58,198 nucleotides of DNA from a virus (Duplodnaviria > Caudoviricetes). The notes beneath the pieces are model-generated. The model searched no databases. It was not told the origin of the DNA and worked only from the letters and a program-made list of their open reading frames with translations. This document shows, piece after piece, positions 1-58,198 of the stretch. Numbering within the stretch: position 1 is the first letter of the stretch; each line of letters opens with the position of its first letter. The DNA lies in IMG/VR virus record IMGVR_UViG_3300025723_000042, positions 1 to 58,198 of that record, one strand, 5' to 3'. The translations under genes were made by a program, and so were the position numbers.

Positions 1-2
1 GC

Positions 3-224
3 GTATTAGAAAGCGGTTTAACCGAATATCGTAGATTTATTCCTCAAATTAGTGTAAAATTGCCTTATATAGGACAGCTAGGATATAATGCTACAATTAA
101 AATTGACGACAAAAATTTCGACGCTACTAATCCCGGCGTTTGGTGTGTGCCAATCGGTGCTATCACTCAAAGGAAATATTTTACTAATTGGGACGAATAT
201 ACGAAAGATGAGATCATAAAATGA
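3..224 (+). CDS. C-terminal part of a phage hypothetical protein (5' truncated by the window)
   Basis: Open frame 3 from the window edge (VLESGLTEYRRFIPQISVKLPY...IDDKNFDATNPGVWC...DEIIK*). Its TGA overlaps the next ATG (ATGA 221-224). Not in the ORF track. Confidence 0.75.
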   Translation, partial: VLESGLTEYRRFIPQISVKLPYIGQLGYNATIKIDDKNFDATNPGVWCVPIGAITQRKYFTNWDEYTKDEIIK

Positions 225-805
225 AATCTGCAAGAGTAAGCGTTATTAAAAATAATATAGAACCCGGAAGTCGAATACCTAATGTTAGGAATGATGCTAC
301 TGTAGGACAGTGGGCTGATCAAGAACTAGTCAATAAAGGACATAGTATCGATAAAAGCGGTACAGTTGATATGCCTGAATATGGAATTGATAATAAGACT
401 AGAAAAAAAGGTAGCAAAGCTAATCATACGATTGGTTCGTGGCTTATTGAAAAGATATTAGCTACTCCTAAATGGACTAATACACCGTTTTATCAGAAGT
501 CAAAAAATCAAAATCAGATCGAATGGGATCCAAACTTCATGGAAGTTAGCAAGGTAAAGATTGTAGATATGGAGATCGATGCCATCCAACAAAAATTGGA
601 AGAGGGATATATTGATGTCTGGACACAATTAAAAGAAGGCGATCGATCTAAAGAAATTAAAAGTAATAATGGATGGGTAGTATTAGATGGGTATGGCAAT
701 GAAAAATCCTATAGAATGCGAATTACAGATAAAGCTATGAAACAAATACATAATATTTCAGGTGCTAGAGATCAGTGGAACAGTATGTTTTTGGAGGTTA
801 AATGA
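221..805 (+). CDS. hypothetical protein, possible PD-(D/E)XK (MutH/restriction-like) nuclease
   Basis: 194-aa ORF coupled to both neighbours by ATGA-type overlaps. GQWADQEL...VDMPEYGIDNKTR resembles the PD..(D/E)xK core. Confidence 0.45.
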   Translation: MKSARVSVIKNNIEPGSRIPNVRNDATVGQWADQELVNKGHSIDKSGTVDMPEYGIDNKTRKKGSKANHTIGSWLIEKILATPKWTNTPFYQKSKNQNQIEWDPNFMEVSKVKIVDMEIDAIQQKLEEGYIDVWTQLKEGDRSKEIKSNNGWVVLDGYGNEKSYRMRITDKAMKQIHNISGARDQWNSMFLEVK

Positions 806-1197
806 CTAGTATTTTAAGAAGAGCTTGGCGTCCTAATAAAATGATCTGGGTGACTTTCCAGAAAGAAGGCATTCACGCTTATCCGGCTGCCGCAACAGAT
901 CCAAACTTAGCAACAGGAGATGAATATGATGTATCGTTTTTGGCTACTCCTCATCGTCATATATTCCATTTTCGTGTGTGGCTTTCAGTTACCCACAACA
1001 ATCGTGACGTCGAGTTTATACAATTTAAACGATGGTTGGAAAATCTCTACAAAGATAGTATACTAAAATTAGATTATAAGAGTTGCGAAATGATGTCAGA
1101 TGATTTATATGACATGATTTCACAAAAGTATCCAGATCGAGAGGTTTGGATTGAGGTCTCCGAAGATGGAGAAAATGGTTCATTTATTAAATATTAA
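802..1197 (+). CDS. QueD-like T-fold protein (DpdL-type, 7-deazaguanine pathway)
   Basis: EGIH..YP, LATPHRHIFHF, RDVEFIQFK, SCE and EVSEDGENG give a 6-pyruvoyl-tetrahydropterin synthase/QueD fold with LxxxHRHxF in place of CxxxHGH. Lies near folE and queE. Confidence 0.75.
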   Translation: MTSILRRAWRPNKMIWVTFQKEGIHAYPAAATDPNLATGDEYDVSFLATPHRHIFHFRVWLSVTHNNRDVEFIQFKRWLENLYKDSILKLDYKSCEMMSDDLYDMISQKYPDREVWIEVSEDGENGSFIKY

Positions 1198-1208
1198 GGA
1201 AAGCTATA

Positions 1209-1466
1209 ATGGCTAAGAATTACAAGGACTTTAGTTATTTCGAAACACGTCCCGATATTGTTAAGATTTTCGATGATCTGGAATCGTTCCATGATTACTG
1301 TAGATTGGAGTTACATCCATTTGATGAAAGTCATCTTTATAACAGGGAAAGTTGGGTTTGGCGTAACTTTGAAAAGTCACGTCGTCCTAAGAAACCGTTT
1401 ACAGGTGAACGTAAACCATACCTAGGTAAAAATTCACGTTATAATAATGAACGTTTTTCTAATTGA
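1209..1466 (+). CDS. hypothetical protein
   Basis: 85 aa, AAGGA RBS, overlaps the next gene. Confidence 0.7.
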   Translation: MAKNYKDFSYFETRPDIVKIFDDLESFHDYCRLELHPFDESHLYNRESWVWRNFEKSRRPKKPFTGERKPYLGKNSRYNNERFSN

Positions 1467-2547
1467 TCTAGAAGCGGTTGAAACCAGGTACACCGGCGAA
1501 TGGAAACGCCATGTACCTGCACTCTTACGAAAGGCAGGACACAATGTTCAAATTATCGCTGGCCCTACGGATATTCCTACAGCCACTACTCCTGGTGCTT
1601 TTCTTAATTTTGGTGGCACCAATATATACAAGTCTAGTCAAGTTGAACAAATGGGCAGGCTTTTTTGCTCCGGATCAGTACAGCCTGGCGATCACTTCTT
1701 GTTTACCGATGCTTGGCATCCTGGCATCATAAACCTAAAGTACATGAGTGAACTACTAAACATTCCAGTAGTCACTCATGGGTTGTGGCATGCTGGTAGT
1801 TATGATCCTCAAGACTTTTTAGGAAGACTTGTTGGTGCTAAACCCTGGGTTAGACATGCAGAACAAAGTTTTTATCATGCTTTTGATCATAATTACTTTG
1901 CTACTAAGTTTCATATGGAACTGTTCTTCAGAGAATTACTCAACGGAGGATTTCAAAATGAAAATCCTTGGTACGAAGAAGATCTAGAAGAAGTATTATC
2001 CAGCAAATTTCCTAAGATGCAACAAACAGGTTGGCCTATGGAGTATATGGAAGATACATTGCTAGCATATAAAAATATGCCCAAGCGTGACCTAATTCTT
2101 TTTCCGCATCGCATCGCACCTGAGAAGCAAGTTGAGATTTTTAGAGATTTGGCAATACACTTACCGCAGTATGAATTTGTAGTGTGTCAGGATCAACAAC
2201 TAACAAAAAATGAATATCATAACTTGTTAGGCGAAGCGAAGATGGTGTTTAGTGCTAACTTACAAGAAACACTAGGCATTAGTTGCTATGAAGGTGCAGT
2301 GGTTGATGCTATTCCCATGGTTCCGGATAGACTTAGTTACACAGAAATGTATTACGATACTTTTAAGTACGACAGCAAGTGGACTGAAAGTTTTGATGCT
2401 TATACAGTTTATCGTCCAGATTTATGCCGTAAGATAATGGAACATATGGATAATTATTCTACAAGAATTCCTATGATCCGAAAACAAGCAAAGGATTTAC
2501 ATGACAATTTCTTCAGTGCCAACGAACTCCTTCGAATGGTCAAGTGA
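1447..2547 (+). CDS. GT-B fold (GT4-like) glycosyltransferase
   Basis: C-terminal FPHRIAPEKQ and SANLQETLGISCYEG...PMVPDRLSYTEM match the GT-B donor-binding signature (R..xEK; E.FG...E). Confidence 0.75.
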   Translation: MNVFLIDLEAVETRYTGEWKRHVPALLRKAGHNVQIIAGPTDIPTATTPGAFLNFGGTNIYKSSQVEQMGRLFCSGSVQPGDHFLFTDAWHPGIINLKYMSELLNIPVVTHGLWHAGSYDPQDFLGRLVGAKPWVRHAEQSFYHAFDHNYFATKFHMELFFRELLNGGFQNENPWYEEDLEEVLSSKFPKMQQTGWPMEYMEDTLLAYKNMPKRDLILFPHRIAPEKQVEIFRDLAIHLPQYEFVVCQDQQLTKNEYHNLLGEAKMVFSANLQETLGISCYEGAVVDAIPMVPDRLSYTEMYYDTFKYDSKWTESFDAYTVYRPDLCRKIMEHMDNYSTRIPMIRKQAKDLHDNFFSANELLRMVK

Positions 2548-2950
2548 TAGTACCGGTGCTGGTTTTATAGCACAAGATGTTATAACATTAGATCCTAGTA
2601 TGTTGGCCAATATCAGTGCCGCTGCCGGTGGTACCGGTAATGTTACTATTAGTAACACAACTGGAACTAGTTACTATTATACTGGCGCAGGTATTAGTAA
2701 TAGCGGCACAATATCTATCAGCGCCATCGGATCTGGTGCAACTGTCACACTTAATGGTGCCGGTACTGGATACGATTGGTCGCAATCATTTCCAGTAGAT
2801 TTTGTCAACGCATTTCCCGACTGGGATAAAGTACAAAAGATGTGCGAAGAATATCCCGGATTAAAAATAGCATTTGAAAAATTTAAGACAACTTATAAAC
2901 TAGTAGTAGACCATTATGATACTCCAGAAGATAAAAGACCACGTCCTTAA
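2501..2950 (+). CDS. hypothetical protein (Ser/Thr/Gly-rich N-terminus, helical C-terminus)
   Basis: 149-aa ORF overlapping both neighbours; C-terminal KMCEEYPGLKIAFEKFKTTYKLV. Confidence 0.65.
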   Translation: MTISSVPTNSFEWSSDSTGAGFIAQDVITLDPSMLANISAAAGGTGNVTISNTTGTSYYYTGAGISNSGTISISAIGSGATVTLNGAGTGYDWSQSFPVDFVNAFPDWDKVQKMCEEYPGLKIAFEKFKTTYKLVVDHYDTPEDKRPRP

Positions 2951-3410
2951 TTGGCTTGAACGCCACGACCGTAAACGCATTATTATGGATCGTGCAGAAA
3001 ACGAACCATATTTAGAACGCTACTATGTTCTATTCAAAGAACGTGTAACATTTCCATACAATGTGTTCTTACACAAGTTCTTAAAATCAGATCCAGATGA
3101 TGTGCATGATCATCCATGGAACTACTTTACTATTATTCTTGCCGGCGGTTACTATGAGTGGATCGCTCAGTTTAATGAAGATGGTACAAAGAATTGTGAA
3201 GTAAGAGTATGGCGTGGTCCAGGTAGTTTCCGTTTCGGCAACACGCATACATTTCACCGTATTGAATTAAAAGAAGGCGTTACTCCATGGACATTGTTCT
3301 TTGTGGGTAAGCGCCAACGTGAGTGGGGATTTATTGTAGAAAATAAATGGATCCACTTCGAAAAATACTTATCAGATAGAAAGAATGGCTTACTTTCCAA
3401 CACCAATTAA
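2916..3410 (+). CDS. RmlC-like cupin protein
   Basis: LHKFLKSDPDDVHDHPW..FTIILAGGYYE and FHRIEL..WTLFF give cupin motifs 1 and 2 (HxH...E...H). Confidence 0.7.
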   Translation: MILQKIKDHVLNWLERHDRKRIIMDRAENEPYLERYYVLFKERVTFPYNVFLHKFLKSDPDDVHDHPWNYFTIILAGGYYEWIAQFNEDGTKNCEVRVWRGPGSFRFGNTHTFHRIELKEGVTPWTLFFVGKRQREWGFIVENKWIHFEKYLSDRKNGLLSNTN

Positions 3411-3783
3411 CGTATCGACAGCTAATCACGCTGTCCCTGTTCTAACTAATACTACCGTACCAAATGGTGGTTACATAACATCAACTGGAACCAACACTGT
3501 TTGGACTACTGGTACTAGTGTCGCCAATCCTTATGATGTTGCAATGACTATCAAACAAACCAATCCGCCAGAATTAGAAGTTAAAGGTCGTATGGTTATC
3601 AATGGCGTAGATCTTGAAGAACGGCTAAAGACTATTGAAAAAGTCTTGGCAATTCCAGAACGTGATGTTATACTAGAAGCTAAACATCCTAAATTGAAAA
3701 AGATGTACGATGACTATATTAAGGAATTATCCAAATATAGAATGTGGGAAACAATAAAAGGAGATGACGATGGAACTACATGA
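3385..3783 (+). CDS. hypothetical protein
   Basis: 132 aa; Thr-rich N-terminus; C-terminal LEERLKTIEKVLAIPERD..LEAKHPKLKKMYDDY. Confidence 0.65.
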   Translation: MAYFPTPINVSTANHAVPVLTNTTVPNGGYITSTGTNTVWTTGTSVANPYDVAMTIKQTNPPELEVKGRMVINGVDLEERLKTIEKVLAIPERDVILEAKHPKLKKMYDDYIKELSKYRMWETIKGDDDGTT

Positions 3784-4000
3784 ATCAGTTAAAGATACCT
3801 ATAAAGAAATGGTTATTAAAGAACACGAAGGTTTTCGTCTTGTGTTAAAAAAGCATGAAGTACTTGCACCCAAAGGTTTATTCAGCATTAATTTAGAGCA
3901 ACAAACATTAAAAGATGGTGATATCATTGATACCGCTGTTTATAACTATTTTATGACTAAAGAAGAATTACAAACACTAGCATATGGCCTAACAGCATGA
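3770..4000 (+). CDS. hypothetical protein
   Basis: ORF with GGAG RBS; start at 3764 or 3770. Confidence 0.65.
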   Translation: MELHESVKDTYKEMVIKEHEGFRLVLKKHEVLAPKGLFSINLEQQTLKDGDIIDTAVYNYFMTKEELQTLAYGLTA

Positions 4001-4488
4001 AGAAAGTTTACTATACCTGGCAACAAGTCGAAGGAGCGGTATTAGATATCGCTCGCCAAATGTCAGCACACGATTGGAAGCCTGACTATATTGTAGGTAT
4101 AACCCGCGGTGGACTTGTACCAGCTAATTTACTAAGTCAATATACTGGCGTCAAGATGTCAAGTTTAGATGTTAGTCTACGAGACGGTGGCGATTGTGTA
4201 AGTAACTGTAGTATGAGTGAAGATGCTTACGAAGGTAAAAAGATTCTTGTTGTTGATGATATCAATGATCAAGGATCTACTGTCGCTTGGATTAAAAAAG
4301 ATTGGCAAAACAGTTGCTTGCCAGGCGAAACACAATGGCAACATGTATGGGGCGACAATGTTCGCTTCGCAGTATTAACGCACAATCTCGGTAGTGAATT
4401 TAAAGATCCAGATTACTATGTCTGGACTGTAGATAAACGAGACGAAGATTGTTGGTTAGTTTATCCTTGGGAGGATTTTTGGTTATGA
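3997..4488 (+). CDS. type I phosphoribosyltransferase (xanthine/guanine PRTase-like)
   Basis: YYTWQQV, IVGITRGGLVPA, the PRPP-binding loop ILVVDDINDQGST and C-terminal WLVYPWE are Gpt-like. Confidence 0.85.
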   Translation: MKKVYYTWQQVEGAVLDIARQMSAHDWKPDYIVGITRGGLVPANLLSQYTGVKMSSLDVSLRDGGDCVSNCSMSEDAYEGKKILVVDDINDQGSTVAWIKKDWQNSCLPGETQWQHVWGDNVRFAVLTHNLGSEFKDPDYYVWTVDKRDEDCWLVYPWEDFWL

Positions 4489-4676
4489 CATCAGCATTAA
4501 TTAAGTTATTATTCGGTATTGCGCTAATTTTAATTGCCGTTATATTTGGACCTATTGTAGGTATTTGGAGTTTGAACACTTTATTTCCTACACTGGCAAT
4601 TCCATATACTTGGCAAACTTGGTTAGCTTTTAATTGTTTGTTTGGCGGTAGCATTGCCGCTAGGATTAAAAAATGA
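4485..4676 (+). CDS. small membrane protein
   Basis: ATG 4485 after GGAGG; two hydrophobic segments. Confidence 0.6.
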   Translation: MTSALIKLLFGIALILIAVIFGPIVGIWSLNTLFPTLAIPYTWQTWLAFNCLFGGSIAARIKK

Positions 4677-4843
4677 AAGAACTAACCGTAGAACAACTTC
4701 AAGATAAAATTAAAAAAATTGAAGAAGATTTAAAAAGCGTCAATAATGAAAAGGGTCGAGAGGCCCTATCTTCATATATTGATTTTCTAAGAGATGAACT
4801 CAAGGCTGCTGAAATAAAAGTAAATGGAAAATTGCAAAGTTAG
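4673..4843 (+). CDS. small coiled-coil hypothetical protein (56 aa)
   Basis: MKELTVEQLQDKIKKIEEDLK...GKLQS* fills the gap with an ATGA overlap. Not in the ORF track. Confidence 0.6.
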   Translation: MKELTVEQLQDKIKKIEEDLKSVNNEKGREALSSYIDFLRDELKAAEIKVNGKLQS

Positions 4844-5042
4844 TAAAGCATGGGAAATTAAACTGCTTTGGAATAACCAAAACAAATATTGGTGGAACGA
4901 AGTTTGTGCCGATGTAGTAGAAGTATTTGGCTTACCTGGAGAACGGTTTACAAGTCATCCTCATGAAGATTGTATGCTGTTTAGATTTAAATCAAAAAAG
5001 GATTATCATTTATGCAAAATTCTACTATCAGACAAAATTTAG
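4824..5042 (+). CDS. hypothetical protein
   Basis: 72 aa; WWNEVCADVVEVFGLPGERF; in operon. Confidence 0.6.
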   Translation: MENCKVSKAWEIKLLWNNQNKYWWNEVCADVVEVFGLPGERFTSHPHEDCMLFRFKSKKDYHLCKILLSDKI

Positions 5043-5230
5043 ACTTTGTACTAGTAGTGTTAACGGGCGCAGGATTATTGGTATTCGGATTGTATATGGC
5101 TATTCATTACCCCCATGTTACTGTTAGATATGATTGTTCGATATCGGAAATCTCGCCTGATTATCCGATTGAAGTAAAAGAAGCCTGCCGACAACTTCGA
5201 GCAGGAAAAATATTGCTATCGCCTAAATAA
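5012..5230 (+). CDS. small membrane protein
   Basis: One TM segment followed by YDCSISEISPDYP.EVKEACR. Confidence 0.6.
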   Translation: MQNSTIRQNLDFVLVVLTGAGLLVFGLYMAIHYPHVTVRYDCSISEISPDYPIEVKEACRQLRAGKILLSPK

Positions 5231-5241
5231 ACCTATATAAT
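5213..5241 (+). promoter_or_regulatory. sigma70-type promoter of folE with a nested late-type TAAATA
   Basis: TTGCTA(5213-5218)-17 nt-TATAAT(5236-5241); TAAATA at 5224-5229. Confidence 0.55.
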
Positions 5242-5258
5242 AGTACAAAGGAACACTT

Positions 5259-6017
5259 ATGACAGAATCACAAACATATAAATTTGAAACAGGGTTAGAT
5301 GCTATGACAGGAGATGGCGGATACGAAGAGTGCAACTTGGCAGATGTTATCCGCTTTAAGATGAAGCGTGATAACAAACGTTTTTGGGCTGGCGATAACA
5401 TCAGCGAATATGTTACAGAAGAATTTAAAGAAAAACTAATCGACGAAGCAACAGAAGCATTTGAAACCGTGCTAGATAGATTGCTTATTGATCGTGAAAA
5501 CGATCCTAATAGCAAAGGCACAGCTCGTCGCCTTGCTAAGATGTATTTTAATGAAGTAATGAGTGGCAGATATGACCCAGCACCAGACGCAACAGCATTT
5601 CCAAACGATGGCGAAGACAGATACGAAGGTATGTTGGTGGTACGTAGTGAGCTCCGCTCTATGTGCAGTCATCATCATCAGCCCGTTGTTGGTGTCGCTT
5701 ACATTGGCATCATTGCCGCACAAAAACTTATTGGTTTGTCTAAGTACACTCGTATTGCTCAGTGGTGTGCTCGTCGCGGCACTCTCCAGGAAGAGTTGTG
5801 TAACGATATTGCTAGGGAAATAAGCAAGGCAACTGATTCAGAAAATATAGCAGTCTATGTACAAGCAGTACATGGATGTTGCGAAAACAGAGGTATTATG
5901 GCTAAAAGTAGTTTAACACAGACTACTGTATTAAAAGGTGCATTTAAAGATGATCCAGGTACAAAGAAAGAATTCTTTGACAATATCAAAATGCAACAGG
6001 AGTACGCTTCTAAATGA
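5259..6017 (+). CDS. folE: GTP cyclohydrolase I
   Basis: TARRLAKMY, SMCSHH, IGLSKYTRI, LQEE and HGCCENRG are the Zn ligands and signature of GCYH-I. Confidence 0.95.
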   Translation: MTESQTYKFETGLDAMTGDGGYEECNLADVIRFKMKRDNKRFWAGDNISEYVTEEFKEKLIDEATEAFETVLDRLLIDRENDPNSKGTARRLAKMYFNEVMSGRYDPAPDATAFPNDGEDRYEGMLVVRSELRSMCSHHHQPVVGVAYIGIIAAQKLIGLSKYTRIAQWCARRGTLQEELCNDIAREISKATDSENIAVYVQAVHGCCENRGIMAKSSLTQTTVLKGAFKDDPGTKKEFFDNIKMQQEYASK

Positions 6018-6202
6018 TTAAAAAAGTATTTGCAAGAATACTGAGTGAAGTGTTATACTATTTAGGTCATTGGATTAGTTTTCCAATGCATTGGTTTGAT
6101 TTAGGATTTGTATACCCGATCTATAATCGATTAATGTGTTGGAGTAGCGATATACAAGACTGGGCTGGAAATGACGAGCCTTGGAGGAAAGTAGATGACT
6201 AA
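6014..6202 (+). CDS. hypothetical protein
   Basis: 62 aa; overlapping start/stop with neighbours. Confidence 0.55.
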   Translation: MIKKVFARILSEVLYYLGHWISFPMHWFDLGFVYPIYNRLMCWSSDIQDWAGNDEPWRKVDD

Positions 6203-6425
6203 TGCAAAACAATTAACTGACGAACTTATCTATCGTATGAAAAATACTACGATGGAAAAATTCACAATTAAACGTGAAGTAGGTGATAATTGGATGCCAA
6301 ATGGCACTATTCCATTTGACCTTCGAGCCAGTAAAGGTATAGCTACATTTGAAGTATGGGCTGAAAGTATTCAAGATGCAGAAGATCAAGTAAGTCAATT
6401 TTTAGAGAAAGATGAAGATGAGTAA
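6195..6425 (+). CDS. hypothetical protein
   Basis: 76 aa; GGAGG RBS. Confidence 0.6.
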   Translation: MTNAKQLTDELIYRMKNTTMEKFTIKREVGDNWMPNGTIPFDLRASKGIATFEVWAESIQDAEDQVSQFLEKDEDE

Positions 6426-7263
6426 GATTAAAATCGCGGAATTATTTTATAGTATACAAGGTGAAGGACGTTACATGGGTGTACCGTCTGTTTTCTTACG
6501 CACATTCGGTTGTAATTTTAAATGCGCTGGCTTTGGTATGCCTCGTGGCGAACTAAGCACAGAAGCAGAAGAACTTGCTCAAGTTGTACACTTATATAAC
6601 AAATATGAAGAATTACCTTTGGTTTCTACGGGGTGTGATAGTTATGCTAGTTGGCATCCTAGTTTTAAAGAACTTAGTCCAATGCTCACCTCAGACGCTA
6701 TCGCAGATAGAATCATGGAAATCTTACCACAAACGCATTGGGAATCAGAGCACCTCGTTATAACAGGCGGTGAACCATTGCTAGGCTGGCAACGTGCTTA
6801 TCCAGACTTGTTAAACAATTCTAAAATGAAAGGTTTAAAAGAAATTACCTTTGAAACAAATGGTACTCAAAAACTTACTCCAGAATTTAAAGGTTACTTA
6901 ACTAAATGGAATAGTGAAGTAGGTAAAGAGCTTACATTTAGTGTAAGTGCTAAATTACCAGCAAGTGGTGAAAAGTGGGAAGAAGCAATTTTACCAGAAG
7001 TTGTTTGTGAATACGAACAAGTAGGAACAACGTATTTAAAATTAGTAGTAGCAACAGAAGAGGATGTTAAAGATGCAGAACGAGCAGTTGAACAATACAG
7101 AACGGCGGGCTTTAAAGGTCACGTATATCTTATGCCTGTTGGCGGTGTTGAGTCTGTTTATAATCTCAATGCTAAGTCCGTTGCCCTTGCCGCAATGAAG
7201 CGAGGCTGGCGATACAGTGATCGTTTACAAGTACCACTGTTTAAAAACGAATGGGGAACTTAA
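6418..7263 (+). CDS. queE: 7-carboxy-7-deazaguanine synthase (radical SAM)
   Basis: IAELFYSIQGEG, VFLRTFGCNFKC...GCDS, VITGGEPLL, FETNGT and YSDRLQV. Start may be 6412. Confidence 0.92.
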   Translation: MSKIKIAELFYSIQGEGRYMGVPSVFLRTFGCNFKCAGFGMPRGELSTEAEELAQVVHLYNKYEELPLVSTGCDSYASWHPSFKELSPMLTSDAIADRIMEILPQTHWESEHLVITGGEPLLGWQRAYPDLLNNSKMKGLKEITFETNGTQKLTPEFKGYLTKWNSEVGKELTFSVSAKLPASGEKWEEAILPEVVCEYEQVGTTYLKLVVATEEDVKDAERAVEQYRTAGFKGHVYLMPVGGVESVYNLNAKSVALAAMKRGWRYSDRLQVPLFKNEWGT

Positions 7264-7264
7264 T

Positions 7265-7420
7265 ATGTGGTTTTGGATCTGTGTTATATGTGGTTGGGTA
7301 ATACTTAGTTTTCCGCTAGGTATTTTGGTTGGGAGAATATTTAAACTTGGAGAACCAAGTGCCTGTACTGGCAATTGTAACCAAGGTCGAAACTGTACAT
7401 GTGGAAATAAAAATGATTAA
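7265..7420 (+). CDS. small membrane protein with Cys-rich tail
   Basis: TM helix followed by CTGNCNQGRNCTC. Confidence 0.55.
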   Translation: MWFWICVICGWVILSFPLGILVGRIFKLGEPSACTGNCNQGRNCTCGNKND

Positions 7421-7847
7421 AAATTTATTTAAGAAAATGTTAGGTATTGATAAGTTAGAAGAAAACTTAAAAGTACTTAAAGAAATGGAAACAAAGGCTG
7501 TAGCAGAAACAGCCAAAGCTCAAACTGCCGAGCAAGAAGCTAAGATGGATCCTAAAGCTCGTGCTACTGCTCGTGGTGAGCCGTATGTGGCTGTATTGGA
7601 TACTAAAGTTAATCCAGATAATGTACGTAATGGGTTTTTTGAGCTTGACTGGAACGACGAATTTGTAGTACAATTAAAACAAGCTGGTTATGGTTTTGAT
7701 GGTGATCCTGAAGAAGAGATTGTAGATCGTTGGTTCAGAGATTTAGCCGCAAATATGCTAGCCGAGGCAGGACAAGATCCTAGTAGATCTAGTGCTGGTT
7801 ATATTAACGTAAGTAAATTGCCTAATGGCAGAGCACAAATCGAATGA
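7413..7847 (+). CDS. conserved-looking phage hypothetical protein
   Basis: ATG 7413; GFFELDWNDEFV...EEIVDRWF. Confidence 0.7.
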   Translation: MIKNLFKKMLGIDKLEENLKVLKEMETKAVAETAKAQTAEQEAKMDPKARATARGEPYVAVLDTKVNPDNVRNGFFELDWNDEFVVQLKQAGYGFDGDPEEEIVDRWFRDLAANMLAEAGQDPSRSSAGYINVSKLPNGRAQIE

Positions 7848-8836
7848 CATATATTATAGTTGATACTGCTAACACATTTTTTCGTGCTAGACACGTAGTA
7901 CAAGGTAGTGCCGATATTAAACTTGGCATGGCGTTTCACATAACCTTTAACAGTATCAAAAAGGCTTGGCAAGACTTTGGCGGTACTCATGTAGTGTTCT
8001 GCCTCGAAGGTCGAAGCTGGCGTAAGGACTTTTATGCTCCTTACAAACGCAATCGACAAGAAACTCGTAGTGCTATGACACAAAAAGAACAGGATGAAGA
8101 CAAACTGTTCTGGGAAGCATTTGACGAGTTTAAGAATTTTATTACAGACAAGACAAACTGTACTGTAATGCAACATCCTAATTTAGAAGCAGATGATTTA
8201 ATTGCTGGCTGGGTACAAGCACATCCAGATGCCAAGCACGTTATTATTTCGACAGATGGCGATTTTGCACAATTAATTAGTAAAAATGTAAGTCAGTACA
8301 ACGGTGTAGGCGATTTACATATTACACACGAAGGAATCTTTGATGCCAAAGGTAAACCCGTTAAAGACAAAAAGACAGGCGAACCAAAGCCAGCGCAAGA
8401 TCCAGAGTGGATGTTATTCGAGAAATGCATGCGTGGTGATACCAGTGATAATGTCTTCTCGGCGTATCCAGGTGTGCGTACTAAAGGTTCTAAAAACAAA
8501 GTTGGTTTACTTGAAGCGTTCGAAGATCGTAACTCCAAAGGATATGCGTGGAACAATCTCATGTTGCAGAGATGGACTGACCATAATGGCGAAGAACACA
8601 GAGTTCTAGAAGACTATCAACGTAACGTCAAACTATGCGATTTAACAGCACAGCCAGACGATATTAAAGTTAAAATTAAAGAAACAATAGCTACCCATGC
8701 AGTGCCTAAAGATGTTACACAAGTTGGCATTCGTATGCTTAAATTTTGTAACGCATGGGACATGAAAAAGATTGCTGATAATATTCAGACATACGCAGAG
8801 CCTTTCCAGGCAAAATATCAAGGAGAAACAAAATGA
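7844..8836 (+). CDS. rnh: T4 RNase H-like 5'-3' exonuclease (FEN/PIN fold)
   Basis: IIVDTAN, SWRKDFYAPYKRNR, LEADDLIA, IISTDGDFAQL and the H3TH motif GDTSDNV...PGV. Confidence 0.88.
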   Translation: MTYIIVDTANTFFRARHVVQGSADIKLGMAFHITFNSIKKAWQDFGGTHVVFCLEGRSWRKDFYAPYKRNRQETRSAMTQKEQDEDKLFWEAFDEFKNFITDKTNCTVMQHPNLEADDLIAGWVQAHPDAKHVIISTDGDFAQLISKNVSQYNGVGDLHITHEGIFDAKGKPVKDKKTGEPKPAQDPEWMLFEKCMRGDTSDNVFSAYPGVRTKGSKNKVGLLEAFEDRNSKGYAWNNLMLQRWTDHNGEEHRVLEDYQRNVKLCDLTAQPDDIKVKIKETIATHAVPKDVTQVGIRMLKFCNAWDMKKIADNIQTYAEPFQAKYQGETK

Positions 8837-9027
8837 GTGCAATTTCAGACAAATTAGTTAAAGCAAACGAGAGTTTTACAATCAACCGTTACGATAACGG
8901 ATTTATGATTGAAGTAGGCGGACGTGACGACAACGACGATTGGAAAAGCGCCAAAGTTATTGTTGGTACAGAAGACGAACTAATCGATGCTATCAAAGAA
9001 GCATTATCCTTACCTTTGGCAGAATGA
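8833..9027 (+). CDS. hypothetical protein
   Basis: 64 aa; AGGAG RBS. Confidence 0.7.
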   Translation: MSAISDKLVKANESFTINRYDNGFMIEVGGRDDNDDWKSAKVIVGTEDELIDAIKEALSLPLAE

Positions 9028-9031
9028 GTGA

Positions 9032-9084
9032 GATAAATACGTATATTACTAGTGCGCCTTCGGGGCCTAGTAATTGTGTATACG
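9032..9084 (+). promoter_or_regulatory. late-type promoter (GATAAATA) followed by a C(UUCG)G hairpin
   Basis: GATAAATA at 9032-9039; ATTACTAG(9045-9052)/CTAGTAAT(9067-9074) stem around GCC-TTCG-GG. Confidence 0.55.
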
Positions 9085-9128
9085 AAATAACATGCCCACA
9101 TAAAATTACGGGGTGTAAGGAGAAAAAT

Positions 9129-9608
9129 ATGACAGAGATACATGCCAAGCCTATTGTGGATGGTAAGTTTTGGATTGTAGAACAAGATGGTTCTAAAATC
9201 GCAACACTACACAAAAAAGAAAATAACAAATTTGTACTGTCCAGTACAAATGGTGAAGTAATGTTTAACAAGAAGCAAGACCTCACTAAGCAATTTGGTT
9301 CAAACTTTTTCTTAACTAGTACTAAGGTTAAGGTTAGTCAATCAGAACCCAATGAATGCCACGGATATCCAACTAGCGTTAAGCCATATAACAGTATGTA
9401 TGATGTAAGACGCAAACTTCCTTTATTCACTAAAAGTAATGCTAGTAAGAGTTTGTATTGTGCTGGCTACTATACTATTAAATTTAATAAAGGCTGGGTT
9501 AAGAGCTTTTGTCCAAAGGTCATTACACTTGAACGTAATCCATTTAAAGGACCATTCAAAACTGAACTCGAAATGAAACAGGTACTTGCTAATGCAAAAT
9601 CCGATTAA
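9129..9608 (+). CDS. conserved-looking phage hypothetical protein
   Basis: The probable start is ATG 9129 after AAGGAG (MTEIHAKPIVDGKFWIVE); the longer upstream extension in the track is unlikely. Confidence 0.75.
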   Translation: MTEIHAKPIVDGKFWIVEQDGSKIATLHKKENNKFVLSSTNGEVMFNKKQDLTKQFGSNFFLTSTKVKVSQSEPNECHGYPTSVKPYNSMYDVRRKLPLFTKSNASKSLYCAGYYTIKFNKGWVKSFCPKVITLERNPFKGPFKTELEMKQVLANAKSD

Positions 9609-9837
9609 TACAGCACCTATTTCACAATTTGCTCAGTTAGTCAAAGCTGCCGAATTATCTCAAAGTAAAGAAGTTAAATTAACTATACAACAAGCTAGAT
9701 TAATTAATGTAGCATTAATTGAATTACTAGATAAAGTTAATCAAGACTATGAAACTATGTATAACGCATTAAAAAGTAATGCTGGTAATGAGGTAATTGC
9801 GGTAGCTGTAGACGGTGGTGGTTTTAAAGACAATTAA
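9592..9837 (+). CDS. hypothetical protein
   Basis: ATG 9592; ends VDGGGF. Confidence 0.7.
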   Translation: MQNPINTAPISQFAQLVKAAELSQSKEVKLTIQQARLINVALIELLDKVNQDYETMYNALKSNAGNEVIAVAVDGGGFKDN

Positions 9838-9873
9838 GGATAAATATATGCGTACATTACTTTGGACACGCAT

Positions 9874-10374
9874 ATGGAATTCAAACCTACTTGGTTGTAT
9901 ATTAAACAGCATAATATTACTGGTTTAAAATACTTCGGTAAAACTACTAGAAAAGATCCTAGCAAATATTTAGGATCAGGCATACGATGGAAAAATCATC
10001 TTCGTAAACACGGAGAAAATATTTCTACTATTTGGACAAAATTTTTTACAAATAAAGAAGATCTAGTATCTTTTGCTTTAACTTTTTCTAAAGAAAACAA
10101 AATAGTCGAATCCAACGAATGGGCGAATCTAAAACTTGAAGATGGATTAATGGGTGGAGATACCGGTATTACCGATATTGGTAGAGAAATACTGCGAGAA
10201 AAATCTTCGAGTAGAAAACATACGCCAGAAGCAATAGCTAAAATAAAACAAGCAAGAGCTAATCAAAAAAATCTAAGAACAGGTAAAAAACATTCGTACG
10301 AAACAATAGAAAAAATACGTGCCGCTCGTGCTTTACAAAAAAATGTAAAAGGAGTGATCCATGAGTCGGCCTAA
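9874..10374 (+). mobile_element. free-standing GIY-YIG homing endonuclease with NUMOD3-like repeats
   Basis: WLYIKQHNITGLKYFGKT..YLGSG..W..HL is a Seg-like GIY-YIG domain; RKHTPEAIAKIK and GKKHSYETIEKIR are NUMOD3-like. Confidence 0.85.
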
Positions 10375-10645
10375 ACCTAAAGTATTGTTAGAACACACTA
10401 ACAAAAGAACTTACAAATCTGAACAGATTTTGGAAGCAGAGGCCATTTGGGCAGTATTCTATAAAAACGAGCCTTTTAACCTAAAGTCGTTCAATAGTCT
10501 CACCTCTTATCCTGGACCTAAGTATAAAAAGGTCTCTTTCTCAAATCCTGGCCACGCACACAATCTTGCTAAAAAACTTAATCAACAATTTGGAACAGAA
10601 GATTTCCAAGTAGTTATGTTAACGCAAGGCACTATCATAAAATGA
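10361..10645 (+). CDS. conserved-looking phage hypothetical protein
   Basis: MSRPKPKVLLE...GPKYKKVSFSNPGHA; AGGAG RBS. Confidence 0.75.
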   Translation: MSRPKPKVLLEHTNKRTYKSEQILEAEAIWAVFYKNEPFNLKSFNSLTSYPGPKYKKVSFSNPGHAHNLAKKLNQQFGTEDFQVVMLTQGTIIK

Positions 10646-11049
10646 TAAACCGAGATGTACTAACCAAAATATTCTTACAACAATGGGGTAAGAGTATGGA
10701 CGATGCCAATATCAAACTATTCAGTCGTAAATGGTGGCAAAGTACAAGAGCAGGTAAACAAAATAACTTTCGACTAAGTGATGAAGGTTATGAATTTTTG
10801 GTAAAAGAATTGGATTTGAAAGAGTATGAAATTCCATTTACCGAACCAATCGAATTAAGTCCTCAAACATTAATATTTTTGGAAAGGTATGTAGACTGTC
10901 CTTACTACCTAACTCCGATGTCAATCACTGTCTTCTCAGAACGTAAAGGTTTTGAGCTAATGTTGTTTTCGGACGACATTAGAAAATTTGGTATAATAAA
11001 AGCCATGAATGAGCGAGAAAAAGAACTCGCTAGTCAAGATAACAGTTGA
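10642..11049 (+). CDS. hypothetical protein
   Basis: 135 aa; ATGA overlap with the previous gene. Confidence 0.7.
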   Translation: MINRDVLTKIFLQQWGKSMDDANIKLFSRKWWQSTRAGKQNNFRLSDEGYEFLVKELDLKEYEIPFTEPIELSPQTLIFLERYVDCPYYLTPMSITVFSERKGFELMLFSDDIRKFGIIKAMNEREKELASQDNS

Positions 11050-11074
11050 CATACAGACTAGTTTCCTATACAAT
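11046..11074 (+). promoter_or_regulatory. sigma70-type promoter
   Basis: TTGACA(11046-11051)-17 nt-TACAAT(11069-11074) upstream of the AAA gene. Confidence 0.75.
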
Positions 11075-11126
11075 ACATACTTACACAGCGTTATTTTAAA
11101 TAACATTTTTTTAGATAGGAACTAAA

Positions 11127-12215
11127 ATGCCAGAAATTTCAAGCCGTACAGTGGGCCCTAGCGGTGCTAAAAAGTCTTTGCGTAAGGCTTTTCAAAACAA
11201 GCGTCCAATCTTCCTTTGGGGCCCTCCAGGAATTGGCAAGTCAGATATTATTAAACAGCTTGGTGCTGAAACTGACTCTCACGTAATCGATGTACGTTTG
11301 AGTTTGTGGGAACCTACTGACATTAAAGGTATTCCATATTTTGACTCTAACGATAATACAATGCGTTGGGCTCCTCCTAGCGAATTGCCAAGCGCAGAAA
11401 TGGCAAAACAACACAAGAACATTATTTTGTTCTTGGACGAAATGAACTCTGCGGCGCCTAGCGTACAAGCCGCCGCTTATCAACTTATTCTTAATCGCCG
11501 TGTAGGCACATATCACTTGCCAGACAACGTTGTACTAGTTGCGGCTGGTAATCGTGAAACTGACAAGGGTGTTACATTCCGTATGCCTGCTCCGTTGGCT
11601 AATCGTTTTGTTCACTTGGAAATGACTGTTAACTGGGATGACTATTTTGAATGGGCTGTTGAAAACAAAGTCCACAAGGACGTAGTTGGCTTTTTGAGCT
11701 TCTCTAAAAAGAGCTTGTACGACTTTGATCCAAAGTCTAGCTCACGTGCGTTTGCTACTCCACGCTCTTGGAGTTTTGTAAGCGAATTGCTTACAGATGA
11801 TGATGTGGACACAGACACACTAACTGATTTGGTTTCAGGCTCAGTTGGCGAAGGTTTGGCAATCAGCTTTATGGCTCACCGTAAAGTTGCGTCTAAAATG
11901 CCTAATCCAACAGACATTTTGAGTGGCAAAGTTAAAAAGATGGATTCTAAAGAAATCTCAGCTATGTACTCTTTGACTGTGTCATTGTGCTACGAATTGA
12001 AGGATGCTTGCGAGAAGAAAGCTAAAAACTGGAATGAGCAAGTAAATAACTTCTTCGAATTTATGATGAATAACTTCGAAACTGAATTGGTTATTATGGG
12101 TACTAAATTGGCTTTGAGCACTTACAAGTTGCCATTGGATCCAGACGAGATCAAATGCTTCGATGATTTCCATGCTAAGTATGGACGCTTTATTGCCCAA
12201 GCTACTGAAAAGTAA
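11127..12215 (+). CDS. MoxR-like AAA+ ATPase
   Basis: Walker A GPPGIGKS, Walker B ILFLDEMN, sensor AAGN, Arg finger LANRF and TPRSW. Confidence 0.9.
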   Translation: MPEISSRTVGPSGAKKSLRKAFQNKRPIFLWGPPGIGKSDIIKQLGAETDSHVIDVRLSLWEPTDIKGIPYFDSNDNTMRWAPPSELPSAEMAKQHKNIILFLDEMNSAAPSVQAAAYQLILNRRVGTYHLPDNVVLVAAGNRETDKGVTFRMPAPLANRFVHLEMTVNWDDYFEWAVENKVHKDVVGFLSFSKKSLYDFDPKSSSRAFATPRSWSFVSELLTDDDVDTDTLTDLVSGSVGEGLAISFMAHRKVASKMPNPTDILSGKVKKMDSKEISAMYSLTVSLCYELKDACEKKAKNWNEQVNNFFEFMMNNFETELVIMGTKLALSTYKLPLDPDEIKCFDDFHAKYGRFIAQATEK

Positions 12216-12230
12216 TTGGTTTAGCACTAT

Positions 12231-12259
12231 TTGACAGGACCCTCGGGTCCTGTTATAAT
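12231..12259 (+). promoter_or_regulatory. consensus sigma70 promoter whose spacer is a palindrome
   Basis: TTGACA(12231-12236)-17 nt-TATAAT(12254-12259); ACAGGACC-CTCG-GGTCCTGT. Confidence 0.75.
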
Positions 12260-12284
12260 ATATACATACAGTAAAGGAGCATTC

Positions 12285-13469
12285 ATGTCACATACAGATC
12301 CAATTATCGACAAAATTATCGTAGCCCGTGTGGGTCTACTACTTCGCCATCCTTTCTTTGGTAATCTAGCAACACGTTTGAAAATCGAAGAAGGCTCCGA
12401 ATGGATGGGTACTGCCGCTACAGACGGACGTACTATTTACTTTAATCGAGAATTTTTTGAACCGCTTACAGTTAAGCAGGTTGAGTTTGTTATTGCTCAC
12501 GAAATTTTACATAATGTGTTTGATCACATGGGTCGTAGAGATCATCGTAATCCACGCATTTTTAACATTGCCGCTGACTATTGTGTAAACGGACAATTGG
12601 TACGTGATAGAATTGGTGAACATAATATCGAAGGTATTAAAATTTTCCATGATCCAAAATACTATGGTATGGGTGCGGAAGAAGTGTACGATAAAATCTT
12701 CGACGAAATGGACGAAGAAGAACTTAACCAGTTGGGTCAACTATTAGATGATCACATTGACTGGGGCGAGAACGGTAAAGACGGACAGCCAAAGTATACT
12801 AAAGAAGAATTGAAACAGATTCGTGACGAGATCCGCGAAGCTACAATGCAGGCTGCACAGGCCGCAGGTGCCGGTAATACTCCTGCTAGCGTACAGCGAA
12901 TGATTAAGGAACTTACAGAGCCTAAGATGAATTGGCGTGAAATTTTGCGTCAACAAATCCAAAGCACTATTAAGAACGACTATTCGTTTATGCGTCCTAA
13001 CCGCAAGGGCTGGCACATGAGTGCTGTATTGCCCGGAACCCAATTTCAAGAAACAATTGATATCTGTGTGGCAATCGACATGTCAGGTTCGATCGGTGAC
13101 GAACAAGCTAAAGACTTCTTAACAGAAATCAAAGGCATTATGGAAGAATATAAAGACTTTAAGATTAAAGTGTGGTGCTTTGATACTAAAGTCTATAACG
13201 AAGCCGACTTTGATGGATATAACATTGACGAGTTTGACAGTTACGAGCCAATGGGCGGTGGCGGAACTGAGTTCGATGCTAACTGGGAATACATGAAAGA
13301 AAATGATATTCAGCCTAAGAAGTTTATCATGTTTACTGACGGTTATCCTTGGGGTAGCTGGGGAGATGAATTTTACTGTGATACAGTATTCATTATCCAT
13401 GGCACTGATAAGATTGTTCCACCATTTGGAGAATATGCTTATTACGAGTTTGCTAAAGAGGCGGCGTAA
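12285..13469 (+). CDS. HEXXH metallopeptidase-like + vWA domain protein (DUF2201-like), MoxR partner
   Basis: TAATDG, IAHEILH, NIAADY; MIDAS IDMSGS, GGGGTEF and FTDGY. ATG 12285 after AAGGAG. Confidence 0.85.
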   Translation: MSHTDPIIDKIIVARVGLLLRHPFFGNLATRLKIEEGSEWMGTAATDGRTIYFNREFFEPLTVKQVEFVIAHEILHNVFDHMGRRDHRNPRIFNIAADYCVNGQLVRDRIGEHNIEGIKIFHDPKYYGMGAEEVYDKIFDEMDEEELNQLGQLLDDHIDWGENGKDGQPKYTKEELKQIRDEIREATMQAAQAAGAGNTPASVQRMIKELTEPKMNWREILRQQIQSTIKNDYSFMRPNRKGWHMSAVLPGTQFQETIDICVAIDMSGSIGDEQAKDFLTEIKGIMEEYKDFKIKVWCFDTKVYNEADFDGYNIDEFDSYEPMGGGGTEFDANWEYMKENDIQPKKFIMFTDGYPWGSWGDEFYCDTVFIIHGTDKIVPPFGEYAYYEFAKEAA

Positions 13470-13756
13470 TGGCATTAAAGAACGGCAAGCCCAATCCTTT
13501 GGATTATTTCGATTTACGGAGGGTTGAGGTTGCCTGCCCTCATTTTAAATATACGAATATAGACAAATATAATCCAACATTAATCAAATCTATCGATGCC
13601 TGGATACGTAAGAATCTAAATAATAGATATTATATAGGACAGGGACTTATGTTAGATAATACCAATACAATAATATATACAACACGTATTGGTTTTGAAT
13701 CAGAAAAAGAACTCAGTTTCTTCACAATTGCCTGTCCTTTTTTACAGACGAGATAA
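13469..13756 (+). CDS. hypothetical protein
   Basis: 95 aa; TAATG overlap. Confidence 0.7.
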   Translation: MALKNGKPNPLDYFDLRRVEVACPHFKYTNIDKYNPTLIKSIDAWIRKNLNNRYYIGQGLMLDNTNTIIYTTRIGFESEKELSFFTIACPFLQTR

Positions 13757-13787
13757 ATTATATACGTACTTTACAAAAGGAGATACT

Positions 13788-14048
13788 ATGACTGATACAG
13801 TACAACAACAACCAGGTGCAGAAGCACCTAGCACAGACTTAACAATTAACGATCTTAACGCAATGAAAGTTATCATCGATATTGCTAGTTCACGTGGCGC
13901 ATTTAAACCAAACGAAATGGTAGCAGTTGGCCAAACTTATACTAAGTTAACTACATTCTTAGAAACAGTTGCAGCACAACAATCTGCTCAGGCACCAACA
14001 GCACCAGCACAACCAACAGCACCAGCCGCACCAGCTACAGGAGCATAA
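13788..14048 (+). CDS. hypothetical protein with Ala/Pro/Gln-rich tail
   Basis: ATG 13788 after AAGGAG; LTINDL...IIDIASSRGAFK. Confidence 0.75.
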   Translation: MTDTVQQQPGAEAPSTDLTINDLNAMKVIIDIASSRGAFKPNEMVAVGQTYTKLTTFLETVAAQQSAQAPTAPAQPTAPAAPATGA

Positions 14049-14049
14049 T

Positions 14050-14658
14050 ATGGCCCAAGAACTAAAACACGTGGGCCGTGTTATTGCCACTAACAAAAAA
14101 TGCTTAGTGGCATATCGCACATTGCCTGGTGAAGCACATGCATGTTTAATCGTGCCAACCGAAAATATGCCTGACATCTACCACGATGCTATTATTAATC
14201 TAGTAGAAAGTCAAGCAGGACAAGCTTCATGGGAATTTGCTGAAGCGTTAGACCGTACTCAATTTCCAGATGGTTCACGTATGTTACCTTGGTTACATAT
14301 GAACAATCGATTGATTAAGGCTCCAACTAGTGCTATTGAAATGACACCAGTTCCTGGAACAGGAATCTTGTTAAGCGAGTTAAATCAAATTATTGCTGAA
14401 CAACGTGGTGTAGCGGTCGATGATCTAAGCCTTAAAGAAAGTTTAGATAAGAAGATTGAAGACAAAAAAGAAACAGCTACAGTACAAGAAACACCTGCTA
14501 TTGTACAAGCTGATGTCACTGTTAATCAACCTACTACATTCGATAGCCCAGACGAAGAAGCTAAATTCTATCGTAGTCAAGCCGACAAGCTAGCAAAAGA
14601 AGCCGCTAACTATCGCCGCAAGGCAGAGGAATTGGTTCCGACCAAGAAAAAAGTGTAA
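14050..14658 (+). CDS. hypothetical protein
   Basis: ATG 14050 after AGGAG (MAQELKHVGR). Confidence 0.75.
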   Translation: MAQELKHVGRVIATNKKCLVAYRTLPGEAHACLIVPTENMPDIYHDAIINLVESQAGQASWEFAEALDRTQFPDGSRMLPWLHMNNRLIKAPTSAIEMTPVPGTGILLSELNQIIAEQRGVAVDDLSLKESLDKKIEDKKETATVQETPAIVQADVTVNQPTTFDSPDEEAKFYRSQADKLAKEAANYRRKAEELVPTKKKV

Positions 14659-14979
14659 ATGACAAAAACGGGAAGACCGCTTCCCAAGGATGTCATAGAA
14701 CATTGGCCAGAAGTATTCGGTGAAGTACACTTAAATGTGTTACCTCTTAGGTATCTCCATACCGTTTTGGTCAATTTTAAAGACGGCAAGACTTGGGAAG
14801 TGAAAATAACAGCAAAAACTAAAAAAGAAGGTTGGGGTGCCTTTGAAAAGAATCTTGCAGAACTCTTCAAAACTTATGAATCGACTATTGATAATGTAGA
14901 TTTTAAGTTGGACACTGAACGTGTTCGTAAAGATATAGAAGCAAGTACTCAGAAATTTTTAAAGAAAAAGAAGTTATAA
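14659..14979 (+). CDS. hypothetical protein
   Basis: 106 aa; directly abuts the previous stop. Confidence 0.7.
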   Translation: MTKTGRPLPKDVIEHWPEVFGEVHLNVLPLRYLHTVLVNFKDGKTWEVKITAKTKKEGWGAFEKNLAELFKTYESTIDNVDFKLDTERVRKDIEASTQKFLKKKKL

Positions 14980-14982
14980 ATA

Positions 14983-15669
14983 ATGAATGTTAGATTACTT
15001 AGTTTCTCTCAACCAACAGAAGAGTTTGCATCAATGGGCATCGATGACGCACAAGAACTCATTGCGTATTGCGCCCGTGTGTCCAATCCTTCCAATCAGC
15101 TTAACACAGACACATCAGAAAAGCTCATACAGTATCTCGTCAAACACAAACACTGGAGCCCGCTCGAAATGGTTTCCGCTTGTCTCGAAATCACTACAAC
15201 TAGAGACATTGCCAGACAAATCCTTAGACACAGAAGCTTCAGCTTCCAAGAGTTCAGTCAGCGATATGCTGACCCTACTAAAGACTTGTCGTTTGTATTG
15301 CGAGATGCTAGAAAGCAAGACACAAAAAATAGACAAAACAGCATAGAGTTAGATATTCATAATAACGATGAAGATCGGTTTTTAGCATATCAATGGGAAA
15401 GAATGCAAGAGTTAGTAATTAAACAATCACGTGACGCTTATACGTGGGCCATTGAAAAAGGTATTGCTAAGGAACAAGCTCGTGCTGTACTACCAGAAGG
15501 TTTAATCGAAAGTCGTTTGTACATGAATGGTACGTTACGTAGTTGGGTACATTTTATAGAACTACGTAGTGCAAATGGTACTCAGAAAGAACACCAGGAA
15601 GTTGCTATTGCTTGTGCTAAAGTGATATCTGAGATTTTTCCGCTAGCCAACGAACTTCTAGCCAATTAA
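14983..15669 (+). CDS. thyX: FAD-dependent thymidylate synthase
   Basis: HWSPLE, ARQILRHRSFSFQEFSQRY (ThyX RHRx7S motif), EQARAVLP and GTLRSW.HFIELR. Confidence 0.95.
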   Translation: MNVRLLSFSQPTEEFASMGIDDAQELIAYCARVSNPSNQLNTDTSEKLIQYLVKHKHWSPLEMVSACLEITTTRDIARQILRHRSFSFQEFSQRYADPTKDLSFVLRDARKQDTKNRQNSIELDIHNNDEDRFLAYQWERMQELVIKQSRDAYTWAIEKGIAKEQARAVLPEGLIESRLYMNGTLRSWVHFIELRSANGTQKEHQEVAIACAKVISEIFPLANELLAN

Positions 15670-16297
15670 AATCATTTATCTTAGCAAGTGCCTCCTTATT
15701 GGAGGCATTTTTTTCTCCGTATTGTTTACCAGATAACGCACCTAAATAGGCATAAAATCCGTATTCAGCATTTTCATTTAGTGTACACCATGCGTCTAAT
15801 CTGATTAAAGATTCCTCGTTATTAGTTACTGCCAGTTTACAAGATTCTCTAAACGCACTACGCCAAGTACTAAATGGATCTGTATTAAATGCTGTAATGT
15901 TACTAATACTATCCATTGCTTTAAATTTAGTACTGATATTTGTAGTCATATCTATAGTACTAGTATCCATTTTTAATGTAAGCGATTTTGGTAATAATTT
16001 AACTCCGCCGTATCCATAACTCAAATTATTAACAGGATTTAAACTACGCCAAACATGTACTACATCTAAATCCCATTCGCTTACTTCATAATCAAAATTA
16101 AAATCGTTTAATATAACAGCATCCGCATCTACTACCCAAAACATTTTAGTAAATGATTTACGAGCGGCGGCAATATGAGCTTGGTGTATTCCTTCTACTC
16201 CGTGTACACGTTTTGCTAAAGGAAAGCGTTCTTTTAAACTGGCAAAGTTATCGTCGGCATCTGGCTCATTATAACTTATAAAGATTATATCATACAT
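15617..16297 (-). CDS. GT-A fold (GT2-like) glycosyltransferase
   Basis: DIIFISYNEP, RVHGVEGIHQAH, FWVVDAD (DxD), YGYGGVKL and WRSAFRE. Confidence 0.7.
   Translation of the reverse strand: MYDIIFISYNEPDADDNFASLKERFPLAKRVHGVEGIHQAHIAAARKSFTKMFWVVDADAVILNDFNFDYEVSEWDLDVVHVWRSLNPVNNLSYGYGGVKLLPKSLTLKMDTSTIDMTTNISTKFKAMDSISNITAFNTDPFSTWRSAFRESCKLAVTNNEESLIRLDAWCTLNENAEYGFYAYLGALSGKQYGEKNASNKEALAKINDFNWLEVRWLAEKSQISL
15689..15714 (+). terminator. Rho-independent terminator ending the + strand block
   Basis: TGCCTCC-TTATT-GGAGGCA followed by T7, 20 nt after the thyX stop. Confidence 0.75.
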
Positions 16298-17186
16298 GGC
16301 GTTTTCTTATTATACGAGGACTATTACTATAAACTGTTTTAAAAAATCGACTTCCGGCAGAATCTAAATTAGCTATTTCTAGTTTACATTTGTCTCTTAA
16401 TTCTGCTCCTAAAAAATTAATGTATTTGGTCATCTCTTCAGGCTCTGCTACTTCATGTGTAGTATTCCAGTATTCTGTTAACCAATCAAAATCTCTCACT
16501 TGACTATAATCCCAATCAGTACAGTTTGTTTTCCAGCATCCTTCTCTGGCACCCATTATACTCCATATACCATTTTCTACATCTGTACCCACGCTAGCCC
16601 AAACTAATAATCTATGATAATTTTGCCACCAGATAGTTTTAAGATCTGCTACCTTAGCACCCTGGTCAAGTGACATCTTTACACCTTCACGGAATCCTGC
16701 TCGCCATGCTTGGAAGGGAGTTGCGTTGGTAAAACTTTCACTATAACTTTCATTAAATTGATAGTACTTGTCGTCAAAACAAAATTCAACTAGACCCTTA
16801 GTATCTTCTGGATCACTATTTTCATGTGTACGCATTTCATTTACAAAATTACGTGTCCATAATTTTAATCCACCATTACCATACATAAGTCCATTAACAT
16901 GAACACGCCCACACCAACTAAACACATGTTCAGGAGTTAACCCTAATTTGTCTAAGTCTATTTCTACTTCAAGAAATTTTGGATCTACAATATTGTCAGC
17001 ATCTACTGTAACAAAGTATTCCGTTTCACTTAATGCGGCGCAGGCTTTATGTGCGGCATCACTACCTTTAACTCCATGTACACGTTTAGCCCATGGCACT
17101 TTAGTACATAAATCAGCGTAGTTTTTTTCAGCATTAGGTTCATCATAACTGAGGAAAATAATGTCTTGTTCTAAAATTTTAATCAT
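16290..17186 (-). CDS. GT-A fold (GT2-like) glycosyltransferase, paralog of the adjacent gene
   Basis: DIIFLSYDEP, RVHGVKGSDAAH, FVTVDAD, YGNGGLKL and WRAGFRE. Confidence 0.7.
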   Translation of the reverse strand: MIKILEQDIIFLSYDEPNAEKNYADLCTKVPWAKRVHGVKGSDAAHKACAALSETEYFVTVDADNIVDPKFLEVEIDLDKLGLTPEHVFSWCGRVHVNGLMYGNGGLKLWTRNFVNEMRTHENSDPEDTKGLVEFCFDDKYYQFNESYSESFTNATPFQAWRAGFREGVKMSLDQGAKVADLKTIWWQNYHRLLVWASVGTDVENGIWSIMGAREGCWKTNCTDWDYSQVRDFDWLTEYWNTTHEVAEPEEMTKYINFLGAELRDKCKLEIANLDSAGSRFFKTVYSNSPRIIRKRHV

Positions 17187-17781
17187 GTTTTATTCCGTAG
17201 TAAGTAAAAAACTTTTTAGTAGATACTGATAAATTATCAATTTGAGATTCAATCGAGCTTTCGAAATCATAAATGATTTCTCCTGCCTTAAGTATATCAT
17301 GTATTCTAAGATAAAAAGTTCTAATTAAAAAATCTAAATCTGTAGATAATGTCACAAAAACAACCAGTGTATTATCATATCGAGCTCCAGATAGTACACT
17401 ACGTCCAGCATCAGTAATAGAAAATTTCCATTGTTTATTTTCATTATTCCATGTAACTGTAAATTCTGTATTAACATTGATAGGTTCTGTAATCCAAATC
17501 AAGTCGTTCTTTTTAAAACTAAACTCGTCAAACATCTGTTTGGTTATTAATTTATGTTCTATTGTACCGTCAGAATTAACTACACGATCAATAATACAAT
17601 CATTGAAATTAACTTTAGTAGATGTTAACTCGCCATGTTGATCTTTAGTAATTTTAGCATAGTACTTATGAGTTGGGTGTAATTCATTAGTAACTAAAAA
17701 TACTCGATCAGTTAATGGATCAAAATAAGCATAATGCTCAAGTTTAATATTTTCAATTGGATTAAATTTACGTTTAGCCAT
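17179..17781 (-). CDS. hypothetical protein in the glycosyltransferase operon
   Basis: 200-aa ORF with 8-nt overlaps on both sides. Confidence 0.7.
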   Translation of the reverse strand: MAKRKFNPIENIKLEHYAYFDPLTDRVFLVTNELHPTHKYYAKITKDQHGELTSTKVNFNDCIIDRVVNSDGTIEHKLITKQMFDEFSFKKNDLIWITEPINVNTEFTVTWNNENKQWKFSITDAGRSVLSGARYDNTLVVFVTLSTDLDFLIRTFYLRIHDILKAGEIIYDFESSIESQIDNLSVSTKKFFTYYGIKHD

Positions 17782-18613
17782 TTGCTAGTGCCTCTAATCT
17801 TTCTAGTAGTTTAGGAGTTATAAAATCCTTTTCTACATAATGAAATATTTTAGATTGATTAATGTTGTTTACTATAAGATCGCCTTTAATATTTAAAATA
17901 CACGATACTGCATCTGTCCATTTTTCTGGATATGTAATCCACCCTTGAAGAGGGCTTTTCATATGTATAAATTCTAAAGGACTATGTTTATCTAAAACAG
18001 TATTATGACACAACAATAATTCAATTGTTATTGCTGTTGCAAGATCCATACTGGGCCATTTTTGATATTCTTCAGGAGCAAATTTAGTCCAGCACCATTC
18101 CCAGTTTTTACAAACAAACTCTAATGTCTTATAAAACTCTAAAGCACCTTGAGATTTTTTAAAATAATGAAGAGCAAAATAAGGACTTGTAAGTTTATTA
18201 GCTATAAATGCTTTTCTATGTATTGTATCAACAACTGTTTCTAATTTATAATTCTTGATTCTATCGCAAAATTTAATTTCGTAATCTTTACAATAATCCC
18301 ACCAAGTGCTTATATCCTCGACTATCAGCATATCGCTATCCAATACAATAGTTTCATCATATGGACTAGCATGAAATAACTTCCATCTATGTTCTACCAT
18401 TAATGGACTATTTTCAACTTCTTCAAACCATGGGATAGGAATTATGTTATCAAATAACTGTTGATATTTTTCAGGTACTAGACAATTAGTTACAATAGAA
18501 ACATTTTTAATTTCTGTTTGACTGTATTTTATACTTAAAGCCAAGGCACAGGCTTGTGTAACATAATCTACATTATTTGTATTTTCGGCAAATATTAAAA
18601 ATCCCTTAGACAC
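17774..18613 (-). CDS. nucleotide-diphospho-sugar transferase (GT8-like)
   Basis: GFLIFAEN..DY..ALALSIK, SIVT, SPYDETIVLDSDML and FIHMK. GTG 18613 after GGAGG. Confidence 0.7.
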   Translation of the reverse strand: MSKGFLIFAENTNNVDYVTQACALALSIKYSQTEIKNVSIVTNCLVPEKYQQLFDNIIPIPWFEEVENSPLMVEHRWKLFHASPYDETIVLDSDMLIVEDISTWWDYCKDYEIKFCDRIKNYKLETVVDTIHRKAFIANKLTSPYFALHYFKKSQGALEFYKTLEFVCKNWEWCWTKFAPEEYQKWPSMDLATAITIELLLCHNTVLDKHSPLEFIHMKSPLQGWITYPEKWTDAVSCILNIKGDLIVNNINQSKIFHYVEKDFITPKLLERLEALANG

Positions 18614-19454
18614 CAGAACCTCCATCTATGTACCGACTTAAACTTATCTTGTTCATAACATGAACATCTAATCCTGTTGTTTTAACTAACGTATATTCTC
18701 CAATATGGTCTTTCTTTTCTACAAGAAATTTCATTTTATTACCATCTGTGTTTATTAGAATATCCTTGTCCTTGGAATAGGTCATTTTTCCTGGCAACTC
18801 AACAGCAAATTGTCCGTTGGTCTTTCCGTTCATAATATGAATGGCAATACTAAAAGCAAAATCATTTCTAAATTTAGCATCTACAATACCATACAATGTT
18901 CTGAAATACAACCAGTTAGATTTAATATAAACTATAAGATCAAAAAATGCCTGCGTTACAGAATTTTTTTCAAATATAAATGTAGTTGCCCAGTAAAAAG
19001 GAATACTGTATTGATTTATTCTATAAAATTCGTCAGTTGGACGCCAACTAGCAAGATCCATACTTTTACTGTATATTTGAAAATCGTAATGATTGTCCAT
19101 TGCTGGTTTAAGCACAGAAGAATTTAAAATATAATCGCTATCTATTACTAGTGTTCTATCGTAAGGAGTTAAATCGTACACTTGATCTCTAGTTAAATTT
19201 TTCCACTCGGCAGTTTTACTTGATATAGTACCGTCATGAAATTTTTTATACTGAGTAGTATCGGAATATCCTATAATTATAATTTGATCAAAACCGTGAT
19301 TAGGGTAAGCATCGGCTAACCAATCAGGACTATCTGTAACTATGCTTACAGGAATATCTAAATATTGTCTAATACGACTTGCGGCAAATACTGCCAGTTT
19401 GATATAGTCTACAGCAGAGTTATTCTGAGCGAATATTATTGCTCCTTGTGTCAT
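18606..19454 (-). CDS. nucleotide-diphospho-sugar transferase (GT8-like), paralog of the adjacent gene
   Basis: GAIIFAQN..DY, SIVTD, TPYDRTLVIDSDY, FRNDFAFS and HVMNK. Confidence 0.7.
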   Translation of the reverse strand: MTQGAIIFAQNNSAVDYIKLAVFAASRIRQYLDIPVSIVTDSPDWLADAYPNHGFDQIIIIGYSDTTQYKKFHDGTISSKTAEWKNLTRDQVYDLTPYDRTLVIDSDYILNSSVLKPAMDNHYDFQIYSKSMDLASWRPTDEFYRINQYSIPFYWATTFIFEKNSVTQAFFDLIVYIKSNWLYFRTLYGIVDAKFRNDFAFSIAIHIMNGKTNGQFAVELPGKMTYSKDKDILINTDGNKMKFLVEKKDHIGEYTLVKTTGLDVHVMNKISLSRYIDGGSGV

Positions 19455-19801
19455 AACTCTATAATATCTGAAATTTTTCTTTTTGTTTTTAACTCGGCAT
19501 ATTTGGCAGCATATTCGTTTGTTGCCTCAAAATATAATCCGCTGATGTTATCAAAAAATTGTTGTACATCTTTTATAATAACTGGAAAATCGTTAGAATC
19601 TACAAAAGCTACATCTTCGGTGTATCCTAGATCTAGTACAGTTTTTGTAAAATTGATCAAGTCGGTTGTAATTTTAAAACTAGCGCCGTCGATATAATGG
19701 ACTAGTTTTTGATTGTATTCTTCTAAAATAATACGACGTTGATTTGATAACGTCGACATATAATTGGCCACCGCAAAGGCCTTTTCAATTTTTTCATCCA
19801 T
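19451..19801 (-). CDS. hypothetical protein, first gene of the GT operon
   Basis: 116 aa; GGAG RBS; ATGA overlap with the next gene. Confidence 0.75.
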   Translation of the reverse strand: MDEKIEKAFAVANYMSTLSNQRRIILEEYNQKLVHYIDGASFKITTDLINFTKTVLDLGYTEDVAFVDSNDFPVIIKDVQQFFDNISGLYFEATNEYAAKYAELKTKRKISDIIEL

Positions 19802-19821
19802 AACAAACTCCGTAGTGTACT

Positions 19822-19850
19822 ATAATACGCTACTGTAATTAGTTTGTCAA
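19822..19850 (-). promoter_or_regulatory. sigma70-type promoter for the GT operon
   Basis: Minus strand: TTGACA(19850-19845)-17 nt-TATTAT(19827-19822). Confidence 0.65.
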
Positions 19851-19862
19851 TAGATATTGGTA

Positions 19863-20801
19863 TTAAGGATTTGAACTACTAAAATCGTAAGTATTATTAG
19901 TAGTACTTGGCAAATAAGAAGACGCAGATACTTGGCCTGCTCCTGATGCGTAATACAATGTCTGTGTACTAGTTGTTGTACCTACTACAGATTCGTCGAT
20001 ACCAAATACGCCATAACCCGGACCATAGTTTGTATTATTTGATGTTGTACTTAAATCTTCAAATTCTATTCTAAAACTAATTGTCGATCCGCTAATACTA
20101 GCGTAGATATCATATTGATTCGGAGTATATGTTGAATTTTCAGTACCTTTTGAATAAATCAACTGGAAAGATCCTGTAAGTTGATTGTATCCTATACTAC
20201 TACCGGTACCTGGTGTAGTTGCGCCAGACAAGGTAGAAGTAGTATTGACGCCAAACGCAATAGTGCCCATATGATTTAGCATACTAGCCCAACTGTTATC
20301 TTTGGCACTTCCGCTACTAGCTAAACTGGCTGTAAAACGAATCTGTCCACCAGTGTTGAAAAAATATTGAGCTACTGTAGTACTAGCAAACGTAACATTA
20401 ACAAAATGTCTTGCTGTACTTTGTCCTGCAGTATTCACACCCCATCCGCCTGGAATAGAAATTGAATTAAGGCCGGCTGAAGCCGAATATCCTGATAAAA
20501 AGTTTGTATAGTTACTTAGGCAATTATTTGCCATTGTTTGATAAGCTAAAAAATCAGCGGCCTGAACTTTACTGCTAGTACTTGGATATGTTAACGAACC
20601 GTTAACAGGATTTTGATGGTTGTAAGCAGTTAAAATATCAGTATACAATGCTTGCCATTGGGCGGCAGTGATACGAGAAGAACTAGCTGTAACTTGTCCG
20701 CTGTTAACTGTTTGGCCATAGTATGTGCCCATTACTGTAGCAATAGTTGTTTGAACACTATTATAGTCACTTGCTAGTATTTTTGAACCTACTGACGCCA
20801 T
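19863..20801 (-). CDS. putative virion structural/tail protein
   Basis: Ser/Thr/Gly-rich 312 aa; AQYFFNTGGQIRF; preceded by TATAAATA and GAGG. Confidence 0.65.
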   Translation of the reverse strand: MASVGSKILASDYNSVQTTIATVMGTYYGQTVNSGQVTASSSRITAAQWQALYTDILTAYNHQNPVNGSLTYPSTSSKVQAADFLAYQTMANNCLSNYTNFLSGYSASAGLNSISIPGGWGVNTAGQSTARHFVNVTFASTTVAQYFFNTGGQIRFTASLASSGSAKDNSWASMLNHMGTIAFGVNTTSTLSGATTPGTGSSIGYNQLTGSFQLIYSKGTENSTYTPNQYDIYASISGSTISFRIEFEDLSTTSNNTNYGPGYGVFGIDESVVGTTTSTQTLYYASGAGQVSASSYLPSTTNNTYDFSSSNP

Positions 20802-20826
20802 TCTTAACCTCTTTTTTAAAGTATTT

Positions 20827-20834
20827 TATTTATA
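20827..20834 (-). promoter_or_regulatory. T4-type late promoter TATAAATA
   Basis: Exact T4 late -10 consensus upstream of the 312-aa gene. Confidence 0.6.
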
Positions 20835-22902
20835 AAACTAGACATTCTACTAGTTTAACACTGATGTCATCGCTAGATTCTAATGCTACAGCAAATACAT
20901 CGTTCGCGTGTGGAACTGCGGCTACGGCTGTACCATTTGAAGAGGCAATCAAGCGTTGTCCTTTTCGAACCGCGCCTACAACTTTAACTGGAACACGACC
21001 TTTAAGAGCAATGTAAGTTCCGCCTTCTAACCCTTCATTCATTTTAAAAGCAGGATTAGCACTAACTACGCCAATTGCCAAATTGCCATAATTACAAGCC
21101 GTAACTTCTGCATTGCCACCTACGCTAACAACTGTTCCAACTTCGTATTCTTGATCTGCCAAATATTTTTCTGCTAAGTCCGCATAGTTGGCTGTTGTAG
21201 CATTTCCATAGAATATATTAGCATAAATGCTACTTGTTCCATCTCTAGCAACAACTGTTCCACTTGTTGACGCAGTAGTTGCTGATTCATAAGTTGTTCC
21301 GTTAACAATCAATGTAGTTGCTTTACTAGCAATACCAGTTACGTTACCTGTTAGGCTTCCAGTAAATGCTTTAGCAGTAGCATCAACCAATACACTATTG
21401 TCAGTAGCTTTAACGTTACCTGTTAAAATACCAGTCACATTACCTGTTAAATTAGCTGTAATTGTACTAGCACTAAAATTACCACTGCTATCACGTGCTA
21501 CAATAGTACTTGCTGTCCCTGCGTTAGTTGCGTTTACAAATCCACCATTGAACGCTAGTGTATTTGCTTGAGTAGCTGTACCTGTTAAAATATTAACTGT
21601 TGTATTACCGCTAGCATCTCTGGCCATTATGGTACTTGCTGTATTTGTAGTTGCCGCTGATACAAAATTACTACCTAATAATAATTGATTTGCCTTAGTA
21701 GCAATACCATTCATCTGTGTTACATTGATATTGCCGCCAGCATCTCTGGCAACAATACTTGTTTGTCCAACAGCATTAGCTACACTAGCTTGATTAGCAC
21801 CCGATACTGAAGCTTGAATTGTAAGAGTATCTGCTTGTTGAGCAGTTGCATAAACATAACTAGCGTATACGTTTCTCCAACGTTGTGGGCTAGTACCTTG
21901 CAAGCCACCGCCTGTGTTAGATCCTAAATCGCAAGTTAAATCATCGCCTGGTAATACTTGAGTGTTTAATAACTGTAAAGGTACCACAAGCTGACTACTT
22001 GAATTGGTAGTTTGAAATACTATAGGAGTACTATTAACTGTGCTTCTAAAAGTTGGAGTAGTATTGCCATCGTTGAATACTAGTAATTTAACACTAGCAC
22101 CTACAGTATAGCCTCTATCGCTAAAATTAACAACATCTCCAAATACAGCATTAGTACTTAGAACATATCCGCTTGCGCTTACACCGCCTAATTGATCCGA
22201 ATCAGTAGCTGTTCCCCAGAATCTAAATAAATTAGTATCGTTTAAGTTGCTTGATGTATCAAGTGTACCGTTTGTAACACCAATCTGTGAAGGATTATTA
22301 GTATTAACTAGTGTAACACCTTTGTAAATCCAATCGTACCCAGTACTAAATCCCAATGTAGCATTAGCTGTTGAATCTTGTTCAAACGCAGAATCGCTAC
22401 TAATTGTAAAAATGACATTTCCGTTATCATATGCTGCAATAACAGCATGAGTTCCGCCTGCTTTATCTTTAAGGCTGATACTTTGCATTTGTGTATTTTG
22501 TGCGCCGTTAACTGCTTGAGGTCCAATTAATGTAGGTGCTGTTCCATTCCACGCAAATAACTGATTACTAACTGTATCGAACCAAAAATCGCCAACGCTT
22601 AATCCCGAAGGTGTTGTGGCACTTACATCTGCTCCGCCTACTACGCGAAATTTTGTTCCGTCATAGAATTTTATTTTGCCAGCACTACTATCAAACCAAA
22701 TTTGTCCAGTTAAAGGATTTGCTGGAGCAATACTATTAGCAAAATTTTCTAACAAATAAACAAAATTTTCATTTTGTGCTAATCCATAGCCAGCATAACT
22801 TTTACCAATCAATTTAAGATCAGTTGTTGTATCAACTGTACCATCGGCAACTGTAGTTATCGCTGGTAAATTTGGGTTATAGTGGTAAATTGTATATGAC
22901 AT
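20830..22902 (-). CDS. tail fibre protein with C-terminal intramolecular-chaperone (peptidase G2-like) domain
   Basis: Shared fibre N-terminus (LIGKSYAGYG..NENF..LLENFA), repeated IVARDxxG units, and C-terminal YADLAEKY...GVVS.NP...ALKGRVPVKV. Confidence 0.75.
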   Translation of the reverse strand: MSYTIYHYNPNLPAITTVADGTVDTTTDLKLIGKSYAGYGLAQNENFVYLLENFANSIAPANPLTGQIWFDSSAGKIKFYDGTKFRVVGGADVSATTPSGLSVGDFWFDTVSNQLFAWNGTAPTLIGPQAVNGAQNTQMQSISLKDKAGGTHAVIAAYDNGNVIFTISSDSAFEQDSTANATLGFSTGYDWIYKGVTLVNTNNPSQIGVTNGTLDTSSNLNDTNLFRFWGTATDSDQLGGVSASGYVLSTNAVFGDVVNFSDRGYTVGASVKLLVFNDGNTTPTFRSTVNSTPIVFQTTNSSSQLVVPLQLLNTQVLPGDDLTCDLGSNTGGGLQGTSPQRWRNVYASYVYATAQQADTLTIQASVSGANQASVANAVGQTSIVARDAGGNINVTQMNGIATKANQLLLGSNFVSAATTNTASTIMARDASGNTTVNILTGTATQANTLAFNGGFVNATNAGTASTIVARDSSGNFSASTITANLTGNVTGILTGNVKATDNSVLVDATAKAFTGSLTGNVTGIASKATTLIVNGTTYESATTASTSGTVVARDGTSSIYANIFYGNATTANYADLAEKYLADQEYEVGTVVSVGGNAEVTACNYGNLAIGVVSANPAFKMNEGLEGGTYIALKGRVPVKVVGAVRKGQRLIASSNGTAVAAVPHANDVFAVALESSDDISVKLVECLVL

Positions 22903-22922
22903 GTCGCTCTTTCCTTATTCTA

Positions 22923-22930
22923 TATTTATA
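22923..22930 (-). promoter_or_regulatory. T4-type late promoter TATAAATA
   Basis: Exact consensus upstream of the 690-aa fibre gene. Confidence 0.6.
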
Positions 22931-23615
22931 CTGTATTTGGTGTTGACTGGTTACCCTGTACCCAGGTGTTAAAAGCCGCCATCTGATCAGCATCATATCC
23001 ATACAATTCAGGGTATATACTAAGCCAAACCGAGCTTAATTCTGGCACCATGGCCTTAAATCTGACAGAAGCGTAACCTATCTTGTTTAATTGAAAGGTT
23101 ACTGTGCCGCCGTTTGTTGTTGTAGACTTATAAACGCTAGGATCAGCACCATCGATACTAATAGGAAAATCTAATTTTTGTAGATTTTTTACACCTATTT
23201 CTGTAATATCAGTACACTGAACTCCATTTTGATCTACAATTTGTGGAATAAGAGTAATAAGATTGTCTACTCCTACAATTGATTTCTTTTTACTGTCTAA
23301 ATAAGTATTAGGACCAAAATTTACAATAGCTTTTCTCATTTTAAGAGTATTTTCTGGAGTCCAAAAAGCCATTTGACTTGGAGCTAAAATACTTTGAGAA
23401 ATATCATTGTATTGTTGCTGGGTGATAGTTCCTAGATAATGATTTTCTAGATCTGTATCGCTATGCTTAACATCAGCAAAAGACGCTAGTGCCCCGTAAA
23501 GCCCTGTGATTAATCTAGTAGTCATTGAAAATGTAATACTATATTGTTTGTCTTCTGTCCATCCAGTAGATATTTTAACTCCTGGTGGTGCTGGTGGTAT
23601 AGTTGTATCTGTCAT
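22926..23615 (-). CDS. hypothetical protein coupled to the U32 gene
   Basis: 229 aa; ATGA overlap with the U32 stop; no recognisable motif. Confidence 0.7.
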   Translation of the reverse strand: MTDTTIPPAPPGVKISTGWTEDKQYSITFSMTTRLITGLYGALASFADVKHSDTDLENHYLGTITQQQYNDISQSILAPSQMAFWTPENTLKMRKAIVNFGPNTYLDSKKKSIVGVDNLITLIPQIVDQNGVQCTDITEIGVKNLQKLDFPISIDGADPSVYKSTTTNGGTVTFQLNKIGYASVRFKAMVPELSSVWLSIYPELYGYDADQMAAFNTWVQGNQSTPNTV

Positions 23616-24610
23616 GCTGTAACCTTTATTAATTTATCGTATACTTTGTCGCAATGATCGCATTCAATTCCGCAAACTGTTTTACAATTATTAGTTAGCT
23701 GATTGAATCCTAGTTCAGTAATATCATTGATCAGTGTTAATGCCAATGGCATGTGACCTGTAGTGCTTAATATTTCACCGAATCTAACATTACCACTAGA
23801 TCTTTGATAAGCGTCTACTACACGGGTCCATCTTTCGATAGGGTAACCTCTTCCGGCTAGTTTAATAACATCAACTAAACCGTCAAACTTTCCTAAATCA
23901 TTAGGAAATGTAAATGCTGTTTTAAGCCATTCGGCAGGACGTTCTTTAAAATAGCTAACACATCCTAGTTGATTGTGTACACTAGAAGTCAACTCTCTCT
24001 TGTCGTGTATCTTAACTTGACTTATAATTAAATCGTCCCATTGTTTCCATTTACAATCTACTATACATCCTTCATTAACTAGCATGGTAATTTTAATATC
24101 ATGCTGTTTGGCATACGCACTCATCTTGCGTAAGGTATCTAAGTCTCTATTTAAACTTCGATCTACAATGATATTTGTAAGATGTAACACTTCATGCATA
24201 AAAATAAAATCTTTAAGTGTACGTACTAAGTTGTTTACACTATTTTTTAATACAATATCAGGCTTATGTTTTTGAAAATCTTTAATAATATTAGATCTAA
24301 GCAAATAAGAATTATTAAGAGTTACCATATCCACGTCAATATTTTTAACGTGCTCTATTAAATCAAACACTTGTCCATAAAATTCATTACTATACAAACT
24401 AGGGTTAATAAGATAATGTAGTTTTATACCGTATTTGTTTCGTACGGCATACAATTCATCAAACATTTCTTTTGAGCCGAACAAACTTCTAGCACTACCA
24501 AATTTATTGTCGCTAAAATACACATCGGAGATAGAATCAACATCAAGGTCTTCTAAAGCTCCAAGTATTCCTGGTGTATAAGGTATACTAAATTTACGGT
24601 GTGTAGACAT
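23612..24610 (-). CDS. peptidase U32 family protein (probable Fe-S enzyme)
   Basis: TIM-barrel-like pattern LHYLIN, DMVTLNNSYLL, NSVN, IVDRSLNRDL, MLVNEGCIVDC, later GC, IKLAGR, and C-terminal CKTVCGIECDHC. Confidence 0.75.
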   Translation of the reverse strand: MSTHRKFSIPYTPGILGALEDLDVDSISDVYFSDNKFGSARSLFGSKEMFDELYAVRNKYGIKLHYLINPSLYSNEFYGQVFDLIEHVKNIDVDMVTLNNSYLLRSNIIKDFQKHKPDIVLKNSVNNLVRTLKDFIFMHEVLHLTNIIVDRSLNRDLDTLRKMSAYAKQHDIKITMLVNEGCIVDCKWKQWDDLIISQVKIHDKRELTSSVHNQLGCVSYFKERPAEWLKTAFTFPNDLGKFDGLVDVIKLAGRGYPIERWTRVVDAYQRSSGNVRFGEILSTTGHMPLALTLINDITELGFNQLTNNCKTVCGIECDHCDKVYDKLIKVTA

Positions 24611-27437
24611 TGTTTGTTCTGCTTCCTATTCCAATCCAGCTAGCTTCTACACTGGTTCCGTGATAATAATGGTCACCGCTTGTAGCCGCTGTTACATAGA
24701 ACCAACCGTAGTAGTAATTATTTCTGTCATAACTCAATGGTTGAACACTTACGGCCCAAGTTACTGCTTCTAATCCATAATAATTATTTCTTCCATCATA
24801 TATGGAAGTAAGCGCAGAATGAATATTCAAGTCGTAGTGCCCTTTCCAGTATAAACTGTTAGGATCATAACTTAGTCCTAGTATAGATCCTAAGTCTATT
24901 GTGATAGTAACTGATCCATTTGACTGATAACCGTAACCTAAATTATAATAACTGGTGGTCCAACCGCCGTAAGTACTGCTAGGAGCATAGGCATTTCCAA
25001 CTGGTGACCCGCCCCACTGATGCATATCAATGGTTCCTACGATAGTTTCAACAATATTTTGTAAATTGTTATTTAAATTTTGAGCAATAATTATAGGATT
25101 AGGAATATAAGGCTTGTTGCTTAGGTCGTTATAGTTACCTGTTGTAGCCACTGTTGCTAATAATGAACTAAAGTTAGCATCAGTTAAAATTTTAGCCCAT
25201 GGACTCCAAGTATTAGCTACATCGCGACGACTACGAATATAGTTGTCGGCGTGGGCACCAGTTGAACCGCTCCAACCAATTAACAATTCACCTCCGCCTC
25301 CGCCGCCTAATGTAATTAAGTTACCGTAAGTTGTTGGATAACCATTATTGTAAACACCACGTAATGTTAACTCTCCGCTTGGTTCGCTTTGTCCGTTTGA
25401 CTCGGCTGATATATTACCTTGATAACGTAAAGCACCAGTTGTAGTAGAATAGTTTACACTAAAGTTCAATGGGTTCCAAACATAAGAATTTGCTCCGTCA
25501 TTTGAACCCCATAACCATGTTGGTTGGCCACCTTGGCCATTCCAATGTAACTTCATATTATACGCATCAGTATTAATATAAGTTGAATAGGTAGCGTTAA
25601 CAGAATTAGTAGCCGTGTCGGCATTACCTGTTACGTTACCTGTTAAATGTCCTGTTACATTACCAATCAAATTGCCAGCAAAATGGTCGCTAGCAGTATG
25701 GATTGTTCCTGTCGCATTACCTGTTAGATTACCTGTTACATTACCAGTTACATTTCCAAGAACGTTACCTTGTAAATTACCAGCAAAGTAATTAAGTGCG
25801 GTAAGAACAGAACCAGTTACATTACCAGTCACATTACCAATTAAGTTACCTGAAAAGTGATCGCTAGCTGTATGAACAGTACCCGATATGTTACCAGTTA
25901 CGTTACCAGTTACGTTACCAGTTACGTTACCAGTTACGTTACCTTGTAAATTACCAGCAAAATGATTAAGGGCTGTAAGAAGATTACCTGTTACATTACC
26001 TGTTACATTACCTGTTAAGTTACCGATAAAGTGATCTGTAGCAGTATGGGTTGCTCCTATGATATTACCTTGTACATTACCAACAACGTTACCAAAAACA
26101 TCACCGACTTGTTGTCCTGAATGAGTTCCAAAACTATCGCCAGTCAGCGTACCAGTTACATTACCTGTTACCGGTCCGCTATGTTGTCCTGTTGTATTAC
26201 CTGTTACATTTCCAACAATACTAATATTGTAAGTAGCATTGTTATTAAACACAAAATTATTTGGTTTATTTGGATAAACGTTATTCCAATCAACTTGATT
26301 AGCTACTGTGGCGACATCTGCGAGTGTAGCGTGGTCGGCTAATGCGGCATGGTCTGCTTGTGATGCCGCATCTGCCTTTCCAATGAAATGAGGACTAGTA
26401 ATAGCACCATTGCCGTCTCTAATAACTGCTGTATTAGGAGTTCCAGATACACTGGCTGTTTGATAATTGCCGTTACCGTCGTTTAGCGTATCTGCTTTTT
26501 GTGCTGTAGAAAATACATAACCAGCGTATACATTATTAAACTTAAGACTGCTACTACCTAAATTTGTACTTAGATTAGTATTAGGTAATACGTTGTTGTT
26601 AACCAATGTTAATGGAGTATTTGCTCCTGCATTAGTTTGAAATTGTATTGTTGTTGACGCGGCTCTTAATGTTGGTATTGAACTAACATTTAATAATGTT
26701 GTTGCTGAACCAACATTGACTCCTGCATCTGGAGTTTGAATACTTGTCAGGAATACTGGATTAGAAACTGGAGCATAAAAACTAGGAGGATTATTTCCTA
26801 AATTATCTGCATTTGTACTTGTTCCGTGTACTTTATAATTTGAATTTAAAGTTATTCCTTGGAATACTGTAGCAAAACCTGGAATAGAAACTTTAGGTGT
26901 AAAATTTTCGGCGGAACTAACAATGAAATAAATGTTACCGTCTACTAGAGCTTGTTGTACAGGATGCGGATTGTTATCTGTATCTAAAATAGTAGTACTA
27001 AACATTTCTGTAGTACCAAACCCTGTTACACTTTGTGGACCTACTAGAATGTAAGCAGATCCGTTGTATACTTTTAATTGATTATTAGCTGTGTCATACC
27101 ACATGTCTCCAAGTGTAGGAGTTCCAGCTGGGTTTTGACCGCCAGCAGATGTTGGTCCAACTTGATTAACAGCAAGCGATTTCCAACCGCCGCCGTCAAA
27201 CACATTTAATTTTAAAGCAGAACTAGTTGTATTAAACCAAGTTTGCCCTGTTGTAGTTTTTAAAGGCTGACTAGTGCTAGCAAAATTTTGTAATAACCAT
27301 AAAAAATTATCGTTTTGCTTTTCACCGTACCCGGCGTAGTTTTTACCAATAAAAGTAAGACTTGAAGTGGTATTAATTGTGCCGTCTGCTACTACAGCAT
27401 AGGGTGTTCCATCAAAATTTGTTATGTTGTATGACAT
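24594..27437 (-). CDS. long tail fibre / receptor-binding protein
   Basis: Shared fibre N-terminus, (GNVT)n shaft, WNGQGGQPTWLWG and YNNGYP..YG...WSPW fibre modules, VATTGNYNDLSNKP, and a Tyr/Trp-rich C-terminal domain. Confidence 0.8.
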   Translation of the reverse strand: MSYNITNFDGTPYAVVADGTINTTSSLTFIGKNYAGYGEKQNDNFLWLLQNFASTSQPLKTTTGQTWFNTTSSALKLNVFDGGGWKSLAVNQVGPTSAGGQNPAGTPTLGDMWYDTANNQLKVYNGSAYILVGPQSVTGFGTTEMFSTTILDTDNNPHPVQQALVDGNIYFIVSSAENFTPKVSIPGFATVFQGITLNSNYKVHGTSTNADNLGNNPPSFYAPVSNPVFLTSIQTPDAGVNVGSATTLLNVSSIPTLRAASTTIQFQTNAGANTPLTLVNNNVLPNTNLSTNLGSSSLKFNNVYAGYVFSTAQKADTLNDGNGNYQTASVSGTPNTAVIRDGNGAITSPHFIGKADAASQADHAALADHATLADVATVANQVDWNNVYPNKPNNFVFNNNATYNISIVGNVTGNTTGQHSGPVTGNVTGTLTGDSFGTHSGQQVGDVFGNVVGNVQGNIIGATHTATDHFIGNLTGNVTGNVTGNLLTALNHFAGNLQGNVTGNVTGNVTGNVTGNISGTVHTASDHFSGNLIGNVTGNVTGSVLTALNYFAGNLQGNVLGNVTGNVTGNLTGNATGTIHTASDHFAGNLIGNVTGHLTGNVTGNADTATNSVNATYSTYINTDAYNMKLHWNGQGGQPTWLWGSNDGANSYVWNPLNFSVNYSTTTGALRYQGNISAESNGQSEPSGELTLRGVYNNGYPTTYGNLITLGGGGGGELLIGWSGSTGAHADNYIRSRRDVANTWSPWAKILTDANFSSLLATVATTGNYNDLSNKPYIPNPIIIAQNLNNNLQNIVETIVGTIDMHQWGGSPVGNAYAPSSTYGGWTTSYYNLGYGYQSNGSVTITIDLGSILGLSYDPNSLYWKGHYDLNIHSALTSIYDGRNNYYGLEAVTWAVSVQPLSYDRNNYYYGWFYVTAATSGDHYYHGTSVEASWIGIGSRTNNVYTP
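25620..26220. repeat. degenerate 12-bp coding tandem repeats (GNVT) with a higher-order ~58-aa unit
   Basis: GTTACCAGTTAC x4.5 is perfect at 25890-25943. HTAxDHFxGNL occurs three times and LTALNxFAGNLQG twice. Confidence 0.85.
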
Positions 27438-27471
27438 TTTCGCTCTGCTCTTTTAATATTCAATATTTACC

Positions 27472-29121
27472 TTACAGGTTGAACTGGTATGTCCAGACCA
27501 ACGGGCTTCCAGTTAACTGGAATTGTCTCACAGTTGAATCGTCAGTTACAAACACTCTACATAATGTACCAGACTGATGTTCTGTATTAGGAAAAATCTT
27601 AGACAAATAATTTGCCGCTAACTGAGTGTTAGATAAACCGTTTGCTGTTAATGTTATTGCCACACTAGCTGTCTGAACTGCTGTATCAACGTATGTTTTA
27701 TTTGCAGCATCGGTTGATTGAGTAGGAGTTGCTACATTAATAACTCTAGCCGAATTAACATTAACTACTCCAATACCCTTTGGTTGAATGATAATATCAC
27801 CGTTTGGCTGAAGTGGATTGTAGTAACTAATAGTATTAGAATTAATATTAATATTAGTTGTATTAAGACTTGTTAATCTGCCAAGACTGGTTATTCCGTT
27901 GGCACTAGTAATACCTGTTCCTAAACTTGAACCAGTTAATACATCAAGGCCGTTTATTTTAAATGTTTGACCACTAGCTAGATTAATAGTTTCGCTACTA
28001 TTCCAACCAGTATTATCATTAACCCATGTAAATGTTTTGTCAGTTGTACCATGTAATGTAAATCCGCCACCGTTAGCTAGTGTATCTGTTGGGCTTGTTA
28101 CTTTGTTTAGTTCAACATTTTTATCTGCCAATGTAATTACTGTAGAACTAATAGTAGCTGTAGAACCTTTGACTGTTAAATTGCCTTCAACAATTACATC
28201 GCCAGCTACATCTAAGGTGGCCGCTGGAGATTGAGTATAAAGACCTACATACTGATTAGCGGAATCAATATACAACGCAGGATGTGTACCCGAGGCGTTT
28301 TTTAATTGAATTAAAAAGTTTTGATTGGTTGTATTTGATTTAATTTCAAATATGCTTCCAGTTACATCGAACTCTGTATCTGCCGCTGGACCTAATAGTA
28401 AAGGTGTGCTGTTTTGAATACTTAATGTGCCGGTACTTTGACTAGAATCGCTAGTAGATACAAAACTTTCGGCTGTTTTTAACGCACCTGTTGCCGAAAT
28501 TAAATTATAAGCAGAGCTGGTTGGAACATTAAATGTAAAATTAGTTATACTGCTACAGGTAAATCCAACACCTACTGTAGCTGGAATGCCAGCGGGAGGT
28601 TCGTTGAATGTAAATGCTTCTTTAGTAAACACACCTAATAATTGTTGAGACAACCATAGCAAAACAACTGTGTGACTAATTTGATTAGTATCTAAGTGGT
28701 CTTCAATAGTAAATCCAGATACGCCTTGGGCCGCTGTATATGCCGGTCCTGCTAACAATGTAGCTATACCATCATTGAAATATAATTGCTCACGGACATT
28801 ATCAATCCACAAGTCACCAGCTGACAAACTGCTAGGAATAGTACTAGATACTATTGATCCGCCACTAACAACAAACTGAGTTCCATTATATACTTTTAAT
28901 CTATTGACACTTGTATCAAACCATAACTGACCCTGTATAGGACTATTAGGAGGACTACTATTAGAAAAATTTTCTAATATGTGTACAAAATTTTCGTTAA
29001 TATAATTGCCGTAGCCTGTAGAATTTTTTCCAATTAAGGTTAAATCGGTAGTATTGTCGACAGATCCATCTGTTATACTAGTTAATGCTGTACCGTTGGT
29101 TAAAAGAATTGAATAAGTCAT
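27472..29121 (-). CDS. tail fibre / baseplate-attached fibre protein
   Basis: Shared N-terminus LIGKNSTGYG..NENF..ILENFS..P..GQLWFD; TLDVAGD; PTQSTDAANKTYVD. Confidence 0.75.
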   Translation of the reverse strand: MTYSILLTNGTALTSITDGSVDNTTDLTLIGKNSTGYGNYINENFVHILENFSNSSPPNSPIQGQLWFDTSVNRLKVYNGTQFVVSGGSIVSSTIPSSLSAGDLWIDNVREQLYFNDGIATLLAGPAYTAAQGVSGFTIEDHLDTNQISHTVVLLWLSQQLLGVFTKEAFTFNEPPAGIPATVGVGFTCSSITNFTFNVPTSSAYNLISATGALKTAESFVSTSDSSQSTGTLSIQNSTPLLLGPAADTEFDVTGSIFEIKSNTTNQNFLIQLKNASGTHPALYIDSANQYVGLYTQSPAATLDVAGDVIVEGNLTVKGSTATISSTVITLADKNVELNKVTSPTDTLANGGGFTLHGTTDKTFTWVNDNTGWNSSETINLASGQTFKINGLDVLTGSSLGTGITSANGITSLGRLTSLNTTNININSNTISYYNPLQPNGDIIIQPKGIGVVNVNSARVINVATPTQSTDAANKTYVDTAVQTASVAITLTANGLSNTQLAANYLSKIFPNTEHQSGTLCRVFVTDDSTVRQFQLTGSPLVWTYQFNL

Positions 29122-31382
29122 TATAGGATACCAGTGAAAATTATGTAATTAATAGTTTCATACGGATTCATAATATTAATTGGCACACCATGTGCAGGAG
29201 CAATAACGCTACCGCTATTAGGCAATCCATAACCTGTACTAGAAGAAGGAAGTCCTAAACCAGGAGTTGCGGCAGAATCAGAAGCCGCTCCAGGAATACC
29301 GCCAGCATAATATTGTGGATAAGGAGGTTGCGAACTCTTCAAATCGTGTTGGTGATCTGGTAAGTTAGTAACTCCAACTGAAATTTGTTGATTACCTGCT
29401 CCTGTTCCAATAATATCAGCAGTAACATCACTTACACGATTAGCGGCACCGCCGCCTGCTGATATTTTTGTTCCAGAACCATCCTTGTAAGGAACAGTTA
29501 AATTATTATTCATATTATCACGACCTAACGGGAAACGTCCACGTAAGTCAGGTAGAGCAAATGTTCCTTGCCCTTGTAATAGTATGGCTGCCTTATAATT
29601 ATAACCAATTACATTATACAAAATTGTATATTTTGAAATCTGTACTTCACTTCCGTCGCATAGTAAATATCCTGTTGGAACGATTGTTCCAGCAAAAGGA
29701 AAAATACATCCGACTGGTACTGTTGCCACATGGTTAAACAATGTTTGTTTAGACATTTGTACTAAGCCAGCACCTGTTTGATATACAAGCAATGCGTCGT
29801 TGTAGTTACTATCTGTTGCGCTAGTTCTTGGAGTATTATTTGAATTAGTGGTAATAAAGTTCTGATTAATTTGGGTTTGAAATACTACAGAACCTGTAGT
29901 AGTTTGTCCATTAAAGCTGATAGTGTTACTGACTACGTCGCCGTTTAAACTAAATTGAGTCGGACTTGCCAACTTAGCCGCGCTACCATTAACACTACCT
30001 GCTAGACTTCCAGTAAACGATCCATTGAAAGTTCCAACAAAGCTCTGAGCATAAACATTTCTAAAAGGTCTAGTAGCAGTTCCAATGTCATACAATCCTG
30101 CGCCTGCTGTTACATAAGGAATATTTAAACTTTGTGCTTCTGAAGAACTAATACTGTAACCTGGAACCATAACTGCGCCAGCAACTGGTGCGCCAGCTGA
30201 CAAATTATTTAAAATTACGCCGCCGCCACTATTATTAGGCTGTGTGGCATACACAGAAATATCTTTACCAAAGTTACTGTTTAAGGCAACACCTAGTCCG
30301 CCTGATGTAACAATGCTACCCGTAGTAGTAGTTGTAGAATTAGTTGTGCCAGTTATTACTAGGTTGCCAGGACCGCCAGATGGAGTATTAATTGTGTCAG
30401 GCTTAATAGTTAATGTTCCCATTACATCTAATGTAGATGTTGGAGCAGTATTATTAAATCCTAAACCAACTGTTCCGTTAGCTTGAAAATAAACTAATGT
30501 TTGAGTCGCTGAGCCGTTATTTAAATTAAAGGCAATGTTGTGTCCACTTGTAATACTTGTAAAAATTGTAGTACTAGTATTAACACCAATATTGAAACCT
30601 AACGCAGTACCTAAATTTATACCAGCGTTTGATTTAATATTAAGCGAACTGGTTGTTGTGTTTGTTGTACCTTCTGTTGTAAGAAAGTTCGAAGATAAAA
30701 TTGTTTTACCATTAACTAATAATGAGTCAGCAGATTGAGCAGTTCCCCAGAATCTTGTTAATCCTGAACTAGCATCTACAGAACTTAAATTAACACCTTC
30801 GTTGATTGTAGTAAATCCAGGGATTGCTAATTTAGGAATAAAAGTATCTTTACTGATTATAGTAATTCTATAACTAGTACCTGTAGCAGAACTAGCGGCA
30901 TAGTTTGTAACAACGCTATGCGTTACGTTATTAGTATCTACAATATTTTCAACTATAGGACCTGTTAAAGTTCCTTGACTAAATTGTGGGCCGACTAATA
31001 ACCAGTTAGATCCCGAGAACAAATACAACTGACTGTTAGCAGTATCAACCCACAAATCGCCTTGTAGACTGTTAGAAACTTGAGGAGCTGTGGCAGATTT
31101 TTTTAAATTACCTGCTGATGTCCAAGTAGTACCGTCCCATATTTTAAGGCTGCTGGCACTATTGTCATACCATAATTGACCTTGAACTGGGTTGTTAGGA
31201 GCTGTTGGTGCCGCAAAATTTTCTAATAAATGTAAAAAATCATTAGCAACAATAGGAGCATAACCATTATAGTTTTGTCCTACAAAAGTAAGACTAGTTT
31301 GATTGTTAAGACTTTGATCTTGAACAACAATAGCCGGTTTAGCTGGATTGTTTGATTCGGTATACGTAACTTGGTAAGTCAT
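29121..31382 (-). CDS. short tail fibre-like protein with phage tail collar domain
   Basis: VPVGCIFPFAG..PTGYLLCDG...FALPDLRGRFPLG...HQH...NPYETINYII; shared fibre N-terminus. Confidence 0.82.
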   Translation of the reverse strand: MTYQVTYTESNNPAKPAIVVQDQSLNNQTSLTFVGQNYNGYAPIVANDFLHLLENFAAPTAPNNPVQGQLWYDNSASSLKIWDGTTWTSAGNLKKSATAPQVSNSLQGDLWVDTANSQLYLFSGSNWLLVGPQFSQGTLTGPIVENIVDTNNVTHSVVTNYAASSATGTSYRITIISKDTFIPKLAIPGFTTINEGVNLSSVDASSGLTRFWGTAQSADSLLVNGKTILSSNFLTTEGTTNTTTSSLNIKSNAGINLGTALGFNIGVNTSTTIFTSITSGHNIAFNLNNGSATQTLVYFQANGTVGLGFNNTAPTSTLDVMGTLTIKPDTINTPSGGPGNLVITGTTNSTTTTTGSIVTSGGLGVALNSNFGKDISVYATQPNNSGGGVILNNLSAGAPVAGAVMVPGYSISSSEAQSLNIPYVTAGAGLYDIGTATRPFRNVYAQSFVGTFNGSFTGSLAGSVNGSAAKLASPTQFSLNGDVVSNTISFNGQTTTGSVVFQTQINQNFITTNSNNTPRTSATDSNYNDALLVYQTGAGLVQMSKQTLFNHVATVPVGCIFPFAGTIVPTGYLLCDGSEVQISKYTILYNVIGYNYKAAILLQGQGTFALPDLRGRFPLGRDNMNNNLTVPYKDGSGTKISAGGGAANRVSDVTADIIGTGAGNQQISVGVTNLPDHQHDLKSSQPPYPQYYAGGIPGAASDSAATPGLGLPSSSTGYGLPNSGSVIAPAHGVPINIMNPYETINYIIFTGIL

Positions 31383-31383
31383 C

Positions 31384-31992
31384 TTATACTCCTACTAGTC
31401 CAGTTAAACTTTGAATACGAACTGTATAATCAATTTGTATTAAACGGTTTAAACTTTTTAAAACTGGGTGGAATATCACATGAGTCAATAATAACGCAGA
31501 TCCGTCTGAATTATAACTTTGTAATCCTAATTCGTCAAATACAAAAGTAGCTTCTGTACTAGTTGCTGTATCATATGCGCCCTGGCCACTAGGTTCGCCG
31601 TAATCTAACAAACAAGTTACAAAAATGTCTGTATAGTTTGTACCGGTTACGTGGCGACTTTCAATAAAATTTCTGCTAGGGTCTAGGTTAGTACTGGAAT
31701 TATTGTTTACAACTTTACTGTATGTTTCGTTGTACAAACTAGCATTAGTTCCGCTGGTATTTGGAGTCAAATATGTAATAATTCCCGTAGGATCAATACT
31801 AGTTCCGCCATTACCGAATGCCATTTGATAAATGAACCCTTGTCCGCTATTAGCCATGCTTTCTGCTAGTGCTATACTAATATTTTCATAGTGAATAGCA
31901 TTACGTTTGTTTACGTAAATTTCTTTAGAAACCGGGTCGTGGATCTTAATATGACCCTCAATATGTATTCCTGTCGCGTCTTTAGTCTGCAT
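31384..31992 (-). CDS. putative baseplate/virion structural protein
   Basis: 202 aa; MAFGNGG, FDELGL, THVIFHPVLKS..R..IDYTVRI; lies between the giant baseplate gene and the fibres. Confidence 0.65.
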   Translation of the reverse strand: MQTKDATGIHIEGHIKIHDPVSKEIYVNKRNAIHYENISIALAESMANSGQGFIYQMAFGNGGTSIDPTGIITYLTPNTSGTNASLYNETYSKVVNNNSSTNLDPSRNFIESRHVTGTNYTDIFVTCLLDYGEPSGQGAYDTATSTEATFVFDELGLQSYNSDGSALLLTHVIFHPVLKSLNRLIQIDYTVRIQSLTGLVGV

Positions 31993-32039
31993 ATCAATCT
32001 CTCTTTATCTTATATTTATCAAAGCCATTATCTGCTAGT

Positions 32040-35000
32040 TTAACTCTTGTAATCTGTATACCACACACCTGGACTGACTTTTAAGAACTCAGAAATCTTG
32101 CTATTATCGTTTAAAATATTAACTGGATTGTTCTTGTTTCCGTCCCATGCTGTTCCGATTTGTTTGATTACAGTAATTTGAGTTCCTTTGTTTAGTAAAT
32201 TAGTTAATGTTATGGATTTTGAAACACCGTCTACAGTAAAATCTGCCGGTAATTGAACATCACCTGCCGGACTGTAAGGATTAACATTAACATTGTGTAC
32301 TTTGTATGGTTGTTTCTTTAATCGAATATTTCCAATAAAGAATGTCCAATTACTACTATCAGCACTAAATGTTGCTCCGGCAGTATGTGCCGTTGTACAT
32401 CTATATGTATAACTACCTATGTTTACAATGTCACCAACATTATAACTAACACCAGATGCCCAAGAAGATCCATCATTGTATCCGCCGACAAATACTTCAA
32501 TATCACCCGGAACTTCTGCTACAATCGCATGAGTTTTAGCATTATGGATAGGATATAGTCCAGGAGCAAAACTTAAATTCACCGTACTTGTTCCATCACT
32601 AATAATTTGTTCAGTAATAGTAGTTTCAGTATATGGAATAGTTTCAGTTGGGCCAATATCTTGTACAAACGCACCTGCTTTATGTAAAGTGTAAACACCT
32701 GTGCCTAAAGTTCCACGACGTAGTCTACTTAATACGTTGCCATTAATGGCAAAATATTCAATACGCTCGCCGCGAATTTCAATTACGCCTGGTTTGTTAG
32801 CTGTAGGATTTGGCACATCAAAGTTACTAGCATCTACCAATGTAATACTAGTATCATTCCAATGTAAATCGTTAGCAAGAGTGGTTCTCTTACTTAAACT
32901 TAAACGCTTATAACTTACACGATTCAACATATCTTTAAATTGCATGTAGGCAATTCCCGAAGATAATATGTTACTTCCAAATGTAATAAACGTTAGTTGA
33001 TCAGATCCTAATGGCAATGTTGCCAACTGGACACTTTGCTTATCATCATTTAATTTGTAATCAATTGTAGGTGTTAATAGTTTACCATTCTTTGTAATCC
33101 ATACATAACTGTCACTCAATACAGTTCTTTCTAGTTTAATTAAACCAGATGCTAGATTTTTGTAATAATAGTAATCAGCAGTATTTGGAGTTAATGAGAC
33201 ATTAGATGTAACATTAACGCTAGATCTTTGAATATCTAATACAGAATGATTATAAGAACTTATTACTTCTACAACATGAGTATGGTCATAGGCTTGTGTA
33301 AATGTAATTGTTTGTGATTCTGGATTGTAAAAATAACTTTCATCCGTTGTAATACTTACTAATAACGTAGTTCCTGAATAAAGTGTGTAAGCATTTTTTG
33401 TCAATGTAATAGTAATTCCAGACAAATCTACAGTATAGTCCGATCCTAGATTTAATTTTATACCGTTAGCTATCACATTAATATTTTGAATGGTTGCTGA
33501 GTATGGAATAATCTTTGCTGGATCAATATTATAGTTTAGTTGATTATTTTCAATTGTAAAATAGTTATCATTAGGGCCTGACAAAATAGTTTGGTCTACA
33601 CGAACTATCATACTAGACTCGTATGGTAAACTTGTTCCGACAGGATATGCTAATGGATAAGTTAAACTTACACCATTAGTTGCTATAATTTCTTTATTTG
33701 TTACTACAAATGTTTGTTGTGCTCCGCTGACAATAACAAAATTAATTAAACTACCAACTGTTGGAGGATTAATAAATTTAAATCCAACAGCATTAGCAAA
33801 ATCATAAGTTGCGTCTGTTTTAAACAACTGAGGATTAGCAACAACTCCGTCAATATAAACAACTGCTGTTATATCTTTGAGCCAAGGCGCTTTAGTTACA
33901 AATTCTGTAGTAGTTCCGTCTCCGACAAAATAATCAAGGTCAAGAATATTAGAACCAGCAAATCCTATATTAAAGACTGTTACAGTAGTTTTAGCTGGAG
34001 GTGTCGATAATAATGTAATTTTTTTATTTTTATAATCGACTGTATAATCTGTTTGATAAGTTTTTATAGTATTACCAACTTTAACAATCAATGCTTTTGG
34101 ACTGTTAGGTTGTTGTGTTAAAGTATATGTAGAAGTTGTTCCGTTGGCAATAAAATTGTCTGTCACAATATTTGCGGCACCCGAATTAGATCTATCATAA
34201 ACTTTAATAGCCACAGCATCAACTACTTGTCCTGGAACAACTTCTTCTGGAGCAGGGCTTGTAGTTGGAGTAACCATTCCGTCACCGTCAACTATAATAT
34301 CATCTGCTGCCAAGCCGGTAGCTGTACTATATGCCAAATCACCGCCTACTAGAGAAGTGTCATAATCGTTGGCATTTGGTAATATAGAACCATCGCTGGT
34401 ACTACGTCTGATAATAAACTCATCACCGTTAGATACTGTATATCCACTAGGAATTGTAATTGTATATTGATATAATCCAGGCGCAACTTGACTGTCTGGA
34501 GTTCCGGTAGCAATTGGAGATATCATTATAGCATTTTTATTTGTCTGTTGCTGTGTTCCATAATATGGATCATCTAATCTTACAGGACTAATTTTACCAG
34601 TAATATTAAGAACTGATAAATTAGACAACCCTGTAGGATACGTTGTACTATTAAGCACAGCAGTTCCGTTAGCATTAATTGTTATATCAGTTGGTTGAGA
34701 TAATGTTTTAGTAAATGTTAATTCAATATTTGGATTAATATCTGAATATAAAATTGAATTCAAAGCGACTGTTTGACTGTCAACGATACCTGTAACTGTT
34801 GAATTATAAATTAATGATTTAACTGTAGCGCAAGCTACAACATCTCCAACATTAATATATGTTGTATCTGAGACTGTAAGCTGTGTACTACCAGCAAAGT
34901 TAAATGTAAAGATTAGTGTTCCGCTAGGAATACTATCAGGTGCTCTGTTCAATGTAACAGTATTAGTATCTTGATTCACGCTAACAACTTTATGTATAGC

Positions 35001-38000
35001 ACTACCAATGATAGTACCAGCTTGAGTCTTAGTGCCAGTTGCGGTACTTGCGTAACTTACACTTGTAGTAGTACAAGCGGTAACTGTATAAGTTCCATTG
35101 TAAGCTACCGGCAATACATTATTAACAATAATTGTTTGACCTACGCTGTAAGGTGGAGCTGAAACAGTATCGAATGTCAATGTAACAGTAGTACCATTTC
35201 CGCTTGCGCCAGTAGTTGTTAATACGGCTACGTTAGAACTAAATCCTACACCAATAATTCCCATGCCTGGCAATATGCCAGCGGCACTTGCCACAACTAA
35301 AGTTGTTTCATAGCTTCCGTTAGGATTGTATGTAGTAGAATGTCCGGCAGTATTAATGTGTGTAATAGTTGTTGCCACAGGACTGCTATCATTAATGTTA
35401 TAACTAAATTCTAATTGATTATTATAAGTTCCAGTTCTGTTATCATAACTATCTACATTGTTTTTAATTTGATAAATGTTTAATTCTGTATTTGCGGCGG
35501 GCACATATGGCAATGTAAAACTATGTGTGTTAGCGGCAACTGTTACATAATAGTCGTCAAAACTACTGTCATAATTGTCCCACTTGTCCTTATAGTAAGG
35601 ACTAGATCCCCATCCTGTTTTTACATTGAACCCAAGTCCGTCAACAATAGTTCCGCCGTAATCGATACCAGTCATAACCTGTGCTAGATCTTTACCTAAC
35701 ATTCCAGAACCTGGTTCGTAATAAAACTCAATACGATCCGCGGCATTAAGCATAGCTGTGTTAATTAGATATGTAACCGATAAAGTAGATCCTTTAGCTG
35801 GAGCATTTCCTACAGCAAATGTAATTAATCCAGAATATTGAGTGTATCCGTTCTTAGTTGAAACTACTGTACTTAATGTGTACAATTCTCTTAATACCGG
35901 AATACCATTAACTGTAATTGAACTTTGTCCAATTCTAATATCTGGCGCCCAAGTCAACGCAAATTTTAACTGGCTTCCATCACCGGCAAATGTTTGTGTT
36001 TGCTGCAATTGTGTTATATAGTTTGTATGGCTTACTCTATCAAACTTAATACCAATAGTAGTTGAACGAACAACACTTTCTCCAATTATTGCGATAGCTC
36101 TTGCTTGTACGCCAACAGTTGATAATCCGCCATCTAAGACAATTTCTGGAACTGACAAGTATCCACTACCAGGAGTTAACAATACCACTCGAGTTACAAC
36201 ACCGTTTTTAATAAATGCTCTACCAGTGGCACCCGATCCGCTAGTACTGTTAAACACTACATGAGGAGGAATATTATATCCTGATCCGCCATCAATTAAT
36301 ATTAACTCAGTTACAACAAACCCTACATTATCTAACCAGAATTTCCAAGGATATGTTTGTATAGCACTATCACCTGCTACTAGTTTTCCGTTTTGTACAG
36401 TTACATCAATTAATCCAACTTTATCATTTTCATAAATTGGCATTAAATCAAAGTCAGTAATAGGTAATTGAGCAGTATCTAAACTTTCGTAATTGCTTAC
36501 ATATTCTCTAACTTTTGTTCTGTAAGGTTTTACTTCCGAAACATAATCTTCAAAATTTGACAAGTTGTCAACGGGGTAATTTACAGGTTGATCTAGCATT
36601 CCAACATTGTGTTGAGCTTTAACAAAACTAGTTTTAAAAATCCAATCTACATATACTTGCTCGCTCAATACATAATGAACAGTATTGAAGAATAAATTTA
36701 AATATTCTTGTTTTAAATTGTCAATAAAGATATTATTTTTAATAGTGTTTAAAATAATTCTTAATTCTGTTGCGGCAACAACGTCAAATCCTTCTCCGTC
36801 AAAAATACTCGAATCGTAACCTACGTCAGTTAAAGCAAAATCATATAATTTACTGCTAAACTGTATAGTTCCATTTTGTATACCAACTGTATTATAACTT
36901 TGTGTCCAGTCAACGCTGTTTACATTAGCAAATTTTTCTAATAATAACCAGCCGCCGTTATTTGATGTTCTAATTCTAACAACTTGTCCAACTTGAATAG
37001 TTAATGAATTTAATTCAACAAATGTATCAACAGCATAATCTTCTAATGAATACTGACTATAACCAGAAGCATACCAATCTGAATAAGACCAGTAATTTCT
37101 CACATCATAACTTTGTGTTAATGTTCTAGACCATTGTTTGTAAACAGGATCGTAAGTATAGATACTCCATTGATTGTTTGCTTGACTATCGCTATGTACT
37201 AACACCGCGTAGTTTCTAATTACACAACGAGTATTACTATCGTAGCCAACACCGGAAGAAATAACAGTTGCGCCTGTTACTTGACCCAATGCGTTTATTG
37301 TTGCTCTAACTACGGCGCCTTGGCCAGAGCCAACAATTTCTATATAAGGGGAAGTAGCAATTCCATTTACGACAGAAACATATCCCTTACCTGCTGAATT
37401 TATAATAATTCCAGTAATTTGTCCGTTGTTAATAATAATAGGAACTAGATTAGGAACAGCAAAACTTGCCACGCTAGCATATGGTAATTCGGCATCTGTA
37501 TCCAATATAGCATCATATAGCCCAGTAACTACTGTTGGTTCTTTATCGTAACTTTCCAAGGCACTAATATTAAGCTCGGCAACTTGATTAGTAATCATTA
37601 CTTGATTAGCATATTCAATTAATTGTTTTAATGCTTCAAATCGATTAATAACCATACTTTGTCTTGGACGATTTTCAATTCCATAACGAATCTTAAACGG
37701 CAATCTTGGGTCAGGTACTACTTTTCCAAAACTGTCTATACCGCATAAACTATCAAACCATTTTTGTTCAATTGTCTTAGGTAAATCAATGTTTGGATCG
37801 TTGCTGATCATCTTGTACTGTGTATGTATATTTTGATCTGTTTTATCGATAGTCCAGAATTCTACAGATAACACTACGTTAGATGAGGAAGTATATCCCT
37901 TAACATTAGTCAAACTAAATGTGTTTAATCCAGTAATACCTAAATAGGTGTAATCTTGTCCTCTTGGATTTGATATTAAGTTTGCTACATCCATAGCAGA

Positions 38001-41000
38001 CATGTGACGTCCGTTTATATAAGGAGTAACTGCTTTATTTTTAACCCAGAAGTAATAGGTATTTTTAAATGTTTTACTAATCTTATCGTAAGATTGTGTG
38101 ACACTATAAGCCTTATCACTATAAAGACTTTTGCCGCTAATTCCATCAGCTAGTCCAGCATTTGTATCTGCTTGAGCGTCCCATTGACTTGGTTTAAGAT
38201 TAGAACTGACCCATTCGTAAATATCTATAGTAGCGCCAGTAGCTAATTGATTCCAAGTTGAATTTCTATAAACAATATCTTGGTCATAGCTATTAATAAA
38301 TTTAGCTGTTCTTAAATCCCACCATAACTGTCCAACTTGTTTATTAGACCAGATACTAGCAGTATTAACTACAACATCACTAGTACCAATGCTATATACC
38401 GCAGGATCATAAAAAGTTTTGTATCTTATTTCTTCTTCTGCCGGTCCTGGAATTTTACCTTGTAATGGATCAACTACATCTAAATATTTTAATAAACTTC
38501 CGTTTGTCTTATCATACAAGAATGCTTTTTTAATTTTTGTAATATCGGCAACAGGTGTTTGACTAGTATGAATTGTCCAAGTGTAAGTATTTGGTAATTT
38601 ATAATAATTATAAATCACTCCAGAATTTGTAAAATTGTTTTCAGTAGCATTAGGAGCTCCTACAAAAATTTGGTTCACTCCAACAGAAAAACCAGCGCCA
38701 AGCGCATCACTAGAATTTCCAGTCATTGGAATAGTCTCACTGTAAACCCATTGTGTGTCATAACGATCGTAAATGTCAATTCGTCCTGAAGAATTTACAG
38801 ATGTATATACAACTAATGTATTGTAATCATTCATAAAGGAAATTTTAGTTCCAAAATGACTTGATATTGTAGAACGTGGATGTACAAAAGTTGGAGTTCC
38901 TAAGTCGTACTGACCAGTTGCTAGTAAAGAATAAATTGCGACTACGCCAGTTGTAGATGCGGTATTATCACTAATGGCAAGATATGTGCCATTATCCGAA
39001 ATACTAATACCGGTAGCAAAAGTAGTTGTCGATCCAGAAATTGTCTGACTTAGAGTAAATCCTGATCCAGAATTTTTGTATACTCTAACATATCCACGAC
39101 TGCCGCCGGTAGCTCCAATAGCTAATGTTAATCCATCATTGCTAACATTTATTGAACTACCAAAATTGTCGCCTGTGAATCCAGTGTAATTTGTTGAATA
39201 TTGCCAATTGGTCGTAACGAAATTTAATATACCAGCTGGAGTGCTATCAGGACTTCCTGATAATTCAAGAGTAGTACTATTAATAACTGCGGTAACTGTT
39301 TGTCCGCTTGTAAATCCCACACCCTGTACTACTAGTCCAACTGTAATTCCTGTTGTACTAGTTACTACAAGTGTAGCATAGCTACTGCCAATTGGGTTAT
39401 AGGCGGAACTTACTTTGACATTTGAAGTATAAATTAATTTGTAAACACGGCCAGCATTGTTATTGTAACCTGTGGCACCAATGTATAATTCGTTTGTATT
39501 AAATGCCAATGTTGCGCCAAACTGTTCTCCAGTAACGTAAGTAGGCTCTAATCCTATTGAAGGACTAACAATAGAATCAACTAATGAATAACTATTTCCA
39601 AAAGATCTTTTATATAAACTAACAACACCTTGATTAGTATATGAACTATTATTGCTAGGACTAGTAGTATCTACAGGAACATATGATATTTGATTCCAAG
39701 CAGATACTCCGTAAGGATTAACTATTTGATAACTATTAACAAAACCAGAAATAGGTGTCGGCAATGTTATTAATAAATCGTTAATAATATCAGTACCACC
39801 AACGCTACTACCTTTAATTAATATTTGATCTCCTGCCAAATATCCATTACCTGTAGCAGAAACTGTGACAACGTATCCTGTTAAAACAGGTTTAACTGTA
39901 AATGTTGCGCCCGTACCTAATATTACACTGCCGCCTAGACTTGTATATGTTTGAGGAGGTGTACCTACACTATTTGCAGTAACTCCAGTAATAGCACCTG
40001 GAGATAATGTAGTTGTAGAGCCATTAATCGACGTTACTGTTATTGTTATGTCGTTAACTGTGTCAATTCCGCCAACTTGAGATCCTAAAATAGTAATTTT
40101 GTTTCCTACTTTATAACCTGCGCCGCCTGAAACTACATTTACTGTATAAGTTGATCCAATTACTACAACGTTAAATCTTGCGCCTTGAGCTTGATTTTGT
40201 GTAATACCTGTAACACCACTGTATTGATGTGACATATTACTTGTTACTTGATAATAATTTACACCATCAGTAACAATAGATTTTGCTAGATAGTCTGTAG
40301 AATTAGGAACGGTATATATACCTTTATAATTAGTTGCTACATATCCAGAATTAGGACTACCAATAGCTAACCATTGTTTGTCATTACTAATTGCCACAGT
40401 TGTTGCAGCAGAAGCTCTAGTATTTTTATTAACTGAACCGACACGTATGGTGAATCCTGTTCCAGTTCCGCCTATGTGTGATGAGTCGACTGTTAATTGA
40501 TCATTTACTTGATAATTTAAACCACCATAATTTAATATAATGTTTGACACTAAACCGTTAGTCACAGTCACTGTAGCTACAGCAGTTCCATCACCTGTTC
40601 CAGATCCTGTATAAATTAACGGAACATTGGCATACACGACTGTACCAACTGCTGGAGTATAACCTGAACCGCAATTATTAGATACTTGTATTTCAACTGG
40701 TGTGTTTGAAGTTCCGCCTAAATATTTTTGATCTATTGTTAATACTTGGCCAGACACATATTGTGTGTTGTATCTTATTAGTTGAACATTAGTTACTACT
40801 CCGTTAGATACAGTTACGTTTGCTATGGCACCTGACCCAGTGCCGCCAGTCAATGGAACATTTGAATAAAGTTGAGTACCGTTAGTTGGTCTATATCCTG
40901 TGCCGCCTGATATCAATGATATACTTAAACCTAGGCCGGCTGTATTAAAAGATTCTATAGTACCTTGTACACCTGATGTAGTATAGTTTGCTGAAATAAA

Positions 41001-44000
41001 TGGTGTTTGAATTAATTGATTTCTAGTCCAATTTGTTAGTACACCAGATTTTAAATAAATGGCTGTTTGTCCATCGGATGAAGTTATTGCCGCAGTATCC
41101 CCAGTTTTGGTCATAGCGATTGCTCTGCCAAAGTTATGTCCATTACTTGCTATTTGATCGTTGATAGTTGTAGTACTGTACACAGGATTATAAATCCAAC
41201 TTGCCCAATTAGTACTAGTTGAAGATATATAGTCCGTCCATACTAATTGTCCAGCAACTGGAGTTGTTGGTAGTAACGACTCTAATTGGTCAATAGACGA
41301 ATCTAACGAGCGTTGAGATACAAAATAGAATACTTCTATTGTAGACAAATCATTAAACGGAGCAAGTACTTGTTTAGGAGCAAGAGTGATAGTAAATGTA
41401 TTTGTTGTAACTGCTGTAATAGCATAAAATCCATTTATTTTTGTTGTTCCTGTAATACCAATATAATCGCCAGCGGCAAAAGTCACTGTAGTGGGTACGG
41501 TGATTGTAACAGTATTAGGTGTAACAGAGGTGTTAGATGTTACAGAGCTTATAACTCCTGTAGCATATTTTAATGTGTATCTATACACATTCCAATAGTA
41601 AGGCGGAGGAGCAAAAGCACACCATACATAATTTCCATCAACATATTTTGTAGGATCATACGATAGTATTTCTGACAACTGACCTATACTTAAATTAACA
41701 TCTTTTGAATTTACATAACCTGCGCTAGCTAGTAAAGGTTTATAATTTGAAAGCACTGGCCATAAGTTAGATTCGTAACCATTACTAGGCAAATAAACAT
41801 CGCTAGGTAAAATTTGTATAATAAACGGATTTAAATTTTTATCAATTTTATCAGTTAATACATATCCTTGCGGATTATTTCTTATAGTGCCTTCGTTAAG
41901 AACAAATTCTACTTGTTGGAAACTATTAGCGGCTCCGTATTGTCCCACACGAACTGCCCACTCTTCATAAAATACTAAACTTTCTTTATTCTCACTGCTT
42001 AGTACATTGAATAATTTGTTAAGGACATTTTGTGTTCCTTTTTCACGAATCATTCCTTGATAGAATTTAAACTCACTAACATCGTCTTGAATAATGTTAT
42101 CCAGGTATTGACGTTTTTGATAGCCAATTAAATGCTGTCCCATTGCTTGCTGGGCACTATCAAAACTATCTACATCTAAACTATAAAAATCTTGGAACTG
42201 TGTGGCAATATTTGTCCAGTTAGGCAATATTTGACTAGAAGGTTTGTGAGCTAATTCTGTCCATTTCGAAATATCAAACACCGCAGTACCTGGCAAGAAC
42301 TCGTTGGCACTATAATAATATCCTTGATAGTTTATGATATCTCCAAGATTGTAATCTTGCCATTGTTGCCAGTTTTGTATTTTTGCCGCATCAAATATAA
42401 ATCCTGGAATATCTAATCCGCCATACCATCCGGTGGTGATATATCCTGATACTTTAATACGTTCTTGTCTATAGCCGCTTTCTGGATTATAAATTGTATC
42501 ATTGAATATTGTAGTGTTATTAAGTATTACTACGTGTTCATGTTGAACTAGATAAAAACTTGCTCCATAAATTCCATCAGAATTTTTTGGATTATATGAA
42601 ACAGTATTATTTTTTCTATAACTATCTAAATCCGCTGTGTTTATAGCTGTGCCGTTTACTTTAAATATTTCATATTTGTTAAATGAATTATTAATATCAT
42701 CAACAACATTTAAAGGTGTTATAAATTCAATATTGCCGGCTGCTGGACTTAAACTAATTACGCTAGCACCATCTACACTTAGTCCATCTAATTTATTAAA
42801 GTCGTTATAATCAAATGCGTCTGATGCTGGAACATTTCTAGTGGCACTATAATATTCTCCATTGAATCTAACAATGGTACCGTATGGCACTACAATGTTA
42901 GGAGTCCAATCGCTCCATTTATCTTTTCCAGAACTCCAGTTTTGTGTAGTCCAGAACATAAATTCTTTAGCACTAGTTTCCCAGTTGCTAACAACACCCA
43001 AGTTTGTATTGTACTGATTAAAAATAAAACCTTGATCTTTTAAATATTCACCGTAGCCTAATAAAAAGTCAACTACATCTTGAACTTTCTTAAATGTTAA
43101 ACCGTATGGTGCTGTTAATATTTCTGTCTTATCCCAAGACTTTCTAAAATTAGCAGTTACTCCGCCGTTAACTGGAAGGAATGGCATGGCAACAAATTGT
43201 GTGCTGTCAAATGAAGCACCAGTAGTTGTCAAAGTCAATGCTTTATAATAACCGTTATTATATTTTATAATACTTCCGGCCGCATATTGTTCATTTGCTG
43301 TCCAGTTTGAAAAGTTTTCTGAAATTCCGCCAACGTTAATATTTGGTCCAGGTTGACTATAATTGTAATAGTTAAAGAAAGGTTGTGTTAAACTATAACC
43401 GCTTACTTGGAAACCATCCTGTAATCGAGTAATAATAACACCGCTATAAGATAATTTCTTAGTTGGACTGGAACTATTTAAAAATACAGAATAATCTTCC
43501 TTTGGAATAAAAACACTTCCCGAACTACTAGGAGTTTTACTTTCTAGTAATAAATTAAACTGATCTTGATTTGTAAATGATCCTACTCTATATGCTAATC
43601 GAACATTCATCGATGTTAAATCGTTAGCATAACCTTCGTAAGATTTTAGATTATTGCTAAAGATATAATTTAAAATAAGATTAACAACATAGTTAATAAT
43701 ACCAGCAGTTTGTACTCGAGTTGTACTTGAATAAACACTAGGCAATATAACATCTTGTGGTCTAATTCTTAATCCGGTATCTTTATAAATTAATTGTCCG
43801 GCTTTATTTCTTACAATTCGACTTCTATCTAATAATACGCCAAATGTTTTAGCCGGTGTTAACAACATACTAGTTATTAACACACTAAATGGATAATGAC
43901 TACTACGTCTCCAGCTAGATTCGACTGGAGCAACATCTCCAAAGACAAATTCAAAATCAATGCTAGGTGTTACTTGTCCCAATGCTAATGATGAAAATAA

Positions 44001-47000
44001 TGGGCTCACAAGATTTCCAGATTCGTCTACTGGAATATGATTAATTAAAAATGGTTTAACATAATCGGCAAGATACACCGGAGGCTTACCTGGTTCTCTT
44101 AACATACCGTCTGCGATATCCTGCCACATTACACGATTGTCGCTAGTATAAGGAGCTGGTCCATAGACTTGTGTCCACCAACTAGGCTCTATACTAAGAC
44201 CTAGCATTTCCCAAGGACAAATATTTGGACGGTCAGTGTTTAATAACCAACGATATACGCCTCTCCAATATCCTGGCAAACTTGTTCCGTCTGGGGCACT
44301 ATTGTTTCTATAGTTGTAAGTAAAACTATTACTAATGTCGTAACTTAAAGGCTTACTAAAATTAACACCTACGTCTTTAGCCCAACGATAAAAATTAGGT
44401 GCTAGAACTTTATTAAATTCTTCTCTAGTATAAACGTTTGTTTTATTATAGTTTGGAATAACACTATTAATATCGTAAACACTAGGATCATATTCAACTT
44501 TAATATTATTAAAAATACGCTTTTCTAATTCTAAAATTAATCCATCTCTGTAATCGCCATACGCCAATACTTGACTTCCATCGTGTCCTTGAATCATTAG
44601 TTGCGGAGCAATTAATGTAGTATCTAAATAAATTTTAGGTTCAAACTTTGGATAAATTCCTAACTTTGTCGGTGTTTCTGGTACAAAACAACCATCTGTA
44701 CTTTCATACTCTAAAGTAGTAAGTGTATCACCATTGTTCATAGATAAAGAATTATCTATTACAACAAATCCTTGATTATTAAATGTATAATCTTTTCCGT
44801 ATGTCAATTGAACATCATTTAAGTACACACCAACTGCTTTATTAGACAATGTGTCTAAAGTAAATACCGCAGTTAACGGATATGTTTTAATTCTGTAGTC
44901 AACAATTTTTATATCTGTGCGTAAACTTGCTCCATAAGGAATCATATCACTAAAATAATATGGAGCCGTATTAGGTTTATTAGAATTAATTCTTTCTAAA
45001 ATAACATCGACTAGTTTAACTGGGTCGCCATCAACACCTAAATTTTCAGCTGTGGTGATAAAAATTCGTTTAAAATGATTATAATCGTCTCTGCTTTGTT
45101 CAATGGCTCGTACAATATTATTAGATTCACTAGTAATATGATACATTGACAAACTCATTGGGCCGCTATGTTGAACAAACTTAGTACCATACGCCGCAGT
45201 ATTACCGAGATCTCTTAAGTTGCTAGTTCCTGGAAATGCGCCAACGAATAATGTTTCTAAATTATCTACAATGCTATTAACATGATCTGAAACTTCACCT
45301 AACGTAAAATCTCCCATAGTATTGTTTAATGGGTTATTTTGTAAGTTGATAGGAATTTCATAATAACCATTTTTGTTAATAGGCTGAGAAGCAAATGCCT
45401 TAATAGTTAATACGTCAGTTAATGCTATCGGTGTTGTTAAAACAATACGCTTATACTGTTGACCATCAACGATTGACCATAGGCTTGCGTCTAATCGTTT
45501 TCCATTAATATAAACTCTAACTACTAAATCATTTAAATTTGAAATATCATCAAAAATATCTAAATTAAAATTATTTGTTTTATTAGAATTTTCATAAATT
45601 CGAATGGCCGCTTGTGTATTATTAACTACTGAAGTTTGCCAGCCATTTTCATAAACAGTATTACCAGCATAATCTTGACCAACAATATAGCCTACATTAA
45701 CATTCTTTGTTATTAATGCGGTGCCTTGTTTATATTGAAAATTATCTGTAGCAAGGTTAAAGTTAAAAACAATATCGCCTATATTGCTGACATTTTTATA
45801 ACTTAAAGCAAATCCTAAAGTTGTATCAGCTAGCCCCGAACCAACTTTGTAAGAAAAGACTTTAGTTCCTAAAAAAGTTGAACCAGGGTAAACGCTAGTA
45901 TCGCCATAACTAACACCATTGTCGTCAACAACATCAAATAAAGGAGGTTGATTAGTGTTAGTTTTTTGTTGGCTCTTAATCCAAGTTGTACCATTAAACC
46001 AGTACATAAAACTTTGATTAGTAATGCCTTGATTAACTAAAACTGTTTGATTTAATTCAGGAGAAGCTATTTCAACAAGATGTAGTTGTTTACTGCCATT
46101 GCTAAGATGTTTAACATCAACAAATTCTACTCGATAAATTTTGTTTGCTACAAGCGGATCTGTATCTGCTGTAAACAAAATTGTTTGATTGGCTGTTAAC
46201 GGAATACCATCAATGTTATAGCCTGAAGAACCTTCTATTGTAGAAAATACGTCTGTTGTAAAATTGTCAATTAAGTCAATATCTGCGATAGCAGTAGTTC
46301 CAAAATTAAACAATTTTAAATCTGCTTCAAATTCAATAATAGGTCGAGTTGCTCTTGCTAATTGATTTAAATTAGGAACATCGCCATTTAATTTTGCGCT
46401 GGCTATAATTACATCTTGATGGAACCAACGGTTATATCTACTCCAAGGATTGTGATCTCGGCTAGCACGATTAATAACAATATAATCAGCAACTGCAGCA
46501 TAGCCTGTAGCATCACTAAACGGCTCCTGGTCAAAAGGTGTATTATCAAACTCGACTGTTTGAGATAATGTATAAGGACTTACAATTTCTAAAATTGATT
46601 GAGATACTAATTTAATAGCAGTACCGACACCTTCTACATAATAACTACCGGTGGCATATTTTGTTGGGGTAACATTTCCACCAAACTTAACTTTCATTCC
46701 GTTACTTAATGGAGTTCCGTCAGTTAATTTATATGTCTTTTTACCTAATACGTCTGCTTCTATATCAATATATGTATTCTGGTCAATGTCGAATATTTCA
46801 ATTACGCCACCAAGATTAATATCATTTTCACTTTGATAGTAAATCATAGTAGGAGCATCATCAGCAACAGTCCATGTAATTGTGCCTTGTTGTACTCCGT
46901 AATTGTCTATACCAGCATTTAAATATCTGTCTACTTTACCAGTAGTTCTAGATAATTTAAAACTAAACGCATTACCTGGGCTATTAATTTCAAATGTATA

Positions 47001-47585
47001 AGTTTGTCCGCGATATAATTTTAGTACAGGATTAGGAGTAAATCCATTAGGAGTAAACACATATTGTGAATCTTCTCCAACCGCAACTAAGTCTACAGTA
47101 TAGGTACTGGTTACTTTTTGTTGCTGTCCATATACTGTAACTGGCTCAGGACCGTATGGTAGCCAATAGTAGTTTTGAAAATTAACTACTTTGTCCCAGT
47201 CAATATGTGGATCCCAACTATAAAATTCTTCGGAGTTTAATCTAGAATGGTTCGCAGTATTGCCGCCAAACACTCCTAGTTGATTGATATAGTCAATGTA
47301 GTCTTTATAAAAAGTTACATTGTTTAAACTATCTTGAATTACTACACTAGGTTCTAGTTGATAATTTTGTCTGCTTGTTTCAGCGGCTGTTACATAAATG
47401 TCTGAACCAGTCGCGGCTTTGGCATTTTTTCTTCCGATGAACCCATTAATCTTTTTTACTGAGCCTGGTTGATATAATTGATCAAGCGTTGCTTGTAAAA
47501 ACTTTTTATTACTTTTACTTTGATAAAATGCTGGTAATAAATTAGATGTAAGGTTGTTGTTTCCAAAAGGCGTATTATTAGCCAT
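32040..47585 (-). CDS. giant (5181 aa) baseplate-wedge/tail-associated structural protein
   Basis: One uninterrupted 15.5-kb ORF directly after gp6 (gp7 position). Contains FG-GAP-like repeats, W....Y..G..V.Y CBM-like motifs, GSGY/GSGA repeats and VKPYRTKVR. Confidence 0.75.
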   Translation of the reverse strand: MANNTPFGNNNLTSNLLPAFYQSKSNKKFLQATLDQLYQPGSVKKINGFIGRKNAKAATGSDIYVTAAETSRQNYQLEPSVVIQDSLNNVTFYKDYIDYINQLGVFGGNTANHSRLNSEEFYSWDPHIDWDKVVNFQNYYWLPYGPEPVTVYGQQQKVTSTYTVDLVAVGEDSQYVFTPNGFTPNPVLKLYRGQTYTFEINSPGNAFSFKLSRTTGKVDRYLNAGIDNYGVQQGTITWTVADDAPTMIYYQSENDINLGGVIEIFDIDQNTYIDIEADVLGKKTYKLTDGTPLSNGMKVKFGGNVTPTKYATGSYYVEGVGTAIKLVSQSILEIVSPYTLSQTVEFDNTPFDQEPFSDATGYAAVADYIVINRASRDHNPWSRYNRWFHQDVIIASAKLNGDVPNLNQLARATRPIIEFEADLKLFNFGTTAIADIDLIDNFTTDVFSTIEGSSGYNIDGIPLTANQTILFTADTDPLVANKIYRVEFVDVKHLSNGSKQLHLVEIASPELNQTVLVNQGITNQSFMYWFNGTTWIKSQQKTNTNQPPLFDVVDDNGVSYGDTSVYPGSTFLGTKVFSYKVGSGLADTTLGFALSYKNVSNIGDIVFNFNLATDNFQYKQGTALITKNVNVGYIVGQDYAGNTVYENGWQTSVVNNTQAAIRIYENSNKTNNFNLDIFDDISNLNDLVVRVYINGKRLDASLWSIVDGQQYKRIVLTTPIALTDVLTIKAFASQPINKNGYYEIPINLQNNPLNNTMGDFTLGEVSDHVNSIVDNLETLFVGAFPGTSNLRDLGNTAAYGTKFVQHSGPMSLSMYHITSESNNIVRAIEQSRDDYNHFKRIFITTAENLGVDGDPVKLVDVILERINSNKPNTAPYYFSDMIPYGASLRTDIKIVDYRIKTYPLTAVFTLDTLSNKAVGVYLNDVQLTYGKDYTFNNQGFVVIDNSLSMNNGDTLTTLEYESTDGCFVPETPTKLGIYPKFEPKIYLDTTLIAPQLMIQGHDGSQVLAYGDYRDGLILELEKRIFNNIKVEYDPSVYDINSVIPNYNKTNVYTREEFNKVLAPNFYRWAKDVGVNFSKPLSYDISNSFTYNYRNNSAPDGTSLPGYWRGVYRWLLNTDRPNICPWEMLGLSIEPSWWTQVYGPAPYTSDNRVMWQDIADGMLREPGKPPVYLADYVKPFLINHIPVDESGNLVSPLFSSLALGQVTPSIDFEFVFGDVAPVESSWRRSSHYPFSVLITSMLLTPAKTFGVLLDRSRIVRNKAGQLIYKDTGLRIRPQDVILPSVYSSTTRVQTAGIINYVVNLILNYIFSNNLKSYEGYANDLTSMNVRLAYRVGSFTNQDQFNLLLESKTPSSSGSVFIPKEDYSVFLNSSSPTKKLSYSGVIITRLQDGFQVSGYSLTQPFFNYYNYSQPGPNINVGGISENFSNWTANEQYAAGSIIKYNNGYYKALTLTTTGASFDSTQFVAMPFLPVNGGVTANFRKSWDKTEILTAPYGLTFKKVQDVVDFLLGYGEYLKDQGFIFNQYNTNLGVVSNWETSAKEFMFWTTQNWSSGKDKWSDWTPNIVVPYGTIVRFNGEYYSATRNVPASDAFDYNDFNKLDGLSVDGASVISLSPAAGNIEFITPLNVVDDINNSFNKYEIFKVNGTAINTADLDSYRKNNTVSYNPKNSDGIYGASFYLVQHEHVVILNNTTIFNDTIYNPESGYRQERIKVSGYITTGWYGGLDIPGFIFDAAKIQNWQQWQDYNLGDIINYQGYYYSANEFLPGTAVFDISKWTELAHKPSSQILPNWTNIATQFQDFYSLDVDSFDSAQQAMGQHLIGYQKRQYLDNIIQDDVSEFKFYQGMIREKGTQNVLNKLFNVLSSENKESLVFYEEWAVRVGQYGAANSFQQVEFVLNEGTIRNNPQGYVLTDKIDKNLNPFIIQILPSDVYLPSNGYESNLWPVLSNYKPLLASAGYVNSKDVNLSIGQLSEILSYDPTKYVDGNYVWCAFAPPPYYWNVYRYTLKYATGVISSVTSNTSVTPNTVTITVPTTVTFAAGDYIGITGTTKINGFYAITAVTTNTFTITLAPKQVLAPFNDLSTIEVFYFVSQRSLDSSIDQLESLLPTTPVAGQLVWTDYISSTSTNWASWIYNPVYSTTTINDQIASNGHNFGRAIAMTKTGDTAAITSSDGQTAIYLKSGVLTNWTRNQLIQTPFISANYTTSGVQGTIESFNTAGLGLSISLISGGTGYRPTNGTQLYSNVPLTGGTGSGAIANVTVSNGVVTNVQLIRYNTQYVSGQVLTIDQKYLGGTSNTPVEIQVSNNCGSGYTPAVGTVVYANVPLIYTGSGTGDGTAVATVTVTNGLVSNIILNYGGLNYQVNDQLTVDSSHIGGTGTGFTIRVGSVNKNTRASAATTVAISNDKQWLAIGSPNSGYVATNYKGIYTVPNSTDYLAKSIVTDGVNYYQVTSNMSHQYSGVTGITQNQAQGARFNVVVIGSTYTVNVVSGGAGYKVGNKITILGSQVGGIDTVNDITITVTSINGSTTTLSPGAITGVTANSVGTPPQTYTSLGGSVILGTGATFTVKPVLTGYVVTVSATGNGYLAGDQILIKGSSVGGTDIINDLLITLPTPISGFVNSYQIVNPYGVSAWNQISYVPVDTTSPSNNSSYTNQGVVSLYKRSFGNSYSLVDSIVSPSIGLEPTYVTGEQFGATLAFNTNELYIGATGYNNNAGRVYKLIYTSNVKVSSAYNPIGSSYATLVVTSTTGITVGLVVQGVGFTSGQTVTAVINSTTLELSGSPDSTPAGILNFVTTNWQYSTNYTGFTGDNFGSSINVSNDGLTLAIGATGGSRGYVRVYKNSGSGFTLSQTISGSTTTFATGISISDNGTYLAISDNTASTTGVVAIYSLLATGQYDLGTPTFVHPRSTISSHFGTKISFMNDYNTLVVYTSVNSSGRIDIYDRYDTQWVYSETIPMTGNSSDALGAGFSVGVNQIFVGAPNATENNFTNSGVIYNYYKLPNTYTWTIHTSQTPVADITKIKKAFLYDKTNGSLLKYLDVVDPLQGKIPGPAEEEIRYKTFYDPAVYSIGTSDVVVNTASIWSNKQVGQLWWDLRTAKFINSYDQDIVYRNSTWNQLATGATIDIYEWVSSNLKPSQWDAQADTNAGLADGISGKSLYSDKAYSVTQSYDKISKTFKNTYYFWVKNKAVTPYINGRHMSAMDVANLISNPRGQDYTYLGITGLNTFSLTNVKGYTSSSNVVLSVEFWTIDKTDQNIHTQYKMISNDPNIDLPKTIEQKWFDSLCGIDSFGKVVPDPRLPFKIRYGIENRPRQSMVINRFEALKQLIEYANQVMITNQVAELNISALESYDKEPTVVTGLYDAILDTDAELPYASVASFAVPNLVPIIINNGQITGIIINSAGKGYVSVVNGIATSPYIEIVGSGQGAVVRATINALGQVTGATVISSGVGYDSNTRCVIRNYAVLVHSDSQANNQWSIYTYDPVYKQWSRTLTQSYDVRNYWSYSDWYASGYSQYSLEDYAVDTFVELNSLTIQVGQVVRIRTSNNGGWLLLEKFANVNSVDWTQSYNTVGIQNGTIQFSSKLYDFALTDVGYDSSIFDGEGFDVVAATELRIILNTIKNNIFIDNLKQEYLNLFFNTVHYVLSEQVYVDWIFKTSFVKAQHNVGMLDQPVNYPVDNLSNFEDYVSEVKPYRTKVREYVSNYESLDTAQLPITDFDLMPIYENDKVGLIDVTVQNGKLVAGDSAIQTYPWKFWLDNVGFVVTELILIDGGSGYNIPPHVVFNSTSGSGATGRAFIKNGVVTRVVLLTPGSGYLSVPEIVLDGGLSTVGVQARAIAIIGESVVRSTTIGIKFDRVSHTNYITQLQQTQTFAGDGSQLKFALTWAPDIRIGQSSITVNGIPVLRELYTLSTVVSTKNGYTQYSGLITFAVGNAPAKGSTLSVTYLINTAMLNAADRIEFYYEPGSGMLGKDLAQVMTGIDYGGTIVDGLGFNVKTGWGSSPYYKDKWDNYDSSFDDYYVTVAANTHSFTLPYVPAANTELNIYQIKNNVDSYDNRTGTYNNQLEFSYNINDSSPVATTITHINTAGHSTTYNPNGSYETTLVVASAAGILPGMGIIGVGFSSNVAVLTTTGASGNGTTVTLTFDTVSAPPYSVGQTIIVNNVLPVAYNGTYTVTACTTTSVSYASTATGTKTQAGTIIGSAIHKVVSVNQDTNTVTLNRAPDSIPSGTLIFTFNFAGSTQLTVSDTTYINVGDVVACATVKSLIYNSTVTGIVDSQTVALNSILYSDINPNIELTFTKTLSQPTDITINANGTAVLNSTTYPTGLSNLSVLNITGKISPVRLDDPYYGTQQQTNKNAIMISPIATGTPDSQVAPGLYQYTITIPSGYTVSNGDEFIIRRSTSDGSILPNANDYDTSLVGGDLAYSTATGLAADDIIVDGDGMVTPTTSPAPEEVVPGQVVDAVAIKVYDRSNSGAANIVTDNFIANGTTSTYTLTQQPNSPKALIVKVGNTIKTYQTDYTVDYKNKKITLLSTPPAKTTVTVFNIGFAGSNILDLDYFVGDGTTTEFVTKAPWLKDITAVVYIDGVVANPQLFKTDATYDFANAVGFKFINPPTVGSLINFVIVSGAQQTFVVTNKEIIATNGVSLTYPLAYPVGTSLPYESSMIVRVDQTILSGPNDNYFTIENNQLNYNIDPAKIIPYSATIQNINVIANGIKLNLGSDYTVDLSGITITLTKNAYTLYSGTTLLVSITTDESYFYNPESQTITFTQAYDHTHVVEVISSYNHSVLDIQRSSVNVTSNVSLTPNTADYYYYKNLASGLIKLERTVLSDSYVWITKNGKLLTPTIDYKLNDDKQSVQLATLPLGSDQLTFITFGSNILSSGIAYMQFKDMLNRVSYKRLSLSKRTTLANDLHWNDTSITLVDASNFDVPNPTANKPGVIEIRGERIEYFAINGNVLSRLRRGTLGTGVYTLHKAGAFVQDIGPTETIPYTETTITEQIISDGTSTVNLSFAPGLYPIHNAKTHAIVAEVPGDIEVFVGGYNDGSSWASGVSYNVGDIVNIGSYTYRCTTAHTAGATFSADSSNWTFFIGNIRLKKQPYKVHNVNVNPYSPAGDVQLPADFTVDGVSKSITLTNLLNKGTQITVIKQIGTAWDGNKNNPVNILNDNSKISEFLKVSPGVWYTDYKS

Positions 47586-50500
47586 TAGATGCTCCGTTTG
47601 TTGCGCTGGTTATATTTTGTGTGTTAATAACGGTTGTTAATGCTTCGCCGGTTATTGTTTTAAGATTGGCACTGGTTAAGCCTGATACAATAACAATATC
47701 ACTAGCTTGGGCACAGCTTATAAAAATCTGATTGCTAGGACATTGTATTTCAAATAAGCTACCAAAGTACTGTCCTGCTTGTTTTGGAACAATAACAAAA
47801 CTAGTAATATCTGGATTTAATTGTGTTAATATGTAAGTCGATAATTCTGTAAAATAAAATGTATCGCCAAAGTCCCAATTATCTAAATTAAAGAATGCAT
47901 TAATAGCTGTTAAAATACGTGCTATAATATTTGAATTACTAGCAGTACTACTTGGATTTCGAACTACATTAAATGTAGCTTGAAGACTTAAATCGGCTTG
48001 TGCGCCAAATAATAATTTATAACTTACAGGATGATACACAATCTCGTCGCTGATTGATTTAATTAAATTCAAGTTAGGACTTAATTGAGTGTTCAATTGA
48101 TTACTGCTTGGGGGTAACGGTTCTACTGAAGTTGCTCCAATAACCCATTGTCTAAAAGCAGTATCGTATGTTTTTGTTAGAACAAAAACATCCATAATGT
48201 TACTTGCGCTTGGATCAATTCTACTGTCATAATCGGCACTATGAGTATATTGGAATTTTAAATTGTCGCGACCTACATAAACTTTATAGTCTAGTGTTGG
48301 AACAAATCCTTCACCATTTACATATTGAGACACATAATTAGCATCTACAAAATAATAATACTGACCATTAACTCCACTACCTGGCTTAGTTGGTAATATT
48401 ATTACAGGGCCTTTAGCAGAATCATTGCTTACATAACGATAGTCTTCTTCACCCTGACTAATTAGATATTTTTCTTGAACAACAAATGTTGTAGCACTGT
48501 CAGGCGAAACAATATCTAAAAACAGTTGAGGATTATCTACAATACCACTGTTAGTACTGTCAGCAAAACTAACAACAATTTTACTAGGATCAATATAGCC
48601 ATCTTGTCCGTTATATTCACTGACAACATCCCAGTTATAGTTTAATGTAAATGGGCTAGTAGAGCCTGGTTGTGTGTTTATGCTTAATATTTTTATGTTG
48701 TCTTTAACAATAGCCGTATTAACTACATCATAGATCTTTGTATTTGTATCAAAATAGAATGTAACTTGAGCATCACTTTCAAACACATAACGTAATTCTC
48801 TTGTAGTTACTGTGTAATATTCGTTATTAGTAGTAAACAATAATATCCAACTAGAATCCTTGTTAGCGTTGGTAAGGTCGCCTTGATTACCTAAACTAAA
48901 TGAATCAGTTGTGTTTAAGTTTGTTTCAAATATAATTTGCCAGCTTTGTGTAGATCCGTTGTAACTTAATCCAAATGGTTTATTAGCAAATACTAAATCA
49001 ATTATTGTTGTTATTACGGTACTACTAAACGTACGAGTAAAACTAGGAATAATTTGACTTATAATTGCGCCCTCTGGAATTGACTTGTTTAACATTATAG
49101 CGCCATAGCCACTAGACAAGACACCTGTATATGAACTACTAACTAATAGTCCTCTGCCATCACCCGATACTGAAACTACTTCAGCCCATATATACGAGCT
49201 TGCGCCAGCTTGATTTATATTGCTAGTAGATAATATGTTGTTGTTAGTTGTATCAAAATATTGTGTTCCTGGATTTGGTACGGTAAATTGAATTAAAGAA
49301 CCAGGAGTCAAATATTGTAATGATGTATTAGTGTAACTACCAACTTGTAATGGACTAGAGTTAGTAGTTGTATCAATATAGCCTGTTGAATTTGTAGTAC
49401 TAGAAGTTACTTGATTCCATGCAATATTACTGTTAGATAAAGAAATTACATATTGTTGATAAAAGAAATTTCTTAAATTAGGATCATTTAATATATCATA
49501 AATTTGTCCTAAAATTACACCTTGAATGTCAGTTTGAGTTATGTAACTAAAAGTAGAACTAGCTATAAAAGGCTCTCTGTAGATAACACCATCGTCGGCA
49601 AATAAATTAGTACTAGAATATTTTCCAGTAGGATCCACTAGGTCAAAATAACGACTAATACCACTACTTGTTCTATTAAGAGCTTTAACTTTAGCAACGT
49701 CTGTACTAGAACTTAACGGACTAATATTATAGTCTTCTCCGGTAATCATACGATTTTGTGTATAGTATGTTTGAGGAGCGTTTGTTTTAACACTTGCGTT
49801 TGTTTCACTTGTAGCAGAATTTGATACTGTAGTTTGTAAAGATAAACTAATACTTAAAATTTCACTTGTGCCTGTAGCACTAGTGTATGGAATATCTATA
49901 GAAACATTTCTAATATCTGTTGGCGCAACTGTATAGGTTAGATTGTTACTAACTCTATAATAAGTTCTAAAATTACCTAATGGTAAATCACCAAACGTGC
50001 CATCACTGAATTGTAAACTAATAGCATCAGTTGCTCTAGTAACTACACTATAAATTGTTTTAATCTTACTGTTTAAACTATTATAGATAATATTATTACC
50101 TAGTGTTGATGGCACTTGTGTCCATAATGTCGATTCGATTCCGTTTGAATCTAATTGGTATAACCAAAGATCTGTATCATTTATATTTTGTGTAGCAATA
50201 TCAATTTGTTGATTGCTACTAGGCTGGGTAACTGTAAAGTTACCTACTCCTAGTGAACCTTGTGTAAAATTAAAAAAGAATCCAGTGCCTGCGCTACCTG
50301 CTCCATAGCCGTCATCTTTGTAAACACAAGCTATACTGTTGGCGATTTTTGGAGGTTCTTCGTAGATGTATGTTTGATTTTTAAAGGTAGTACTAGTTAC
50401 TTCAAAATTCATATTACGGCCAGCAACTGGTTTGGTAAAACTATAAACTGGAACATCTGAATTAGTTGCGTTAAATCTATACTGAGCAGTAGGTACTCCA

Positions 50501-51039
50501 TATATAGTTGCTTTATCTGCTGGATTTCCATACTGTTGTGTTTGTGGCATTGCGGCATTTAACACACTGATAAATTGGTCATACCAATTAGGATTACTGC
50601 TGTCGTTCCAAGTAATATATTGTCCTGATAAATTTCTACCGTTGCTGTCTAAAACAGATTCTGTAGTAGAAATAACATTAAATTTTAATAAACCAGTTGC
50701 CGCAGTATTACGCTTTGCGTTATAACCAATCATACGTGCTAAACGTAACACGCTGTCACGACGGCTAGCAAGCTCTAAAAAGTTTTCACGAGCATTTAAA
50801 TCAACACGGAAAGCTATGCTTTGGCCCACGTAGGCTATAAGATCAATTAGGGCAAGGTATTCGCTAGATTCAATATAATCGTTAAAATCTTCAGGAAAAT
50901 TAGTACGGATATAGTCAATCATTGTACGACGTAAATTGTCAAAGTCGTAGCTTTGGAAGTCTGCGTTCTTAAATGATTGATAAATTTTCTGCCAGTCCTC
51001 ACTGACTAACAGGTTGTTTAGTCTATCCGTTGAGCTCAT
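47578..51039 (-). CDS. gp6: baseplate wedge subunit (T4 gp6-like)
   Basis: YDFDNLR..MIDYI...DFND..ESS...LIDL.AY, ENFL..A.RRDSV..LA..IGY and QNRMIT.EDY. Confidence 0.85.
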   Translation of the reverse strand: MSSTDRLNNLLVSEDWQKIYQSFKNADFQSYDFDNLRRTMIDYIRTNFPEDFNDYIESSEYLALIDLIAYVGQSIAFRVDLNARENFLELASRRDSVLRLARMIGYNAKRNTAATGLLKFNVISTTESVLDSNGRNLSGQYITWNDSSNPNWYDQFISVLNAAMPQTQQYGNPADKATIYGVPTAQYRFNATNSDVPVYSFTKPVAGRNMNFEVTSTTFKNQTYIYEEPPKIANSIACVYKDDGYGAGSAGTGFFFNFTQGSLGVGNFTVTQPSSNQQIDIATQNINDTDLWLYQLDSNGIESTLWTQVPSTLGNNIIYNSLNSKIKTIYSVVTRATDAISLQFSDGTFGDLPLGNFRTYYRVSNNLTYTVAPTDIRNVSIDIPYTSATGTSEILSISLSLQTTVSNSATSETNASVKTNAPQTYYTQNRMITGEDYNISPLSSSTDVAKVKALNRTSSGISRYFDLVDPTGKYSSTNLFADDGVIYREPFIASSTFSYITQTDIQGVILGQIYDILNDPNLRNFFYQQYVISLSNSNIAWNQVTSSTTNSTGYIDTTTNSSPLQVGSYTNTSLQYLTPGSLIQFTVPNPGTQYFDTTNNNILSTSNINQAGASSYIWAEVVSVSGDGRGLLVSSSYTGVLSSGYGAIMLNKSIPEGAIISQIIPSFTRTFSSTVITTIIDLVFANKPFGLSYNGSTQSWQIIFETNLNTTDSFSLGNQGDLTNANKDSSWILLFTTNNEYYTVTTRELRYVFESDAQVTFYFDTNTKIYDVVNTAIVKDNIKILSINTQPGSTSPFTLNYNWDVVSEYNGQDGYIDPSKIVVSFADSTNSGIVDNPQLFLDIVSPDSATTFVVQEKYLISQGEEDYRYVSNDSAKGPVIILPTKPGSGVNGQYYYFVDANYVSQYVNGEGFVPTLDYKVYVGRDNLKFQYTHSADYDSRIDPSASNIMDVFVLTKTYDTAFRQWVIGATSVEPLPPSSNQLNTQLSPNLNLIKSISDEIVYHPVSYKLLFGAQADLSLQATFNVVRNPSSTASNSNIIARILTAINAFFNLDNWDFGDTFYFTELSTYILTQLNPDITSFVIVPKQAGQYFGSLFEIQCPSNQIFISCAQASDIVIVSGLTSANLKTITGEALTTVINTQNITSATNGASNG

Positions 51040-51057
51040 AATATGTCCTAATAAGTG

Positions 51058-51090
51058 TATTTATTGAATAAAATTATGTGCGTAGTTTAT
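51058..51090 (-). promoter_or_regulatory. bipartite late-promoter-like element
   Basis: Minus strand: ATAAACTACGCAC-N14-TAAATA upstream of gp6; identical arrangement at 56907-56939. Confidence 0.6.
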
Positions 51091-51521
51091 TATCCTGACA
51101 GCAATCCGTTCTGTTGATCGAACTTTAACTGTAGGTTTTGCTGTATATTATAGGGCAAATAAGTCAATTTACATTCAATTTGTATACCTTGGTCGTATGG
51201 AGTAATAAGGATATTACTAGCTTGTACTCTAGGGTCGTAATTCAATACTTCATTGACATTTTGTAGTATAAGATCTTGTATTTGAGGTGTTAATGGTTCA
51301 AATAATAAAGTCCAAATGATACTACCGAACGCAGGTTGCATTAATCTTTCGCCCTGGCGTACATAAAAATGATTTAAAATATCCTGCTTGATTAATTCGA
51401 AATCGTATAAGGCAAAGTTTTGATTGTTAGCATTAACTGTGCTGAAACCTCTGTACTTTTGCGGTGGCGGAGGATTACCAGACTGTGCTGTAGTAATTGT
51501 TAGTTTGTTGTGTATAGTCAT
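51090..51521 (-). CDS. gp25: baseplate wedge / sheath initiator (T4 gp25-like)
   Basis: DFELIKQDILN.F..RQGERLMQP.FGS.IW.LLFEP...YDPRV. Confidence 0.88.
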   Translation of the reverse strand: MTIHNKLTITTAQSGNPPPPQKYRGFSTVNANNQNFALYDFELIKQDILNHFYVRQGERLMQPAFGSIIWTLLFEPLTPQIQDLILQNVNEVLNYDPRVQASNILITPYDQGIQIECKLTYLPYNIQQNLQLKFDQQNGLLSG

Positions 51522-53176
51522 GAATTCTCCTGATTTTTAGTAAACGTATCAGTGGCAGTTGTATAAGTTTTCCAAGCATCTGGAACTGGAATAGCCGTAG
51601 CATTTTCTCTATCAGTTGCATCAGGTTTAAACATAGTGGCGTCTAAATTTTCATGATGTGGATACGGTTCTGTAGTTGGTATTCTAGCTAAAATACTTGT
51701 TAATGTTTCTCCATCTATTTCGGTTGGATTGTCAATAGTAGGTAGCGGATCCGGAGCGGTTGCCGCGGTAGCTGTTCCAGCACTAGCGGCTGCAGGACCG
51801 TTGAAGTTAATGTCACCGCCTGATACAGTTGTATTAGCGGCATTAATATTCATATCTCCGCCAGATGTAAGATTATTATCTGCGCTAGTGTTAAGATCAA
51901 ATCCTGCTCCAATAGTTATATTAGTTTGATCTCCGATAGTAGCATCCCAGGTAGATTCATACGATTCTGCGACAGCACCTGAAATTGTTTCATCCTGTGT
52001 TCCGTCAACTTTAATAGCAACATTACCATTTACAATACAAATTTTATCTCCGCCGACTTCAGTTTGATGACGTTCAGCAACTTTAAGATTAAAGTTACGG
52101 CCAGCTTCCATATTGATATCACGGTCAGCATAAAAGTTTATATCGTTTTGAGTACGTACACTTATGCTGTCTTGCGCATAGATGTCTATTTTGCCATCAC
52201 TGGTTAATTCTATCCAAGCAGTTCCACGACTATTCGTAATGTAAATTAAGTCTTCGCTATTATGTAATAATATCTCATGTCCAGTACGTGTGCGAATTCT
52301 AACTAATTCATTGTGAGGACGAGTATTATCTCCACTAGTATCTCCTGCTTCTACACTAGCATAAGTAGGAGGACCGTCAGTTGGAGCAGTCATACGAAGA
52401 AATTTATCATCTCCGTCATCCATAACAAAAGTTGTTCCGCCAAGTCGACTAACTGGGTAGTTAGGAACTCTATGTTCTGCTTTACCCACTGGGCCAGTTT
52501 TTCCGTTTTTATCTAATGGACCAGGAGTACTAATTCCAAATACCATGCTAGGGCTTTCACGTCTAGCACTACTAGTAGTAATACCACGAATGTCATCAAA
52601 TATTAAACCTTGAGCGGCTAATATTTGTGCTAAAGGATGTTCAGGTTTTAGTACACGAGTAGCATCTGTTCTAGCATCGTTGTCGTCAATTTTTTTGTTA
52701 TATTCTGCAACAGGTACACGGCCATAGTTGCCAGCATTATCTGGATCAACATCTTCAACTACACGCTGAGTTGCCGCGATACCTGGCATCATAAAATTCA
52801 TATTTTCAGCTTCGCTACCAACACACCCTATCCAGTAACCGCGCTTAGGATCTCCGTCAATGAAAATAATCATCACGTATGAACCTACATCTGGAGGTAC
52901 CATCCACATACCATATGATTTTTGTGTATTATTGTAATTGTCTATTTGTCCTAGATAATCACTGCTAGTAACACCCCAGAAGGGACTCATGTACTTTACT
53001 TGGTGTAGTTGTCCTTCTGCTCCACTTGTAGCACCACTCGGTCTTAAAATTTCTACTTCTAATACGCCCATGTAAGTAGGATCGATATTACTAATAACCT
53101 TGGCAATAAACGGACCTGGTTTAGGATCTGGTTGGCTATTACTAGCGTAATCTAATTGTGTGTCTTTTGATCCCAT
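51518..53176 (-). CDS. gp5: baseplate central spike (gp5/VgrG OB-fold + beta-helix), no lysozyme domain
   Basis: DPTYMG.L.V, SYGMWMVPPDVG..V...F.DGD...GYWIG, RTRTGHEILL, and a beta-helix repeat region. Confidence 0.78.
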   Translation of the reverse strand: MGSKDTQLDYASNSQPDPKPGPFIAKVISNIDPTYMGVLEVEILRPSGATSGAEGQLHQVKYMSPFWGVTSSDYLGQIDNYNNTQKSYGMWMVPPDVGSYVMIIFIDGDPKRGYWIGCVGSEAENMNFMMPGIAATQRVVEDVDPDNAGNYGRVPVAEYNKKIDDNDARTDATRVLKPEHPLAQILAAQGLIFDDIRGITTSSARRESPSMVFGISTPGPLDKNGKTGPVGKAEHRVPNYPVSRLGGTTFVMDDGDDKFLRMTAPTDGPPTYASVEAGDTSGDNTRPHNELVRIRTRTGHEILLHNSEDLIYITNSRGTAWIELTSDGKIDIYAQDSISVRTQNDINFYADRDINMEAGRNFNLKVAERHQTEVGGDKICIVNGNVAIKVDGTQDETISGAVAESYESTWDATIGDQTNITIGAGFDLNTSADNNLTSGGDMNINAANTTVSGGDINFNGPAAASAGTATAATAPDPLPTIDNPTEIDGETLTSILARIPTTEPYPHHENLDATMFKPDATDRENATAIPVPDAWKTYTTATDTFTKNQENS

Positions 53177-53178
53177 TA

Positions 53179-55590
53179 TTAACCTTCTCCCCAGCCATCG
53201 TTAGGTATGTTTTTAGCACCTTCCTCTGGAGATAATTGTGTTTGTATTTTTCCAACGGCATCTGTTATTAATTTAGAACCATCATCAAATATTTGTAAGC
53301 TAGAACCATCTGTAAATTTTGTAATAAGGTCACTAGCGGCTTTAAGTGGTGATGCTTGTTGTGGAGTAAGTTCAGGTGCTTGAGATTCAAACAATGGTCT
53401 ACGATTACCTGTGAGTGTTTGTATAAACTCTCCGCCTTTAAATGTACTAACAACGTTTGTAACTCTATAAAGACCACTAAATTGCATTACAGGAGCAGTT
53501 TGGCTCTTAGGCCCAAAGTCATAAAGTCCGGTTGTTTGATTAATATCAATAGGAGTTCTAAAATTAACCATAACATCCACTTCGCCGTTTTGATAACTTA
53601 CACTTCCGTCAAGATTTAAATTATAATATTTTGTAGGCTGTGATGTATAATTTCCCATACCGCTTTGAGCAATCCAATATGGATCGCCTAGGATCTCTAA
53701 ATTAAGATCCGTCATGTCCGCACCGTGTGTTAGCGAATCATGAAAAGCTCTGGCAGCTCTGGTATCTTTTGTTTCAACACCGCCGCCGCCTAGTTTATCT
53801 GTGCCAGCAAGAGTTTTAACAAATCTCACAATAGTATTTCCTACACCAGGTGTGCCGTCTGGCAACTGACCTTTACCCGCTTGATTAACATTTGGCTCTG
53901 GTTTTTGATCATTGGCGGCGCCTGAGTCTCTAGCTAGTTTACTATCCTGACTGAAATTGCCCCCGTCAGGTGGAAGAGCTTTAAAGAAATTACTGTTATA
54001 ATTAATTTTAAAACTTTTTATATCAACGTTCTTACCAGTAAAAATATAATCATATTGTTTTACTGCTTGAAGTTTTAATTGCGAATAAGGAGGTTTTACG
54101 TTAACTGGTAAATGACCCGAACTTATATGAGCACTATATTCAATCACTCTGTAAACTAATAATCGAGGTTTCATACCAGTGACTTTACTAGTTGGCCCTG
54201 TATAGTAAACTTGTGTGTCTACTTTAAACCAGCCACGATAACCTTCGGCTGTAATGTTAGCTGGATCAAATGCCGATACAATATAATTACTGTTTATTAT
54301 AACTTGATTTATAGCGTTAACTATATCAGTATCTTGTCTAAATTTAAAATCACTTTCGTTTGGGTTGATTGTGTTTTGTGTTCTATCATTAATTTTTGTA
54401 TCGGGATTATAAACAACGTTTTCTTTACCCACTGGAGTTGACGCTTTACGTTTTTCATCAAACCCCATTCGACTATTTCCAATAGAGTTCACTGTAGCGG
54501 CATCTTGTATTAGTTGTCCGCTAGTAGAATCTCTACCTAAACCCAATTTAGTATATAAAGAATTAACAGCATCACCGCTTGAATCTACAGTAGCGGCTAT
54601 GTTAGCTTCAATCTCTGCGAAAGAAGATTTAGTAGCACCATACGAACTTATATCTTTAGGAAATATAATTACTATTTCGTCAGCTTTTTCTATTCCGTTT
54701 GTACGTTGGATATCTCGAAGTTTAGTGTTTAAAGAAACTTGTAAACTTTTTGGTCCGCTTTGTAACATCTCTCGGACACTTGTTCCTTTGGCGGCCATGT
54801 CGCTTTTAAATTTAGAGTTAATATCTGACAATGCTTCTTGATTTACTGGTACACCTTTAATTTTATAAACAGCGCCTTGAGCGTCTACTGACATATCTAC
54901 GTCTGTAATTTTAAAAGGAATGTATCTACTTGAGCTAGGAATTTTAACAATTTGTCCTGTTTCAGTATTGCCTCTAAAATCTATTGCTAACAAAAACGGT
55001 ACACAGGATCTCCAGCTTACTGGTTTTCCATCAGTGGATAAAGAATTAGCTAGCTGTTGTATAGCTAACAATAACATACCCATGCTGTAAGGTTCAATTA
55101 CTGTAAATTCAATGTCGGTAACGTTAGTATTATGACCTTCTTCGTAACCAATTTGCTGTTGTAATTTAAGATCATCTACGTAAAAATCAAATTGGCCATA
55201 TGCTGTGGAAGCTCTATTTTCAGGTTCCGCATTGGCGCTTTTCATTAGCAAAGGAAATTTTTGTCCTGCTCTATATGTAGTGTCGGGATTGTGATAAAAA
55301 CTGTCTGGCAATATTCCTATACTAATACTATAAGTGTAACTAGCATAATCAAATAAAGCATTAGGTAATGGCAACTGAACATTAACAGTTGGAGCAAACA
55401 CTCGCTCAACAGTATTAAGTATTCCGCCGAGACCGTCCGTCACGGCAGCAAGTCCACTGGCAAGTCCACCTGTGATTGCTGAAATAGAAGGCAATCCGCC
55501 TTCTATAGTTTTTTCAACTTGTGTAATAGCAGAGCCAACACTATTTTCTACTTTGGATACTATTGCGCCTGCGTCATCAAACAATCCCAT
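53179..55590 (-). CDS. putative baseplate hub protein (gp27/gpD-like)
   Basis: Lies upstream of the spike; LEILGDPYWI and FSGLYRVTNVVSTFKGGEFIQTL hub-like C-terminus. Confidence 0.6.
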   Translation of the reverse strand: MGLFDDAGAIVSKVENSVGSAITQVEKTIEGGLPSISAITGGLASGLAAVTDGLGGILNTVERVFAPTVNVQLPLPNALFDYASYTYSISIGILPDSFYHNPDTTYRAGQKFPLLMKSANAEPENRASTAYGQFDFYVDDLKLQQQIGYEEGHNTNVTDIEFTVIEPYSMGMLLLAIQQLANSLSTDGKPVSWRSCVPFLLAIDFRGNTETGQIVKIPSSSRYIPFKITDVDMSVDAQGAVYKIKGVPVNQEALSDINSKFKSDMAAKGTSVREMLQSGPKSLQVSLNTKLRDIQRTNGIEKADEIVIIFPKDISSYGATKSSFAEIEANIAATVDSSGDAVNSLYTKLGLGRDSTSGQLIQDAATVNSIGNSRMGFDEKRKASTPVGKENVVYNPDTKINDRTQNTINPNESDFKFRQDTDIVNAINQVIINSNYIVSAFDPANITAEGYRGWFKVDTQVYYTGPTSKVTGMKPRLLVYRVIEYSAHISSGHLPVNVKPPYSQLKLQAVKQYDYIFTGKNVDIKSFKINYNSNFFKALPPDGGNFSQDSKLARDSGAANDQKPEPNVNQAGKGQLPDGTPGVGNTIVRFVKTLAGTDKLGGGGVETKDTRAARAFHDSLTHGADMTDLNLEILGDPYWIAQSGMGNYTSQPTKYYNLNLDGSVSYQNGEVDVMVNFRTPIDINQTTGLYDFGPKSQTAPVMQFSGLYRVTNVVSTFKGGEFIQTLTGNRRPLFESQAPELTPQQASPLKAASDLITKFTDGSSLQIFDDGSKLITDAVGKIQTQLSPEEGAKNIPNDGWGEG

Positions 55591-55591
55591 T

Positions 55592-55894
55592 TTATAATCC
55601 TAACACTGATTTTAATTTACTATTTTTTGGAATATAAATTTGTACACCTGGTACGAAGTCGAGAATAGGATCTTGTATAACATCCATATTACGCTGGGTG
55701 AACACCCACCATAAGTTAACATCACCATACAAGTCGAATGCTAACAAATCTGGACGATATGTATATTGTGGTTGTATGGTATATAAGAAATCATCGTTCT
55801 CTGCTGGAACTGGTCTTATCTTAAATGTATCTAAATAATTTTGTCTTGTTCCAGTATTGAACCAAGGACTAGTAGTTTTGTATGTGGCTGCCAT
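55592..55894 (-). CDS. baseplate wedge protein (gp53/LysM-like)
   Basis: YTI...YRPDLLAFDLYG...LWWVF..RN...DPI.DF.PG..I.IP; ATG 55894. Confidence 0.75.
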   Translation of the reverse strand: MAATYKTTSPWFNTGTRQNYLDTFKIRPVPAENDDFLYTIQPQYTYRPDLLAFDLYGDVNLWWVFTQRNMDVIQDPILDFVPGVQIYIPKNSKLKSVLGL

Positions 55895-55895
55895 A

Positions 55896-56885
55896 TTAGA
55901 TATATCCAAAACTATTATTAAGATATCCGCCTTGAACAAATCTATCAAGACTAAAGTTCTTAGCACTATTTCTACTGTACATTGGCATTAGTTTAACTGT
56001 GAATTCACTCTTAGTAGGAACGTGACTTACACCGCCACTAGTAGTACCGCCAACCCCAAACGATCCTAACACTCCGGCTACATTACCAATACCGGATGCT
56101 AAGTTACTTACCGTACTTGTAATATCGCCAAGTCCAGGAATGGCTCCGCCTAATGCGCCTGCTAGTCCGCCAATACCCGACGCAACTCCTTGGACTGCTC
56201 CTGCGGCACTGCCTACTACGTTAACACCAATATAATCACAATCTTTGTTTAGTGTTGTACTGAAACTTGTAACAACTACTGGCACATTCTTGAATACATA
56301 ATTTCCGTAACCATTTAACATAACGATTGGAGGAGGATTGCCGGCCTTTGGATCAGATCCAGTCCACATTTTGGTAAGACTTCTTAAATAATGTGCCGCC
56401 GCAATCCAGTATAATCCTTGTGTAGCATCTTCAACGTTCATAGGAGCAGTAATTGTTATCTCTCCCGGATCACTATGTTGAAAAGCATGGAACGTATAAT
56501 TGGAATGAACGGTATTTAACTTTGTATAGGTAGCTGTACTAGCCATGGTAATAGTCGGAGTATACGGAAATATTAATCCACCGGCATCTTTCAAAGGTGC
56601 TAGCACAGGACTAGTTTTAAAACTGGTCCAATTAGCCAGGCTTAATCTTACACGCCAATCGTTAGCATTAGCATCACCGCCAAAGCTGGCTACAGCACTA
56701 ACTATATCCCCAACAGCTTCTCCAGCGGCTGGTAAATCGATTGAACGCAACGCACCAGCAACTCCGCCGTTGGCGTATCCAGCTGATAATGCTCCTGCTA
56801 GGTTACTAGCCGTATTAATGGCGCTGGTTCCAGCACCAATCAAATTTTGTGAAGCTGTAAGCGTTTGTGTTAAGTCGAATGACAT
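55896..56885 (-). CDS. putative tail-tube initiator / baseplate protein
   Basis: DWRVRLSL, LIFPYTPTI, GNPPPIV.L.GYG...NVPVVV.SF; lies before the gp53-like gene. Confidence 0.55.
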   Translation of the reverse strand: MSFDLTQTLTASQNLIGAGTSAINTASNLAGALSAGYANGGVAGALRSIDLPAAGEAVGDIVSAVASFGGDANANDWRVRLSLANWTSFKTSPVLAPLKDAGGLIFPYTPTITMASTATYTKLNTVHSNYTFHAFQHSDPGEITITAPMNVEDATQGLYWIAAAHYLRSLTKMWTGSDPKAGNPPPIVMLNGYGNYVFKNVPVVVTSFSTTLNKDCDYIGVNVVGSAAGAVQGVASGIGGLAGALGGAIPGLGDITSTVSNLASGIGNVAGVLGSFGVGGTTSGGVSHVPTKSEFTVKLMPMYSRNSAKNFSLDRFVQGGYLNNSFGYI

Positions 56886-56906
56886 ATAATACCTCTTTTG
56901 GTATAA

Positions 56907-56939
56907 TATTTAGTTGACTTTATAAAGTGCGTAGTTTAT
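56907..56939 (-). promoter_or_regulatory. bipartite late-promoter-like element heading the baseplate operon
   Basis: Minus strand: ATAAACTACGCAC-N14-TAAATA. Confidence 0.6.
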
Positions 56940-56942
56940 AAT
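56914..56942 (+). promoter_or_regulatory. sigma70-type promoter of gp55
   Basis: TTGACT(56914-56919)-17 nt-TATAAT(56937-56942). Confidence 0.7.
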
Positions 56943-56965
56943 TACATATTAGAGGACTCTTAAGG

Positions 56966-57793
56966 ATGACAGCAAAAGTAAATTACTTGAACAACAAAGA
57001 TATGTTAGCGGAAATACACAAATCCAAAAGCAGTTATTGTGTGTTTACCCAACCAGAATATCACCAATATGACATCATATTGCCCAGTGTAGACAAAATA
57101 AACATTAGAAGCATAGCAGAAGCCAAACGTAACAGGGCTAAACGAATGGGTGATCAAGACTACGCTCGCCGTAAAGCAAGCGGTGAAAAAATCAAACAAG
57201 CAGACTGCGAAGTTGATTATAAAAAGATAGCAAAAACGGATGTTATCTTTAGAATTATGAGTTTTGATCATATTCCGTTAAACAATACACGTAAAAAGAA
57301 TCCTAAGAGTCTAGCAGATCACCGCGATAAAGTTAACTTTCCTCCTTTCCAACATTGGAAATTTGACGAAGAAGATAATCTTATATGTGTGGGCAAAAGT
57401 CATTGGAAGGGCGATTTAGAAAAAGGTCACTTTGATAAAGATGCTGGCCAAATAACTAACACCTTAGCTAGAATGATGTTAAAATTATGTGAGAGATACG
57501 CTACTCGCGGTAACGTGCGTGGCTACACATATAATGATGAAATGAAGGGTCAGGCTATTTTACAGTTAACACAAATAGGACTACAATTTGATGAATCAAA
57601 ATCTGATAACCCGTTTGCTTATTTTACTGCCGCGGTTACTAATAGTTTTGTTCGTGTTATTAATATTGAGAAACGTAATCAAAATATTCGAGATGACATC
57701 TTAGAAATTAACGGTATGAACCCAAGTTATTCAAGAACTGGTGCTGGTGAACATGCAGCCGCACTAAAACGAAACGAGGAAGCTAGTGAGTAA
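56966..57793 (+). CDS. gp55: late transcription sigma factor (T4 gp55-like)
   Basis: NYLNNKDML, GYTYNDEMKG.A, FDESKSDNPFAYFT....NSF.R.I..EK; followed by gp47 as in T4-like phages. Confidence 0.85.
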   Translation: MTAKVNYLNNKDMLAEIHKSKSSYCVFTQPEYHQYDIILPSVDKINIRSIAEAKRNRAKRMGDQDYARRKASGEKIKQADCEVDYKKIAKTDVIFRIMSFDHIPLNNTRKKNPKSLADHRDKVNFPPFQHWKFDEEDNLICVGKSHWKGDLEKGHFDKDAGQITNTLARMMLKLCERYATRGNVRGYTYNDEMKGQAILQLTQIGLQFDESKSDNPFAYFTAAVTNSFVRVINIEKRNQNIRDDILEINGMNPSYSRTGAGEHAAALKRNEEASE

Positions 57794-58198
57794 TTTATTT
57801 AAAAAAGTAGCTTGTTTTACAGACATCCATTTTGGATTAAAGTCTAACAGTAGTGTTCACAATCAGGATTGTGAAGACTTTGTAGACTGGTATATTGCTA
57901 AAGCTAAGGAGGAAGGTTGTGATACAGGTATCTTTATGGGTGATTGGCATCATAACCGCAATAGCCTTAACATTACTACAATGGATTATAGCCTTAGGGC
58001 CTTGGAAAAACTGGGTCAGGCGTTTGACAACTTCTATTTCTTTCCTGGTAATCATGATTTGTATTACAAAGACAAACGGGACATACACTCTGTGGAGTTT
58101 GGAAAGTATATACCTGGTATCACTGTGGTACATGAGCCTACTACTATTGGAGATGTCACTCTTTGTCCGTGGCTTGTAAGTGAAGAGTGGAAAACAGT
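57786..58198 (+). CDS. gp47: recombination endonuclease subunit (gp47/Mre11/SbcD-like), 3' truncated
   Basis: GTG 57786: MSNLFKKVACFTDIHFG...FMGDWHH...PGNHD metallophosphoesterase motifs. Not in the ORF track. Confidence 0.9.
   Translation, partial: MSNLFKKVACFTDIHFGLKSNSSVHNQDCEDFVDWYIAKAKEEGCDTGIFMGDWHHNRNSLNITTMDYSLRALEKLGQAFDNFYFFPGNHDLYYKDKRDIHSVEFGKYIPGITVVHEPTTIGDVTLCPWLVSEEWKT

Follow-up and report, generated by a model that had tools for sequence, protein, structure and literature searches.

Why should a phage tail-fibre gene run straight into the gene of an enzyme-like protein, and that gene into one for a protein of no recognised family? The question is raised by a 58,198-nucleotide stretch of DNA (hereafter the window) whose source is an uncultured freshwater giant phage; the stretch is present in 24 freshwater or lake DNA sequencing runs, one of which may be its source, and no RNA run is among the matching runs listed. 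A first-pass annotation made from the sequence had described a tail fibre coupled to a U32-family Fe-S enzyme and an orphan protein, and had proposed that the enzyme modifies the tip of the fibre with the orphan as its chaperone or adaptor. Characterised U32 enzymes are described as acting on tRNA, rRNA or quinone precursors (PMC6599085, PMC5727448, PMC6747719). The pairing of a fibre with such an enzyme and a partner is so far undescribed, and a search by title and opening lines of the abstract found no paper on a fibre-linked U32 protein. We know of no U32 enzyme that acts on a protein and of no phage member of the family with a known role. The reading that we favour, at a probability of roughly 40%, is that the three genes encode a fourth, optional receptor-binding fibre together with a maturation factor of its own, made up of two proteins.

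A fibre gene at the head of three overlapping genes

The trio lies on the minus strand and, according to ORF calls in the window, encodes a 947-aa fibre (24594..27437) that matches PHROG tail-fibre families, a 332-aa enzyme-like protein (23612..24610; hereafter the enzyme) and a 229-aa protein, the former orphan (22926..23615; hereafter the partner). Inspection of the sequence revealed that the enzyme gene starts inside the fibre gene, the fibre stop codon TAA lying 17 nt past the enzyme ATG, and that the enzyme stop and the partner start share an ATGA, a 4-nt overlap. The coordinates and both overlaps given in the first-pass annotation are therefore correct. Paralogous fibre genes flank the trio, and it does, as had been claimed, interrupt a run of them: the window holds four fibre genes with a common N-terminal region.

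The 947-aa protein, the fourth and accessory fibre, is composed of this N-terminal region, common to the paralogues f753, f549 and f690, of central GNxTGN-type repeats with HTAxDHF motifs, and of a distal region. None of the three paralogues has enzyme/partner-type genes beside it. The tip domain (aa 833-947; 24597..24941, minus strand) is rich in Tyr and Trp and contains no Cys, as seen from composition and alignment, and 26 distinct tips align with the conserved motifs W-x-G-N-Y, Y-G-x-F, Y-H-G, W-x-G and N-V-Y. The aromatic character noted at first pass proved specific to this fibre, the last 147 aa of which contain 13.6% Tyr and 4.1% Trp, compared with 3.4-4.8% Tyr and 0-0.7% Trp in the last 147 aa of the three paralogues. 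Searches of cultured phages returned no match to the last 178 aa of the fibre (tblastn) or to the whole trio (megablast).

The trio had also been described as bounded by late-promoter motifs, a claim that stands in full at the downstream edge. There, an exact T4-type late-promoter octamer, TATAAATA (22923..22930, minus strand), overlaps the partner stop codon and lies 20 nt before the ATG of the next fibre gene (start 22902); judged from its sequence it is a candidate promoter, and the octamer has 3 copies in the window compared with 12.9 expected, each just upstream of a gene start. The upstream boundary is weaker because only a TAAATA is found there, not the full octamer. This hexamer, inside GTAAATAT (27464..27469, minus strand), lies 26 nt upstream of the fibre ATG, is a partial match (6/8) to TATAAATA, and may be the core of a T4-type late promoter.

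The enzyme as a remote U32 relative

By homology and predicted fold, the 332-aa protein is a remote relative of the U32 family (PF01136), which includes UbiU/UbiV, TrhP (YegQ), RlhA (YdcP) and Mk0906 and with which it appears to share a TIM barrel. The AlphaFold2 model (pLDDT 87) has a predicted TIM-barrel fold like that of Mk0906 (5d88), its best solved match both by Foldseek (rank 1, E 2.8e-7, TM 0.66 on target) and in a VIA-align search of 48,161 chains (rank 1, Z 16.1, rmsd 3.4 A, 221/247 residues; next chain Z 13.6). The sequence itself gave no U32 match in Pfam or NCBIfam at E up to 10 and nothing usable among PDB sequences; phrog_5757 'peptidase' was its sole match in PHROGs (E 3.5e-4), and the family reached an hhalign probability of only about 7% with single E. 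coli UbiU and UbiV sequences. PF01136 is matched at E <= 0.01 by 5 of 24 aligned relatives (best 2.9e-6), and distant T4-like homologs score 45.3 and 42.8 bits, above the cut-off of 22.4. Because these distant homologs pass while the window protein has no PF01136 match, its U32 membership is remote and transitive only. Of the 'U32-family' label given at first pass, the homology thus survives in this remote form and a direct family assignment does not.

The enzyme has exactly seven Cys, at 182, 186, 217, 309, 313, 317 and 320, in the pattern C182-x3-C186, C217, C309-x3-C313-x3-C317-x2-C320. All seven are invariant in 24/24 aligned family members and are also retained in 12 further homologs from distant clades. 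The Cys clusters quoted in the first-pass annotation are therefore present, but the canonical U32 motif is not kept: four conserved Cys, CX6CX15CX3/4C, are reported to bind a 4Fe-4S cluster in canonical members (PMC6747719), whereas the family of the window has CX3C...C...CX3CX3CX2C, with no Cys in the 15 residues before C182. Only the CX3C lines up with the UbiV cluster ligands C193/C197, in a weak hhalign match (probability 7%). The seven Cys may nevertheless bind a metal or an Fe-S cluster. Unlike the characterised U32 genes, that of the window is carried by a phage, is apparently late, and is coupled to the gene of a tail fibre. We considered a role as a true collagenase or protease, which the old U32 label implies, and set it aside; the family has no defined catalytic residues, and the repeats of the fibre are not collagen-like.

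An Ig-like partner and a predicted complex

In the model of the partner (pLDDT 86.7), a small alpha/beta domain at the N-terminus is followed by an Ig-like beta-sandwich (aa 94-208) and then by a helix at the C-terminus. The protein matched no family in Pfam, NCBIfam or PHROGs and has no U32 domain, tblastn found no homolog among 50,697 records of cultured phages, and Foldseek found no PDB match to its model at E <= 0.001. There was one weak match to a viral structure, an uncharacterised protein, and in the ESM Atlas the best score was 0.79 with a run of Ig-like (Big_1) clusters, which we treated as a lead only. The partner family is small, with 36 clusters among 1.84 billion representatives in a profile search, and no fusion of the partner to enzyme or fibre was found by profile; nor were fused enzyme forms of 640 aa or more found, in a search that is itself weak evidence.

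Enzyme and partner are predicted to bind each other. Their modelled complex scored 0.70, compared with 0.00 for the best of 3 controls, and the score mark used was reached by 58/80 solved complexes and 2/110 mismatched pairs, counts that hold only roughly because our own alignments were used for the complex prediction. The runs agreed in at least 58% of contacts with a partner pLDDT of at least 80, and the predicted interface includes partner Y201, which is nearly invariant. The proposal that the orphan serves as an adaptor fits this predicted complex. If the prediction is right, the pair resembles UbiU-UbiV in being a heterodimer; UbiU-UbiV is, however, reported to be composed of two U32 proteins (PMC6747719), whereas the partner here is an Ig-like protein and not a second U32 paralogue.

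The Ig-like domain comes closest in fold to adhesin domains from invasin and intimin (VIA Z 8.8 to 7.6), although the best of these, invasin 1cwv at Z 8.8, is a middling value. This likeness favours a different role for the two proteins, namely as virion parts on the distal fibre that act as an adhesin or a surface-acting enzyme, in which the Cys would hold zinc, form disulfides or bind a structural cluster. The predicted heterodimer would fit a structural complex equally well, and glycosidase TIM barrels resemble the enzyme model at VIA Z 11-13.6, though behind 5d88. The usual gene order runs from the fibre to its distal components (T4 genes 34-38), and lambda gpL provides a precedent for a virion protein with an Fe-S cluster. 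However, no structural family of PHROGs or Pfam matches either protein, and of the three proteins the enzyme varies least, which is unusual for an exposed receptor-binding part. Furthermore, the seven-Cys family also occurs in early or replication regions and in methyltransferase fusions (see below), which points to an intracellular enzyme. We consider a virion role unlikely.

Joint presence and absence of the three genes

Among 60 anchored clusters of backbone relatives, 8 (the window counted) have tip, enzyme and partner together, in a region that spans 11.3-14.0 kb. The other 52/52 have none of the three and only three fibres, in 5.3-9.2 kb, the whole 947-aa fibre gene being missing from each, and a mixed state with part of the set was found in 0 of the 60. 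On a tree of a neighbouring baseplate-region protein (66 rows), the carrier label changes at least 3 times, by gain or loss, and 2 of these changes are forced by well-supported branches. Adjacent genes gained or lost by recombination can nonetheless co-occur without working together.

The presence of the pair only where the fibre is present, its translationally coupled location directly downstream of the fibre gene, and the lack of such genes beside the other three fibres are also what favours a non-catalytic assembly chaperone for this fibre, in which the U32-like fold and the Cys would serve stability only. Chaperones or distal adhesins encoded downstream of tail fibres include T4 gp38 and gp57A and the Tfa proteins of Mu, P2 and lambda, and the pair is like them in following the fibre gene immediately and in having its presence tied to one fibre. 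It differs in that two proteins make up the unit and that one of these is a TIM barrel of enzyme type in which seven Cys are invariant, and neither protein is similar to known chaperone or adhesin families in Pfam or PHROGs. Moreover, clades whose gene neighbours differ considerably, methyltransferase fusions included, all keep the seven Cys without exception, which argues for retained chemistry. Known fibre chaperones track one tip fold, whereas the fibre domains upstream of the pair differ between lineages. A purely chaperoning role seems to us very doubtful.

Conservation of the pair next to receptor-binding genes

When grouped by the identity of the enzyme, the related loci form three clades, each of which adjoins fibre genes; two are of jumbo type and the third belongs to another phage type. 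The partner gene lies directly downstream of the enzyme gene in 39/39 loci with an enzyme identity of 34% or more and enough downstream DNA (two further loci end too early to judge), although this and the other locus counts overstate independence because the loci include many near-copies from related samples (of 33 tips, 26 are distinct). The partner was independently detected by tblastn in 30 loci, and the partners of the 34-36% clade are recovered (E 2e-7 to 3e-5) even by a profile from which that clade was left out. At an enzyme identity of 71% or more, the fibre-enzyme junction is kept in 25/25 loci, and in 23 of these the alignment of the tip stops 13 nt beyond the start of the enzyme gene. 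In the two closest clades, the tip domain immediately precedes the enzyme gene; in the 49-54% clade, short proteins beside the pair carry the same tip, the genes directly upstream of the enzyme gene ending in a homologous domain (blastp E 4e-11 and 1.3e-6; profile matches). Taken together, these results uphold the description of the trio as one unit. No methyltransferase domain was found in the window and its 52 related loci.

In the differing phage type, a collar-type fibre and a 156-aa protein precede the enzyme/partner pair. A contig of a fourth lineage encodes a Fibrinogen_C protein followed by two enzyme/partner-like pairs, with hhalign probabilities of 62-66% compared with 0.06-1.1% for five unrelated neighbour proteins; on these sequence matches, the fourth lineage probably carries the pair too. 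Receptor-binding genes adjoin the enzyme/partner pair wherever it was found, which was in four lineages. Between these lineages, the receptor-binding domains upstream of the pair are unrelated in sequence (by hhalign, the tip of the window is unrelated to the upstream proteins of two other lineages), and one common protein substrate site is therefore unlikely. Identity to the window in enzyme, partner and tip is 98/97/88% in one locus (L003), 91/79/70% in a second (L004) and 72/46/40% in a third (L024), an order that fits a conserved catalytic subunit with a specificity subunit.

Distant homologs in DNA-metabolism contexts

The expectation that U32 homologs always sit beside this fibre C-terminal domain and the orphan did not hold for distant members. 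When identity is 29% or lower, homologs are found in T4-like phages within regions of replication or DNA modification, or else as fusions to methyltransferases. The same seven Cys are present in homologs from DNA-polymerase/UvsX or hmC-modification regions of T4-like phages and in homologs beside clamp-loader, Rad50-like, PTPS and 2OG-oxygenase genes. Because seven-Cys homologs occur in such contexts, the chemistry of the enzyme family is not bound to fibres. One distant homolog has a NifU-type Fe-S scaffold gene two genes away.

Proteins of the RB69 ORF050c type, annotated 'peptidase U32' in T4-like enterobacterial phages, are 22-24% identical to the enzyme over about 90% of the length in 194/195 matching phage records, and have all seven Cys in common with it. 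They differ from it in length (about 380 aa), in exceeding the Pfam U32 cut-off (45.3 bits vs 22.4), and in their position between the DNA polymerase and UvsX genes, with no partner gene and no fibre neighbour; this neighbourhood has been linked to hmC arabinosylation (PMC8056088, PMC1524935). U32-like/methyltransferase fusions such as Prochlorococcus phage P-SSM4 gp035 belong to the same enzyme family (hhalign probability 98.6%) and have the same Cys pattern, and are distinguished by the fused methyltransferase and by the conserved neighbours phrog_1417 and phrog_1409. No partner homolog was present among five neighbours tested, and a tail-fibre gene lies 2.6 kb upstream in 1/3 loci examined. 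One fusion adjoins a tryptophan-halogenase-like gene. We found no paper on phage fusions of this kind. A metagenomic protein joins an enzyme part 91% identical to that of the window to a methyltransferase domain (PF13578; 31.3 bits, cut-off 26.3) and aligns end to end with P-SSM4 gp035 (E 8e-32).

These contexts bear on the possibility that the enzyme acts on a substrate other than the fibre, be it phage DNA, RNA, a nucleotide or a small molecule, in which case the fibre cluster would be a site of accessory-gene turnover and the partner a subunit for that substrate. In addition to the DNA-metabolism and hmC-modification neighbourhoods, the RNA and quinone-precursor substrates described for characterised U32 enzymes favour such a role, and the fusion containing the 91% identical enzyme part recalls the hydroxylate-then-methylate route of tRNA. 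A precedent exists in the DNA-modification gene mom of phage Mu, which is expressed late and lies beside fibre genes. However, the partner-type pair is confined to the vicinity of receptor-binding genes in all four lineages, it never occurs without the fibre among the anchored clusters, and its enzyme gene begins inside the fibre gene. The C-terminal domain of the partner is, furthermore, an Ig-like sandwich, a fold that occurs widely on virion and surface proteins but would be unusual in a subunit of a nucleic-acid enzyme. We regard a non-fibre substrate as rather unlikely.

Discussion

We favour a fourth fibre with its own maturation factor, and the enzyme/partner pair probably matures or chemically tailors the receptor-binding tip of the fibre. 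The fibre, the U32-like enzyme and the Ig-like partner would be made late from one message, the two downstream genes being translationally coupled to the fibre gene, and enzyme and partner would form a heterodimer in the infected cell, presumably acting in the cytoplasm. The fast-evolving partner would be the adaptor that recognises the distal part of the fibre, and the slowly evolving seven-Cys TIM barrel would carry out a metal- or Fe-S-dependent tailoring of the fibre or would be needed for its folding. By analogy with characterised U32 enzymes, the tailoring step would most likely be an O2-independent hydroxylation of an aromatic side chain; prephenate is reported as the oxygen donor in U32 hydroxylation (PMC10990095). 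This specific version, in which a phage Fe-S enzyme of the U32 kind is steered by an Ig-like adaptor to hydroxylate or otherwise tailor aromatic side chains on the fibre tip independently of O2, is a long shot. If true, it would be the first U32 chemistry on a protein and the first enzymatic tailoring of a phage adhesin, and in sister cassettes the fused methyltransferase would contribute methylation, with halogenation as a further possible step.

The trio is a compact, clonable three-gene unit that links a U32-like enzyme and its private partner genetically to a single receptor-binding fibre. Should the fibre prove to be the substrate, the unit would tailor a phage adhesin after translation in a way that is new, with a bearing on host recognition and on the exchange of accessory fibres between giant phages. 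Otherwise, the unit would still offer a handle on a phage-wide family of seven-Cys enzymes that includes genes of RB69 and P-SSM4, both cultured model phages.

Gene layout of the fibre cluster

Judging from its sequence, the 58,198-base window, an entire IMG/VR virus record (estimated completeness 16%), is a piece of an uncultured Rak2/Atu_ph07-like giant myophage, because the 202-aa protein adjoining its fibre genes is 44-53% identical to proteins of Atu_ph07-, Phosso- and GAP32-type jumbo phages. On the minus strand, an ORF of 1153 aa (47578-51039) lies upstream of a giant ORF of 5181 aa (32040-47585) that sits beside the fibre cluster and is followed, from upstream to downstream, by the gene for the 202-aa protein, fibre genes of 753 and 549 aa, the 947-aa fibre gene (24594-27437), the gene for a 332-aa U32-like enzyme (23612-24610), the gene for its 229-aa partner (22926-23615) and, last, a fibre gene of 690 aa. 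All four fibres have a common N-terminal region. The gene overlaps reported by the first-pass annotation, 17 nt between fibre and enzyme and ATGA between enzyme and partner, are borne out by the sequence. DNA of this trio was present in 24 DNA sequencing runs from freshwater or lakes, possibly including the source run.

Several other features of the region were recorded. At the position of the 5181-aa ORF, relatives also carry giant ORFs, truncated by the ends of the loci but still 1500-1840 aa or longer. The centre of the 947-aa fibre (aa ~400-640; 25500-26300, minus strand) contains GN(V/L)TGN-type repeats and, three times, the motif H-T-A-x-D-H-F, possibly a metal-binding His pattern of the kind present in other fibre shafts. 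The 690-aa fibre ends in a domain (aa 546-688; 20830-21270, minus strand) that matches PHROGs 6427, 22593 and 19602, is also found terminating shorter fibres of relatives, and could serve as an exchangeable tip or as an intramolecular chaperone-like module. Tandem paralog pairs lie beyond the downstream end of the fibre cluster (15617-19454, minus strand), with ~31% identity between the 226-aa and 298-aa proteins and ~25-30% between the 282-aa and 283-aa proteins (cross-hits in related loci).

The trio had also been described as bounded by late TAAATA motifs. The full octamer is present on one side: an exact TATAAATA lies across the stop codon of the 229-aa gene, ahead of the next fibre (22923-22930, minus strand), whereas only TAAATA precedes the 947-aa fibre. 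The octamer is rarer than chance in the window (3 copies versus 12.9 expected), and the three copies, including those at 14975-14982 (plus strand) and 20827-20834 (minus strand), are all directly upstream of gene starts, which is where the T4-type late promoters of a Rak2-like jumbo phage would be expected.

The trio is gained or lost jointly

We surveyed 80 related loci retrieved with the 202-aa protein as anchor, and counted the 52 that were complete from its gene to a conserved 116-aa gene beyond the fibres; the remaining 28 likewise gave no match and were left out because their coverage was incomplete. None of the 52 complete relatives contained the enzyme, the partner or the Tyr/Trp-rich tip domain of the 947-aa fibre; they have three fibres in a region spanning 5.3-9.2 kb. 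The same pipeline detected tip, enzyme and partner in the window and in 30/30 loci (L003-L032), and in the anchored carriers (n = 8, including the window) the region spans 11.3-14.0 kb. On a tree of the 202-aa protein with 14 carriers and 52 non-carriers, a single-gene tree that recombination could blur, the carrier label requires at least 3 changes, 2 of them forced by well-supported branches. Shuffled labels required a mean of 12.9 changes, and 0/500 shuffles were as low as observed. This all-or-none presence, together with the repeated changes on the tree, indicates that fibre, enzyme and partner have been jointly gained or lost more than once. Within the window's phage group, gene content ties the enzyme-partner pair to one optional fibre.

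Close homologs adjoin receptor-binding genes

A scan of IMG/VR for the enzyme yielded 52 loci, which include many near-copies from related samples. In 41 of these the enzyme is at least 34% identical to that of the window; two end too early to judge, and in all 39 judgeable loci a partner homolog lies directly downstream. The partner was detected by tblastn in 30 loci, and a partner profile built without the 34-36% clade recovered that clade's proteins (E 2e-7 to 3e-5). At 71% identity or more, a gene with the window-type tip stops at the enzyme start in 25/25 loci. In the 49-54% clade the genes immediately upstream encode short proteins (313, 344 and 643 aa), whose similarity to the window's fibre is confined to the last ~115 aa. 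The 34-36% clade is another phage type, with a different portal family, and has a collar-type fibre and a 156-aa protein upstream of the enzyme.

In the 29% clade, represented by a 111-kb IMG/VR contig (L044, 1-7671), a Fibrinogen_C protein comes first, then two enzyme genes, both succeeded by a ~230-aa protein, and finally three radical-SAM genes, two with SPASM domains. The two ~230-aa proteins resembled the partner profile with hhalign probabilities of 62-66%, compared to 0.06-1.1% for five unrelated neighbour proteins. This arrangement resembles a cluster for tailoring proteins or peptides, set beside a receptor-binding gene. Across the partner-type lineages, the upstream receptor-binding domains showed no sequence relation to one another.

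The genetic evidence ties the pair to receptor-binding genes. Because of this linkage, and of the tie to one optional fibre, we favour the reading that enzyme and partner are a maturation pair dedicated to the fibre (probability roughly 0.4).

A remote U32 branch with an Ig-like partner

The first-pass label "U32-family" stands as remote homology and fold, but not as a direct family match: Pfam and NCBIfam searches of the 332-aa protein returned no U32 match, and PHROGs gave phrog_5757 'peptidase' (E 3.5e-4). Many of its 84 metagenomic homologs have a precomputed PF01136 entry, and 5 of 24 that we rescanned matched PF01136 at E <= 0.01. Among cultured phages, 195 T4-like records carry a homolog (22-24% identity; at least 80% of the query covered in 194), two of which pass the Pfam U32 cut-off. 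Two routes gave the U32 protein Mk0906 (5d88) as the solved structure most like the AlphaFold2 model (pLDDT 87): Foldseek with E 2.8e-7, and an exhaustive VIA-align comparison with Z 16.1 and rmsd 3.4 A over 221 residues (next chain, Z 13.6). The protein has exactly seven cysteines, all invariant in a 24-sequence alignment and retained in a further 12 homologs that belong to distant clades. The published U32 motif CX6CX15CX3/4C, for which the UbiV ligands are C39, C180, C193 and C197 (PMC6747719), is not kept; a weak hhalign match places only C182-x3-C186 opposite UbiV C193/C197. Given the fold match, the distant homologs and the non-canonical Cys pattern, the enzyme represents a remote branch of the U32 superfamily that is specific to phages and has a Cys signature of its own.

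The partner matched no family in searches including Pfam, NCBIfam and PHROGs, and no homolog was found in cultured phages. Among 1.84 billion representatives, a profile search picked up only 36 clusters, consisting of stand-alone proteins of ~110-310 aa; the exceptions are a fragment of 36 aa and an Ig-repeat protein of 1114 aa. In the partner's model (pLDDT 86.7), a small alpha/beta domain at the N-terminus precedes a beta-sandwich, and a helix forms the C-terminus; the sandwich is Ig-like, with a best VIA Z of 8.8, a middling value, to invasin. Complex prediction for enzyme and partner scored 0.70 (best of 3 controls, 0.00), with contact agreement between runs of at least 58% and partner pLDDT of at least 80. 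This score was attained by 58/80 solved complexes and 2/110 mismatched pairs, counts that are approximate for this pair since its own alignments were used as input. The modelling supports binding between the two proteins as a prediction. The pair might instead be a virion-borne distal complex, which we consider quite unlikely, or a non-catalytic chaperone, which is still less probable in view of the invariant cysteines.

Distant homologs and methyltransferase fusions

It had been asked whether such homologs always sit beside this fibre tip and the partner; those of the two closest clades do, but distant ones lie elsewhere. Homologs of ~25% identity in marine T4-like phages are beside clamp-loader, Rad50-like, NifU, 2OG-oxygenase and PTPS genes. 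A distant seven-Cys homolog of 451 aa on a marine T4-like contig (L054, 9842-13013) has a NifU_N Fe-S scaffold gene at a distance of two genes and a 2OG-Fe(II) oxygenase gene at a distance of three. In enterobacterial T4-like phages the homolog lies between DNA polymerase and UvsX, near hmC-related genes; RB69 ORF050c is annotated 'Peptidase family U32' (PMC1524935) and is listed among genes presumed involved in arabinosyl-hmC synthesis (PMC8056088). These contexts would agree with a non-fibre substrate, the linkage to the fibre being due to co-inheritance; set against the joint gain or loss of the trio, we regard this as unlikely.

Fusions with methyltransferases form a further type. A 544-aa metagenomic protein (P0002, 3.1-kb contig) consists of an enzyme part with 91% identity to that of the window and a Methyltransf_24 domain fused to it C-terminally, and the whole is end-to-end collinear with cyanophage P-SSM4 gp035, itself a member of the enzyme family (hhalign probability 98.6%). 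This combination suggests recombination between partner-type and fusion-type cassettes. Such fusions are present in further viral contigs; one has a tail-fibre gene 2.6 kb upstream, and one of 568 aa (L060, 6861-10086) stands immediately before a 505-aa protein that matches PHROG 'tryptophan halogenase' (E 2e-101).

The U32 superfamily was known already. Our full-text literature search brought up nothing published on a U32 protein linked to a fibre, and the phage branch with seven Cys, the Ig-like partner and the accessory-fibre linkage appear not to have been described. For the favoured fibre-dedicated maturation pair, aromatic hydroxylation of the Tyr/Trp-rich tip (aa 833-947) would be one possible activity by analogy, a rather doubtful one. 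Identity to the window decreases from enzyme to partner to tip, and this order fits a putative conserved catalytic subunit acting with a faster-evolving specificity subunit.
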